Assembly (NCBI RefSeq): GCF_000315625.1
Contig: NW_005434659.1
Location: 590,181 to 654,180, forward strand
Source: Guillardia theta CCMP2712
Taxonomy: Eukaryota > Protista > Cryptophyta
Direction of reading: 5' to 3'
Length of the DNA stretch: 64,000 nt
Made by a program: the position numbers and the translations under genes. A model generated the notes under the pieces. The model was not told the DNA's origin. It ran no database searches and saw nothing but the letters and a program-made list of their open reading frames with translations. Of this stretch, positions 1 to 64,000 are shown in pieces (position 1 is the stretch's first letter; each line of letters begins with the position of its first letter).

Positions 1-249
1 GGAAACCATTTATTCAATTTCAAAGCAACGGATGTCTTGAAAGTTTTGCAGCAGACGACTTTCCGGTGTCCCCCTTTTTCCTCAAGCGCTTCAACCCCCT
101 CCCTCCCTTCTCCCCCCCCCCCCCCCCCCTTCCATCCCCCATCCCCTCCTTACTCTCACCCGTGGGGCAGCAAGTATCCCAGTAGCGCGTCCAGCGATTC
201 TCCGGGGCTAAAGCGACTCCACACGCGTCCTAAATTCCCAGTCACCACA

Positions 250-3200
250 CTAGCAGCTCGAGAGGAGCTGGGGAGACGCCGAGGGGTCACCTGGACAAGC
301 TCCAGCTTGAGGCGGCCGGCGATTGTGCTCGCAGCTCCACAAGGATCCACTGACTGCCCAGTAGAAGTTGAGATGTCGATCGGAGCCCAGTGCCTCCTTT
401 CTCAAGCAGCCCCTGCTGCCTGTTCCTATCCCTTTCCCTCCGCTGCCTGGCACCTGCCGTGCCTCCGACGTGTTCGACACCAAACGCCATTCGCTTCCTA
501 GTTGAGACAAGCGGAGGATGCGATCGCCGACTCCTGCCTTTGCATCTGCATGTGGGAGCTGAGAAACGAGAGGCGCAACCCGGAACGTCTTGTTGGACGA
601 GTTCTGGATGACCTGCATTACCAGCCAGCTGGAGGTTTGAGGGTCCAGCACCTCCACCAGCAGCCCCTCCTGCACAAGCTTCACCTCACGAATCTTTCGC
701 ACTTCCATCCTCCGCCTTCTCGCTTGCGCCTCCAGGTTCGATGAGTACTTCGCCATGGCGAACCTGACAGCTGGAGACGAGCAGGACTCGTCGCACAGAA
801 AAGCCACGACCTTCCACCAAGCCCCCCGCGGGAGCTCCTTTCCCTCCTCCAGGTCAGACGCTAGTCCCCCCATCTCGTCAGCCACAAAGCTTCTGCGCAT
901 GAGACCTGCTGCGCGGGTCTGCCACGTGACGTTCTCGGAGGCTGAAGCAACAGGGCACTTCTCAGCACCTTCATTCTCCTCCTCCTGACTGTTAGCTCTG
1001 CTCTCCTCACTCCCTTCCTTTTGCTCTGCGCTGGTTTCGTTGAGAGGCGAGCAGAGGTCTAGCAGCCAGGCAACGACGGGAGCAGCCATGTCGGAAGAGA
1101 AGGAGGCAGCATCTTCCAGGGAGACGGAGGAGACGAAACGGAGCAACTCCTCGCCCTCGTTGCCCACGTCGAGCAAGGGAACAACCTGACTGAAGAAGGA
1201 AGTCGCCCTGAGCCAGTCGTCGGCCAGCCCAGCTATTTGCGAGCTGAAGCAGCAACCAGCAGGTGGAGAGACTTGTCTAGCTAAGCAGGAGGAGTTGTGA
1301 AGCACCAGAGGCTGATCGATGTCATCCAGCTGGACGTGATCGAGCTGCTGGGTCGAGCTCGACATCTTCAGTCTCTTGCTGCCCAGCTCTGCGCGGCGAA
1401 TTTTCTTTGCCTTCCCTCCATCAAGTGCCTTGAGCCGCTTGCTAGGCTTGAGCTTCTGCGACTCCCTTCTCTTTGTTCTGGTCATGTTGGCAGCAGAGCA
1501 TCGCTCACACGACCACACGTCCCTCTGCCATGCTGATCGGGGAAGAGGAATATCAGCAGGAATGCAAGACAGATGTAGCACGCGAGGGCAGGTGTCGCAG
1601 CAGACGACGAGCCCAAGCTTGCGGCACTTGGCGCAGTGTCGGTTGCTGTGCTTGGCCTCGATACGGAAGCGCTTTTCACGGAAGCGAGAGTACATTTCAG
1701 AGCGGTTGGAGGGGAACAAGTCGCTCTTCTCCCCGTTGATGGAAATCCATCCCATCCGCATCCACCTCACCTTGTACAAGTGCCGCTGAGTCGCCAGGTG
1801 CAGCCGCAGCCCCCGTGGGGACTCGTTGACAACCCGGCAGGGGCGACAGCCGTAGACAACCCTCTCTTCCATCCCGCTTCTCCCCTCCACCTCGTAAGCC
1901 CCGTAAATTTTCTCCCCCTCCACCTCTGCAGTGAGTGCTTCGATCCTCGCAATCTTCGCCTTGTGCTGCCCTATGTCCTTGTCGTCTTTGAGGCTGACCG
2001 ACTGGTTGCCTTCAAGCTCTTCGAGGGTGGCAGGATGAGAACGATCAGCTTGCTCATGGAGAAGATGCTGCACCGCCTCCCTCCTCTGAATCTCCGAGGA
2101 CAAGATCAGAAGCTCTTCCTCCCACTTTGGGCACACGACGGGCTTGCACATGGAAAGGTTGACGGGTTTAAGAGCCTCAGCTTCCTCCTGCCGCGACTTA
2201 GGGCTCTTGATGTCTTCAGCAACATCTGAATTCTTGAATCGCTCGCCCAACATCTCGTTGATCCCATCTTGGCTGCTGACATTCATCAGCCTGCAGAAGG
2301 CCAAGAGGTCGGCATGCTTCTGACTCTTTCTGTGCTCCTCCAGTTCTTCTCGACTGACTGATATCCCACACTCACATGACATGTTGACGAGCGACGTCGA
2401 CAATTCGGGTTCCCCAGAACTCTCCCTCACCCATGGAGCGATTCTGAGGCGCAAGTGAGATTCACAGAGCGCAGCGTCAACAGGAGGATCGGATCACCTG
2501 AACTTCTCTCCCTTCTTCGAGAGCATTGTGATGTTTCTCAACAAGTGCTCTTCCGCCTTGAGCGTTGTAAAGAATTCTTCTATGGCCTCGTCGGTCGACT
2601 TACTCGCCATGAAATTCTTTCGCTCCAGCCACGCGCCTGCAGCATCCATGATGGACTTCTTGTATATGTCGAGGACCCTGGGCTTATCCGCCAACAACTT
2701 GACCGCATTGCTGAACTTCAAGAAATTTGTGGATCGCGAGTCTAGTCCGTCGCTTTCTGCGGTGAAGTTGTGGAACTGAGTGACTAGAGACTTGAAGGGC
2801 TTGAAGTTTCGTTTGCTGGTGGAGATCAGCTCGAAGGTACCGAAGCAGATGGCCTGCTGGCGTCTCTTCTTCTCCTTCTTTACCTTGTCACTCGCTCGGA
2901 TCGTCACGGCTGGCCATGGTGGCAGCGAGTCCGTGAGGACCCAGGCGAACGAGCCCTTCCTCAAGGCGTCATCCTTGGGTGCTGCTGGAGGTCTGCTGAA
3001 CAGGTTGCGATCCACAGCGAGGAAGCAGCAAGGGTCAGCAGTGGGACAAGGCAAGAAGCACAAGGAGGCGTTGCTGAGATCAGAGCTGCCAACCCATGAT
3101 CTCAGTCGGCAGCTTCGGGAGGGTGTGCAGACTCGAGTCAAGTCAAGTTGCAATGGAGCAAGGATGAGACTGACAGCAAAGGACCTGAGCATGTCAGGAG

Positions 3201-3966
3201 ATCTTCTCATCTTATAGATAGAAAGAAGGTCCTTCCACCTCCCCCAGCCGACGATCTCCATACCTCTCAACACCTTGTATTTCTCCGAGCTAGAGAAAGG
3301 TTCCATCCTGGGTTCCAGTGCGGTCCTGGACTTCTTTGCCTTCTTCTTCAACTTCTTCGGCGGCGATTTAGACTGGGCCAGGGGAGACTGAGGTGCCTGC
3401 ACAAGCTTTCTGCTGCTTCCCATTGACTTCAAGAACCTCCACTGAGCGTCGAGGGCGGCTGGGTCACGGCCTTTGAGGAGGCATCCATATCCAGAGCTAT
3501 TCAGAATGGCATGCCAATTGGTTCCAAAAGTGCTTACCGCTCGAAAGAGAGCATCGTTCTCTACCATATTCCACGAGGAGGCCATAGGTTGTGAATGTGA
3601 ACTCTGCCACATGCTTTCCCGTGGATTGAAAAACCTCCTTTGGAACATTTGCAACCTCTCGTGTATGGAGGAGACATCGTTCTTCTGAGGCGATCGAAAC
3701 AAGTGCAGCGGTCGGAGATTCAGAGCGGCAGCTTCGTTCACATCCTCCCTTCCCTTCACTCGAAATCCTGCCAAGATCGAACTCGCTGGCTGCGATGCTG
3801 GAACCTGAATCTGCTGGGTTATTTCTGGAAGGAGAAAGCCAACTCCCGCGGGGTGAAGGTTGCAGGAAGGAAGCAGCAGTGTGAGGAGGAGGAGGAGGAG
3901 GTGAAGGTGAAGGGAGAGGTGACATGAGGCAGCAGGCGACGAACCCCCCCTCACCCTCCTCATCGC
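250..3966 (-). CDS. Multidomain chromatin protein: Myb/SANT repeats + C2H2 zinc fingers + PHD finger + WHIM/WSD-like motif (BAZ/ACF1-like C-terminal half)
   Basis: ORFs 2494..4110 and 250..2454 join in frame through a 54-nt GT-AG intron (2497-2444; ...TTC AG|A ATC). Motifs: Myb-like WNMVENDALFRAVSTFGTNWHAIL; SANT-like FSSSEKYKVLRGMEIVGWGRWKDL; C2H2 CECG..H..SQKH and CRPC..HLATQRH; PHD CAKC..LVVCCDTCPRVLHLSC..WSCERC; WSD-like LGSDRHLNFYW. The start and the 3' end are approximate. Confidence 0.75.
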
Positions 3967-4282
3967 ATTCCATCCATCATCCCGGCCATGCTTTTTTGTC
4001 TCTCCCTTTTTGCCCGTTAAATTCCGTTGCACCATATCGTTACACAGACCGTTTGAATAACCGTTACAGAAACGTTGCATTTGAGAGCTAAACACGATGG
4101 GGTGGGTCATACCAGTATAATATGAGGGGGTAGTCAGAGACTAAGTCAACCAAGAGACTGCCAGCTCGACAGTCCTGACCCCCACCCCCTAGATATGTTG
4201 TGGTATCCTCATACTACCCCCTGTCTACTATGGTCCAGTACCGGGTCCTTCACCACCCCCTTGGAGGCTAACTTCCTCTGCC

Positions 4283-6151
4283 ATGCGCGCGCTGCTGATC
4301 TTGCTGGTGGTGGGGTTGGTTGGGGTGAGCAGGGGACAAGAAGACGTGGACGAGCGAGACGTCATCGACTTGACTCCCTCCAACTTCGACCAGACCATCG
4401 CCAAGTACCCCAACATCCTCGTCGAATTCTACGCGCCGTGGTGCGGTGAGTGCCGAGGCTCTGTCGTCGCAAGTTTTGGAGCATGCTGAATGTTGTTACA
4501 GGACACTGCAAGCAGCTGAAGCCGCATTATGCGAAGGCGGCAACTAAGCTCAAGAAAGAACACCCAGAGGTTGCTCTGGCCAAGGTTGATGCTGGTGAGA
4601 GTCGTTGGTAAATTTAGGCTGTGCTCTTGACCTGGTCGCAATAGACGCGCACAAGGAACTCGGCACAAAGTTCGGAGTGCGCGGTTTCCCCACATTGAAG
4701 TGGTTTGTCAACGGTGAGCCAACCGACTACGAGGGAGGTAGAACAGATGATGCCATCGTGACGTGGATCAAGAAGCGCATGGGACCAGCAGCAGTGCAAC
4801 TGAACGAGACCTCACATCTTGATGACTTCAAGAACAAAGCCGAGGTGGTGGTTGTCGGGTTTTTGAACTCGAAGGAAGGAGATGCTTGGAAAGAGTTCGA
4901 GAAGGTTGCAAAGAAGATGGACGATGTTGAATTCGGAGTATCACATGAGAAAAGCGTGCACGAACATGCAAAGCAGAAGGGTGGAGATGTGGTATTGTAC
5001 AAGAAGTTTAGCGGAGATGCTGAGCACGAAGCTGTCGTGTACAGTGGTGCTATGAATGCAGCCGACATTGAAAGCTGGATTGGAATACATCAGTTGCCTT
5101 TTGTCGTTGAATTTTCTGCTGCAACTTCTGGCAAGATCTTTGGAAGCCCGATCAAGTCGCAAGTTCTTCTCTTTTGCGACGTTGGATCTTCATCTTGCGA
5201 AGAAGCAATCAAGACTTTCAAGGAAAATGCTAAGGCGAACTATGGAAAGATTATTGCAGTTCTGGTCAGAAACGAGAACGACAATGTCTTGAACTACTTC
5301 GGAGTAGACAAAGAGGAGACTCCTTGCGTGTTTATCGCCAAGAGTCCTTCACCAGGCGAGAAAGGAATGTCCAAGTATAAGGGTCCAACCAAGGATACCT
5401 TGACGAAAGATGGAGAACTAGCGAAGTTCTTGAGCAGTTATCTCAACGGAGAGTTGAAGCCGCACAGGAAGTCCGAGAAGCTTCCCGCTAACGTGGTTGA
5501 TGAGCATGGAGTGACTACTCTCGTCGGGGCCAACTTTGATGAGATTGTCATGGATCCCTCTAAGGACGTGCTTGTCGAATTTTATGCCCCCTGGTTCAAT
5601 CGCAATTGTCTTGGAAAGCTATAGCTGAGTTTGAGCAGGTGCGGTCATTGCAAACAACTGGCACCCATCTATGATAAGCTCGGCAAAGAGTTTCAAGATA
5701 TCGACAGGTTTCAGTCTCATTGTGTACAAGATCGATTCTGATATTTCGTGTAGTGTCGTGATTGCAAAGATGGATGCAACAGCAAACGATCCTCCATCGA
5801 ATATCGACGTGCAGGTGAAATTTGGATGAGTCTGCTTGCATTTCGTTTTCGTTGTCTTGAGCAGCCGATAATTTCTTTCTTGATAATAGGGATTCCCAAC
5901 TATAAAGTTCTTCAAAGCCACTGATAAAACCTCAATGGATTACAACGGCGATAGGTGTGCGAGGACGTGTCTTCCTCTTTCAAAATCTCAAGCTTTCGCG
6001 CAGGACTGTGAAGGGATTCCGAAAATTTATCAAGCAGAATGCCGGTATGTTTGCTATGTTTTGACATTTTGTGGTGGCTAAAAGGGCTGAAGGTACCAAC
6101 TTCGAGCTTAAGAAGAAGGGAAAGAAGAAGGCAGCTGAGAAGGAGCTCTAG
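4283..6151 (+). CDS. PDI: Protein disulfide isomerase (a-b-b'-a')
   Basis: Signal peptide [18 protein letters not shown]. Two [11 protein letters not shown] active sites, each split by an intron (near 4446-4501 and 5595-5638). GFPTLKWF and GFPTIKFF motifs. C-terminus ...KAAEKEL* is ER-retention-like. Confidence 0.95.
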
Positions 6152-6226
6152 AGTTGGACGATGGTGGTTTTGTAGTATGCACACTTTATAAGGTGAGAGC
6201 ATGACCACAAATTGTGGTGTCCAAAT

Positions 6227-7496
6227 TTATTGAAAGAAAGAAAAAGGATTGGGAAAGCCACCAGAGCTTTCTGTTGCCTCCTGCAATACATCCAGAGTCA
6301 TCAAGACGGACAACGAACAGAAATCCTACCTTCTCCTTGCGCAGGGCAACGTCTATAACTTCCGTAGACGGCTGTGATCGAGTCATTCAGCGTGCAAGTG
6401 CCTGCGCTTATGCACCTTCTGCGAGCTTCTATACAGAACCTTCGGGGGTCCAATTTTGCGCGGCATGGCGACAACCCAATCACCCTACAGCAGTCAACAC
6501 AAAGTGCACTTGTGAGGCAAATCACCGGGAAGGCACGAAAGAGAACGCCTCCGTTCCAACTCGGGGACGGCGACGGCCTAAGATGGTACACGCGCTCGAA
6601 TTCGTTGAGGAAAAAGTTGCGCTTGGATATGTTAGCATGGATTGCAGGAAGAGAAAGGGAAGCAAGAGGAATGAAAAGGGGGAGGGAGAAGAGGGGAGGG
6701 AGGAGGAAGAAGGAGTCAAACTCACCTGCGACTCACTCTCATAATTCAATTCGTCAAGACGAGCGTTGGCAAGGATGACAAGACAGCCCATTCCAACCTC
6801 CGAGCAGATCTGCTCGAGCGCCTTTAGATCTTTGACACTGGGGCTGACGACGATAAGAACTTCAGTTCCTTCAGGTATCGCACTGGTCTTGGCCTTCACA
6901 GCAGTTCCCTTCACACTCGCTCCGAACCCTCCTCCTCCCGCTCTTGCCGGTCTCTTGTTCTGCTTGGAGTCCAACACGATGACCTTCCCAGCAAACGCTC
7001 CTGCCCATCTCTTCGTCGCCTTGTTTGCCTGAGGTGAGTCCATGAAAGCAACAACAAGATTCTGTTCTATCTCTGTTCCCCTGAACATCTCCACCATTGC
7101 TCGCGCCAGCTCTCGATCTGACGCTTGAGCATCATCCTGCATTACCATAGGAACCTCGGAGTCTGTCGCTGTTTTTCTTCCTTCCACTCCGATGTTGGAT
7201 CCGTAGGGAAACTCAATGTCCATCCTACTGCATTTGCTTGACAGAGCTGCCTGCATTGCGTCTCGAAGCTGCTGCAATGAGTCTTTGATGTTCTTCGGCA
7301 AGTTTTCGGACATGTACACTCGGGTGAATGAACGTTGAGGGGTGGGGAGAGGAGGATATTGGTAGTATGAGCTTACGGAGTGGAAGCGAGTGAGGAGACA
7401 AGGCTTGAGGAGTTGAGGGATGAAGCCTCTCACGTGGGTACAGACCGACAGCATGACTAGGAGCCAGCGCATGACGGCCGCCATTTTCTGCATTGA
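6227..7496 (-). CDS. Plastid-targeted DUF1995 (LPA3-like) protein
   Basis: Signal peptide ending VRG-F, then an S/T/R-rich transit peptide. Family-like motifs QAALSSKCSRMDIEFP, LVILANARLD, FERVYHLRP and GGVLFRAFPGDW; the 3' exons were read across short introns. Confidence 0.75.
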
Positions 7497-7588
7497 GGCG
7501 ATCAGCTTGTAGAGTTTCCCCAAACTGAATTAGCCGGGCTCACTTTTTACAAGGGGCTACCAAACCCAGTCCAGAACTAAACGAGAAG

Positions 7589-9927
7589 ATGGAAATGTCC
7601 AGACAACAGATGCTCTGGTGTAGCGGTATGACGATATGCTCTAGTATAGCGGTATGACGATATGCTCTAGTATAGCGGTATGACGATATGCTCTAGTGTA
7701 GCGGTATGACGATATGCTCTAGTATAGCGGTATGACGATATGCTCTAGTGTAGCGGTATGACGATATGCTCTAGTGTAGCGGTATGACGATATGCTCTAG
7801 TGTAGCGGTATGACGATATGCTCTAGTGTAGCGGTATGACGATATGCTCTAGTGTAGCGGTATGACGATATGCTCTAGTGTAGCGGTATGACGATATGCT
7901 CTAGTGTAGCGGTATGACGATATGCTCTAGTGTAGCGGTATGACGATATGCTCTAGTGTAGCGGTATGACGATATGCTCTAGTGTAGCGGTATGACGATA
8001 TGCTCTAGTGTAGCGGTATGACGATATGCTCTAGTGTAGCGGTATGACGATATGCTCTAGTGTAGCGGTATGACGATATGCTCTAGTGTAGCGGTATGAC
8101 GATATGCTCTAGTGTAGCGGTATGACGATATGCTCTAGTGTAGCGGTATGACGATATGCTCTAGTGTAGCGGTATGACGATATGCTCTAGTGTAGCGGTA
8201 TGACGATATGCTCTAGTGTAGCGGTATGACGATATGCTCTAGTGTAGTCGTATGACGATATGGCAGCTCGAACTATGCTTGAGGATCAAGCATATTTTTT
8301 GATTAAATCTTTACTGCCAAATGAATCATGTGGAAAGAGGCAGTGAAGATGTGTTCACTCGTGGCTGGATGCAGGGGCTCTACGGAATGGCAGAAGAATT
8401 CTCATCGTTGGAGGTTCACTGTCAATCAATCAAGTGATAACTGGTGGCTTGACCACTTTTCAGGCTGAGCTCTTGGACGCTGCAAGGGCGGGAAACGAGG
8501 AATATATAGTTGCGCTGCTGAAGGACGTCGGGAAGGTAAGCTTTAGGAACGGGCATGACTCGCACTGACGTATTTGCAGTTGCATCACTTATGGCAGGTA
8601 AATAACCCTCGTTTGTCTCAGAATGTAGGTGACAGTTTGAAGCCAAACGGAATTCAACGAGCAGCCATTGACAAGGCAGCACAAGAGTATGCGAGAGGCT
8701 CCTGCTGTTGCTGGGCTGAGACTCCAGGCAGAGTTCTGGGACGAAAGAGGGAAGAAGGAGAAGTTGACGACATGCGGGTATTCCTGCACGTCAAATTCGC
8801 TGACTCTGAACTCGGAGCATCTGCCAGGAGACTTCCGTAGGCAGTACGAAAACAGGCGAGCGAGAGAGGCTCCTCAAGGGCTACATGGTCTCCTCAGTGA
8901 ACGAATGGGGAGCAGATCAGACCAGAATCCTCTTGGTGGGTGGATGCAAGCGAGGCTCTCCCCCCTCGCTCATGAGCTCCTGTGATGTTTGCGATCAGTT
9001 GACCAATCAAGCGATACATCGAGTCAAGTTCGATTTTCACCGCGACAAGGTGGTCAAGTGGCATACTGATAGGTTCGACGAGATTCTCAGAGTATAGTAT
9101 TACTTGTGTGGTGCAGGGCAAACAAGTGATCATGCTTCAGGTGGAGTATGGCAACTTTCAGGCAGCCAGCTCATCCTTGACTACAATGTTTCTCCGCCAC
9201 GAGATCGAAGACCAGCAAGGGTTGTCATGCTTTATATTTCCTCTGTGATCAAGCTTTTCTAGTTTCCGAATATTTACTGTGAAAAGAGATGGAAAACCAA
9301 GTATCAACGATGTACGTGGTTTGCTGCTGATCATGAATGATGTGTGACAGACTGTCTCAGATTGTTGCTGAAGAACGGTGACGACGCGTCTCACATGCTA
9401 TCTCCTCATTATGGTTTAGGGCGGGTAAAGCACAAGACTCGCTCACGCCCATGGAATATTTTCGTAACCCAACGAGATCTTCCCTTGAATTCAAACTGAA
9501 AGTCGTTCAGGTGAATATCGAGCCTTGCTGGCGGAGTCGGAGCCCTGGAAGGTCATCAGGTAGAAGGAGCATTGGCGACCACTCACTAAGATCTCAGGAA
9601 GAAGTCTTTATGCTTGAGTTCATCGCCGCTTTGCAGGTCAGAGTCTCCACTCTCAGTCAAAATGTTCACAAGCCTGGCGCAGGCAGTGAAGGTGTTGAGG
9701 AAGGCAAAGTTTGAGGTCCGCCTCGCCAAGGTTGGGCAGTCGCGATAGGAGGCGGGGGCATGAGCTTACCTGCAGATGATCAAGTCGATGCCCGGGGGAT
9801 TCTTCTCTGTGCTGCATAATTTGAACCGAAGGTCAGTGACTCGGAGGCTCCACAGCCGCCACATGCTGAGACTCAGGCTTACTGAGCTCTGCCCGACCCT
9901 CTCAGGCGACAACATGGCTCCTGCTGA
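7589..9927 (+). CDS. hSac2-domain / TPRG1-like protein (many small exons)
   Basis: Spliced exons give GYMVSSVNEWGADQTRILL-LTNQAIHRVKFDF..FDEILR-VEYGNF, matching the hSac2/TPRG1 pattern (D/NxWxxxxERILLxTxxxxxxxKYDF), plus a C-terminal GFFSVLHN. The first exon MEMSRQQMLWCS is inferred. Confidence 0.6.
7608..8262 (+). repeat. Tandem minisatellite, 26-bp unit (GTATGACGATATGCTCTAGTGTAGCG) x ~25
   Basis: Near-identical head-to-tail copies with no spacers; a few TAT/TGT variants at the 5' end. Confidence 0.97.
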
Positions 9928-10313
9928 AGCCTCCTGTCGATTCTTAAGTTCGCGCAATGAAGCATTCATGACATCCACTCTGTCCGATCATGATGGTAGT
10001 AGACTCAGTACGGCGCTGGGTAGTCACGAGTCAAGGGGGAATCCGGGAGGACTGCCGGGAGGAGGCAGTCATCATTGCACAGGCTGAATTAATCATCCTT
10101 CAACCTGGTCGCCGCCTTGCTGCCATGGCGATTTCCTGCAAACTCACCCACCCCCTCTCGAAAAGGTACCCCTCAAATATCATACAAATATACCGGTACT
10201 AGACCTTTTTATTGCGAGTTCCACCTCCGTGACCTGAGCCTGAGGCAGGCCTGAGGCCCCGGGTCAGCGAATGGGGGGATGAGGGCACAGCGCCGGATTT
10301 AGCAAGGAGGGCA

Positions 10314-10790
10314 ATGTGGACGAGCTTGTATGTTGCGCCGGCGGCGTTGGGGGACTACTGCGACTCTAGCGGATGCTTGCCTGGGCAAGTTCCTCTCCCA
10401 GGCCTGAAAGCCACAGGAGTTCTTGATAAGCAAGCCACCTCCACTATGCAGCAGGTGAGCTTTGAGACCAAGACGGTGGAGACGATTCGAGAGGTTCATT
10501 AAGAAAATCTTGGGATGTTGCGTATTTAAAGTTATCTTACCACCTCAAGAGTTTGTAGGGGCTCTTGAAACCATATTAGGGATGATTTGCTTGATGTAGG
10601 AGTGTTCTTTGTTTAATCGGTTGTACCTCCTCCTTTTCAAATCTTTTTGCGATGCTCGTGTTCACTTCGTGCTGATCTGCGTTTCAGGTTTTGCAACTGG
10701 CTCGTGCTTGCAAACGAGGTGAGGCTCCGACGAGCGAATGCACATAGATTTTATCTTGCAGCTCTTGCGAACATGATATGTTTCCTTAGG
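10314..10790 (+). CDS. Small hypothetical multi-exon gene
   Basis: Exon MWTSLYVAP...TMQQ followed by a CAG|GTGAGC donor; downstream exons unresolved. Confidence 0.3.
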
Positions 10791-10917
10791 ATATTTTAAA
10801 CATTTTAGTTGACTCATCAATTTTTCCCGTAAGAAGGAATTTTATTTTGCTCATGACGCAAACATGTAAAACTTGACATGATTGCTTAACCACCATGCCT
10901 TGTCTCTGCCCCTTCTC

Positions 10918-11891
10918 TCACTTGGCCTTGCTACTTTCAGCGTTCTTGGATGCTGCTGTTCTGATGACAATCTTCACTATCTTCCAGAACCAGAAAAGGT
11001 TCAGTCCTCGACTGCCATGTCTTACTGGTCGGCTGTAAGGCATTCCAAATCACCTCAGAGTGCAGGCAGCAAGCTGGGCTGTGAGGTGAACTTGACGGAG
11101 GCGACTGGGCTGGCTAAGAATGTATTCGGGAAGCATCCACAATCCTGATGCCCAAACCAACCCTGTATGCAATCAATCCAGAGAGCGAGCGAGTGAAGTT
11201 ACCGGTTCCAACGAGGATGCGAGACACAAAAAACAGGATTGCGAACAAAATCTGAGAGATTTGATAAACTGCTCCATTCTTTTGATGTCTGAACCTGACA
11301 GAAGAAGGGATAAGTCGCATATTTCGAAGAGATGCAGCAGCAGAATTCGAGATAGAAACAAATGCAAAAAAGAATTACTGCCATCGAAGGTTTAGAAATG
11401 GGGTAGAAAGTTCCTCAATTATGAAGAGAAAATGGTAAGGAGTACAGCATCTGTTGCTAGGTTACAATCACACAAGCACATTCATTAAACCTGTCGAGAA
11501 GCCCGAGAATGAAGAAGCCTCCGATGATGATATGGTGAGCAATCATATCAGCTCCACCAACCGATGGGTGCATCATGATGAGCACGAAGTCGTTCACGAA
11601 GTAGCCCACCGAGAAAGCTACTGTACACCTCATCCACGATGCCAGCAAACCATCCGGCCCTTCAACCATGAACTTAGGAGAAAATACGTCCACCTCGTTG
11701 GTTGCCCAGTAGATCAGACAGCTTGTGATGGTTACGGCACAGTGGATGTGCGAAAGATAGCAGGACTTGAGCCGCGGCGCATCCTCCCCCCTTTCCGGGA
11801 GAACCCAGTACAACAATTGATTCAAGAGGAAGGATCCGTAGAAAGTAGCAAACTCGCTGTAATCTTGCAACATGCTCAAAGCACCTTCCAT
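10918..11891 (-). CDS. TLC (TRAM/LAG1/CLN8) domain membrane protein, TMEM56/TLCD-like
   Basis: YLSHIHCA, SVGYFVNDF, MIAHH, EELSTPFLNLRW, LFFVSRI and LNLFWFWKI across spliced exons. Confidence 0.85.
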
Positions 11892-12154
11892 TTTGTCTGG
11901 ATTAAGATCTCAACCGAGTTGGAACAAGAAGCTGAAAGTTTCCTTGTAAATCAATGTCTTGTCACCTTTTGGCTCATGGCATATCGAAAGGATAGATGTT
12001 GGTCTGATTTAGCACAATGTCGGCTGATACCTGCTACTTATCTTCATCATCAGCAATAGTGCTAGCAGGTAGAACTAGCAAGTCGACCTCTTGTCTGCAA
12101 GGGACTCTTCGAAATTGACCATCTACCTCTAGCTATTCTTCAACCTCCTTTTCC

Positions 12155-12461
12155 CCCTCCCTCCCTCGCTCCCTCGCTCCCTCGCTCCCTCGCTCCCTCG
12201 CTCCCTCCCTCGCTCCCTCGCTCCCTCGCTCCCTCGCTCCCTCGCTCCCTCCCTCGCTCCCTCCCTCGCTCCCTCGCTCCCTCCCTCGCTCCCTCCCTCG
12301 CTCCCTCCCTCGCTCCCTCGCTCCCTCGCTCCCTCCCTCGCTCCCTCCCTCGCTCCCTCCCTCGCTCCCTCGCTCCCTCCCTCCCTCCCTCCCTCCCTCG
12401 CTCCCTCGCTCCCTCGCTCCCTCGCTCCCTCCCTCCCTCCCTCCCTCGCTCCCTCGCTCCC
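12155..12461. repeat. Compound microsatellite (CTCCCTCG)n/(CCCT)n
   Basis: Directly visible; intergenic. Confidence 0.95.
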
Positions 12462-12574
12462 CCATCTCTTCTTGCCTCGCATTTTTTTACCCCTAGGCTT
12501 TGTTTGCCTACCCCACCCCCAACATTCTCTTGGCCCACACCCACTCTAAGCGAGTTACGGGCTTGCGGGCGGGA

Positions 12575-15500
12575 ATGGCAATCAGTAACATGGGAGGAGG
12601 CGAAGGAGAGAAGAGTACATGGCACGGGGCAGGAGAGCTTTTGTATGCTGAACAAGACATCAACATGGAGGACTATCAGGAGACGCAGGTTTACAACGGC
12701 ACAACAGCAGAAAATCATTGCGATGAGAAGCGCGACTATCAAGTGCATGTGGAATCAGAACGTGTTAAGATTGGATGCGACATAGAGAGAGAGAAAGCGT
12801 CCTTCACTTCCATTCAGCTCTGTTCGCTCCCCTCTGAACCCCAGTCAAGTGAGGCCCGTGACCTGCTAGAGCTGCTTAGGACTGACTTGCCTTGATCTAG
12901 CACAAGCGGAGCAGCCCCTCTTCTGCTACAGCCCTATCGCTTCACAGAAACAAGAGGCACTCTCTGCCAGTAGTAGTGCGAGGACGGCTAACTTCACTGA
13001 CATTCCTGCTGAGATTCTTCATGTTCATATCCGACAAATTTGCCATGAAGGTACAGTAAAGCGTTCCCTTGGCAGGCTACTAAATTTGATGCAGCTCTTG
13101 ATAGCACGGAAACAACATCGCAAGGCACACAAGCAGCGAATGCAGCAGCTCCAATGCGACTTCATTTGATTCACGATGAAGAGTCTTCTGAGCAGATGAA
13201 AGAGCTTGTTCGAGGTACAGCCCCGCTCCTGAATTTGCTCCAAGACAGAAGGGCGCGAGACGAGGTTTTCGAGGAGTTTGAGCTTGCGAGTCAAGCTTCT
13301 TCCGATGTCAAATCTCAAGATTCAGTCATGGGTGTCAAGGTTTCGACTTTCACACGACCATCCTCTGTGGCTCTGAACAAGCTGACACCTGCGGCGGGGT
13401 TGTTTGCTGTCAAGAAATCTTTGTTCATGACCAAGGATAATCAACTCTCAGACAAGCATCAGGTAATTTTCTATGCTCTGATCCGCATGAGCTGAGCTGA
13501 TTCTGATGTAGCCTCCTGAAGACGTCAGTCAAGATCAGATGGTGAAGAACAAGCAGCAGAGCCTGACATCTGCAAGAGAAACCAGAGATAAGGAGCGTGC
13601 GATAAAAGAAGCATCACAGTTGCACTTGGAAGTCAATCATGCGGTAGAAGTGAAGTCAGACTTCACTGCTTGCGAGACAGCATCACAGACAGATCGAGTA
13701 GATCATATGGAAACAAAGGCTTCGCAAGCTTGCGGAGTCAGGGACAAGGAGCCTCAGAACGATGCGGATGATTCAGACACACAAGATGAGGACCCTGAGG
13801 CAAGCCCCTTAAATTCCCTTGATGTTGCGAAATCTTCTCACAGCATCTGCTGCAGGAAACGCGCAAGCTATCGAAATCCAATCCTTCTGCAAGATTACTC
13901 CATATGCCACCTGAACTCCCCGACAAACAAAAAGAAAATGTCGACAAGCAGACTGTCAGTGCCGCACGATGGCGACGTGAAGAGGTTGACGAGTATGGTA
14001 ACGAGCGCGATGCCCTCCAAGTCGTTCGAGTTGCGTCCAGTCGCATGGAAGTCGATGGTGGGACGACTGCGTCCCTTGCGTCCCCTGTGAGCGGGCGAGG
14101 CAGGTCAGTCGAAGCGGTTGAAATGATGGCGTGACTTGCTGAGTCAAACCCGGCTGCAGAGACTCGAAGAGAAAGTTTGGAGAAATTGAGGAGGAGAAGT
14201 CGGATGATGAAGGAGGACAGACGTCACGTGAGGAGTCGCCGGTGAGTTCGCTCGACCTCTGCAGTCCACTTCTTGACACGGTGTGTGAAGATTTTACTGA
14301 TTCCAAGAAGAAACGTTAGACGAGGAATGTTAGAGGAGGAGGAGAGCAGAGTCCGAGACAGTGAAAAGGAGGCAGAGACTCGCGATGTACATGATAAGGC
14401 ATCCGATGAGCAGGCAACGCGAACGAACGATTCAAACAAAGATGCAGATGATACGAAGCAGAAGAAGAGGAAGAAGGGCAACAAACTTCTCCCCGGCTGC
14501 TGCGTCAAGTGTGCCGTCAGTCGTTCGAGGGAGTGGCATGAGAGCGCTCTCGGGACGATCTGCGACGTCTGCTTTCTCTACCACGCGAACAATCGGCTCG
14601 TTCTTCCGAAAGAGTCTGGAGAGCACAATGAAGACGCTTGGGAAGGGGAAGACGTTCAACCGAGTGCCTCGTCCTGTGAGGCTAGTCAAGTCTACATGGC
14701 TGGGGGAGCAGCTGCCGCCCCTCCTGCAGGAGGAGCCTCCTTCCGCGTCAAGATGATCCCAGGCCTGTGTCGGCGTTGTGGCGCGAGGTGGTCGGAAGGT
14801 TGGTACGATAACTCGCACGGGGAGCCGCTCTCCCTGTGTTCTCCCTGCTCCTTCGAGCAGCGTCGAATCCAATCACCTCCTGCCTTGAAAAAACTGCAGA
14901 GACTAGGCGACGATGCCCCCCTCCTGTGCCGGGGGGACGCCGATCCTGCTCTTCCTCCTCCTCTGCCCCTCGCTGCTCCTCCACCTCTCTCTGCTCTCTC
15001 TCAGGCTGAACAGGACATCAACGCGTCATGCAGCCAAGTGTTTGGTCTCTCAGAATTTGATGAAGAGGGTGGAGAGGATGCGCGAGGTGATCTTGAGCAC
15101 CAGGCCTGCCAGGTGATTGACTAGCATGCTGCAGGCCGCGATGAACTAGTTGATGACCTGGCCTCGTCCTCCTCGCTCTTCTCAGGCGTGAACTTCATCA
15201 TCACTTCAATCCGAACCAACGATCCACACTTCGGAGGAAGCTGCGGACGCGAAGGACTTGTTGCCACCATAAATCGACATGGAGGGAAAGTGATGGAGAG
15301 AGTAGAAGAGTGCATGAACGAGCGAGAGGATGTGAAAGTAAGTTATCCGAGCAAACTGAGATCCCTTGCGACTGACTTCCTTCTCTTTTCTTCGTCGCTT
15401 CTCTCATGCAGGCTTTAATCTTGTCCTCGGTTCCTTGTCAGACCTTCAAGTACCTCGCAGGACTGGCTGCTGGCATACCTCCCGTGGGCACCCAATGGAT

Positions 15501-16702
15501 TGTCGATTGCGTGAGTTGGTGCCGGGAGGAGGAGTGAAGATGACGTCAGATGATGCAGGTGACAGAGAAGCAACTGCTCGCTCCTCACTCGTACATGCTT
15601 GACGCCGGCTTTGACCCCAAGAGCCGCAAGAGATACTCGTTCACCAAGTCAGGAAACGATTTCTCTCCGACTCCTCAACTCGCGCGCTGCTTAAGCTCCG
15701 TGCGCGTCAGCGTTTTCGGCCCCGCGGCATTTCGATCTGAGATGGAGGGAATCTTGCGCATGGCCGGTGCCATCCCCTCCGCCTTCGACTCCTCCGTCTA
15801 CTGTATTCTCAGCAGCCACCACGAGGCTCCTCCAGCAGCGGTGAGAGCAGCTGGGCGCGAGCTGAGCCTGATGGCCCCGCAGGTTGTGTTGGAGGCTCAG
15901 CAGCACAAGATTCACATCGTAGACAAGGAATGGTTACGCCAGTGCGTGTGGGAGCAGACACGCGTGGAGCCCTCTCGTTTCGCCATTCCCTTGCTCACCC
16001 ATGGCGTCAAAGTCCAGCTGCTCGCAGGAGACAGGTTTGCGTTGAGAGGTGAGCATGTGCTGGAGTGCTGCTGCTGTTGACAGATGGTCGCCAGTGGACG
16101 AGGACGAGAAAGTGGTCGCGAGCTGCGACGGGTCGAAGTTCCAAGACGAGAAGAGCTGGTTCACCTTAGAGCAGCGACCGCAAGATCAAGAGCGCATGAC
16201 AAGGCGCTTCGCCTTTCGAACGTCCAGGTGAGATACAGCTGGGAGTTCCGTACAGCTGAAATTGAATCCAGTGGTCGCTTTCTGTCGCTCCTCCCCGACG
16301 GCTTTTTAGGCCTGCATGACGTGGCGACGCATTGGGAGCATTTCACGCTGCGGGCTGCGAAGGACAAGGTAGACGAGCGTGAGGAGAGCCAAGGAGCTCG
16401 TGCTGACTCTCCTGGCAGTACAAGTTGCGGTCCTGCCATGGCTCCTTCGTCACCTGCAGGCCCTTGGGCTCAGGGCAAGACGCAACGGTTGGCGGAGAAG
16501 CCGAAGGAGTCGCAGGTCTGCAGGACTTCAACATCAGGTTTGTTCCTAGGCAGGCTGTCTCAAACGCATCTTAGTGTCATAAAGCGTCTTAACAAGTCAA
16601 ACGCATCTTAGTGTCATAAAGCGTCTTAACAAGTCAAACGCATCTTAGTGTCATAAAGCGTCTTAACCAAGTCAGATTGCAGCCCTGCGACTGAAAGCTT
16701 GA
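12575..16702 (+). CDS. 53BP1/Crb2/Rad9-like tandem BRCT protein with two C4 (GATA-like) zinc fingers
   Basis: Spliced BRCT1 GVNFIITS..HGGKV..ALILSSVPCQTFKYLAGLAAGIPPVGTQWIVDC-VTEKQLL..SYMLDAG and BRCT2 ..ILRMAGA..IHIVDKEWLRQCV. Zinc fingers CVKC..W..ICDVC and CRRC..W..LCSPC. Acidic N-terminus with SQ/TQ dipeptides. Linkage of the 5' exons is inferred. Confidence 0.75.
16561..16671 (+). repeat. Tandem repeat, 37-bp unit x3 (CAAACGCATCTTAGTGTCATAAAGCGTCTTAACAAGT)
   Basis: Copies start at 16561, 16598 and 16635; lies in the probable last intron of the BRCT gene. Confidence 0.95.
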
Positions 16703-16707
16703 CGGTA

Positions 16708-16760
16708 CTGATCAGGGTGCTGATCAGGGTGCTGATACAGGTGCTGATCTGGGTGCTGAT
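16708..16760 (+). repeat. 12-bp tandem repeat (CTGATCAGGGTG-like) x ~4.5
   Basis: Directly visible just after the BRCT gene stop. Confidence 0.85.
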
Positions 16761-16898
16761 AGTCGGACAGTAGCAAGTGACTGAGGGGGGATGCGGGCCC
16801 TTGCAATCCATGCGCCCGCGCCAAGATGAGCGCGGGATCTCGATCTGCTGAAGCAGGAGGACATGGGAGGATGGCGAGAGGGGAAGCAGGCGGCATGG

Positions 16899-18076
16899 AT
16901 GAGATCCCTCCTCCTCCTCCTCCTCGTAGCTCACACGCTTAGTCGCTTGCAGGGGTTCCCTGCTGGATGTGAGCATGGCACCGATCAAGAGCGGGAAGCC
17001 GGAGGGATCTCATGCTGCTGTCTCAAGAGAGCCTGTCGACCTCTCACTCGAGAGGACATGTCGACGCTACATGCAAACTCTTCAACCTCCTTCCTATCGC
17101 CCGGGCCCTGCAGCATTTGCGGGGCCTCTCCCATGCACAGGTGTGCTGTGTGTGGGACTAGCGTGATCTCGAGCGGGGCCGTGTCACAGGACACGGAAGC
17201 GAGATGGCTGGCGTTCTTCTGCCTGGGTTGCAGCAGAAGCTTGGAGGGAGGGAACATGAGCATCGTAACGATGAGGAAGAATCTCAAGGTTTGATCCTGC
17301 TTGGATCCCCCTGCTCGCAGATTTTTTGATCGCTCCCCAGGGAAGATGGTGCTTGCGATGCAAGCGGATGGCGATCTTCGGGCCTCCACGGACACCTCTG
17401 AAGTGAGAGAGGAGGGAGGAGAGGAGGAGCATCGTGAGTCTCAGCCCTCAGGAATGCCTCTCACTGCATCAAGCACAAGTCTTCCACAGACGTTGACTTG
17501 CTGCACCCGCGGTGTGAATATCCGCATGGGTACGAGGCAGCACCACCTGATTCACGATGCTTCATGATGCTGCTGTGTCTACTGCAGATGCAACACAAGA
17601 CCTTGTTATGCCCCGGTTCAAGACTCTAAGCCAAGATTCTGTGAGAGCTCGCATGCGCATCTTCAACTGACTAGCAAGAAGGCGCCAAGCACAAGCTGCC
17701 AGGTCACGTAGATAAAGTTCATGCGCAATGCGAGGTGAGAGCAGGCTCTTCCCCTTCTCGTCGCTGCCTTGCTTGACTTGTTTGTGTCCCTTCCTCTCTT
17801 CCCGGCTGTCTCTCGCCCTTGCCTCGGGTCCTCCAGGTTCAAGGATGCTCTGCCCTCGCCATCTACGGCAGCAAGGTGCTTGAGCGTCTTCCTCGCACGG
17901 CTGACTGGCAGCAGGAGAGAGGCAGGAGGGCGATCTACTGCGCGATACACAAGTCAAGCGATCAGGTCAACAAGTTTTATCGCCGCAGTCAAGCCAAGGA
18001 AAGAAAGAGTGTCCTCTTGAAAGGACGAGACAAGTGTCAGAGTGATAAACTTGTGGTGGATCATGAATGCCAGTAA
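16899..18076 (+). CDS. Signal-peptide protein with EsV-1-7-like cysteine-rich repeats
   Basis: Leader MRSLLLLLLVAHTLS. Repeats CNTRPCYAP..KPRFC and GCSALAIYG..RRAIYCAIHKSSDQVN match the C..xC.K.P.YG....xYC..HK...MVN pattern. Exon structure approximate. Confidence 0.55.
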
Positions 18077-18251
18077 ACACAACACAACATCCTTTCTTCG
18101 TTCTTACCCGTAAACACAACATCCTTCGTTTCCTGTAAAGGATCCTTTATTTGACTGAAAAGGAGGACGAGGATAAAACCTACAAACCCGCCTCAATGAA
18201 AACCTGATTTGACCTCCATGGGGTGATGACCTTTTTTTTTTGTGATGACGT

Positions 18252-18520
18252 GAAGCTTGCTTGTAGCCTAGGATGAGAAGTATGATACTGAAGCTTGCTT
18301 GTAGCCTAGATGAGAAGTATGATACTGAAGCTTGCTTGTAGCCTTGTTAGATGAGAAGTATGATACTGAAGCTTGCTTGTAGAGCCTTGCTAGATGAGAA
18401 GTATGATACTGAAGCTTGCTTGTAGCCTTGCTAGATGACAAGTATGATACTGAAGCTTGCTTGTAGCCTTGCTAGATGACAAGTATGATACTGAAGCTTG
18501 CTTGTAGCCTAGATGAGAAG
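18252..18520 (+). repeat. Tandem minisatellite, 36-43-bp unit x7 (TGAAGCTTGCTTGTAGCC[TTGC]TAGATGAGAAGTATGATAC)
   Basis: Seven copies, with small indels confined to one position of the unit. Confidence 0.95.
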
Positions 18521-18557
18521 TTTGGTGTTTCAGCTTGTGTTTCTACTTTTTCGTTTC

Positions 18558-19945
18558 ATGTCCGACGCTATCGAATTGGAGGTGAGAAAGCTTCAGAGCG
18601 AGTGGACAATTTTTATATCTTCTCAACCTCGTCTCAGTGCGGAAAGGACCACGCATGCGGAATGCTTCCTGACTTCCGCGAGCCTTCAGGTGTTCTTGTT
18701 TTGCTTTCGATCATCTGTCAGCTGCCTTTCAGTCGCCAAATATTTCAAATGCGGAGCTTGCATTCTGTCTGTCGCTGAACTTTCCAACCTGGTCATCAAG
18801 CGACAAAATGAAGGAAAGAAGGCTACTAAAGTACTGTTCTCCTCAGTTTGCTGTTCTTACCATCACCACCACCAAACTCTCTGTCGGGGTCTGACGAACA
18901 CAGAGCGAGCTTGTCATCATGTTAGAAGACTTCTGCGAAGAGGGGATGGCTCGCTTTGGCTTGCAGGTAGAGGAGCAGGAGTCCATCTGACGTCGCTCAC
19001 CCACCACCAGCTCGACGAGGGTGGAGTTCCCCTGCCTCACTTCACTTCCAACGTCTCGACGAACCGAGCGACAGGCGGGTGGGTGAAGCGAATGCTCGTG
19101 AGCATGTGCAGTGAGGTGCTGGAGGACTGGGAGAGCTTCTTCCTGGAGGCGACGAGACACTTGTGCTCTTCCAGCGGCAACGTGATGCGATGCGACTCTA
19201 ACTCATTTAGGAGAAGGTGCGACCGGAAGTACATGCCAGCCTTTGCTTACTCATGGCAAATCCAGAGTTTGTGCTGAGAGCCTCCAGTTGTGTCGAGAAG
19301 AAGATTTTGAGAAGCAGGAGGATGGAGATGGGTCAGTTCAAGAAGGAGAAGGAGAAGAAGAAGAAGGAGAAGACAAAGAGGTATCGGCAATAACAACTGT
19401 AAGAGCTCTTCATCTTATCAACAGGATGATATCAGCACATTCCTGCTCCCGGGATTGAATGAAAATGAATTTGACTCAAAGCGTATGGAAAGGCAAGTCC
19501 GCAATATAGACATGTTTTGATGTTCACACTTGGCCACAGAGTTGATGGGCATGGCATACACACAGAACCTCAAAATGCGGGGGATCAAATACAAAATTTG
19601 TCATCCAGCCCTCCTCATGAAACATACAGCGTGAAGGTCACGTTTGGAAAGGAAATGAGAAGATATGTTGTGAAGACGTACGAAGAACTGCTTGAGGCAA
19701 TGCAGAAGGTAACTAATCATGGTAGGAGTCAGGGCATGATTGATTTGACAGTCGTTTCCATCCATGAATGCGAAGGGTACGAGAATGTCCTTCAGGTGCG
19801 CAATGGTGGAGGAGGTTTGTGATGACTGTCTGTCTTTAGGGATGGCGATGGGGATGATGTCACTGTCACTAAGAGCCATGAGTTTGAGCATGCAATCCTT
19901 TACATGCAGGCGAACAACTTGCCGCTGAAATTTCAAGTCGAATAG
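18558..19945 (+). CDS. PB1-domain protein
   Basis: C-terminal YSVKVTFGKEMRRY..YEELLEAM..MSFR-DGDGDDVTVTKSHEFEHAI..LKFQVE* has both the basic K and the OPCA acidic motif. N-terminal exons uncertain. Confidence 0.65.
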
Positions 19946-20049
19946 ACAATCATGCTGCTCCTCCCTTTCTCAGGCTCGTCTACTTAACCCCCCCACTCTT
20001 CAGCTCCCACAAGAGCTTAACTCCCTTTCTATCAGCTTCCCTTCACTGC

Positions 20050-21100
20050 GCTTACATGTGGTCAGTTTCATCCCCCATGGTCCTCAATTCGGGTAGCGGG
20101 GCTTGGGAGGCAGTACAGGAGCCCTCAGGTCCTCTCCCTGCTTGGACGTCAACTTCTCACTCTCTGGCAACGTCACGCTCACTGTGATGGGGTTGTAGCC
20201 GCTCCCTGAGTTCTGTCGATGCAACTTTTCGGTGCGGACGCCAGCTCGGAACCTGGTGAGGTCATCCTCGTACTTCTGCTTCTGTCCTGCTGGGGTCTCG
20301 TGGTACTCGAGAGTTATAGGGTCATAGGCGATCGAGCTGTGGTTCTGCGATCCCTGCCTCTATTCCGTCACGCCACGTCATTCGATCTCACTGTCCGTCA
20401 CCTTGGCGCCATTGGCCATGCTCGCTTGCCTCTCAAGCTTCTCGTTGAACTCCTGCAGTGCCTCCATCAGCCCTTACGCAAGCGAGCTTGCAGCATTGAC
20501 CTCGTCCGCTCGTTTCCAACGGTTTTCCTCCCGTGTCAAGTTTCTCTCTCTCTTCACGCTGAGAAGCTCTTCTCTCGCCTGAACTACTGCATCGCGGTTC
20601 TTCTTCAGCTCAGCAGCTGCGTCTGTCTGAAACCGCTCGGCTCTTGAAGCCTGAAACAAGCTCGGGTGACCATCACACAACGTGACACTGCAGCCAGGGA
20701 GGGCAGTGAACTTACATATCCGAGGCTTCCAGGAGTGTTCTCAGTCAGCGGTCCGGGATCATGATACCTGCAAGTCAAGGATGGGTGAGTGAGGGGTTGA
20801 CCGAGCAGGCCTATTGCGTCGAACCTGCCAAAGGCCTCTCGTCTGCCCTTGAGCCTTTCTTTCTCTAGCGCTGATGACACGGGCTGAGTCACAGACAGGT
20901 CGCAAGCAGGCTGCATGGGAGCTTGTACAGAGCTGCCTCACCTTCCTTGTCTCCCCGGCACTGCCTGTCCCCTCGCGTCTCCGCATGGATCGCACGAAAC
21001 CCCGACATGTCGCTTGCTGTGACAAATTCCTTTCAACGGAAATCAACAGAAACGAGCTAGTCAAGTTTCCATGAAAAAGTAATAAGCTAAAGCATTTCAT
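20050..21100 (-). CDS. Hypothetical protein with hydrophobic leader and coiled-coil segment
   Basis: MKCFSLLLFHG|intron; exons with coding-like content (AAAELKKNRDAVVQAREELL). No family recognised. Confidence 0.4.
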
Positions 21101-21902
21101 TTCATATCCCAGGGTGGGTTAGGGTAGTGATGGGCGGGGTACCATGGGGGTATTGCATAGTCAGACTTAGAGCATGCTAGGTGAACACCTTAGGCTTTTT
21201 TCATATGTCTGTTCATAGTACTTCTCCCCTCATGTACGGTTTATTATGTGCTACTTCCTCTCTAAAAAGGGGGAGTACCAAGAAGTGGGGTACTCAAGAA
21301 CCACCCGTTCATGGTAAGGCTGAGGGGTGGGTGCGTGAGAGATTCACGTGACTGTGATGCAGAGCAAGGAAGTGGAGGGGGGAGGGAAGGCAGGACGCGA
21401 GAGGAAGAGACGATGAGGTGAAGGACTGCAAAGAAAGACTTTGAATTCAACATACCCATTCGTAAGAAATGGTAAAACGACGATGATTCCAGGAAAAAGT
21501 CCACGAGAGGATTTAAGGTAGTCACTGAGTGAATCAACGAAACTTGGTGTCTTTGTAGACGGTAAATGCAACCTAAAGTAACTCCGAAAATGTAATCTAT
21601 GATTTGGGTTTCGACAAGATGATAGAAGGAACTTTACCGAACACGTTAGAGAAAGAGAAGATGTTGTATTACACATTCTTCAAGAGAGGTAGCCAAGTAG
21701 AGGTGTCAACGAAGAGATAATCCTGATATGATTGCTATTGTTCGGACTCAGACAAGCAAGAAGTAGAAGCTTCTGATACATCACAAATAATGATGAATTT
21801 GCTACGTTAAGGGAAACGCAAAAGCTGTGAATGCTGGTTCTCTGGGGCCTATACTTTTCCTATCCCATCAAAGCAAGATTCTGATTCCTTGCTTTCTACA
21901 GG

Positions 21903-22373
21903 ATGTCTTCCGATGATGATTATGATGCGGCTGACTCCGGGGCGGCTGACTGCACCCCCATCGAAGCCGGAGCTGCTCGCAAGGGAGGCTTCCTTGTGAT
22001 CAAGGGACAGCCCTGCAAGATCGTCGACGTGTCCAAGGCTAAGGTTGGAAAGCACGGAGCAGCCAAGTGTCACTTCGTCGGCATCGACATCTTCACTTCG
22101 AAGAAGTACGAAGCTATCTGCCCTGCCTCTGCCCAGCTGTCCGAGCCCATCGTCACCCGTGCTGAGTACCAGCTTTGCGACATTAGCGAGGACGGGTTCT
22201 TGAGTCTCATGACCAAGGATGGCGATATGCGCGACGACTTGAAGCTTCCTGAGGATGAGACCATCTCCAAGAAGCTCCAGGAGCGCTTCGACGCGGGAAC
22301 CGACACTCTTGTAACTGTCCTCATTGCCATGGGCAAGGAGCAGGTTATTGATATGAAGGACATGGCCAACTAG
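21903..22373 (+). CDS. eIF5A: Eukaryotic translation initiation factor 5A (divergent hypusine loop)
   Basis: RKGGFLVIKGQPCKIVDVSKAKVGKHGAAKCHFVGIDIFT; YQLCDISEDGFLSLM..MRDDLKLPE; VTVLIAMGKEQVI. Intact ORF. Confidence 0.95.
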   Translation: MSSDDDYDAADSGAADCTPIEAGAARKGGFLVIKGQPCKIVDVSKAKVGKHGAAKCHFVGIDIFTSKKYEAICPASAQLSEPIVTRAEYQLCDISEDGFLSLMTKDGDMRDDLKLPEDETISKKLQERFDAGTDTLVTVLIAMGKEQVIDMKDMAN

Positions 22374-22958
22374 AGTGAGAATGTGATGATTGCTTGTGCG
22401 AGATTTCATCAGTGGTTCGTCGAGCCATTCTTTGTTAGGCCAGAATTTTGTTCCCATCGTGTTCCTGATATTGAATGAATGGTATTGTGAGATTTTTGCC
22501 AATACTCCAGTCAAAGTGACTTGTATCCTGGCGATAGAAAGCACAAACGCTCTCACTCTCTACCACTCGCTCACACTCCTCCTCCACCAGTTTCATCCCC
22601 CCCCTCCCCTGCCTCTCCTTTGTCCTCTTCTTCCTCCTCCTCCAGAAGCCTCCCTCGTCCTCTCAACGTCGGCGAAGTTGCCATGATCCTTGTATCGTAT
22701 CTCGTGGACGGTCCCCACTACCCCTCTGTCCTTGATTCCAATGTGGTGCTGCAAGGAGGGGTGGTCAGCTCAGCTTTGGGGAGGCAGCTGCATGGCTAGG
22801 GGACCGAGAGGCAGGGAGAGGGGAACATGGAGGGAGAAAGGCGAGAGCGACGTAGCGGGAGGAGCAAGTAGATGAAGCAGGTTGATCTGGTCACAGGCTC
22901 TACCGCTCCTCCTCCTCTTGCTCTCATTTGAGGTGCTTGAAACCTCGAAGGCGCGGAC

Positions 22959-24414
22959 ATGCCAATGAACAACCGGGTTCATCCCGTCCGTCTCAGCCAA
23001 GATCGATCTCGTGTTTCTCCTGCTCGCTACCTTGTGCAGCGCTGGCACATTCGCTATCATTCTGTCGTGCTGGCTGTCACCCTCAGTTGCTCATTTCTCT
23101 ACATCGCTGCTCTCCTATCCTCCCCGACCTCAACCCATGACTCTACCTCTTGGAAGCTGCTCCTGGGATACGTGATCTTGTCGCTGCTGGATGCGTTTTA
23201 CAGATTCATTCACATCGTTCGGCTCCAGGCATTTCTGACCAGGTGATGTCAGGGTCCGCATGTGAACTTGCCGGATGACACCAATACACAGATACGGCGA
23301 GGGGGAGACCAACGAACTGCCGCATCCGCGGCTGAGGATCTTTGACATCCTCTCTCATGCTTCTTCAGGCACCTTCGTCTTATCCTGCTGGATCACACAC
23401 CTGGCGTTTCCTTTCCAGAGTTGCCCAGATGCTGACTACAAGGTATGAGGGCTTCACTTGGTCAATAGCGACTGACATGGATCGAATCGCAGCTCATCTG
23501 TAACGCATTGCATGTAATTTCGCTCATCTTCCTGATATGGGTCTCTATGGCCATTGGCACTGTGATCGCTGGCATGTTAGTAGCTCTTCTCCTCTCGCTG
23601 CCCCCGCGCTCACTTCGAGTAAAAGGTTTTACTGCTTCCATCGCATCCTTTACACGGAGAGGTCAAGATGGATGCGGGAAGAGCAGATACCGAATCAGCA
23701 GGTTCCGCCTTGTGATGCAGACTCTTCTGCATCTCAGATGTTGGCAGGTGTTGGCAGGTGGAGAACTCTGGAGGATTGCGTTTGTACATGGGGCGAGGAC
23801 GCAGTACGAGGAGAGCATGGCACGGCGGCGAGAGTTGATTGCATCTCTGCCGGAGAGCTTTGGTAGGCACTGTGCTCACATCCAGACAATAATGTAATGT
23901 TCATGCAGAGCCGCCGATTGACGGAGATGTTTGTGGAGTCTGCTTGGACGATGCGAACACAGACCTAACATGGTGATCTCAATGCAATGCTTGCTATAGT
24001 ACTAACCTCCTGTCTTGTTCAGGCGCATTCTTCCTTGCGGTCATCGATTTCACTCGCAGTGCGTTGACCCCTGGCTGCTGCGGCCGGAAGGAGCATGCCC
24101 CAGCTGGTGAGAGCCCGTTGACTGCCTTTCCTAGACTGTGACTTCCATCCTGTAGTCGGAAAGACCCAGCAGCGGCCATAAATTCATCGGTCCCCCCGGA
24201 TGGCCGTCAAGAAGTTGACACATTACCTAGCTCACAGACATCGCTCGCAGTGGCAGCTGAAGGTCCGTTGCCGCCAGATGCTGCCGCTTCCGCTCCTGCT
24301 TCTTCGGAGATACAGGCAGTGACAGAACCAGCTGAGCTGCCGAGGGATCAAAATGATAGTGGGAACCGAGTCACGGCCGGACTAGCCGACACTGAAAGGG
24401 AATCGTCAGCTTGA
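22959..24414 (+). CDS. Transmembrane RING-H2 E3 ubiquitin ligase
   Basis: Several TM exons, then spliced [37 protein letters not shown]. Confidence 0.85.
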
Positions 24415-24858
24415 TCACCTTCCGCCACTCAATTCCCGGGCGGCCCGGCCGCGGCGCACTGAGCCGCGAGTGACTGGGCCGGGCCGCCGCCGTAGTCCAG
24501 TAGCCCTTGACGCTGGCCGCTGAGGGCCCGGGGTTCTACTAGGCAGGTGGTGTAGCGCCGGTGTATTTCTAGAATCTATTCAACGGTTAGTAAGTAAGAG
24601 CATCTTCATATTGTCTTGTAAATATGGTGCTATGATATCACACTTGAATTAGATGACAGCCTCGAAGACACTGGAAAGTTAAGGTATGTAGGAACTGATC
24701 GATTTCTAGATCTCATGTCAGATGGTTCTGCGTCTTTGAACAAACAAGTTTCGCTGCTGACTGGTGTCGTGCTACAACGTCCACTCTGGTGAATGTTGAT
24801 CTCATGCTGCGAAACTTGGGCGTGCTGAGAGTCAAGAATCCGCTTCTAAAGAACAATC

Positions 24859-24958
24859 NNNNNNNNNNNNNNNNNNNNNNNNNNNNNNNNNNNNNNNNNN
24901 NNNNNNNNNNNNNNNNNNNNNNNNNNNNNNNNNNNNNNNNNNNNNNNNNNNNNNNNNN
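24859..24958. other. Assembly gap (100 N, probably of unknown true size)
   Basis: Run of exactly 100 N. Confidence 0.99.
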
Positions 24959-25303
24959 CAATATTTTTCTTGTGTCTGGCTCGAACTGGATCCTTTCTAT
25001 GAAGAACAGGTTGAAGTATAACCAGACCCATGTGTGATTCAAGGCCGTTTCAGAAAATCTGGTCGTGCTGGTAGAGACATGTGCGACATCGGCACCTTAT
25101 CAATCGCCTTGTGTTTGTGGATGTAGTTATCCATCTTCAGGCGTGCGAACTTGTTTTGACAATTGTGTTCGAACAGGATCTCGCTTAGTCTCACCACGGT
25201 GTCGATGTATCTTTCATAGTGATCCAACCGAGACGTTTTTGCGCCTTGTCTCCATTTTTCTATCTTCGAGTATATCGATACTAGTTGGGTTTTTCTTGTC
25301 CAT
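24959..25303 (-). pseudogene. Degenerate Fanzor1/TnpB-like nuclease fragment (transposon remnant)
   Basis: One minus frame reads ..KWRQGAKTSRLDHYERYIDTVVRLSEILFEHNCQNKFARLKMDNYIHKHKAIDKV..KRP*ITHGSGYTSTCSS*KG.., resembling the Fanzor1 segment (KTSxLxxYxxYI..LF..RF/KxxxYIxKQKAxDK..VAxGxG..KG) that precedes RuvC-II. Two in-frame stops; no catalytic residue visible. Confidence 0.6.
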
Positions 25304-25527
25304 GTACTTACTCGATCATATCAGCACGTACTTACTCGATCATATCAGCATGTACTTACTCGATCATATCAGCATGTACTTACTCGATCAGATCAGCATG
25401 TACTTACTCGATCAGATCAGCATGTACTTACTCGATCAGATCAGCATGTACTTACTCGATCAGATCAGCATGTACTTACTCGATCAGATCAGCATGTACT
25501 TACTCGATCATATCAGCACGTACTTAT
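25301..25527 (+). repeat. Tandem minisatellite, 24-bp unit (CATGTACTTACTCGATCAGATCAG) x ~9.5
   Basis: Directly visible; abuts the 5' side of the Fanzor-like fragment. Confidence 0.97.
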
Positions 25528-26069
25528 TAGACTAGCCCGTGCTGTCAACTTTCACTGATTCCGACATGGGGTTTAGATCAAGGTGGTTTTGTTTTGTTCG
25601 TCTTCGAACCTCCGGCGGCTGCAGTCATATCAAGCGGCAGCTGAAGTGGGGGATGCGGTGGGGTGGTTGAGGGTTGATGTGGGGGTAGGGTAGGGTACGA
25701 GGGTGACAGGACACAGGGCAATCGAGGGAGGAGGGGCGACCCATCAGTCCGTAAGGACAATGGGAGGGGTGCTGCGCCTGGAGCCTAACTGCTCGGGGTG
25801 GGGGGTCATCGGTGAGCACCAGGGGGTAGGTGGGTAGTGATCATCGACTTGACATCGACATCTCAGAGGGGGAGAGGGGGGTAGGTAGTTACTGTAGGCC
25901 CGGGTGAAGGAGGCTTGGGGTATGGGAGAGGTGGTAGATCGAGGGGGTAGGTCTTTGTAAGTTTAAATTCAGCAGGGGTGCTCGGCCTGTAGGGTAGTCA
26001 GAGGTACGGGTAGTGTCAGAGTAGGGTTGTAGGCAGGAGGTGGGGTGGCTCCAAACCATCGCGAGGCGA

Positions 26070-28408
26070 ATGCTGGGCAAGCTTATGCAGCTGCAGTCAG
26101 ATTGTTGGGCGAGCATTTGCTCCTCCTCCCCCTCCTCCATTGAGCCGCATCCATGCAAGAGACTATCTCACGCACCTGGTTCCCTTGGCTTCCTCTTGCT
26201 CCATCCCTTCCTGATGCTCCGCCTCCCGATCACCTTTTGAACAGCACATTGTACCTCCAGATACTATGCTTTGAGAAAGGATCAAAAACTTCTCCTGACT
26301 TCTCTCTGCACTCTTCATATTCATGAATGACCTTCTACTTTGTTTTGCAAAGATCATGTCGAACTGGGCCGCTGGAATGATTTTCTCGGATTATGCTCCT
26401 GCTCCATCGAAAGCTACATCGGAGGCAAGATCACTGACACGTCTTAAAGTGATGTAATCTTTAAAGAAGATGGCTAATGGAGCAAGTAGCGACAGCTCAA
26501 GACAGAAACAAGTTGCCGGACTTCAGGCAATTCCTTGCATGCAGGTTTGCGTTGGCTAACGATGAGAAGGCGGAAGCGTCAGGATGGTACGAGGATATCA
26601 CAAACCCTGTTGTGTCTCAGTATAAGAACGAAGTGAGAACTGAGAATGATCCGTCTCCCCTTAATCTTGCTCTCTTCACAGGCTATCTCCCTGAATGTTG
26701 GAAACGGACTCGCACAAGCAAGTGCTGCCCACCCTGCGTCACGTCTGGTGTCTGAGAAACAGGTTGTCACCTGGAACATAGGCTATTTTCGTCTGTCTCA
26801 CAGTGATCTTGCGGAACCAGATCATGTCTCAGGAATCGGCAAATCGCGGGCGGGAGAAGCTTTCTGTGCCCGCGGTGACGGTGAGCGTCTCCCAAGCTGC
26901 TGGGGTCGTGGGATCACTTCATGTCAGGATCAACTCGAATTGTTGAGGACCTCCAATGAGGATCTGACTCCATCTCAACTTATGGAGGCAGCTAACGCAT
27001 GGGCTAAACGTAGCTGAATCTAGATTCCCATCTTCCCTTGCTTGATTTTGCTTCCAGGGAACAATTTCTCTCCTGAACAACTGCAAGAGTTTGGCCATCT
27101 GATTACCATGGTCGCAGCAACGTACATTCCTCGGTCACAAATCAAGAAATTTCGACAATTAGACCAGGTGAAGACAGCCCATGCTCTGTCACTCTTGTTG
27201 AAAGGCTGCAGGGTTCTTTTGGATTGATCTACAGCGCGGAGTATGACGGCTCCACAGTAGCTGTCAAGCAATGCTCCTCGGTAGACTGCTTGGCTATGTA
27301 CTTGACTATTTGATGAACGAGACCAGGACGGATCTCAAATCAAAGCAAAGATGCGTGAGTTGCTGTTGGAGTTGAGTGTGCTCGTGAGAATCCGGCACCC
27401 AAACATCGTGACCTTCTGGGGAACCGCTGCCGAATTCCCGTTGACCTCGTAAGTTGCGATGCGTCACTGATTGAGGGTACTGCTCTGACCCTTGTCAGGG
27501 GATCCAAGCCCTACATGGGGATGGTGTTTGAGCTGTGCGTTCAGGAGGATGTCTATCTCTATGTGAGACTTTCTACAGATGTCACAAGGGAAGTTTGTAC
27601 AAGGCATTGCATCAACACGGTGGGAAAAAACTCCCGTTCAAAGAGAAGATGAGTAATATGTTCCCTGATCCCTCTCGCAATCTCTGACGATATTTGTGTT
27701 GAAAGGATTTGCTTTGGAAGTCTCTCGTGGAATGAGCTACGTGCACGCAAAGGGAATCATTCATAGGGACCTCAACAGCAGAAATGTCTTGATAACAGAT
27801 CAAATGCATGCAAAAGTCGCAGATTTCGGATGCGCGGTGTGTTCGTTGCCTCTGCTTGCTTGATGTGACTTGCTGTGTAGCGGAAGCTGAAAGGATCAGC
27901 TCTGCACACGACAACGATTTCAGGCAGCCCTGCTTACATGGTCATGACTTGGATGCGAGTGGAGGTGGCATGACAAAAGTGACAGGCACCGGAGCAGCTA
28001 GAGGGACACGACTTGACCGACAGGATAGACGTGTGGGCCTTCGGAGTTCTGATGTGGGAGATAGTAACAGACCAAGTTCCGTGGGCGTCCAAGGGGAACA
28101 GTCTGGATGCGCTGAAACGCTGCATATGTGTACAGGTAGGATGATACACGACCTGCAGCCCCATGACAAGTCCGAGCAGGGGGACAGACTGCCGTTGCCT
28201 GCGGCAGATAGATTTCCAAGCGGATGGAGATCGCAGTATGTGAAGATGATGGAGATGACGTGGAATAGCAACCCTCACGCACGGCCTAGCATGGTGACAA
28301 GTCTACATGCACGCTCTCCTCCTCACGTTTCTGCTTCAGGCCGACATGAGCAAGGGCTTAGAGGCGCTCATAAATCAAGAGCCGATGTCGGTGGGTGAGT
28401 TCATGTAG
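26070..28408 (+). CDS. Tyrosine-kinase-like (TKL/Raf-type) protein kinase
   Basis: Spliced GSFGLIYSAEYDGSTVAVK, ELSVLVRIRHPNIVTFWG, IIHRDLNSRNVL, KVADFG, GSPAYM-APE, DVWAFGVLMWE, HARPSM. The N-terminal half is uncharacterised and the start is uncertain. Confidence 0.88.
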
Positions 28409-28732
28409 CTCGGGTGTTTGTAGCTGCCATCACTCAAGATGGCAAGACGCTGTCGTCTGCGTGTGAACAGAGTTTGTTCGTAGAAAAGTATTTTTCGGTG
28501 GTAAGATAAATTCATTTAACCCTTGCGCTCATTCTTACAAGCTTTCACGTCGCATCTGTGGCGGCTGGCTCGAGGTAATCCGTATTTAGAGATCTATCAC
28601 CCACCTCAGTCCCACCCTTGAGTTTAGTGCCTGAAGATAGAGTGTATCCTTGCAATCTATGTAACAGTTTTGACGTCAACTAAAAATCTTCTTGGATTCT
28701 ACACCCTTGCAAGCAACCTTTGACCACTACCA

Positions 28733-31700
28733 TCATTCTGGGTTTTCTCGATGGTCAGCAAGTGGGATCGTGAAGATCTTGCCGCGGGTAGCCTTGTAGT
28801 TGTCGGAGTAGAGGTGAGAGTGAAGGATGGAGTCGGTCATGGGCCCGTAAGAGCCTCGCACGCAAGGAGGACAAGTCTTGCCAGCCGCTGCCTGCGGTGA
28901 GCCCGGGGCACAAGGGTTTCCAGAATATCCTGACTTACAGACGCATTGCCACGAGGACACACACCCGATGTTTCCTCCGGTTCCCGTGCAGCCGAAGGTC
29001 TCCGAGTTAGGAGGGCACGTGCTCGCACAGCTCGCGCTCCCCCACGAGGATTTCCAGGAGTTGGAGGGGCAAATAGTGCAGGGGCCTCCGTCAGGCCCCG
29101 TGTATCCAGGTTTACACCGGCAGTCGAGGATGCTCGTCCTCGCCTTGAGCAGCATCGTCCCTGACCCTGCTGGGCACTTGCCGGTCAAGTTTGAAAGACT
29201 GCCGGGAGCGATCTTGAAGGAGTCCTCAGCTACCGCCAGGCAGGGACCTCCGTTGGGACCGGCATAACCAGCCTGGCAGACGCACTCGAGGCGGCTGCGA
29301 GCTCCGACTGCCCCGAGAGTCTTGGAGTTGAGCGGGCAGGGGCTGCATGCTTCGCCTCCGAGCTGATCCTGGTAAGTGTCGGGGGGACACGAGCGGCAGG
29401 GCCCGCCTCTTGGCCCATAGAAGCCAAACTGACAGGAACAGTTGGCGAGGTTGACATCTTGCCAACCTCCTGCCTTGATCGGGCAGACAGTCACATTCAA
29501 AGACTTGGTCTGCATGTTGACTATGGAACAGTCGACGCCGCTGAAGGAAGGCTCGCAGTGACATTCCGCATCGATGCATCTTCCTCTCGCACTGCAGTCG
29601 TTGACACACGTTGAGTCCTGGAAGGTCCATGAGAGGATCTCGTGGACTTGACTGACGGAGCCTGTGGAGGCGGTGAAACCTACCCAGGCATGTCCTGACG
29701 TCAAACTCAGCACCTCGTCAATGTTGAAGGGGAACGAAAGTATCGGGCGGTCGAGGTCGTCCATCCATATCTGCATGTTGCCGGGTCGTCGTTTCAAGAC
29801 CTGTATGGCCCTCGGACTTGCAAAGTAGCTGGGGTCTTGCACAACCTCAGGACGGATCCAAACCTCGTACCGAATCCTCATGGTGTGAACGTTTCCGTCG
29901 GCAAGGTTGGGCAAGGCTGAGGTGTGAGCGATGCGAGACCTCAGGCTCGGCTCGTTCTGTTCTGTTCCCATGGTGTGAACCGCCAGGTGATTGAGGTACA
30001 CATCTCCCAGGTTAGCGTTGTACCACGTGTCTAACTCGAAGGCAATGGAGTTGTCTATCCCCCCATACCCGAGGTTGCTTCCGTTACCTCCGAGAGCAAA
30101 CGGAGTGCCATTGTCATGTACGACAAAAGCCAGTCCGTCCCCTCCTCGATTGATACATCTTCCTGCGTTCTGAGCCGACACTGAGCAGTTCCGGACTGGA
30201 TCTGTGATGCGGAAAGAGAACTGAGTTTCAAACCCCAGGCTAACTCGCTGAGGCACGTTGAACCACACGGCCCCTACGGAGTTGAAAGCATTCCTGCACA
30301 ACCGGAGCGAGCTGACACAGCCCGTCCGACCTTCCCAGCAGACCAGGGGACCCTGAAGGCTTTGGAAATAGGAGGAGCCCACAAGGTTGAATCCGAATGT
30401 GGTGTTGAAGAAGGGAAAGTCAAAGCCCTTGCCTACCGTTATCCTGAAGGGACTCCCAGGAAGGTCGTCATCAAGCATGCTCACTGACATGAGATAAGTC
30501 CCACTGACTGTGATGTTGTAAGCCACGAAGTAAGTTCCGTCCAGTCGATCGAAGACCATCGTTGAGTTCTCCCCAGATCCAAAGTTGGTGCTTTGGATGA
30601 ACACCTCTACTTTTTCTCGCCCACTGGAACGCTGATTTCCAAACTTATCTCTGGCAATCACAGTGAATGTAGATGGATATCCAATGACTGCAGAATGCAG
30701 GCCTGAGCCCACAACCGTACTCTTGAAAACCTCGGTGAGTCCTCCGGCTATGGAAAGGGAGAATGGACTGCCTTTGATATGCTGAGTTGTTCCATTTGCA
30801 TAGATGAACACCAAGGAAAACTGGTACGTTCCTGCTCGTGTGATGTTGTATGACCCAGAGTACATGTTGTTTGCGTCTACATACAGCTTGAAATTCTGAT
30901 ATGTTGACGGCTGTGCACCTGGAATGATGACCGTGTAAAATGGTACCAGATTTGGGAAGAGGTTTCGATAGTTGCCCCACGTATACATAGCTCCATCAGG
31001 ACCCTTCCAAATCGCCTCGTTGATTCTTCCCCACTCATCATACTGCCCGCAAGGTCCTAGTCGCGAGGTTTTGCACGAGGCTTGTTTGTTGTATTCAGCA
31101 GGATCGGAAAAAGGACTTACGGGAACACAGTCGTGCAACAAGCCTCCGCGAGCGTTATACGCCACCTGGTTAGAGAAAGCTGGATACTGGAGCGCCTCTA
31201 CTGGTCCATTCACAACAGACCCGGATGCTGGCTGGCTGTTCGCCCAGCTCGTCCAGATGGTCTGGCATTGAGTGCCTGCTGTGCAGCCGTCGCTTGGAAA
31301 GATCTGCTTCCACTTTGTCAGCACGCCGCTTCCTCCGTTGTTGACGTTGGGGTTCCAAGCGTGACAGTAGGGGCCCTCATCGCCCTGCAAGACTCGTCGG
31401 TTGCCCCATCGGTCTCTCGTCTCCACGGAGAAGGTGCACACTAGACCAGCTCCACAAGAAACGAGCCCGTTGCCGAAGGCTGTGCTAGCTCCGATGTCAA
31501 CTACATCTGGGCGCACAACAATCATGTAGGGACTCTTGTCCAAGTCGACATAGAATCCTGCTGCGGTCAACAAGCGAACATTGAAGGGATAGGTACCAGA
31601 CGTCGTCAGCTTGTAGTCGACAGTGTAATGAGCGTCGCCATAGTCGTGGAAGGAGTAAGATTGAAAGTTGACCTGCCAAAGCTGCTCCAACTCTTCGAGC

Positions 31701-34700
31701 TTGAGAGTGTCGAAGTATCTTATTCTCATAGGGTCAAACTGAATGAAAAACGATGATTCAAGTGCAGACTTCCAGAGGTAGTTGAAGTACGAATCTCTTA
31801 AGAAAATATCAAAATAGACAAACTTGCCAGAAACGATTGCGCCTTTGTAATCTGAGGATAATGTGTAAACATTCTTGTCTTCCGAAACGCCTGTCCCATT
31901 CACAATTGACGTCTTTGCATCAAACAATCCAGGCTCGACCTTGAATGGAATGGGATCACTACTCAGAAGTAAGCCAAGGTAGCTGATTGCAAGGTTGTAC
32001 AGCCCTGCCCTCGTGATTTTATAGGAGATGAACCATGTTCCATTGTCATAGTTCTTGTACTGTAAGTCACAAACCATGTTGGACACCGTAGAAATCTCAG
32101 GCGCTGGAGAAATCGACGTAGAAGACTCACTCCAGCGTCTGTTGCATTGACTGAGTCAAATCTATTGCACAAACAAATAGCATCTTTACCTTCCTTTGGT
32201 GGTCAAATACTCGGAGACGAATCCTTCCACGTTTTGTCTATTCCCAGTTGCAGAATCGTAGGCAACAAAGTAAGGATTTCCTATGGAGTTGACAGCTTGT
32301 GTGTAATACAGTTGACTTACGTTGTGGCTTGAAATCCATGATTGGATTTCAGCATCGGACATAATCCCCATCCATGACGGCCTGGCTGGATCAAGGTTCG
32401 CAATTTCCAGTCCGTAATATCCGTTCCCGAGGACATCGGGAGGCATGATCATGTTAGCCTCTAGTCCTATCCTCTCCAAGGGCGGACAGAACCTCACTCC
32501 ATTGGGATTGATGACTCCATCCAAGAATGTCTGCAAGGCATTACTCACCGGGCTACTGACGTGCTGCTGTGCTGCTTTCATGTTGACCTGACACTGATTG
32601 GGAGAGGCGCATTGCCTGACGGGACACGCGCTTTCATTTGCAGCCCTTCCATGCCAAGGTGGCGGCGTGTACGAAGAACAGCCTGTTGAGCTTCCATTTG
32701 GACAACAACCTGGCGAACATGGAACTTTGTTCTTGAGATAATTGCAAATGAGCTGAGGTGATAGATTTGGTGAAAGGACTGCACCTGGCATGTTCTGTTC
32801 AGTTGGCTTGTTGCATGGGCTCATATCCGCTTCAAAGAGAGATGGGCACTTGCAAGAAATATCTGTCAGCACTTGATCTTGCACCAACGGACAATCTGCG
32901 ACCGAAACCCCAGAGAGATGCACTTGGAAATCTACTTGATTCGATTTGACTTGATTCAATCTTGTGTCCCGCGCGAAAATCAGGAAACTATTAGGCTTCC
33001 CTGCGGTCCCGACAGCTTGACCATGAGTTTCTACTGTTGAATTAGGAGCGTAAGCTGGACCAGGGGCGACGTAAGTGATGAAAGGCGAGAATTGAATGTC
33101 ATTGCACAGAGGGTTGCAGAGTAGAATCGAAATCTTATGAACTCCAGCAATCAGAGGATCCCATTCAACTAGATAGTCGCCCATCCAATTGTCGTCTCCA
33201 GAGAATTGGAACTTTGCTGAATTCGGTGAAGTTCCATTCCTTGAGGCCGTCTGGGCGATCAAAGGTTCTTCAAAGGTGATTCGCAGTTGTTCCTTCTGCG
33301 TCGCCCAGTTTCCGTAGATGTCCTGAATGCGGACAGAAAAAAACGCTCGATATCCTGCGATAGCTGTTCGCAAACCAGTGCCAAACGCTTGAATTAGATC
33401 AGATCTGGTTGGACCTGAATCAACCCACACGCTTGCAGTATGATGTCACAAATCAGTGCAAATTCAATTCACATCTGTACCTGAAGGGACTTCGAGGAAA
33501 GTTCGGAGACAAGCCATCAGGATTAGAAGGGGAATATGATACACAAGAAGAGTTTTCTGGAGGGCACCATGCGATTCCAATGCTGGAATCGAAGTAGTCG
33601 GTCCTTGCTACCCCAACGTTGCAGTATTTCTGTCCCCCAAAAAGAGCGCTGAGAATCCAAATCAGGCAAACTCGACTAACGACTTGATCCTTACCTGCCG
33701 CTCTGCAGACGGATCTCTTGTGAGCCAGGGCACCCAAGGCCAGTATCTTTCATTGCCACGTAGAGCGAATATCTACCGGACAGAGTGACCGCATACTCAG
33801 CCACATACGAACCGTTTCCATCATTCATCACGTTTGCAAAGAAATAAGCATCCGTGGAGGTGTGAACCAAAGCAACGATGTATTGATCTCCACCCGCTAG
33901 ACGAGGATTGTTGTAAGCGTCATAGGAGTCTATGTAGAAATGAGTGGGAATTCCTGCCCTTGTCGTTGATGTGTATGCAAGTCCAGGGCCGTGGGCTATG
34001 CTGTGTCCAGGAGAGGTTCGATCTGGAATGATGATAGCTGTTCTTGTATTGTACCCCTTGGGAAATGGAATCGCTGTCATATACGTGTCTACCCCTTCAC
34101 GCAGTTGCAGGTTAAAGAAGTTGATTTCGTAGAATCCAGGTATAGTTGGTTTGAAGTATAATATACACTTCTCCTGTCCGAGAGGGCAAGGAGGATTACT
34201 AGCAGTTGTGCAACGATAGAAATTGGCATCGAACTTCTGTCGTAGTGCGTAAGAATTTTTCTCATCCCAGGTGCGAATGTCATTCCCAGGAGGATAAGGA
34301 TATCCGTATTGTTGACCAGTGACTGCCGATGGTGGAGTTGTCACCCATGGTCCAACAAGTTTGCTTGCTAAAGATGTATTTCTTGCAACAATCTGGGCTG
34401 CTAGGATTGGGCCAGGATATCCTAATTGATCCTGATAAAGCTTATTGAAGGAGTTCTCAAGTCTGTAAGTATCACATGTTTGATCGCATCTGGACCACCA
34501 TTCTGGGCTTCCTCCATTACTTCCTAGAATGTATCCTCGTTGATATGCTTGGCCCTCGCTCGGAACATCAGTTTTGACCTGAGGAGCTCCCGGTCCGACA
34601 ATGTATTCAGGCGCTCCGTACTGAAACGATTCATTCAAAGGCATGAAGCCTCGGGGACAATCCGATACAATCTTGACTGTACTCCCAGCTGTGTATTGCA

Positions 34701-36203
34701 AATACATGGTATCTAACACTTGCGAACAAGGATAGTATCCTTGAGAGATATTGTAGGTACTTGTGTTTGAAGACTGGAAGGAGCTGAAGCACATGTTCTC
34801 CTCAACCCCATCATTGGTGGCAGAATCCTTTTTCTGATCAAAAGTTACCCCACAGTTCGTGCAGATACTGTCCAGACATTCCGATTTTGGCACAGGAGGG
34901 CGATAAAACCTCTCACAACCAGGTGATAAAAGGGGGTATTGTAGTGTCTGCAAGAATACTTGATCCATAATTCCATAGATTACTTTGAAGCCTAGGTAAG
35001 GCATTCCAAGAGGTAAATTGCGGTCATCTGTTTGAAAGTTCACTGCTGTACCTGTGTCTGAAGCTGATACAATAGATTGCGGCATCGCGTAAACAGATTG
35101 TGGAAATGTGCCACCTACTCCAAATGCGGCTATCTTGTCATTGAGCGATACATAAGGTGAAGTGTAAAGGGAAATCTCGTCGAAGCCTTGCTCCAAGTTG
35201 AAGAAGATGAAGACGAAGACCATTGGTAACCCATACATCTGGTTGCTCTCTGGTATCACCGTCCAGGTGCAGTTTAGGTTATTGCCGTATGTCCTATCTT
35301 TACCATATCCATCGGAGAAGGACCCAAAGCTCTTGTGTATGTTCCTCACCCCAGTGCATGGAACGTCAGGATCGGAACAATTGAATCCTGACCACCCATG
35401 ATCACAATGACAGAAGCCTACCGAAAAATCGCAGATCCCATGACCATTGCATAGTTGAGAATACTTCAAGTCTGCGTTTTGATTCACAGTCTCGGAAAAT
35501 TTTGTGTAGTCTGCATAGCCACAGATTCCAAGGTCTGCTCCGTTGACATCATAGCAGAGTGCTTCACCCAAACTCCCATCCAAGAGATTTTGAGGTCGTC
35601 CTTGGTAAAACTTGATCAAATCATCTACATTACTGCCATCTGTCGGATAATACGAGCTTCCCCATCTTGATGCTCTGAATTGGGACGTATCGCTATCACT
35701 GAATTCTCTCACTAGTTTTTCGATGTCAGATATGGTTAACACTACCTGGAATCATATTCTTAAATGCATTTTGAAATATAACACCGTACCTGGCTTCCAA
35801 AGGGGTCATACAGAATCAATCTTGATAGTCCTATTCTCATCTCCTTCCATTCAAGTTTTTGATTCTTAATACTTCCGTCGATACCATCCCAAGAGTTGAA
35901 AGTTGTTTGAATACCTTGTTTCCAAATTTGTGCTTGCACCATCCTGAAGATGGTTCTGGATGGCACATCGTATCCAGAACAAATTATTCCTTTGGGCGGG
36001 AGTGGGAACCGTGAGTACCCAGCAACATAGGAGGGATTGGGATTGTACTGTTCGAAGGCGGGTAAGGGGTAGCTGTATGGCTGTGCCGTCACGAGTGGAG
36101 CGAGTAAAAATACGAGAGAGGTACAGATTAAAGTGCTTAGCTCATCCCTGCTGCACCTTCCCTTCCTCCTCCTCCTCTGCCTGCCCCGCCCCTCACCCTT
36201 CAT
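28733..36203 (-). CDS. Giant secreted mosaic protein (~2,400 aa): EGF, CUB, multiple filamin/Ig repeats, legume-type L-lectin, EGF, ephrin-receptor-like (GCC) Cys repeats
   Basis: ORFs 35760..36203, 33691..35742, 32186..33430 and 28733..32086 are joined by short introns (e.g. 35789-35746, in frame). Signal ..LVFLLAPLVTA-QP. EGF CNGHGICDF..CHCDHGWSGFNCS; CUB YGNNLNCTW; filamin GxGL..F.V..RDxFGNxR; lectin GGDGLAFVVH/SIAFELDTW/AWVGFTASTG; GCC GPxGGPCxxCPxxxYK repeats. No C-terminal TM. Confidence 0.88.
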
Positions 36204-36445
36204 ATCGCATCGCCCGCATTGAGTAACGACTGCAACAGACCATCATATCCTTTTGGTAGGAGGGGTAGTGGTGGACATAAATGGGTGGTATTAGAAGCAG
36301 AAGGGGTAGTTTTGAGGAGACTGAGGGGGTGAAGCTTTGAGGGTACTGGTGAATAGGGGGGGTGATTGTGTAACCAGGGCAAGGGAGTGGGAACTTGATC
36401 TCGGTTGCGAACATGTAGGGGGAACCAAGTAGACTGATAGGCAGC

Positions 36446-39400
36446 ATGAGGCTGCGAGCACAGAGGAGGTCTGAACAAGGCAGACAGCAAGACAAGTTCT
36501 CTACTGGTACACCAATCCTTTCCTGCTGCCCTCTCTCAACGTCGCTTGACATTCCCTTCAGGTCTTGTTGACCTTGTTACAGACAGAGTGAAAAACCAGT
36601 TGTTCGGTGTTCTCACCATTGTACTATTTCCTGTGATTCTTCTCAATGTTTTAGTTGATGTCTACACTAGCAGGTGCTTAGAACTTTATCTCTCTGCGCG
36701 TTGTCTAACTCGTCTATGCTTGTTTTTAGTGTTTTGATTGGCTGGAGCGATCACGTGGTGACAGGCCTGTCTCTCATGCAAGCACCAGATAGCATGATTA
36801 TGGGGGAATCAAGCAGTCAACCACTTATTTTCCTTGCAACAAACACATATTCTCTGCCCGTTTCTGGTATATATCTTTCTGAAGAGAGAGTGATTGTATT
36901 CATGTCATGTTGACTCAGGTAGTGTAATCACTGTCCAGATCCTCAAGTTTTATCCCGAGCCTCAGTATCACTTCTGTGGAAGTCTGAACACAAACAGCTT
37001 TGCAGCTGAGAGACTTGCTGGAGTGTGCAATCCTTCATTAGCTGGCAATGTTATCATATCAAATATCTCCGGATATGCAAATTTCGACCAACTCACATTT
37101 GTAGGAGGTTTGTATTGAAATGTCACGAATATTAGAATCTGAATCATACTGCAGGTGTGCCTGGAACATTTGTATTGAACGTTTCGTCGTATTACGAACA
37201 GAACCAGACCGATTACCTAGGAAATCAAGTGACTGTTTCCATAGTGTCCACGTCTGTCACTGTGCCCATCAAGGTCTTGAAGAACACCAATGTCACATTG
37301 TCGTCGTTGCAGAGTGCTCCAGATGTGGTGGAATATGGATATGCGTTCAATGGTTACTACCGTATGTGTTCAGGTGTTGCCGGGCAAAGCACTGATTGCA
37401 CCTCGACCTTTCAAGATGAATATTTGCCACCTCGAGTGAGGTTGGATTATAAAGGAAATCAATTGCTATCAAACAACACGATGGTCACTCTCTTTCTCGT
37501 TACCAACTTCAGCGAAATTGATATGCAGCACGTCAAATTTCCCATGACAAAGAATCCCCATGGTGTCGGATCTGTGGAGAAAATGGCGAGATTGAGTTGG
37601 GGTGTTGGTGCTGAATTTGTCATTTCCACGATGATTTCCAGCTCCAACGTTGTAAGTTTTGATGATTTCGTCGTCCAGGGCTCCAACAATCCAAGCCTCT
37701 TCTTTGCTTTCTACAGCTGTGGTGTCTTTGAACTTTGGAATTTCAAGATGTGGATCGATGGCGTCTGGGCGGTACGGGAAATGCTCTTGATCCCTCCGTT
37801 GGATGCTCGTGGACTTCGGCCAGGGGACGGCGAGAGGTGGGTTGGAGGCATCGCACCTTCGAGTGTGGGATCCGATGGAGTCGCTTCTGGGGATCAGTCG
37901 TACCTACCTCAACTTGAGATCTCTGACTTTCCCAAGCAAGTCACGGAAGGTGAAGTCTTCACCGTCACGGTCAACGTCATCGCATACTTGTACCCACGAT
38001 CGTTGGGCAAGTACAGCCTCGTGAACGGAGTCATTCTTTTTGCTGTGGCTGTGCCAACCATGGCAGTCCCGGCCACCTCAAAAGAATCCTTCCTGTCGAA
38101 AATCAAGTACCTTGAAAATGGAGTTAGCAGTCCAAGCAATAAGAATGGAGCTATCTTTCAAAATCTTGCTTTCAGTCTGGATGGACTTGAGGGTACATAT
38201 CGGATTCGAATATATGCTCAAGGCCAATATTATATTGAGACTGGGGATATTGTTGTGAGCTCGGTTGTAAACACAATCTTGTTCAAACTTCCTTCAACCT
38301 TCACTGGTCAGGTTGATGGTTGTTCACCCCCACTCAACTTAAGTTCGAATCAGGAATTCTGTATCTCAGCAGAATCTTACGAGAAGGTGTCGACCTTACC
38401 GTATTTGTTGGCCTACCAGTGTAAGAAAATATTTTCTCTCTCGCAAAGCTGTGAAATCACTCCAAGACAATCGATCTCGGTAATTCTAGAAAATCAGTCG
38501 GTACCATTCGAATATGCAGACAATGGCACCATTCGTTGGACAAATCTTCATGCATCCAGAATAACCTTGAATGATGTGCAATACAATCTCATTCCTGATA
38601 AAGCAAGGTATGAGTTCACTGATATCAGAATAATGAGCTTGTTTCGTAGCCAAATGAACATCATTTTCCGTATAGGTCAAGTTGAAGCCAATCAAAAAAT
38701 CTCTCTAATTGTGAACACTTCAAGACTTGACACTGCTGTAAAATTCTGCAACTATGATCCAGTAGGATACATCTCTGTTATTTCGTCGTCAGCAGACCCT
38801 CTTGCTACCGTATCCTACCCGGGCGGTCTTATGAAGGTCACGATATTCGCCGCTACAACCACAGGACAGCCAGCACGAAATCGTTTCTTCTGTCTTCGAT
38901 TCTTTGAGCTAGATTGGCATGATCCCTTTGCAGATCATGTCAGAGATCAAGACAACTATCGAATATTTCAGTCAGAAAAGAATTTCAACCCCTTTGCAAC
39001 CCTTTCAAACCTCACTTTTCACAACTCATCTTGTTTTCCTACAGATCAGACTGGCACTGGGAGTTTAGACTTTTATTTTGATACTCCTGAGCTCAAGTTT
39101 CGTTCAGGTTCTTATGCTTGGTACGTGGAGTCAGCTGAAAATGAAAGTGGGCAAATCTATCAAAGGTTTGGAAATATTTTTTATCAGAAGTATCAATGGA
39201 CAAGCAGAAGCGAAAGTCTCAAGTGCATCTATGAGAAATTCGGTGTTGAGATACCTCTTGCCCGGACCAACTCATACTATGTGTACTTGCGCAATGGATG
39301 GAAATCTCCTCCCACAGAGGTGCTTGCAACTTCCAGGTGGCCTCAGCCGAACCCTCCGGACGGGTCCTCATTCTTCCCGCTACGAAGTAGTTATTATGGT

Positions 39401-42400
39401 GCACTTGAGGCTAGGATAGCGAGTGTCGAAACGCCGTACGAATTCTGGGTCAGAATTTATGATGGAAACGCGATCTCTGACGTGTTGCTGTTTCCGTCAG
39501 GAGTGTCTGTGACTATGTATATGGTATCGGCTCCCAAAAGCTTTCCTGCAACGTTCCAAGCTTGTTCCCAGTACATCACGAATAACTGCTACTCTCTCAC
39601 TGACTTCGATTTTACTTTGACGTCTGTAACGGATTCGTTCGGTTATGCACGTTTTCAAATCTCGTCAAGTATCAAATATCAAGGGATCTTCAGGTTTGTG
39701 CTTACCATCGGCTCTATCGGTCAATCAGGCAGCAACTTCTTCTCTCAGGTCTTTGAGATTGTCTTCACCTCCTCCCTCAAGGAAGCCTTTGATTGCACCT
39801 CCGCTCAGTCGCTGCTGTCTTCCGCTCAGAGATTAGCTCCTGCTGTCAAGTATTACAACGCATGCCCCTTCCGAAATCCTGATGCATCCTGTAAATGGAA
39901 TTTTACTGTTTGTGACTTCGGGTATCCGAACATGGTTTGGAGATCAAGCAAAGCTCTGCCTCTATGTCTGCCGCTAGCAAAGAACATCCGACATCCACTC
40001 ACAGTCTACCTTGTCAACGATCACAACGAGAGCGTGTATGATCAAAATTTGGTTGTACTGGGAGCTGGGACCAGTATGCCTCAAGTGCATCTTGCTCAAA
40101 TGATTCAAAGCGATTCCAATGGTTTGGCGGTACTGGACAACTTCACTGTTGACTTCGCTTTGAAAGGGCCGATTTCGTTGACGGTGCAGCTCCCTCCGTT
40201 TCAATCATCTTATCAAAATATTCCGCTCTCACAACAAGTTCTCACCTCTGGATTGTCAGCTATTGATGATGAAGTTCACGCTGATTTCCTGACGCCCCCA
40301 CCTTCTGTTGTGATAATCGGGAGAACCATCGGCCCTGCTCTCCAAGTCAGGATCAAGGTCAAGAGCAAGTGTCTCTCATATCCAGGCGAGCTGGGAATCG
40401 GGTGGGTCCCTCCCAAGCTTGAGGTACGATTTGTTTCATCCTATGAAGCCAACGGCTCGGTGCTGCTGCTTGTGAACCAGTCGGTTTCAATCGCGTCAAA
40501 CTCCACCGATCCAGTGGTGGAACCTCTGAGAGGAGCAGCGGTCGCGACATTTGCCAACATGTCAGTTCAATCAGGACTACCTGGTAGATTCAAGTTTCAA
40601 GTTGTCATCCATTCTAGCAAACAGGTTCTGTTGACAAGTCAACTGGTGAGTCTGTTGACCACCGCCAACGCTCTCAGAATTCTTGATCACTTCCCGTCAG
40701 TCATCAGCCCGCACCTTTCTTTGCAACTCAGAGTTCAGGTGAACTCCTTGTCAGGGACGCCCTTGGCGAACGCTTTCGTTTACGCTGAGGTGATTCCATA
40801 CAGCAATGAGAACCAGCAATCTCCAGCTTCGAGTCTCAACACCTCCAACGTGTCTGCTCTTCTTGATCTCAACTCTTCTTTATCTGTATCAGATACAGAT
40901 GGAACATGTCATTTTCTCCTAACATTTCAATCATACACTCCTGGGCGTTTTGTCCTAGCTTTCAGCAGCCAAGGGGTTGAAAAGATATTTTCTTCGCCAT
41001 TCAGTTTTCAATCACCGATAGCTGAGATGAAGTTCTTGTCAAAACCTGTCATCTCTTCAGTCTTCCCTGAAGTCTGGGTGTGGCCTCAGATCAAATCGAA
41101 TCGCATTCATGTAGGGTTCAACACTCACGCAAGAGCCGGTCCGATCTTCAATCTCCCGTCTAGCATGAAGGATGTGGTCAAAGGTAAGCGCCTGAGCGGG
41201 TTGACCAAACTTCTTACTTGGATACTGCAGGTTCTCTTCCTTCAGATCCGGGGCCTGTGATCCAAGTCCTAGACCGATGGAACAAAGGCATCATCGGTCT
41301 TGTTTTCAACGTCACCTTGGTCGACGCAAGCAATAACATTCTTCAAGTGGTGGAATCTGCGGTGGAGAGACAAACCTTGTTCCAGGACCTTGGCCTTCAA
41401 ACTCCTCAAGCTACATGCAGCTTTAACAACCAACAAGCCGCCTGTGCGGGGCTGTACGCATTTCCAGGGCTGGGTTTGAGCTCAACAGTGACGACAGGCT
41501 TCTACCGATTCCGATTCGATAGCGAGGGTATCCAACTCGTACAAGAGGACGAATTGTTCTTCGTGAACAAGGCCATGACGGACACGACCGAAGTTGATGC
41601 ATACATGTTGGGGACCATGCTAACGGGACTGATGTGCATCATCTTGTTTGAGATGAACAAGATGGATAACTTGATCGTAAACCAAAACACGTTCAAATAT
41701 GTGCAGAGTCAGAAGTTCAAGAAGCTTTGGATGGTAGTTGCAACAGGCTTAATGATGTTCTTGTTCTACGTCATTGTCACCTTCTACACCATGTTGAGTG
41801 AGAATAAGACTCCTCCGCATAAAGCAAACGGCATACTGAATGGTTCGGATTACATCTCAATGTATGGCTCGTTCGTTATCATGGTCGCAGTCTCCGCGTC
41901 TTGTGTATATTCCTTGTATTTTATGTTCCAGAACCGCCAAAGCTTTTCTATCAAGAACAATGACCTCTTCGTTCGAAAACTGTGCGCACCTGTTGAAATC
42001 GAACAAGCTCGAAGATTTTTCATAGGAAGCGTGAGAAATTTGATCGTCGCCAAGGATCGAGTGTCTTCTTCGCATGGTTTCTTTGCCAAGCTTTACGATC
42101 GATACAGATATCGACTGGGAAGGATCAAAAGGCTCGTCAGTGCGCTTTGGGAATGGCTCAAGAAGGTAAGAGGCTTTGCCAAGGCCACGTACAGGAGGGT
42201 CAAGTACAGTATCCCCTTGTTCAACAGCTTGTATTTCGGGTGGTTCGACATGACGATCGGGCAGAGGGTGCTGGGGGCGATCTGGCTGAGCGTGTTTGTC
42301 GTGCTCTCGTTCCTGGGCTTCGGCCTCTGGTTCTCGCACAAGCTCGACACGTGGCTGAGCGGCTTCTACGGGGAGTACGTCAGCACCCTGGTGGCCCTCG

Positions 42401-43674
42401 GATACGTCCCCACCGACTGGTTCACCACCAAGTGGCCGGACCAGCAGAACCTGTCGACGCTACGTCAGGTGATGATCATCTACTACGGGCGGTGAGGCTC
42501 TCTTGCTCTGCCGCTTTAGCTGACTCCTCACCCTCTCGTCTAGAACGTCAACGCAGGGGCAGCCTTTCTTCCAGCGGCTCTCTGACTCCGCTGCGATCGC
42601 TACCTGGCTCGCAACGGTCTTCTCGACGATCGCGGTGCTGGTTGGGGTTCTAGATATCTACAGATGCTCGAGGGCTTACCTGCGAGCTGCACGGCTTAAC
42701 GCCTTCCCGGCTCCGAAGAAGAAGATTCGAGCGACAGCTGCCAGCTCATACATCGGGTCGCAAGCTGTGCTCGCGCTGTTCGGCTGGTTCTTTTCCTTCT
42801 TGTTCTGGTTCACCGTCATCTTCGCTCTCTCCTGGGTGAGTCCATTCCTCGAGGCGCCAGGCGCTGAGCCCAGCGGTCGCAGGCCCCCATCAGCAAGTAC
42901 CTCACTCCCGCATGGCTGCCCTTCTTCATCCTCAGCTGCGTCTTCCTCCTCCTCTACCTCATCTTTGTGCGTATCCGCATGTTCAGGAATCCAGGTGCTG
43001 CCGTGGTAGCTGTCAGGCCGACGCTCACTCACTTGCCTAGGGATAATCATCGAGAGCCGGTCACAGTTCGCTTTCTCCGAGACGATCTTGCTTCTTCTCA
43101 ACCTCGCCATTGGCTCTGTCTTGTCTGTTCCACGGTTTTTGTTCAGCACCGTGGGGACGATCTACTCCTGGTTTCTGCTGCATCGAGGAGTCGGGCAGAA
43201 CAGCCTGCTCAAGCTTGGAAGTGAAGAGTTTGAGGTGGGTTGACGACCAAGGGAAGGAGCTACAACCAGGGAGCTGATGTTACTTTCAGGCTGCCGTCTA
43301 CGTCCATCACGTGCATAACAACGCCTTGCTGCGCTGCATAGTAGAAAGACTCCATGTCGAGGTCAGCCTTGGCGACTTCCCTCCGTCAGCTCCACCTCAC
43401 ACGTTCGCAGCTACGAAATCGCCGGACTATCCTGCAGATTCCTTCCAACAACATCGAGCCGGAGCCTCTCAAGAGGCAGTGGGTGGAGCTACAGGTGTGA
43501 TCCATCCGGTTTCACATCAAAACCTCAGCTTGCTTCCAACAGGCGAAGAGGAGGAGGCAGCGAGCGCTCGTCAAGCTCCTCGTCATGGTTCAAGCCATTG
43601 CACATGCCGATCAGATTGACTTGACACGCTCGCGGAAGCACAAGATGGATGCGATGAGTCATCCGCAGCATTGA
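36446..43674 (+). CDS. Giant STRA6-like multipass membrane protein with ~1,500-aa beta-rich ectodomain
   Basis: N-terminal anchor, then 1367-aa ORF rich in beta-strand/Ig-like segments and NxS/T sites. TM exons follow, with STRA6-like signatures AASSYIGSQAVLALFGW, QFAFSETILLLLNLAIG..PRF, YxAAVYVHHVHNNALL and a basic C-terminal helix KRRRQRALVKLLV. Family assignment is by motif memory. Confidence 0.7.
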
Positions 43675-43679
43675 GAGCG

Positions 43680-44560
43680 TACATGTGAGCTTGTAAGATC
43701 ATGTGAAGGTCAAACACGAGCACCTCTAGGCACGCTAGCCTTCCACTGCCCCCTTCCCTACTCGTCAACTCTCCCCTCCCTCGCTCCCTCCCTCCCTCCC
43801 GCCCCCTGGATTGCTCGAAGGTGATGGGTCTTTCCACGCCATTCTCTTCTCTTCGAGGAGCACGCTTCTCCGAGTATACCATCATTCTTGTCTGGCTTAT
43901 GATGTGCAAGCTGTCAAAGAAGCTAACATTTGACACGTTTAGTACCCAACGCATGAGTCTGCTTAGTGTGAGGGAGGGAAGATGGAGCAGGGGAGGCACT
44001 AGCATGAGTGCTCGAATGGTGCAGTCAACGTCTGACGCTCTTCCGATCTTCATGATCGCTTCGGGCAACAACCCCTTCAAGGAAGAACCATAGGCATTCC
44101 CTGCATGCTCTTTCAGCTCGCAACTTCAGTAAAGTCACTCACAGTGGATGAGCCCACGATGAGAGGCTTGCCGCCGTCTTGGGTTGGATGGAGGCCATAG
44201 CTGGCACGATATCAGAGTTCGAGGGCACGCACGAGTACAAAACCTGTCGTAAGGTCCAAAGCCTGGCTGCCAGTCGGGGACTCCAACATTGAGGTTGCCA
44301 ATCGCAGGTCCATAGGGTCCAACCTGTTTGAAAATGGTGACATCAAACCGAAGGGGGTGGTGGACGCGAACCTGCTGATTCAGGGATTGTAGCTTCTGAA
44401 TGTCTGCGAACATCTAGAGCGGGGAACGTCAGGCTGACGAAGGCAAGACAAGGTCTCTACGGGTTCATTTCATCGCAGCCTTCCATGAATTCTTGCTCCT
44501 CCTCACTCATCACATTCTTTTCCTGCCTCTATCCTCCTGCCTCCTCCCCCTCGCCATCTC
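43680..44560 (-). CDS. Hypothetical multi-exon gene
   Basis: Coding-like exons (MFADIQKLQSLNQQ; VGPYGPAIGNLNVGVPDWQPGFGPYDR) bounded by splice signals; no family recognised. Confidence 0.35.
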
Positions 44561-44755
44561 CTCCCCCTTCACCGATCGGTACTCTCTGCCATGCTTCCCC
44601 ATAATAGAAGTCCGTTTCAACGTTTCATTTTCCGTTGCATCATACCGTTACAAACCATTTAGGCCATGTTGAGGCGGGTTTGTAGGCGGGTTTGTAGGTA
44701 CTCGGGATGTTTGATTGACTATAAAGTCTGTAACAAACAGCGCATAACCTCCACC

Positions 44756-45199
44756 ATGTCGTTTGCTCGGACAAAGTCCACCATGTCAATGGCACGAACA
44801 TAATCAAACATGGTCTTGCGAACGACTTCTAACATGTCCCTTGCGCGATCTCCGTCCTCCGCAAACGTCATCTCGTAGAGACGTTCAACCTTTCCGACAG
44901 GTTGATACGAACCAAGTCTGCAGCAAGTTTTCGAAACACCATCGAAGCTGTCGTGCGCAAAGACATTGTGATCTCTCTCGAGCCCCAAGATGTTGTGAAA
45001 ACTCTAGAATCCAAGCTCTCTCGCAGGCAGATCTTTGTTCGTACAAAGGAAAAACCGAATCATTCTGTCTGTGCTCCTCGCGTTCGTCTCAGTCTGCCGT
45101 ACATATCCATCTATTCTCACTTTTCACCGGAGCAAGATCATGTCTGCAGGTGAGCCGCCATTGATCATCCCGTTTGCAGCATCTTCTGAGTGCAGAGGA

Positions 45200-45235
<36 letters not shown>

Positions 45236-45930
45236 ACGATGACGATGACGATGTCGACGACGATGTCGACGACCATGAGAATAATGATGATTGGAGCAAG
45301 AGAAAGGAGGCAAGCCTGCGGGCAGAAGATGACTCAGTGAGGGGACATATTGGGAGGAGGGAGTTTGAAAAGCGGATGAGAGGGGAGTAAGGAGTTGGAA
45401 GGGGGCAGAGGCTATCTTCGTACAACATGGTCCACATCAATGCTGTTGTCATCATTGAGAGATTTTTCCGATCATACCGCGTGCGCAAGCGAGGAGGAGA
45501 GTTGCTGGTCCTGCCTTCACCATACTCTGAGACTTCAACTCTTCTCCCTCACTGCCGCTCTCTTCTGTTTAGCTTTGCTCTCGTGCTCCCTCCGTCCTTT
45601 TCCTTGCTCCTGTTCTCATCCTTGTTTGCCTTCTTTCCATTTGGACTCTCCTTTCACTCCTTTGATGCAATTTAGGTTTCGAAACCATCGCAAGCATTGG
45701 GGGTATGTTCGGCCAGATTCAATGGCATTGAAAGAAGACACGCCTCAAGCGGTTGAAAAATGGGCTTGTTGTCCTCTGCCTGCTCTACTTCATCCCACCG
45801 CAGTTGCTCGCTGCTGGTTGTTGACTTCAAGAGCCTGGCCTCTCCTCCTGCAAAACCTTCGGGCCGAAGATCCATGTGCCTTCGTCGTCGAGATACCAGA
45901 CCAACGTGTTGATACTTGCCTCTTCCTCCT
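44756..45930 (+). pseudogene. Probable pseudogene with 9-aa N-terminal repeats and an IQ-like segment
   Basis: MSFARTKST-MSMART*SN-MVLRTTSN-MSLARSPSS with premature stops; later AVVIIERFFRSYRVRK (IQ-like). Confidence 0.35.
45200..45274. repeat. (GCT)n/(GAC)n trinucleotide tract
   Basis: Directly visible. Confidence 0.9.
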
Positions 45931-46163
45931 CTGTCATTCTCGTTGAGGTGCAAAAGAGTCGGCGAGGGAGGAGAGAGGAGAGGAGCATCGGTGGGTGTTG
46001 GTGACAAATCCGGAGTCTCTCATTTCTACATTCAAGTGATTCCTTCACCTTCTTCTCTACAGTAAGGCGTTAACAACAAGCACTGAACAGCGACTTGCAA
46101 CAAGCCCGCATCAGGCTCTGACAGGAAAGTCACAATTGCAAGGACACAATCGGACTCAGAGAC

Positions 46164-47046
46164 TCACCTAGTAAGCGATCGGTGAAGAAGATCCAGTACG
46201 AGGCCCATCTTGACATTCAACGCAGATAGGTCCTGCTTCAAGCCATCGAGCTGCTCATCGACCTGAGTGAATCTCGCGTCGACTTCCTCCTTCAGATCCT
46301 GCACAGCACCAAAAACATTCCTGTACGACGTGTAAATAAAAAAAACGGTATGCTTTCAGGCTCCACCATCGATGTCAAATTGAACTCAGACACGAGAGAA
46401 AAGAACTTGCTTAAACACCAACTGACCATCTTAAAGTCCTCTCTGTTGCCATTCATCAACAACCCCATCGCTGCAATCTTCGTGTCTTCGCCAATCATGT
46501 CATCCTTCAATACATTCTACAGCCGATTGACCTGGATCAGCTTTTCAAAGATTTTGCCTGGCGCCTTTGTGATTTCAAAGCAGACGTATTCCCCCTGCAT
46601 AATTTCAAAGTTCTCCTACGAGGCGCCCTCCTCATCGGGTTTGTTGACCACGTCCTTGAACATTGTTTCAAGATCAGTGACCCCATCAAAGGTCACGCAC
46701 ATGTTGGCTTGATACTTTGATATAGATCTCCAAAAAGAGTGTTGGAGACCTGTCACCTCTTTGCTGTTGTAGCTACCATGATTCAGTCGACTGATTTTGG
46801 CCGCATTCTTTCTTATGAGCCTACGTTTGGTGTCGTCATCCGGTTTGAGATCCTCCCATCGTTTGATATCCTCCCGTCGTGTAAAGTCTTGACTTGCACA
46901 CCTGAAGATAAAGCTTTCGTAAGGTTTCATCAGCGGGAGGTCGGCAGGAGATTTGAAGCACCTTGCCGCCCTGCATCCTCAGCAACCTTCGGGGCAAGCA
47001 GAGCATGTGGTTGCACCTCTGCGGCAAGCTCTGCCTGCGATAGCAT
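46164..47046 (-). pseudogene. Intronless pseudogene, PD-(D/E)XK restriction-endonuclease-like fold plus C-terminal coiled coil
   Basis: Conceptual product ..VTFDGV..YVCFEITK..EKLIQVNRL..AAMGLLMNG..PFFFIYTSYRNVF..DLKEEVDARFTQVDEQLDGLKQ. Stops at 46616-46618 and 46517-46519; frameshifts at the A8 run 46338-46345 and near 46930-46975. Confidence 0.5.
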
Positions 47047-47740
47047 GCAGAGAAAGGTACAAGGTAGCCGTGCACCTGATACAGCGAGAGGAGGTGCAGC
47101 AGCAGGAAGGAGAGCGCTCAGCTGCATTAATACGCTGAGGGGTACCAGGTGGGGTACCCCACCCCATCACCTTCACCCCTCCTTATGATGCAACAATAGA
47201 CCCGTGGAGAGGGGTGGAGGGGACCCCTTCCGTATTTCTCGGTGCTTCTCTCATTTAAATCTATTTTACATATAAAACTATTTTTGCAGTAGAGCGGTGT
47301 ATCAATATGCGACACAGGACAAACGACGTAGGCGGGAGGGAGGGAGGGAGGGAGGGAAGGGGGGGGCGGGTAGAGGACGGGATGTAGACGAGACAGATGG
47401 AGGAGAGGCAAATATGAGAGTTGCAACATGAGGATCTCTGAGCTAGCTCAACTGACAAGAGTATCGGGAATTAGCGAATGGATAGATTTAAAGCAGCTCT
47501 TGTAGAAGATGCGAAGTAAAGCCTGAGATGAGACGAGATGTGTACGAGAGCTGATATGAGGGATGATGAGTGAGAATTTCTAGTCCAAGTGGTGCCTTGG
47601 CATCTCATACATATCAGACTGATCGATTCTCGATGTGACTGCTTCCTGAGGCCATGTTTGCCAGGAGTAACAAACCTCGCCAACGTGTTATCAGCAAATA
47701 TCTAAAACAATATCTCAGCGGATTTCTCTTCTTACAACGA

Positions 47741-49993
47741 ATGCGTTCATTTTCACTCCACAGCGCCTTGCTATGGCTTGCAATCATGCCGCTAGCGTTG
47801 TCGTTAATAAGTCATCCTATTCATCTCATGCAAAGAAACAAGATGAGCGGTACGGATTTGCAGCGATGGTCCTCTTCTTCTCCCGATCTCCTCCTTCGTA
47901 AGTCTCATCGTCAGTCCTCGGTGGGCTTGCTCTTCCTCTACTCTAGCTTGCGATGATGTCGATGACAGAAATCAAGTACATCCTCCATGGAATCGGAGGG
48001 AAGGCGAAAGCCTGAAATCAGTGAGGATCAGAGCCTGAGGAGCATCTACAGAAAGAATGTTGCTCCTCATCCCACAGGGACCGTCACAAACAAGGCGATG
48101 GAGAGATCAGGCCATATGCTGCGCCGTCCTCCTGCCTCTCGTCGCCTCTTCCAGAGGTTCGTCACTTTCGCCATGTCAAGGTTCCCCATGTGCGCGTTTG
48201 ACCGTCGCTGACGTGCTTGTTCTTACAGGTTCCCCACCTCTGTGGTCCAAGGTGAGCAGGAGGAGGAGGAGGAGGAGGAGGAGGAGGAGGAGGAGGAGAG
48301 AGTGTGGTCGTGCGCTGACTGGCGACAGGGATCGGCTTCCAATCTCTGTCCAAGGATCTTTTCGATCGTTTCTTCTCCGGGAGCTTCGGGCCTGAAGACA
48401 TCTCCAGGGACCTGGTAGACACGCAGGAGGTGACGGAGAGGAAGCAAGAGGGAGTTGAGTGGATCAACGAGTTCGAGGTGGTAAAAGACCTGGGGATGGG
48501 GTCGTTCGGTACCGTCAAGCTGGTCAGAGATTCCAAGAGCGGAGATCTCTACGCGATGAAGGTGTTTGACAAGGAGAAGCTTCGGAACAAGTGGATCGGG
48601 GCGACCAATATGTTGGAGGATGTTGAGAAAGAGATCAAAATCCTGAAGCTCATGGACCATCCGAATTGCATCAAATTGTACGAAGTCCTAGACAACCCTG
48701 AAAATGAGAAACTTTTTCTCCGGCTAGAGTACTGCGAAGGAGGACAGTCAATGCTCTTCGACGCACCTGTATGTCATTTATTCTTGTGCTTGCCTTGCTT
48801 GTATGACCTGTGTTTGTATCATCGAGCTTTTGTTTGTACTGGCTTGCGGAGCTTACGTTTTTGATCAGCTCATCTCCAGAATGAACACATGGTTCAGCAC
48901 AGCTCCTTTCTCGATGGATCAAATCAGCGTAGAGCCGCTCTCAGAGGACACAGCACGCAGATACTTCATTGACCTACTGGATGGTGAGGAGGAGGAGATC
49001 CTTAGAAGAAGTGTGTTGGGAAAGGAGGTTTCAGATATGAAGAAAGTTGAGGTTGAGGTCGAAAGATGCGAGAGAGACTGAAATGCTTTCAGGACTCGAG
49101 TACATGCATGACAACAACATAATCCATCGTGATATCAAGCCGGAGAACCTTCTTCTCACCAAGGACGGGAAGGTGACAACCTTGCATCCCCTGCCTTCTT
49201 GCATTCTCCCTGTCCTCTTTCTGCCTTGCCGCCTTTTCCCCGTTTGGCAGCATCCGTGACCTTGTTGTTGCTCCCTAGGTCAAGCTTGCGGACTTTGGCA
49301 CCGGCCAAGTTCTTTCTGAAGGAGAAGACACCATCGCCTTCTCCCCTGGTGACCCTCCAGCCCTCTAGCCCTCCCGCTCCTCTTGATCTGAGCTCCTTCC
49401 AGGGACCCCGGCCTTCCTTGCACCTGAGGCCTGTAGGAAAGGACAATACAGCGGGCGAGCAGCAGACATTTGGGCGGCAGGGGTACGGCAGGAGGAGGAA
49501 GGAGAAGAAGAGGGAAGGAGAAAATGAAGGAGAAGAGAAGGGGGAGGGGCTGAACAGGGAGGGAGAGAGGGAGGGAGAGAAGACGAGGAGACGGCTGAGC
49601 AGTTCGTGCAGGTTACACTCTACACGTTCCTTCACGGTCGCTCTCCTTTCATCTGTGCGAATCCGCTGCAAATCTACAAGGTGAGGAGAAGTTGCTCTCC
49701 GACTTGTGACGTGCGTCAGATGATCCGCGAAGAGCCCATCGGCTTCTCCTCTCACCTCTCGCCTGATTGCCGTGATCTCCTCAGAAGGCTGCTGGACAAA
49801 GTAGGAGGCGGAGGAGAGGAGAGGAGAAGGGAAGGGAAGGGAGAGAGAGAGGGAGTGAGGGGAGCAGTTGAAGCTCAAGGCAGGAGGGAGCTTACGTGTC
49901 ATTGGCTCACGAGGTGTGCAGGACTTCCGACGGCGAATCAAGATGAAGGAGATCCGAGAACATCCTTGGATCTTGCAAGGGAGTGCGGAGTGA
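47741..49993 (+). CDS. CAMKK/GRIK (SNF1/SnRK1-activating) family Ser/Thr kinase with N-terminal leader
   Basis: [117 protein letters not shown]. Linkage to the leader exon is inferred. Confidence 0.88.
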
Positions 49994-50027
49994 AGACGAT
50001 GTCACTTGCAGGGATGGCACCAGACTT

Positions 50028-51305
50028 TCACTCCTCTTCCTCCTCTCCCCTCCCTCCCTCCGTGAACCGTCGGTATAGCTGCTGGTGGATTCCTCGCACC
50101 CTTGCCTGCCACCGTCACGCCTCAGCTCAGCAGCCTTGCTCCCCTCCTCGCGGTTGTCACCGTCGTCCAGGACGCCATGTACAGGCGCTGTTGTCGCAGA
50201 ATCTCCTCCTGCTGGGATCGGTTGTCCAGCAGTAACCTAGTCAACTTTCAGCTCCTTGGCTCTTCTCCTCCCTCCCTCCCTCCCTCCCTCCCTCCCTCAT
50301 CCTCTCCTTGCTCTGTGCTCTTAAAGATTTTCCTCCTCCTCTTCTGTTCTGCATACCCGATGTGATCCCCCTTGTTGTTTTCTCCTCCTTTGCCCTCCTT
50401 CTTCGATGTCCCTCCCATCATTCTTCCAATCCCTCTCATCTCTGATTGCTCCTCCTCTCCCATCTCCTCACTCCTCTCCTCTCCTCTCCTCTCCTCTCCT
50501 CTCCTCTCCTCTCCTCCTCTCTCCTCTCCTCTCCTCTCCTCTCCTCTCCTCTCCTCTCCTCTCCTCTCCTCTCCTCACCTCCTCTCTCCTCTCCTCTCCT
50601 CTCCTCTCCTCTCCTCTCCTCTCCTCTCAACCTCAATTTCGACGGGATCTCCGTGTAGCTAGCGATGGCAACGACTTCTCTCAGCTCCAGGAACGGATGG
50701 GAGTTCTCCGCGAGAATCTAAGAGGCGTCAGGCATGTCCGGACAGGAGGAGGGGGAGGAACCGGCACTTGTGCGAGGAGGGCGAGATGCAGCGAACCAGA
50801 GACGGAGAATGAATCGCTGCTGGGGCGGCGGAGGAATAGGAGAGCAGCGAACTACAAGGATGAGAGGAGGAGGAGGAGGAGGAAGTAAATCCTTACCTCG
50901 GACAGCCTTGACAGCAGCGATGAACGATCAAGGAGCTCCCTGCCCCAAGATTGTTTCCTCCTCCCTCCTCCCTCCTCCCTCCTCCCTCCTCCCTCCTCGC
51001 TCTCCTCGCCATCCTCTACCTCGAACGCTCATTCCATAACGCTCCTTACCTGTGATACTCGACCAGCCCGTGGCAGCTCGACTGGAAGGAATCGGTCAGG
51101 GTGTGAAGGGACCAGAAGCAAGGCAGATGAAATCCGTATGAAGGGGCCGGGAGACAGAAATATGAACGAGAGAGAGGGAGAGAGAAAGCCGATGATGATG
51201 ATGATGATAATGACGTGATGATGATGATGATGATGATGATGTGATGATGATGATGATGATGATAATGACGTGATGATGATGATGATGATGATGATGATAA
51301 TGACG

Positions 51306-51349
<44 letters not shown>

Positions 51350-54300
51350 TGATGATGATGATGATAATGACGTGATGATGATGATGATGATGATGATGTG
51401 ATAATGATGATACGGAGGAGGAAGAGGAGGAAACAACCAGTCCAAACTCATCTGGGACAGCAGAGAAGACATGGATGAAAACTTGAGCTTTCTTGGCGAT
51501 CTGAGACCAGAGGAGTGAAAACTTCGAGTCAAGAGGAGGGCAAGTGCTGACGTGGCAGAGCTGATGGAACCTCTTCTTCTTGTCGAAGAAGCCGAAGGTC
51601 GCAACGTGATTCTGAAGGTTCAAGTCGCTCAGGCGCTCATGGAAGTCGCTCGGACTACCAGCAGCGTCAGCTCCGTCCTCTCGTAGTCGATCTCGTCCGG
51701 CACGTGATGCGGGACGTGGCCAAGGGCGACGGGGAAGAACTTGGGGGCTAAGGAACTGAGAGTGAGGAGGGAGGCGACCTGAGGAGAAGTCAGGAGAGGT
51801 CAGGCCGTTTGCTTCCCTCCACCTTCGTCAAGCTCGAGTAGAATGACGTTCTCTCACGAAACATCGCATGGAGGGTGATGACGACTCTGATATGGGGGAA
51901 CGACCGCTGGTTGTCAACGACGAGGTGAGATGTTAGTATACAAGATAGGATGGAACTGCGAAGACTACCTTGACCTCTGTGATGACGGTCAGGAACTCGT
52001 TGTCTACCGGGAAGATCCCATGCTCGTGCTAGAGAGAATGAGAAGAGAAGGCGCAAAGAGAGATCACCTGGACATGCACGAGTGCAATAGAGAAGAGCCT
52101 GCAGAAGACAAAGACTTCTTGCCACGAGCTGGCGAACGCTACACCTGCCGCAGAGGGGGAAAGGAGTTAGAGGAGAAAGGAGTTAGAGGAGAAAGGAGTT
52201 AGAGGAGGGAAAGGGAAAAAGGTATGTTGACCGAGGAAGTCAGCACTGAAATGTTTGACTTTTTACCTGGCAGGTCGCTGAAGAGGTCGAGTGTGTAGGT
52301 CGAAACTCCACAATGAGAGCGGAGAGACTGAGAGGAGTTATGCGAACGACAAGATCGCAGGTTGTACCGATGCAAACACAAGGGTGCTCTTGTTCAACTC
52401 ATCCTCGAACTTCTTCGTCGCCTCTCCCCATGACAATGGTGTTTTCTTCTCAGGTTGTCAGGAGCTGAAAGCAGACAGAGAAATCAACCCTGAGGGTTGA
52501 CGGGCAGTAGTCTCTCCGGCTCTCCTTGTGTTGCTCGTACACGGATCGCATGACCTCAAGTTGCTGTCACTTTCCCTCCCCTCTCAGTCTCTTCCCTCGA
52601 CCTCTCTCGCATGCTGCTTGTCTATGCTCAAGAACTCTCCCGTGCTCTCTTGGGTGAAGGCGTACCGAGCTCCCTCCCTTCCGGACAGCCGAACCTTGTA
52701 CGCCTACCATGCAGGTGGGGAGAGGAGAGAGGAGGAGGGATGCTGGATCAGGTAGAAGGGAGCGAAGGAGATGATCGTCCAAGATGAGAGCTTTGCCTTC
52801 AAGTCTCGCCAGCACGGGAGGTCAGTGATGACTGTTGGGACCCCTGACGTGCGATCAAATCCGTTGACTGTCCTCCTCCTTACCGGACGCCTGCGCTTCC
52901 CTCGGTATCTGTCCCCAGCCCTCTCCCTGCTCCCTCGATCAGATTCTCCTCTCGAGAATATCCTTCTTCTGCTGCTCCTGTGAGATGCTGTTCTCCTCCT
53001 CTCCTTCTCTCCTCCTCTTCTCGTCAGTATCCTCCTGCTCCTACACCTACTCTCTCTCCTTCTCTAACTTCTCTTCTCCTCCTGCTCCTCTTGTTGTCCC
53101 GACCTTTGAAAGAGCGACAATGCAGTCTGTCTGCAGCCACAGGCGTTCGTACTCCTCCTCCTCCAGCAGCCCGAGCGAAAGATCGACCTTGTCACGCTGC
53201 TGCTTCCTCAGCACTGGCAGCAGCAGCCGCTGCTCGTTGTACCTCCATCTTCTCTATCCTCTCCATCCTCTCCTCCAGCCCGCGCAGGACATCCTCGTCG
53301 TGCCACTTGGCATGGACGCGGAGCAGCACGTCGGAGGAGTCGGAGAAAGTGTCGAGGAACACGTCAACTGTCTCGAGCACTCCTTTCCTCTCTTGCAAGT
53401 TCGCTATCAGTGTGAACGTGAACTTCTCGCCTCTCCTGTCCACCTGCTCCTCATCTCAGCAGTGTTCCTGTCCTGGTCTGCGACTTGCCTCCCCCCACTC
53501 GCTGCTGGCTCTCCTGACGTTCGTTCCGAGGGGGAAGAGCTTGATAGGAAGGTGAACACCTGAAGTCATGGTGGTGAGCAGGCAAGGGCAGAGATTCTTC
53601 GAGTCTTCAGAGGAGGAGGAGGGAGGCGTGAAAGATTTTCGAAGGCAGGAGGAGAACAAGGATGGCATGCTGGAGGTTCAGAGGGAGGGAAGCGGCAAGG
53701 AGAATGAAGACCGGGGGCAAAGCTTTCACAGCACAGATAGCGAAGAATTCACCAGAGGCCCAGAAATTTTCTCTCTGCCAGGAGTCTGCCGTCCAGACCT
53801 CACTCGCTCGGTTGTTGAGGATCTCAACCCTGAAACTCGACTTGCTCATTCTCGTCTTCCTTGGCGAGGGCAGAACAACTTGAGTATCACTCACCATGAT
53901 GAGGGAAGCCGATCAGATTCAAAGAGCGTCAGGTAGATCCTGTACTCGAAGGACGTCCTCTGACTCCACGAATGAGAGTGCGCGCGAAAAAGATAACCAT
54001 GATACAACCATGATGAATGTGACTATGGTGAAGTTGAGAAACGAGTTGTGGATGATGCGGGGAATTATGACAACGACGATGACGACGACTACCACGAGGG
54101 AGAGGACGACAGAGATGATGATGGAGTTGATGATGGAGTTGATGATGGAGATGGAGATGGAGATGGAGATGGAGATGATGATGATGATGATGATGATGAT
54201 AACGAAGATGATGATGATGGAGATGGAGATGATGATGATGATGATGATGCTGATGCTGTTGTAGTCTTCAACCTCGACAGGGTATCGATAAGGCTCCACG

Positions 54301-56343
54301 ACGACGAGAGTTATCGAAGGAAAACTGTCGATCTGACTGCCATGGTGAGTCGGGAAGGAGGAGAGAGGAGGAAAGACCTTGATAAGACTTGACTGATTGC
54401 TCGCAATCTCATCTATGAGAATACTCCTCTCCTCCTCCAGCTTCTCGCGAATGTTGTCAAGGTGCGACCCAAGACCGTCTCCCTCCCTCCTGTACCCTGC
54501 CAGGACAATCGGCAGCTTGCCTGCTTGTCAGCCAGGGGGAGACGGTCAGACGGAGCACCTGCTGGCTGCGGAAGGCGAGAGAAAGAGCTTGCAGCTTGGT
54601 TCTGATGTCTCGGACAAGCTCCTGACATGCCGGAAGAAGAAGGAAGAGAAGAAGGAAAGAATAGCGCAGGATCGAGGTCAGGCGAGGGGAGAGGGGAGGC
54701 AGGACGTGAGAAGGAAGGTACGAGAATTATGACAATGCTCACTTCAGCTTTTTCCTTAGCGAATTCCAGGAGCATCAGATTGTGTGTGGCATGCTGAAGG
54801 TTTTGATCAGCAGGTGACAGAAGAAGAGGAGTGAAGGAGAGGAGAAGAGGAGAGGAGAATAGATTCAGAGCATTTCACCTTATAGGAGGGCGCGAGAGCT
54901 TTTGCTCTCTCGAAGCTTTCTTCCGCTCTATCGAGCTCACCCATCCTAGCAAGCAGAACTCCAACGTTGTTCCGAACGAAAGAAAGGTCCTCGAGCTTAG
55001 AAGCCTGACGCAAATTGTTTACAACTATCTCCTCCTCCCTCCCTTCTCGCTTCCTCCTTCTCCCTCCTTGTCCCTGCTCCGTGCTCCCAGCTCCCAGCAC
55101 CCAGCACCCTACTCCCTGCTCCCTGCTTCCTCCCCCTTCATCTCGTATTGCTCTGCAACCTCTCTCTTCTCACATTCGAAAAGGCTTCCAATGCCTGCAT
55201 GAAGTCTCTCTTCCTCGACCAGGCGATTCCCAGCTGATTGTACGCGACAGCCAGGGAGGGAGAGAGCTGAAGGAGTCGGGTGAAGCAGACGACCTGTAGA
55301 GGAGGAAGTGAGTCCCTTCTCAGCTCCTTCTGTACTCTGTCTGCTACCGCCTCATCTAGCTCGTGCCTGGCAAGCAACTCGTCTCCCCTCTTAAACAGCT
55401 GCAGGTCACTCAAACCCTGTGCCGAGGCGTCGGATGCCAAAAATAATTCTGAGGAGGAAGAACCAGCACAGGTTCCTCCCTCGCGCCTTGTTCCCTCTAT
55501 ACCACCATCATCTCCTCTCTCGCACTCAACACAGCATCGACCATGAATAGCTCCATGCTCCTCCTCCTCCTCCTCCTCCCCTCTTAGTGATCTCAAGTAG
55601 AACGACTTGGCAGCTGTCTGTCGCATGCGAGCCTGCAGCTGCATCTTCCCCTGCTCGACCAGCACTCGAGTGACGGCATAGGAAGGGTTCAGCCTCTCCG
55701 CTAGCTCATGGCACTGCAGCGCCTCCCAGTCCCTCTCGAGCTCCCACAGCACGAGGCCGATCTGATTGTGAATGTTGAGCCTCGGCTCTAGTCTCAGCGC
55801 CCTGGTGAGAGACTGCAGGGACTCTTCATGCCTCTGCAAGTAGAAGAGCGTCTGCCCCAGCTGGAACTGAGCAAGGCCGCTGCTTGGGTTGATCAAGACG
55901 GCAGCCTGGAGGACGCGCTCAGCCTCTGGGAAGAGCTCGAGGGCGAGGAGCTTATCAGCGACGCGCAGCATGAGAGTCTCATCGCTGAGAGTCCTCGCGA
56001 GTTCGATCAGACTCTCTGCCATTCCCATCGCCTCGAAGACGTTGGGCTCGCTGCTCAACAAGGACTCCCACTCCTCCATCAACGAGCCTGCGATCTTCTG
56101 CGTTCCCTGAGGAGACAGTCGGACGGCCCTGCTGATCAGTGCCGATGCATACTCAGTGTCGTACTCCTTGAACCCGATGAGAGCCTTGGCATAGCATTCT
56201 TTCACGAGCTCGCTCGGATCGTCAGGATCCTGCTCCAGTCTCGTAGAATCCGACGAGGAGGTTACCGATGACGGGAATACGATGACGGCTGTTTGAAGCA
56301 TCACTGCGAGTAGGATGAAGAAGTTGAATGCTGAATTCATCAT
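50028..56343 (-). CDS. Signal-anchor + TPR repeats + two tandem GT4 (GT-B) glycosyltransferase domains
   Basis: TPRs in ORF 55138..56385. GT4-1: ILNNRASEVWTAD..SGV..IKLFPLG, FTFTLIANLQERKG..FSDSSDVLLRVH, GVPTVITD, VMRSVYE, LSWGEA. GT4-2: CGVSTYTLDL, LVHVQ-HEHGIF, VVITLH, ATFGFF, SVSGSLHLALLAQVP, GIHQQLY. Many short exons. Confidence 0.72.
50452..50627. repeat. (CTCCT)n microsatellite, intronic
   Basis: Directly visible. Confidence 0.95.
51191..51411. repeat. (GAT)n compound microsatellite, intronic
   Basis: Directly visible, with a recurring GATAATGACGT interruption. Confidence 0.95.
54067..54257. repeat. (GAT)n/(GGAGAT)n compound microsatellite, intronic
   Basis: Directly visible. Confidence 0.93.
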
Positions 56344-56452
56344 GTGTGTATTCTTGTTCTTTGCGATCCCACCAGCACGGATCATCCAGCGAGCCTCTCC
56401 CTCTGCAAGCCCTTATGTTGTCGAACTACATTTGTCGCCACTTCCCTACATT

Positions 56453-56562
56453 ATCACATCACCATCATCATCATCACATCATCACATCATCACATCATCA
56501 CATCATCACATCATCACATCATCACATCATCACCACCACCACCACATCATCATCATCACATC
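56453..56562. repeat. (CATCA/CAT)n microsatellite
   Basis: Directly visible. Confidence 0.9.
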
Positions 56563-56814
56563 GTTGTCTTCGCATCTTCATTTTCTCTTTTCACTCTTGT
56601 CAATGTTATTGACATGTCGAAATCGGACGCATCAGATCCTTTCACCTAAAAAAATCGTTCACCACCCCACCTCCCTCTATTTAAGTCTACCCACCCCACC
56701 ACCCCCATTTCCCCATCGACTCACCCCACGTTTCCTCACTGCTCCACACCCCTCAACAACCCCTTCCACCCCTTGCACCTCCCCCATTCCTTCACTCAGT
56801 CCATGCCGTGAAAG

Positions 56815-58027
56815 ATGCGCCTCGTCCTCGTCTTCGCAGCGCTCACAAGCTCCTCCTCCTTCCTCCTCTCTCCTCTCCCCCCTCCTCATCTCTCTCGACC
56901 TTCACTCTCCTCCCTTGCTAGATCTGCTAAGAGCAAACCGGCCGCTTCTCCTGTCTTCGTGGAGGTAGTTGGTCGTGCTGCCGGAGCTTGTAGTCTCTGA
57001 CCAGTCCAGCAGATCGAAGACATCGGCCATAGCGCATGGAGGCTCGACTCCATCGCTGAGACCCTCAGAGAGGTCGGGAACATGCAGGAATGAACTTGAT
57101 TGATCCTCCTCCAGGGGGGTCTTGGCATAATCCCGACAGACACTAGCTATGCGTTTGTGACCTCCATTGAATCGAGGGACGGAGTCTCCAGGTTGCGAGG
57201 CCTCAGTCGATCTGAGCTCAGTCCTTGACGTGCAGGCTGTATGAGCTGAAGCAGCAGGACTCTATCAAGAAGAAGCCCTTTTCCATCTTGTGCGACTCGA
57301 TCTCGCAAGTGAGACTTGTCATGGTTGTCTATCTGGTGAAGGAGCTCGCAGATCTCCAAGTACACGACCGCGATCAACTTCAAGAGCGTCTTCAAGATGG
57401 TTGTCATGAGACAGCTTTGACCCAGCTGACCCTGGACCTCAGCTGAAAGAAGTTCTCCCCGGCCCTTACACCTTCATCTGTCCCTCGACCAACGATCTGC
57501 CCCGGATGATCATTGATCACAAGAAGCATGCAAAGATATGGAAGAGGAAGGAGATCGGCGTGAGATGTGCTGCCTGACTTGATCCTCTCCTCACGTCTCA
57601 CTTGTCAGGTCCGAATCCCGAAAGACGAAGTCTGCCTGCAGCTGATCGGGAAAGTGAGGCGGCCAGGCCATCGGACCAGCTGGTTCCTCTGACTCTTCTC
57701 TAAGGTTGGGACTCCCCTGCTGTGTGCGGGAGTCCACAAGACGGACGAAGAGAGCTACTCGATCGGGCACGTCTTCGCAGAGAACGAGAACCTGGTCGGA
57801 GCTGCGGGGTTGTTGTGCTGCAGTGACGCCTTGCAGATCGACTTCATGGTGGCGGCGGGAGAGCGGAATGCAGAGTCGTCGACGATCGTGGATCTGACCA
57901 AGGAGCCAGCAGTGATTCTCCGGGAGGTGAGGAGAGAGCCTCGGGATCGGGGACGAGACTCACTGGAGCTCAGGGGGCAGGAAATGTCGAGGTGCTGAGA
58001 GACTTCATCGAATTGTCGGAGGAGTGA
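56815..58027 (+). CDS. Plastid-targeted YrdC/Sua5/YciO family protein
   Basis: Leader MRLVLVFAALTSSSS-F plus transit peptide. Spliced GGLGIIPTDTSYAF, KKPFSILC, PGPYTFI, RKEIG-VRIP, IDFMV..G..ESSTIVDLT..VILRE-GAG. Confidence 0.9.
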
Positions 58028-58199
58028 AGGAAGCGAGGAAGAGAAGAACTTGTTGTTGTGCATTTAAGTCAAAAGTGATCAAGATTCAAACAAGCATGTT
58101 TGGATTAGACGATGACGAAAATTGAAACTGGAGGATCGAAGTCATCAGTCGTGCCCCATCATGTTCCATCGTCTTTCTTCCGTTCATGTCAGTCAGTCG

Positions 58200-59003
58200 C
58201 ATGCAAGGAGAGCATCGTCATACTTCAACTAGCTGTTGTTAAGCGGCAGTGAATTCACCCATCTTGGTGCTGCACAATCGAGTCACCTCACAACCACTCG
58301 GCTATAGGTGAGGGCGGGAAGTAGGGAGAGTCTGGGAGGACGGAGAGGAGGGAGGACAGCACCTTCCGTTCATCCCAGCCGACCGCAGAGCATCCTTGCT
58401 CCCCAGGCCTCTCCTTGCATCGACGATGGGTGGCCTCGACGAGCTGTAAGGTTCTGGAGGAGGGTTGAACCTGCTGGATGTCAGCCTGGGAGATTTCGGA
58501 GCAAGGATGTCGACCTCTTTCGCTGTACGTCGATGATGAGGGAGCGCAGAACCGCGTCCGTCCCGCTTCCCGCTGAGTTGGAGGAGATAGGAAGTGACCT
58601 CTGTTTAAGCAGCAACTTCAACCACCCTGCGATAGAACCTTCCTCCGCCCCAATTCCCACCTGCACTCCGAGCCGCACGGTGGAGCTCTCAGGGCCGAGG
58701 AGCAAGGGCGCGAGCTGAGCTACAGGCCACCTGACGGAAGGGGATGAGGCACAAGGACACGCCGAGAGAACATCCTCGTCATTACCTGTAAACATTCTTC
58801 CCATCTACAGTTTGTAGAACATCTCCCACCTACAAGGACGATGTCAGTCGTTCAAGCAGCCGCAAGGTACGTTAGCAACTCACTTGAAGGCCCCCGCTCG
58901 AGGATGACTCCCATGCTGGCCCTCCAGGGACGAGGCTATCAACAACAAGTGCTCCTGCATGAAGTCTCACCATCGTGGAGCTTACCGTACCGTCACATAC
59001 CAT
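58200..59003 (-). CDS. PDZ-domain protein
   Basis: GALVVDSLVPGGPAW..GGLQ-VGDVLQTVDGKNVY-RWPVAQLAPLLLGPESSTVRLG across exons. Ends approximate. Confidence 0.7.
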
Positions 59004-59632
59004 GAGTATCCATTCGAAATACTACCCCGATCCCACATTGTGAACCGTCATGGACAGACTGGAGGTTCTGTATGAGGGTAAGGGTAAGGCTATGGTTATG
59101 CGAGGAAGCAGCAGGATGCTACCGGAGTCTCAGTACGGCGAACAGTTTGCGGCTTTCCTCTGCAGCCACAGCATTCGAAATCGTTCATTGCTCCCCCTCC
59201 CCTCCGTTAGGTTTACTGGTCTTGGTAAGATCTGTTCAATGTGCGATACAGCCGATACGGTCAGCCGACAACCTACAGCTGTCAGAAGCGACGTGTCAGT
59301 GACTTGGATCGTCTGCAGTCGAATCGACATCCTCTCGCTCTCCTCTTCGGTACTCCTTGTGCTGCTTCCTTCACCTTCCCCTCCATGCCTGCTGCCTGTC
59401 TACCTTCAAACACGAGCTCCTCATCCTAGTAGGTATCGGCATCTAGGACGAGCATCCTCCTTCTGAATCTCTTCTCCCCTCCTCCTCCTCGCCCTCCTCG
59501 CCCTCCTCCATCTCTCCGCCATTTCCCCGCCCACAGAACGGCCATTGCCGCTCCCTCGCTGACTACCCCACCCGGTTTCGGAGTTCCATAATTAAAACTC
59601 TACAGGTGGGGTAGTGGAACGGGGAGGAAAAA

Positions 59633-61160
59633 TGCGGGGCATGTGGGCGGTGGGAGCGGTGGGGATGGCGAACTTGCTGCTGTCGCTATGGCTGTCGCCG
59701 AGGATGAGCTCGGAGCCTGAGGAGAGATGGAGGAACCTGCGGGTCCCTCGAGGCTCCGTCAAGGTCTACGTGCAGTCCTCCTCCGCTCCCTCGGGCACTA
59801 TCGAGTTCCGCCAGCTCCACATCAGGAGGAACGACAGGAGAAACATCCTGGTGGAGGTTGAGATCAGCATCATGAACGGCATGGTGGAAGGGGCACCAAG
59901 GACGGATGGCAGATCGCAGAGCGATCTCTTGCAGCAGTTCCAGCTCCTGTCGAAGGGAGCAGACGAAGACGGGAAGGAGGTGTTGGTCTACCGCTCGTTG
60001 TCCAACCTGACGAGAGCGACAAAAGCTCGCGATCAGGTGCTGCACGTCATGAACATGAGCGATCCATACCGCTACAAGATAGACTACGAGGTCTTCTACC
60101 TGGATGCCGAGAGCGCCTTCAACAACAAGAGGATCATGGCAAGCGGCGTCATCACCAGCGGCGACTACGAGTATCGCAGGATGTTCGCTTCCCCTTCGAC
60201 TGTCCACTCGGCGGCACATGGCCTGACGTTCGAGCTGGAGGCGAAGTCGAGCCCCGTCATGGTGTCGCTGCTCAGAACGAGAGGACTCGCCTCCTTCCAG
60301 CGCGGTCCTCTAACTCCCCCACTGCATATCCGAGTCTACCTGTCCACGGAGGACAAGGATGTAGCAGCGAGGAAGTGGCGGCTGATAGGAGAGATGTTTG
60401 ACACCCCTCTCTCCTCCTCTTGGGACCTCTCCGATCTCCCCATCGAGCCTTTCTACATCGCCTCTGGTCAGCGCGTCTCCCTCAGTATTCATACCGACCA
60501 CCCTCTCGGACTCTCCGTCGCCGTCCCCTCCTTCGAGGGGATGGCGTCAGAGATCGAGGCTCGGACCCACGGCTCCCTCCTCGTCCCGCAGTGGCTGTCG
60601 ATGATGACGGAGAGCAGGCCAGCTGGCGTGCATGAGGACGAGTGGGTACGCGTGCTGCCTGGGGCAGTGCTCGACTTCGAGCCTCTGCTGGAAGCGAGGC
60701 CCCAGCAGCTCCGCTGCTTCATCGGGATGATCCAGTACAGCATCCTCGGGGAGGAGGGTGACTACCGACAGGTGCTCCTGTCATGTGAGGATGAAACTTC
60801 TCACTTCTGGACAGGGAGGGATGGCAAAGTTGTTCCGCGAGCACGTCGTCTGGTTCAACAGCCACACGCAGGTTTGCTCAACAGGACGTTTGCCTCCTTG
60901 TCCAGCTCTCCCCAGCTTCCTCAATTCGTCCATCTGTTCTGCTTCCCTCTCGCTCTCTGTTGCTTCCACTTGCTCCCTCTCGCTGCTTCGTCCTCATGCT
61001 TCTCCTGAAGCTGTCATCAGGTGCTGGCAGCACCCGAGACGAAGAGAAGGCACGCAAGGGAGGAGGAGAGGAAAAGGTGACCCTTATTGTCTCTTGTTGA
61101 CGGGCATGACTGACCGCTGTCGTAGAGAGTCCAAGAGCGCTCAGGCGTTCTGCTTCCAGT
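59633..61160 (+). CDS. Hypothetical type II membrane/secreted protein
   Basis: 464-aa ORF with an N-terminal hydrophobic segment and a beta-rich body; no family recognised. Confidence 0.6.
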
Positions 61161-61269
61161 GAGAGCTGCGACAAGATCGCGTGTAATATACATTGGGGGG
61201 GGGAGGGGGGGGATGGGTGAAGGAGGGAGGCGAGGTGAGGGAGAGGGAGCAGGTGTAAAGAGAATTCTT

Positions 61270-63030
61270 TTCAGTCTGGACTGCTCTCTTCCACCGGTAT
61301 GTCGTCATACTGCAGTACACAGTCATTCCATGGAGGGACTTGTAAGGGGAGGAGGAGGAAGCAAAAAGATGAGGAGGGGGAAGATGGCGATAAGGGAGTG
61401 AGACCGTGATGTCGTAGACTGGTTCTTCTCCCCTTGTCGCCAGGAATGATTCCATTTGTTGTAACATCTTGTCGACGATCTGAAAACCAGAATTGAGAAG
61501 CATATCACAACAGACGCCTCCCTCCCTCCCTCTCCTTCCTCCCTCCCTCCTCGTTTCCTTTTTTGCTTTCCCTCCCACATCTTCCTTGAGCCAAAATACC
61601 GTCTTTGCCAGCACTATGAGCTTGATCCACTGGTGGAATTAGTCAAGTCAGACGCAACGGCAAGGAGAGCGGGGGACCACATGGACAGCAAGAGCAGCGG
61701 AATGGTGGCAGCAGGGAGGGGCGGAGGGAAGGCCCGGGAAGGTGACAGCGACTTACTCTTGGCTGGGTCTTAGGGTTGTTGAGAACCTCTTCGTAGAGAT
61801 CTCGCCTGTCGTTGAGGTACTCTTGGAAAGCTTCATGTCTGCGGTTCCTCATCACCATCGCACCGGATGACTGGGACTACCCACTGGTCCAGCAGCTCGG
61901 TCGGGACACTAGGATGCAAGCCCAGCTGATCGCCGTCGGTCTAGAAAGTCTCAGTTTCTCTCTTCCTCTCCTCTCTTGCTCCTCCTCTCCTCTATCCCAG
62001 CTCCTTGCCTCTCTCGCAGCCACTCGTGTGTCTGTGTGTTTTCCCTTTCTCACCTTGTAGACTCCGTTCTTGTAGTATCCATAGAAGCCAGGGTTGACTT
62101 TGAACCTCTCCTCCCGCTTCTGCAGGTCGAGCGTCATGAACATGAGGTACGAGGGGAGTCGCTTCCTTCAGTGCCACGTCATCGATGCCCTCGGCGATCA
62201 ACATCTGAACCTCCACCGGCTCGCCTCGGCTCCCCACCATAGTCACGCAGGGACTCAAAGGGGGCTGCATCGCTTTGAACTGCCTGGCAAACGGACTTAA
62301 ATGGACAAGCTGCATTGAACTCCTCCTCTTCCTTCCTCCCCCCCCTGCCTCTCCTCCTGCTCTTTGCCTCACTTCCAATCTGTCACTTCCTCATGTTCAA
62401 ACCACTCATGCTCTGGGATGACTGGATCCTTGCGATCAATCGGCTTTCCCCAGGAATCGCAGCATTTGGTTGGGCCTCCACTTGGAGCTCCTCCAAACGC
62501 CTTGAAGGGATCGACTTTGAGCCCTATGGAAACAGTTAGTGGGATTGAATTTGAAGTAGGCGGAACTGATCATGGTAGTGTCGAAGAATGAAGTCAATTT
62601 AAGGTTAAAGGCGAATTTAGGAAGAAAGACATATGGGAGCACAGGAGTGAGATAGAGATGGTGGAGGTGGGGATTGGGGAGGCGAGCGAGGAAATTAAGA
62701 GGGAGAGGAGGGAAGAGATTTCTGGGAGGGAGGAGAATACCTCTCGCTTCTCGCTCCTCAAAGTCCTTCCTGAACTCAGGAGGCACCTCAGGACGCCATG
62801 GGCATCTCAGATTGTCATCATCTTCATACTCCAACTCGCCCTGGTGAGCCCACACGTCTTCGATGGTTCGATCGGACTCTGACTCTGTCGTCCTGTTTGG
62901 GTGCAGCGGGCGAATCAAGTCTCTCTCTATCGGGCCATCCATGTCTGCAGCAGACAAGTCACACCTAGCAAGGCACACGCTGATGCTGGACAACAGCACG
63001 TGAGGCCAGGAGGGTGGAGTTGATGGTCAA
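61270..63030 (-). CDS. Hypothetical multi-exon protein
   Basis: Chain of coding-like exons with splice signals (EDDDNLRCPWRPEVPPEF; FMTLDLQKREERFKVNPGFYGYYKNG; HEAFQEYLNDRRDLYEEVL). Confidence 0.5.
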
Positions 63031-63149
63031 AGTTGTCAATGCAGGGCAGGAATGGACCGGGAGAATGGGGTATGGGGGGGAGCTGCTGAGTTGACCTATG
63101 AGGCAGATGACGGCTCGAGACATGTTGGGGACGAGGACATCGGGGAAGT

Positions 63150-64000
63150 CTGGCCCAGCTATGGTGAAATTGCTTCCTGACCTCTCAGGGTGCGAGAAAT
63201 TTGACCAGAGAACTTGTTCATCTTCGAACCTGACACGTCTATCAGCACGATGACGAGAAAGAGAATGCCAACATGTTAGGGACCCAGGGATCAGAAAGAT
63301 GGCGAAGAATGCAAGGCAAGGCAGGGATCGGACACGCAGCAGGTGAAGAACAGGCGAGCAAACAAGTGATGGGGGGAGATTACATGTTCACATCCTCGTC
63401 ATCTCGCACTGTCCGCGCTGCAAGTATCAGACGACCGTCTGCAGCACACTCCTCCTGCACAGCAGAAATTCAGAGCGAGCGAGCGAGCGAGAGAGAGAGA
63501 GATGCTTTGTCCTACCCCTTCTGTCGGATCGATCACCCATGCGGACCCGAGGCGATATAGAGAGACAGTGAGCGGGCAGTTGATGGAGTCGAGTCGCCAG
63601 TAGCTGTACCATCGCGTCATGGGGGGTTTAGAAAACCTCACACGTCTCACGTTGATCGATCATCATCCATCTCCACAGAGATTCGGTCTTCTGGTCCATC
63701 CTGTTTGAAGACTGCTTCCAGTATCACACCCTCCCTCCCTGCTCCCCCCCTGCCCTCTTCCCTCCCTGGCTCCCTCCCTCCCTCTCCTCCTATCTCTCTT
63801 CCCATCTCCTCTCTCACTCATTCTCGGAAACCATGTGGACCGCAGCGCTGCTCGGACCGCCATGACACTTGCATCAAGAAGATTCCCATCTGCCTCCAGC
63901 AGGTGAACTTTGACATGCAGCAACCAGCTGAAAGGAGGTCAGGTCAAGTCGAGGAAGAGGACAAACACTTGCTTCAGCTTCCCCGGAATGATACATAGTC
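63150..64000 (-). CDS. Exosome RNase PH-like subunit (Rrp42/Rrp43/Rrp45 type), 5' part outside window
   Basis: CIIPGK..WLLHVKVHLLEADGNLLDASVMAVRAALRSTWFP; PLTVSLYRLG..WVIDPT..EE. Confidence 0.85.

Follow-up and report, generated by a model that had tools for sequence, protein, structure and literature searches.

In a window of 64,000 nucleotides of nuclear DNA from the cryptophyte Guillardia theta (contig NW_005434659.1, positions 590,181 to 654,180), two genes encoding very large cell-surface proteins stand head-to-head, and we consider it probable that they are independent neighbours in a compact cryptophyte genome: on the minus strand a mosaic adhesin of a G. theta family, and on the plus strand a rare giant protein related to STRA6. 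Both genes are real. They occupy positions 28733 to 36203 (minus strand) and 36446 to 43674 (plus strand), where a preliminary description of the region had placed them, as judged from their open reading frames and from a collinear Rhodomonas protein. The start codons, ATG 36203 on the minus strand and ATG 36446 on the plus strand, are separated by 242 bp (36204 to 36445), a spacer that could putatively act as a shared promoter. The anatomy given in that description is correct: one product is a secreted mosaic, the other a multipass protein whose ectodomain is huge. The assembly of the G. theta nuclear DNA to which the contig belongs comprises 669 contigs (87.1 Mb).

The minus-strand gene contains four long open frames that together encode about 2,360 amino acids. 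The first coding frame (35760 to 36203) starts at ATG 36203 with a basic N-terminus followed by a hydrophobic signal sequence at residues 22-40 (LSTLICTSLVFLLAPLVTA); this is the sole hydrophobic segment of the entire product, which is secreted and devoid of a TM segment, as had been proposed. The next frame (33691 to 35742; 683 aa) carries an EGF domain (residues 96-123), a Cys-rich stretch without a Pfam match and a filamin repeat (residues 576-667), and a 414-aa frame (32186 to 33430) contributes two filamin-repeat stretches. The last frame (28733 to 32086; 1,117 aa) encodes four filamin stretches, an L-type (legume) lectin domain (about residues 593-825), a further EGF domain (residues 827-855) and ephrin-receptor-like/GCC-type Cys repeats (about residues 885-1090), and ends with the stop codon at 28733 without any TM segment. 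In Pfam searches, the Filamin/ABP280 repeat (PF00630) scored above its gathering threshold of 26.9 bits in three of the open frames (95.2, 34.1 and 33.6 bits), and at least six filamin-repeat stretches are present in the gene as a whole. The legume lectin family PF00139 (residues 608-825) scored 48.5 bits, its cut-off being 26.3, while the lectin family PF18483 remained with 70.5 bits under its own cut-off of 78.3; PF07699 (Ephrin_rec_like, GCC2/GCC3-type) matched two stretches with 39 bits against 23.1. EGF_Teneurin and EGF_2 exceeded their cut-offs in two open frames, and an Ig_GEX2_N match above cut-off overlaps one of the filamin repeats. The EGF, filamin, L-lectin and ephrin-receptor-like/GCC domains ascribed to this protein are thus borne out, but the CUB domain that had also been listed, and that would correspond to the Cys-rich stretch of the 683-aa frame, is not: a Pfam search of all four frames with a limit of E ≤ 5 listed no CUB family.

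Domains of this mosaic recur in at least 59 places of the G. theta genome, with a closer paralogue on contig C1, and the minus-strand gene is, by this sequence comparison, one of dozens of similar mosaic genes. Its product, which contains 26 N-x-S/T sequons, is best explained as a secreted and presumably N-glycosylated mosaic adhesin or lectin of a kind ordinary for G. theta. Through its Pfam domains, including Ig_GEX2_N, it resembles other filamin/L-lectin/EGF/GCC2-GCC3 mosaics such as the Chlamydomonas mastigoneme protein MST1 and plant GEX2. Unlike GEX2, which is membrane-anchored, it lacks a TM segment, and it is one of many G. theta paralogues.

We analysed the plus-strand gene exon by exon and used the full-length Rhodomonas transcript product P0006 (2,417 aa; locus L005), which clusters with Rhodomonas salina proteins, as a proxy for the whole protein; all exons of the G. 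theta gene are collinear with it (tblastn; splice sites read). The protein starts with a basic N-terminus and a single TM anchor, continues with an ectodomain of about 1,600 aa, and ends in a block of eight to nine TM helices followed by a helical tail that is conserved. Exons 1 and 2 (36446 to 36660, with an intron at about 36508-36555) start at ATG 36446 (MRLRAQRR...) and encode the short basic cytosolic N-terminus, a conserved LVDLVTDRVK motif and the first TM segment, a signal anchor. Two small exons with approximate borders (36743 to 37112) open the ectodomain, most of which is encoded by a giant exon of about 4.05 kb (approximately 37151 to 41185) with recurring G-x-A-x-F...G-x-Y-x-L motifs. 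The following exon (41239 to 42492) specifies the final ectodomain module and TM1-4, with about 110 aa of cytosolic loop separating TM3 from TM4 and an outside loop after TM4. The next exon (42544 to 42835), whose splice is confirmed by the Hanusia transcript protein P0002, encodes a GQPFF motif, TM5, a cytosolic loop, an AASSYIGSQ motif and TM6. TM7, ending with RNPG, and TM8/9 are encoded by two exons (42883-42994 and 43041-43236), and the last two exons (43290-43499 and 43541-43674; stop codon 43672-43674) encode two helices, a cytosolic one that is conserved (YVHHxHNNxxxRxxVERLH) and another that is basic and amphipathic (KRRRQRALVKLLVMVQ). The giant exon (1,367 aa) contains 22 sequons, against only 14 in the entire Rhodomonas orthologue of 2,417 aa. 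No Pfam family matched the ectodomain, and searches of the ESM Atlas gave only leads below 0.9 to Ig-like, Big_1 and invasin families; from these weak leads, the ectodomain is probably built of Ig-like beta-sandwich modules.

Relatives of the plus-strand protein are few. Orthologues are expressed as transcripts in Hanusia phi (P0002, 79% identity; P0003, 72%), and over the giant exon the identity is 72% with Hanusia phi P0003 and 34-38% with P0004. The same architecture is present in at least three further uncultured lineages (L003, L006, L012, L013), and a metagenome scan contributed just two short loci. An HMM search with a profile of the first half of the family (412 positions, ending at an exon border and thus not covering the C-terminal half) recovered 14 proteins among 1.84 billion representatives, and revealed no relatives of the ectodomain and the first TM half outside the family. 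All named members are cryptophytes; the other matches are environmental contigs. We found no description of such proteins in the literature on STRA6 in protists, on the STRA6 structure or on G. theta surface mosaics.

In cryptophytes, a periplast made of protein lies on either face of the plasma membrane, and a very large ectodomain with numerous sequons and weak Ig-like/Big_1/invasin-type leads, encoded by a single-copy gene with relatives just in cryptophytes and environmental contigs, would suit a mainly structural protein that anchors this membrane to the periplast, with the STRA6-derived domain as a mere membrane base without transport. We regard this reading as unlikely. Conservation across lineages is strongest in the TM block and the motifs of the cytosolic tail (the HNNP helices of Rhodomonas and L006 are 64% identical), and this speaks for a role of the membrane domain beyond anchoring.

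The relationship to STRA6 given in the preliminary description stands as a remote, transitive homology of the C-terminal TM half and not as direct membership of the family. The STRA6/RBP_receptor family PF14752 did not match, at E ≤ 10, the G. theta exons, Hanusia P0002, Rhodomonas P0006 or its C-terminal part, P0012 or the open reading frame of L012, and a scan of the G. theta genome with PF14752 gave matches only on contigs C13 and C20, not on the contig of the plus-strand gene. However, the family member P0012 aligned with a PF14752-positive G. theta open reading frame over 233 aa (BLASTP, composition-adjusted, E = 2e-6), and hhalign connected the alignment of the plus-strand family (A4) with an alignment (A5) in which all four members pass PF14752 (best E = 1.6e-12) over 218 columns (97.1%; E = 6.2e-11). 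The region homologous to the PF14752-positive proteins begins in the exon at 42544-42835. A merged alignment holds the shared motifs in register through the tail. On this evidence, the view that the C-terminal TM half, together with the tail, shares an ancestor with STRA6/RBP_receptor proteins is supported as remote homology. This homology is carried by just about 220 residues, since the first TM half and the ectodomain are without detectable relatives outside the family.

The lack of a direct Pfam match, of a significant PDB sequence match and of a significant fold match would suit a lineage-specific multipass protein unrelated to STRA6 whose likeness to it stems from the hydrophobic composition of TM segments. 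This we consider quite unlikely, because the BLASTP value was obtained with composition adjustment, because the hhalign score of 91 compares with at most 27 in reversed and 20 block-shuffled controls (local column shuffles that keep the hydrophobic segments in place), and because conserved polar motifs of the loops and the tail (GxxFF, LR, DAxxYxGxQ, WxPxxR, GxYIxxR, YLxxxxNxP) occur in both groups in the same order. Among PDB sequences, phmmer and profile searches yielded no significant match to STRA6 and returned gp41, Fab, tropomyosin and similar chance hits; with the merged profile, STRA6 (5SY1) ranked third of 177,635 PDB sequences over chain residues 423-562, at a non-significant E of 5.6.

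At the level of the fold, the evidence is weak but judged compatible with this relationship. An AF2 model of the whole 611-aa TM domain built from nine alignment rows (model 1) reached a pLDDT of 50 and gave meaningless Foldseek matches, while a model of the C-terminal 391 aa built from 14 rows that included STRA6-like proteins (model 2) reached 67.5 and retrieved only BAR-domain-like long-helix matches; the Foldseek comparison with STRA6 that had been proposed as a check therefore returned no STRA6 match with either model. The ESM Atlas offered no lead for the TM domain. VIA-align placed 5sy1_B at rank 22 of 48,161 for model 2 (rmsd 5.1 over 158 residues) with a Z of 7.7, a value inside the noise band of helical bundles; its register (model residues 25-209 against 5sy1_B chain residues 271-439) would agree with the mapping from sequence. 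According to hydropathy analysis, the ectodomain of P0006 is followed by a block of eight to nine hydrophobic helices; as the anchor in front of the ectodomain is N-in, this block would start outside the cell. The topology predicted in this way, in which an N-in anchor and an ectodomain outside precede helices that are odd in number and end inside, would be compatible with the N-out/C-in layout of the STRA6 multipass block, which itself has nine TM helices.

STRA6 is a dimer with calmodulin constitutively bound on its C-terminal helices and serves as a receptor for the lipocalin carrier of retinol (PMC5954442). The likeness of the plus-strand protein to STRA6 (zebrafish STRA6-calmodulin structure 5SY1), drawn through the cryptophyte PF14752-positive proteins, covers the C-terminal TM half and the cytosolic helices that follow it, and the weak structural and profile matches of the family land on STRA6 residues of about 271-562. 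The helical basic tail may correspond to the calmodulin-binding helices of STRA6. In contrast to STRA6, whose N-terminus is short and extracellular, the plus-strand protein adds an N-terminal TM anchor and the ectodomain of about 1,600 aa, and nothing comparable to its TM1-4 or to its cytosolic loop of about 110 aa is detectable in STRA6. The ligand of animal STRA6 is RBP/retinol. The cryptophyte STRA6-like proteins (a G. theta gene at C13:797148-797588 and P0056-P0058) share TM5-TM9 and the tail motifs with it at about 19-22% identity, but they pass PF14752 directly, and their predicted products are short (342-657 aa), so that they lack such a large ectodomain. The plus-strand protein thus appears to be a rare and new architectural variant of the STRA6 superfamily.

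How such a protein might work can be sketched from these parts. The ectodomain would bind an extracellular partner, for example another cell, a carrier protein or the matrix at the surface. The membrane domain of STRA6 type, which is probably dimeric with a cleft facing the lipid, would either deliver a small hydrophobic molecule to the membrane or signal inward, with the basic amphipathic helices of the tail as candidate calmodulin sites by analogy with STRA6. The ligand-binding part, a separate soluble protein in the case of STRA6, would here be built into the receptor. STRA6 is known almost solely as the animal vitamin-A receptor. If our reading is right, a protist branch of the superfamily has its conserved membrane and tail module joined to an anchor and a very large ectodomain, the fold would represent an old eukaryotic receptor or transfer module with other uses, and a natural receptor with a built-in ligand-binding arm would become available to set against STRA6. 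The very small size of the family, with named members exclusively from cryptophytes, suggests that it may relate to cryptophyte-specific surface biology.

In Chlamydomonas, the mastigoneme protein MST1 docks on the membrane channel PKD2. By analogy, the divergent pair had been taken for a co-regulated two-component surface apparatus, in which a bidirectional promoter would drive both genes and the secreted lectin/filamin mosaic (a hair, adhesin or recognition factor) would dock on the STRA6-like protein. The start codons just 242 bp apart speak for such an arrangement, as do the extracellular nature and richness in sequons of both products and the fact that receiving a secreted protein is what STRA6 does by nature (PMC5954442). 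We nevertheless judge it very unlikely. The conserved head-to-head synteny that had been proposed as a check is absent from every relative with upstream flank (10 kb in L006, about 2 kb in L028, 1.6 kb in L014 and about 1 kb in L027), all of which lack the mosaic, and none of the four minus-strand open frames had a tblastn match at E < 0.01 in any of eight related loci. This lack of synteny in a relative with 34-38% identity argues against functional coupling. Furthermore, the mosaic domains recur across the genome (a closer paralogue lies on C1), none of the listed mosaic members resides on C13 or C20, the contigs of the other STRA6-like genes, and no PKD-type channel is involved here. With the pairing absent in relatives and dozens of genomic members in the mosaic family, the proposed apparatus is unsupported. 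Highly improbable is also the notion that the STRA6-derived giant is a docking and uptake station for the adjoining lectin mosaic or another carrier, its built-in 1,600-aa ectodomain catching hydrophobic cargo (e.g., retinoid for the large cryptophyte rhodopsin set) and the pair being a recently assembled, co-regulated module of the Guillardia lineage. For two independent neighbours, as we prefer to see them, a close divergent position is not unusual per se, since the L006 homologue also has a divergent gene at about 224 bp, an unrelated one whose G. theta orthologue lies on contig C16.

The plus-strand gene of the head-to-head pair (36446-43674, +) was modelled with its exons kept separate and with natural transcript-derived orthologues as guides. 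Hanusia phi (79% and 72% identical) and Rhodomonas salina supply its nearest named proteins, which marks the window (G000:C15:590181-654180) as part of a cryptophyte nuclear contig whose genes are spliced. The Hanusia protein P0002 spans the 42492/42544 intron, and P0006, a 2,417-aa orthologue that is encoded on a 7.7-kb Logan contig and clusters with R. salina proteins, aligns collinearly with the window from 36540 to 43376. With junctions read as canonical GT-AG introns, the exons (all +) lie at 36446-36507, ~36556-36660, two small ones within 36743-37112, a giant one at ~37151-41185, and then 41239-42492, 42544-42835, 42883-42994, 43041-43236, 43290-43499 and 43541-43674. The ATG at 36446 opens MRLRAQRRSEQGRQQDKFSTG, followed by LVDLVTDRVK and a transmembrane (TM) helix; this start agrees with the N-termini of P0006 and of P0004, a further family member. 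Since the minus-strand gene starts with an ATG at 36203 (-), 242 bp separate the two start codons, in line with the divergent spacing of ~240 bp originally proposed. The gene is single-copy in the G. theta genome.

We read the architecture of the protein from the hydropathy of P0006, taken as a full-length proxy. A basic N-terminus precedes a TM helix at residues 77-95, ~1,600 residues free of hydrophobic segments follow, and eight to nine hydrophobic helices occupy residues 1697-2178, with a loop of ~125 residues past helix three. The conserved tail YVHHQHNNPIVRALVERIHVELRN then leads into the basic helix KRRTVAKLLVMLQMR, beyond which the protein ends in an acidic stretch of poor conservation. 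An N-terminus on the inside would put the ectodomain outside, have the multipass block entered from outside and leave the tail in the cytosol. A multipass protein with a huge ectodomain, as described from the sequence, is confirmed. No Pfam family was found in the ectodomain; weak leads are a Big_1 match on P0004 (E 0.05), sub-threshold Atlas matches to Big_1/invasin/SMCHD1 Ig-like clusters and a recurring motif, G-x-A-x-F...G-x-Y-x-L, from which we infer that it is built of Ig-like beta-sandwich modules. Residues 58-218 of P0004 (anchor and first ectodomain module) also weakly match G000:C81:203002-203487 (L011; 28% identity, E 9e-7) elsewhere in the G. theta genome; this match sits within a 503-aa open frame, possibly a remote paralogue of the region where the ectodomain starts.

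The label STRA6-like stands as remote homology over ~220 residues, but not as direct family membership, because Pfam scans gave no PF14752 match in the plus-strand exons or in the orthologues. Likewise, sequence and profile searches of the PDB gave no significant STRA6 match. The homology emerged through intermediates. P0012, another family member, aligned by BLASTP with a PF14752-positive G. theta ORF (L001:1378-3039:-) over 233 residues with few gaps (E 2e-6), and hhalign joined the alignment of the plus-strand family to that of this ORF and the proteins P0056-58 over 218 columns (97.1% probability, E 6.2e-11). The real score was 91.2, and the best control score, from the latter alignment reversed or with its columns shuffled in 25-column blocks (20 trials), was 26.8. 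All four members of the PF14752-positive alignment pass PF14752 (best E 1.6e-12). In the merged alignment the shared motifs follow one order, beginning with GxPFF ahead of TM5 and reaching the Y-L/V-x-x-x-x-N-x-P helix and even the basic tail helix. Its profile, run against 177,635 PDB sequences, placed zebrafish STRA6 (5SY1) third at chain residues 423-562, with a non-significant E of 5.6. A second AF2 model (pLDDT 67.5) aligned through residues 25-209 with 5sy1_B 271-439 over 158 residues (Z 7.7, rmsd 5.1; rank 22 of 48,161), a value inside the helical-bundle noise band. These two weak, independent signals are compatible in register. Foldseek, proposed in the preliminary description as a check of the fold, found no STRA6 match. 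In our reading, the C-terminal TM half and tail constitute a divergent STRA6-superfamily module, while everything before it (anchor, ectodomain, first TM half and cytosolic loop) either was added within this family or has diverged past recognition. The plus-strand gene is a new architecture within the known STRA6 superfamily.

A scan of the whole genome (87,145,349 bases, 669 contigs) found PF14752 on contigs C13 and C20 only: at G000:C13:797148-797588 (the L001 ORF; 29.9 bits) and, more weakly, at G000:C20:148556-148741 (L002). A word search gave these genes just three relatives, P0056-58, and they look like a small branch of that family in protists.

STRA6 itself forms a calmodulin-bound dimer, a receptor that accepts retinol from a secreted carrier and lets it pass into the membrane (PMC5954442). 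For the plus-strand protein, the data establish the domain content, the outline of the topology and the kinship of the C-terminal membrane module with RBP_receptor proteins; the mechanism beyond that is drawn by analogy with STRA6. The ectodomain would be the binding part, the STRA6-type domain would act in lipid-facing transfer or in signalling, and the basic helices of the tail would be candidate calmodulin binders. Another reading to be kept in view is that the protein is purely structural and anchors the periplast.

The plus-strand protein family is very small and its named members are all cryptophytes. In word searches, the TM exon matched Hanusia and a single near-identical Logan sequence and nothing else, and the ectodomain matched Hanusia and P0004 (1,380 aa, 34% identical). 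An HMM whose 412 positions span only TM1-4 and the last module of the ectodomain matched 14 proteins among 1.84 billion representatives at E<=0.001; the organisms named in their clusters are Rhodomonas and Hanusia only, the remainder stemming from metagenome, ENA or Logan contigs. Ectodomain and TM block also occur together on the loci L003, L006, L012, L013 and L014.

The minus-strand gene (28733-36203, -) has the extent first assigned to it, with four long open frames at 35760-36203, 33691-35742, 32186-33430 and 28733-32086. The first, starting at the ATG at 36203, holds a single hydrophobic segment (residues 22-40), as expected of a signal peptide; no segment passes the threshold in the other three, and the four together carry 26 N-x-S/T sequons. 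Protein-kinase exons at 27696-28144 (+), with IIHRDLNSRNVL, DFG and DVWAFGVLMWE, converge on its 3' end; because they occupy the other strand downstream, the gene ends at 28733 without a membrane anchor. Above Pfam cut-offs are EGF, filamin repeats in at least six stretches, two ephrin-receptor-like Cys repeats, Ig_GEX2_N, which overlaps one of the filamin repeats, and a lectin of the legume type (PF00139; 48.5 bits, cut-off 26.3). These data uphold a secreted EGF/filamin/L-lectin mosaic without TM helices; the CUB domain also ascribed to it is not confirmed, Pfam giving no CUB match even at E<=5.

Across the G. theta genome, 59 listed places carry domains of this gene, giant open frames among them, and none of these is on the contigs of the two PF14752-positive genes. 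A paralogue on contig C1 is 39-44% identical; the closest lies at C1:1122452-1124502. Dozens of giant stop-free G. theta frames with ephrin-receptor-like or filamin repeats, up to 11,314 and 10,500 aa (C2:928026, C40:507624, C277:21655, C138:34349, C299:35828, C61:305216-312940), make up an extensive family of surface mosaics, in which the minus-strand gene is nothing out of the ordinary.

The two genes had been proposed to encode a two-component surface apparatus, a view that our data leave unsupported. On L006, a 24-kb JGI metagenome contig with 10 kb of DNA upstream of a homologue 34-38% identical to the plus-strand protein, the divergent multi-exon neighbour (5650-9777, -) starts ~224 bp away and has no Pfam matches, filamin, lectin and EGF being absent; its G. 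theta counterparts are at C16:383196-384293 and C84:403273-403824. Nor was the head-to-head synteny conserved: when the four minus-strand frames were run by tblastn against eight loci of distant relatives (L003, L004, L006, L012, L013, L014, L027 and L028), no match with E<0.01 appeared. Given the unrelated L006 neighbour and the widespread mosaic domains, short divergent spacers seem to be nothing unusual in these genomes, and the mosaic does not look like a special partner of the plus-strand protein. Elsewhere in the window, a tandem repeat at 25065-25535 encodes ISMYLLDQ/ISTYLLDH units in one frame.
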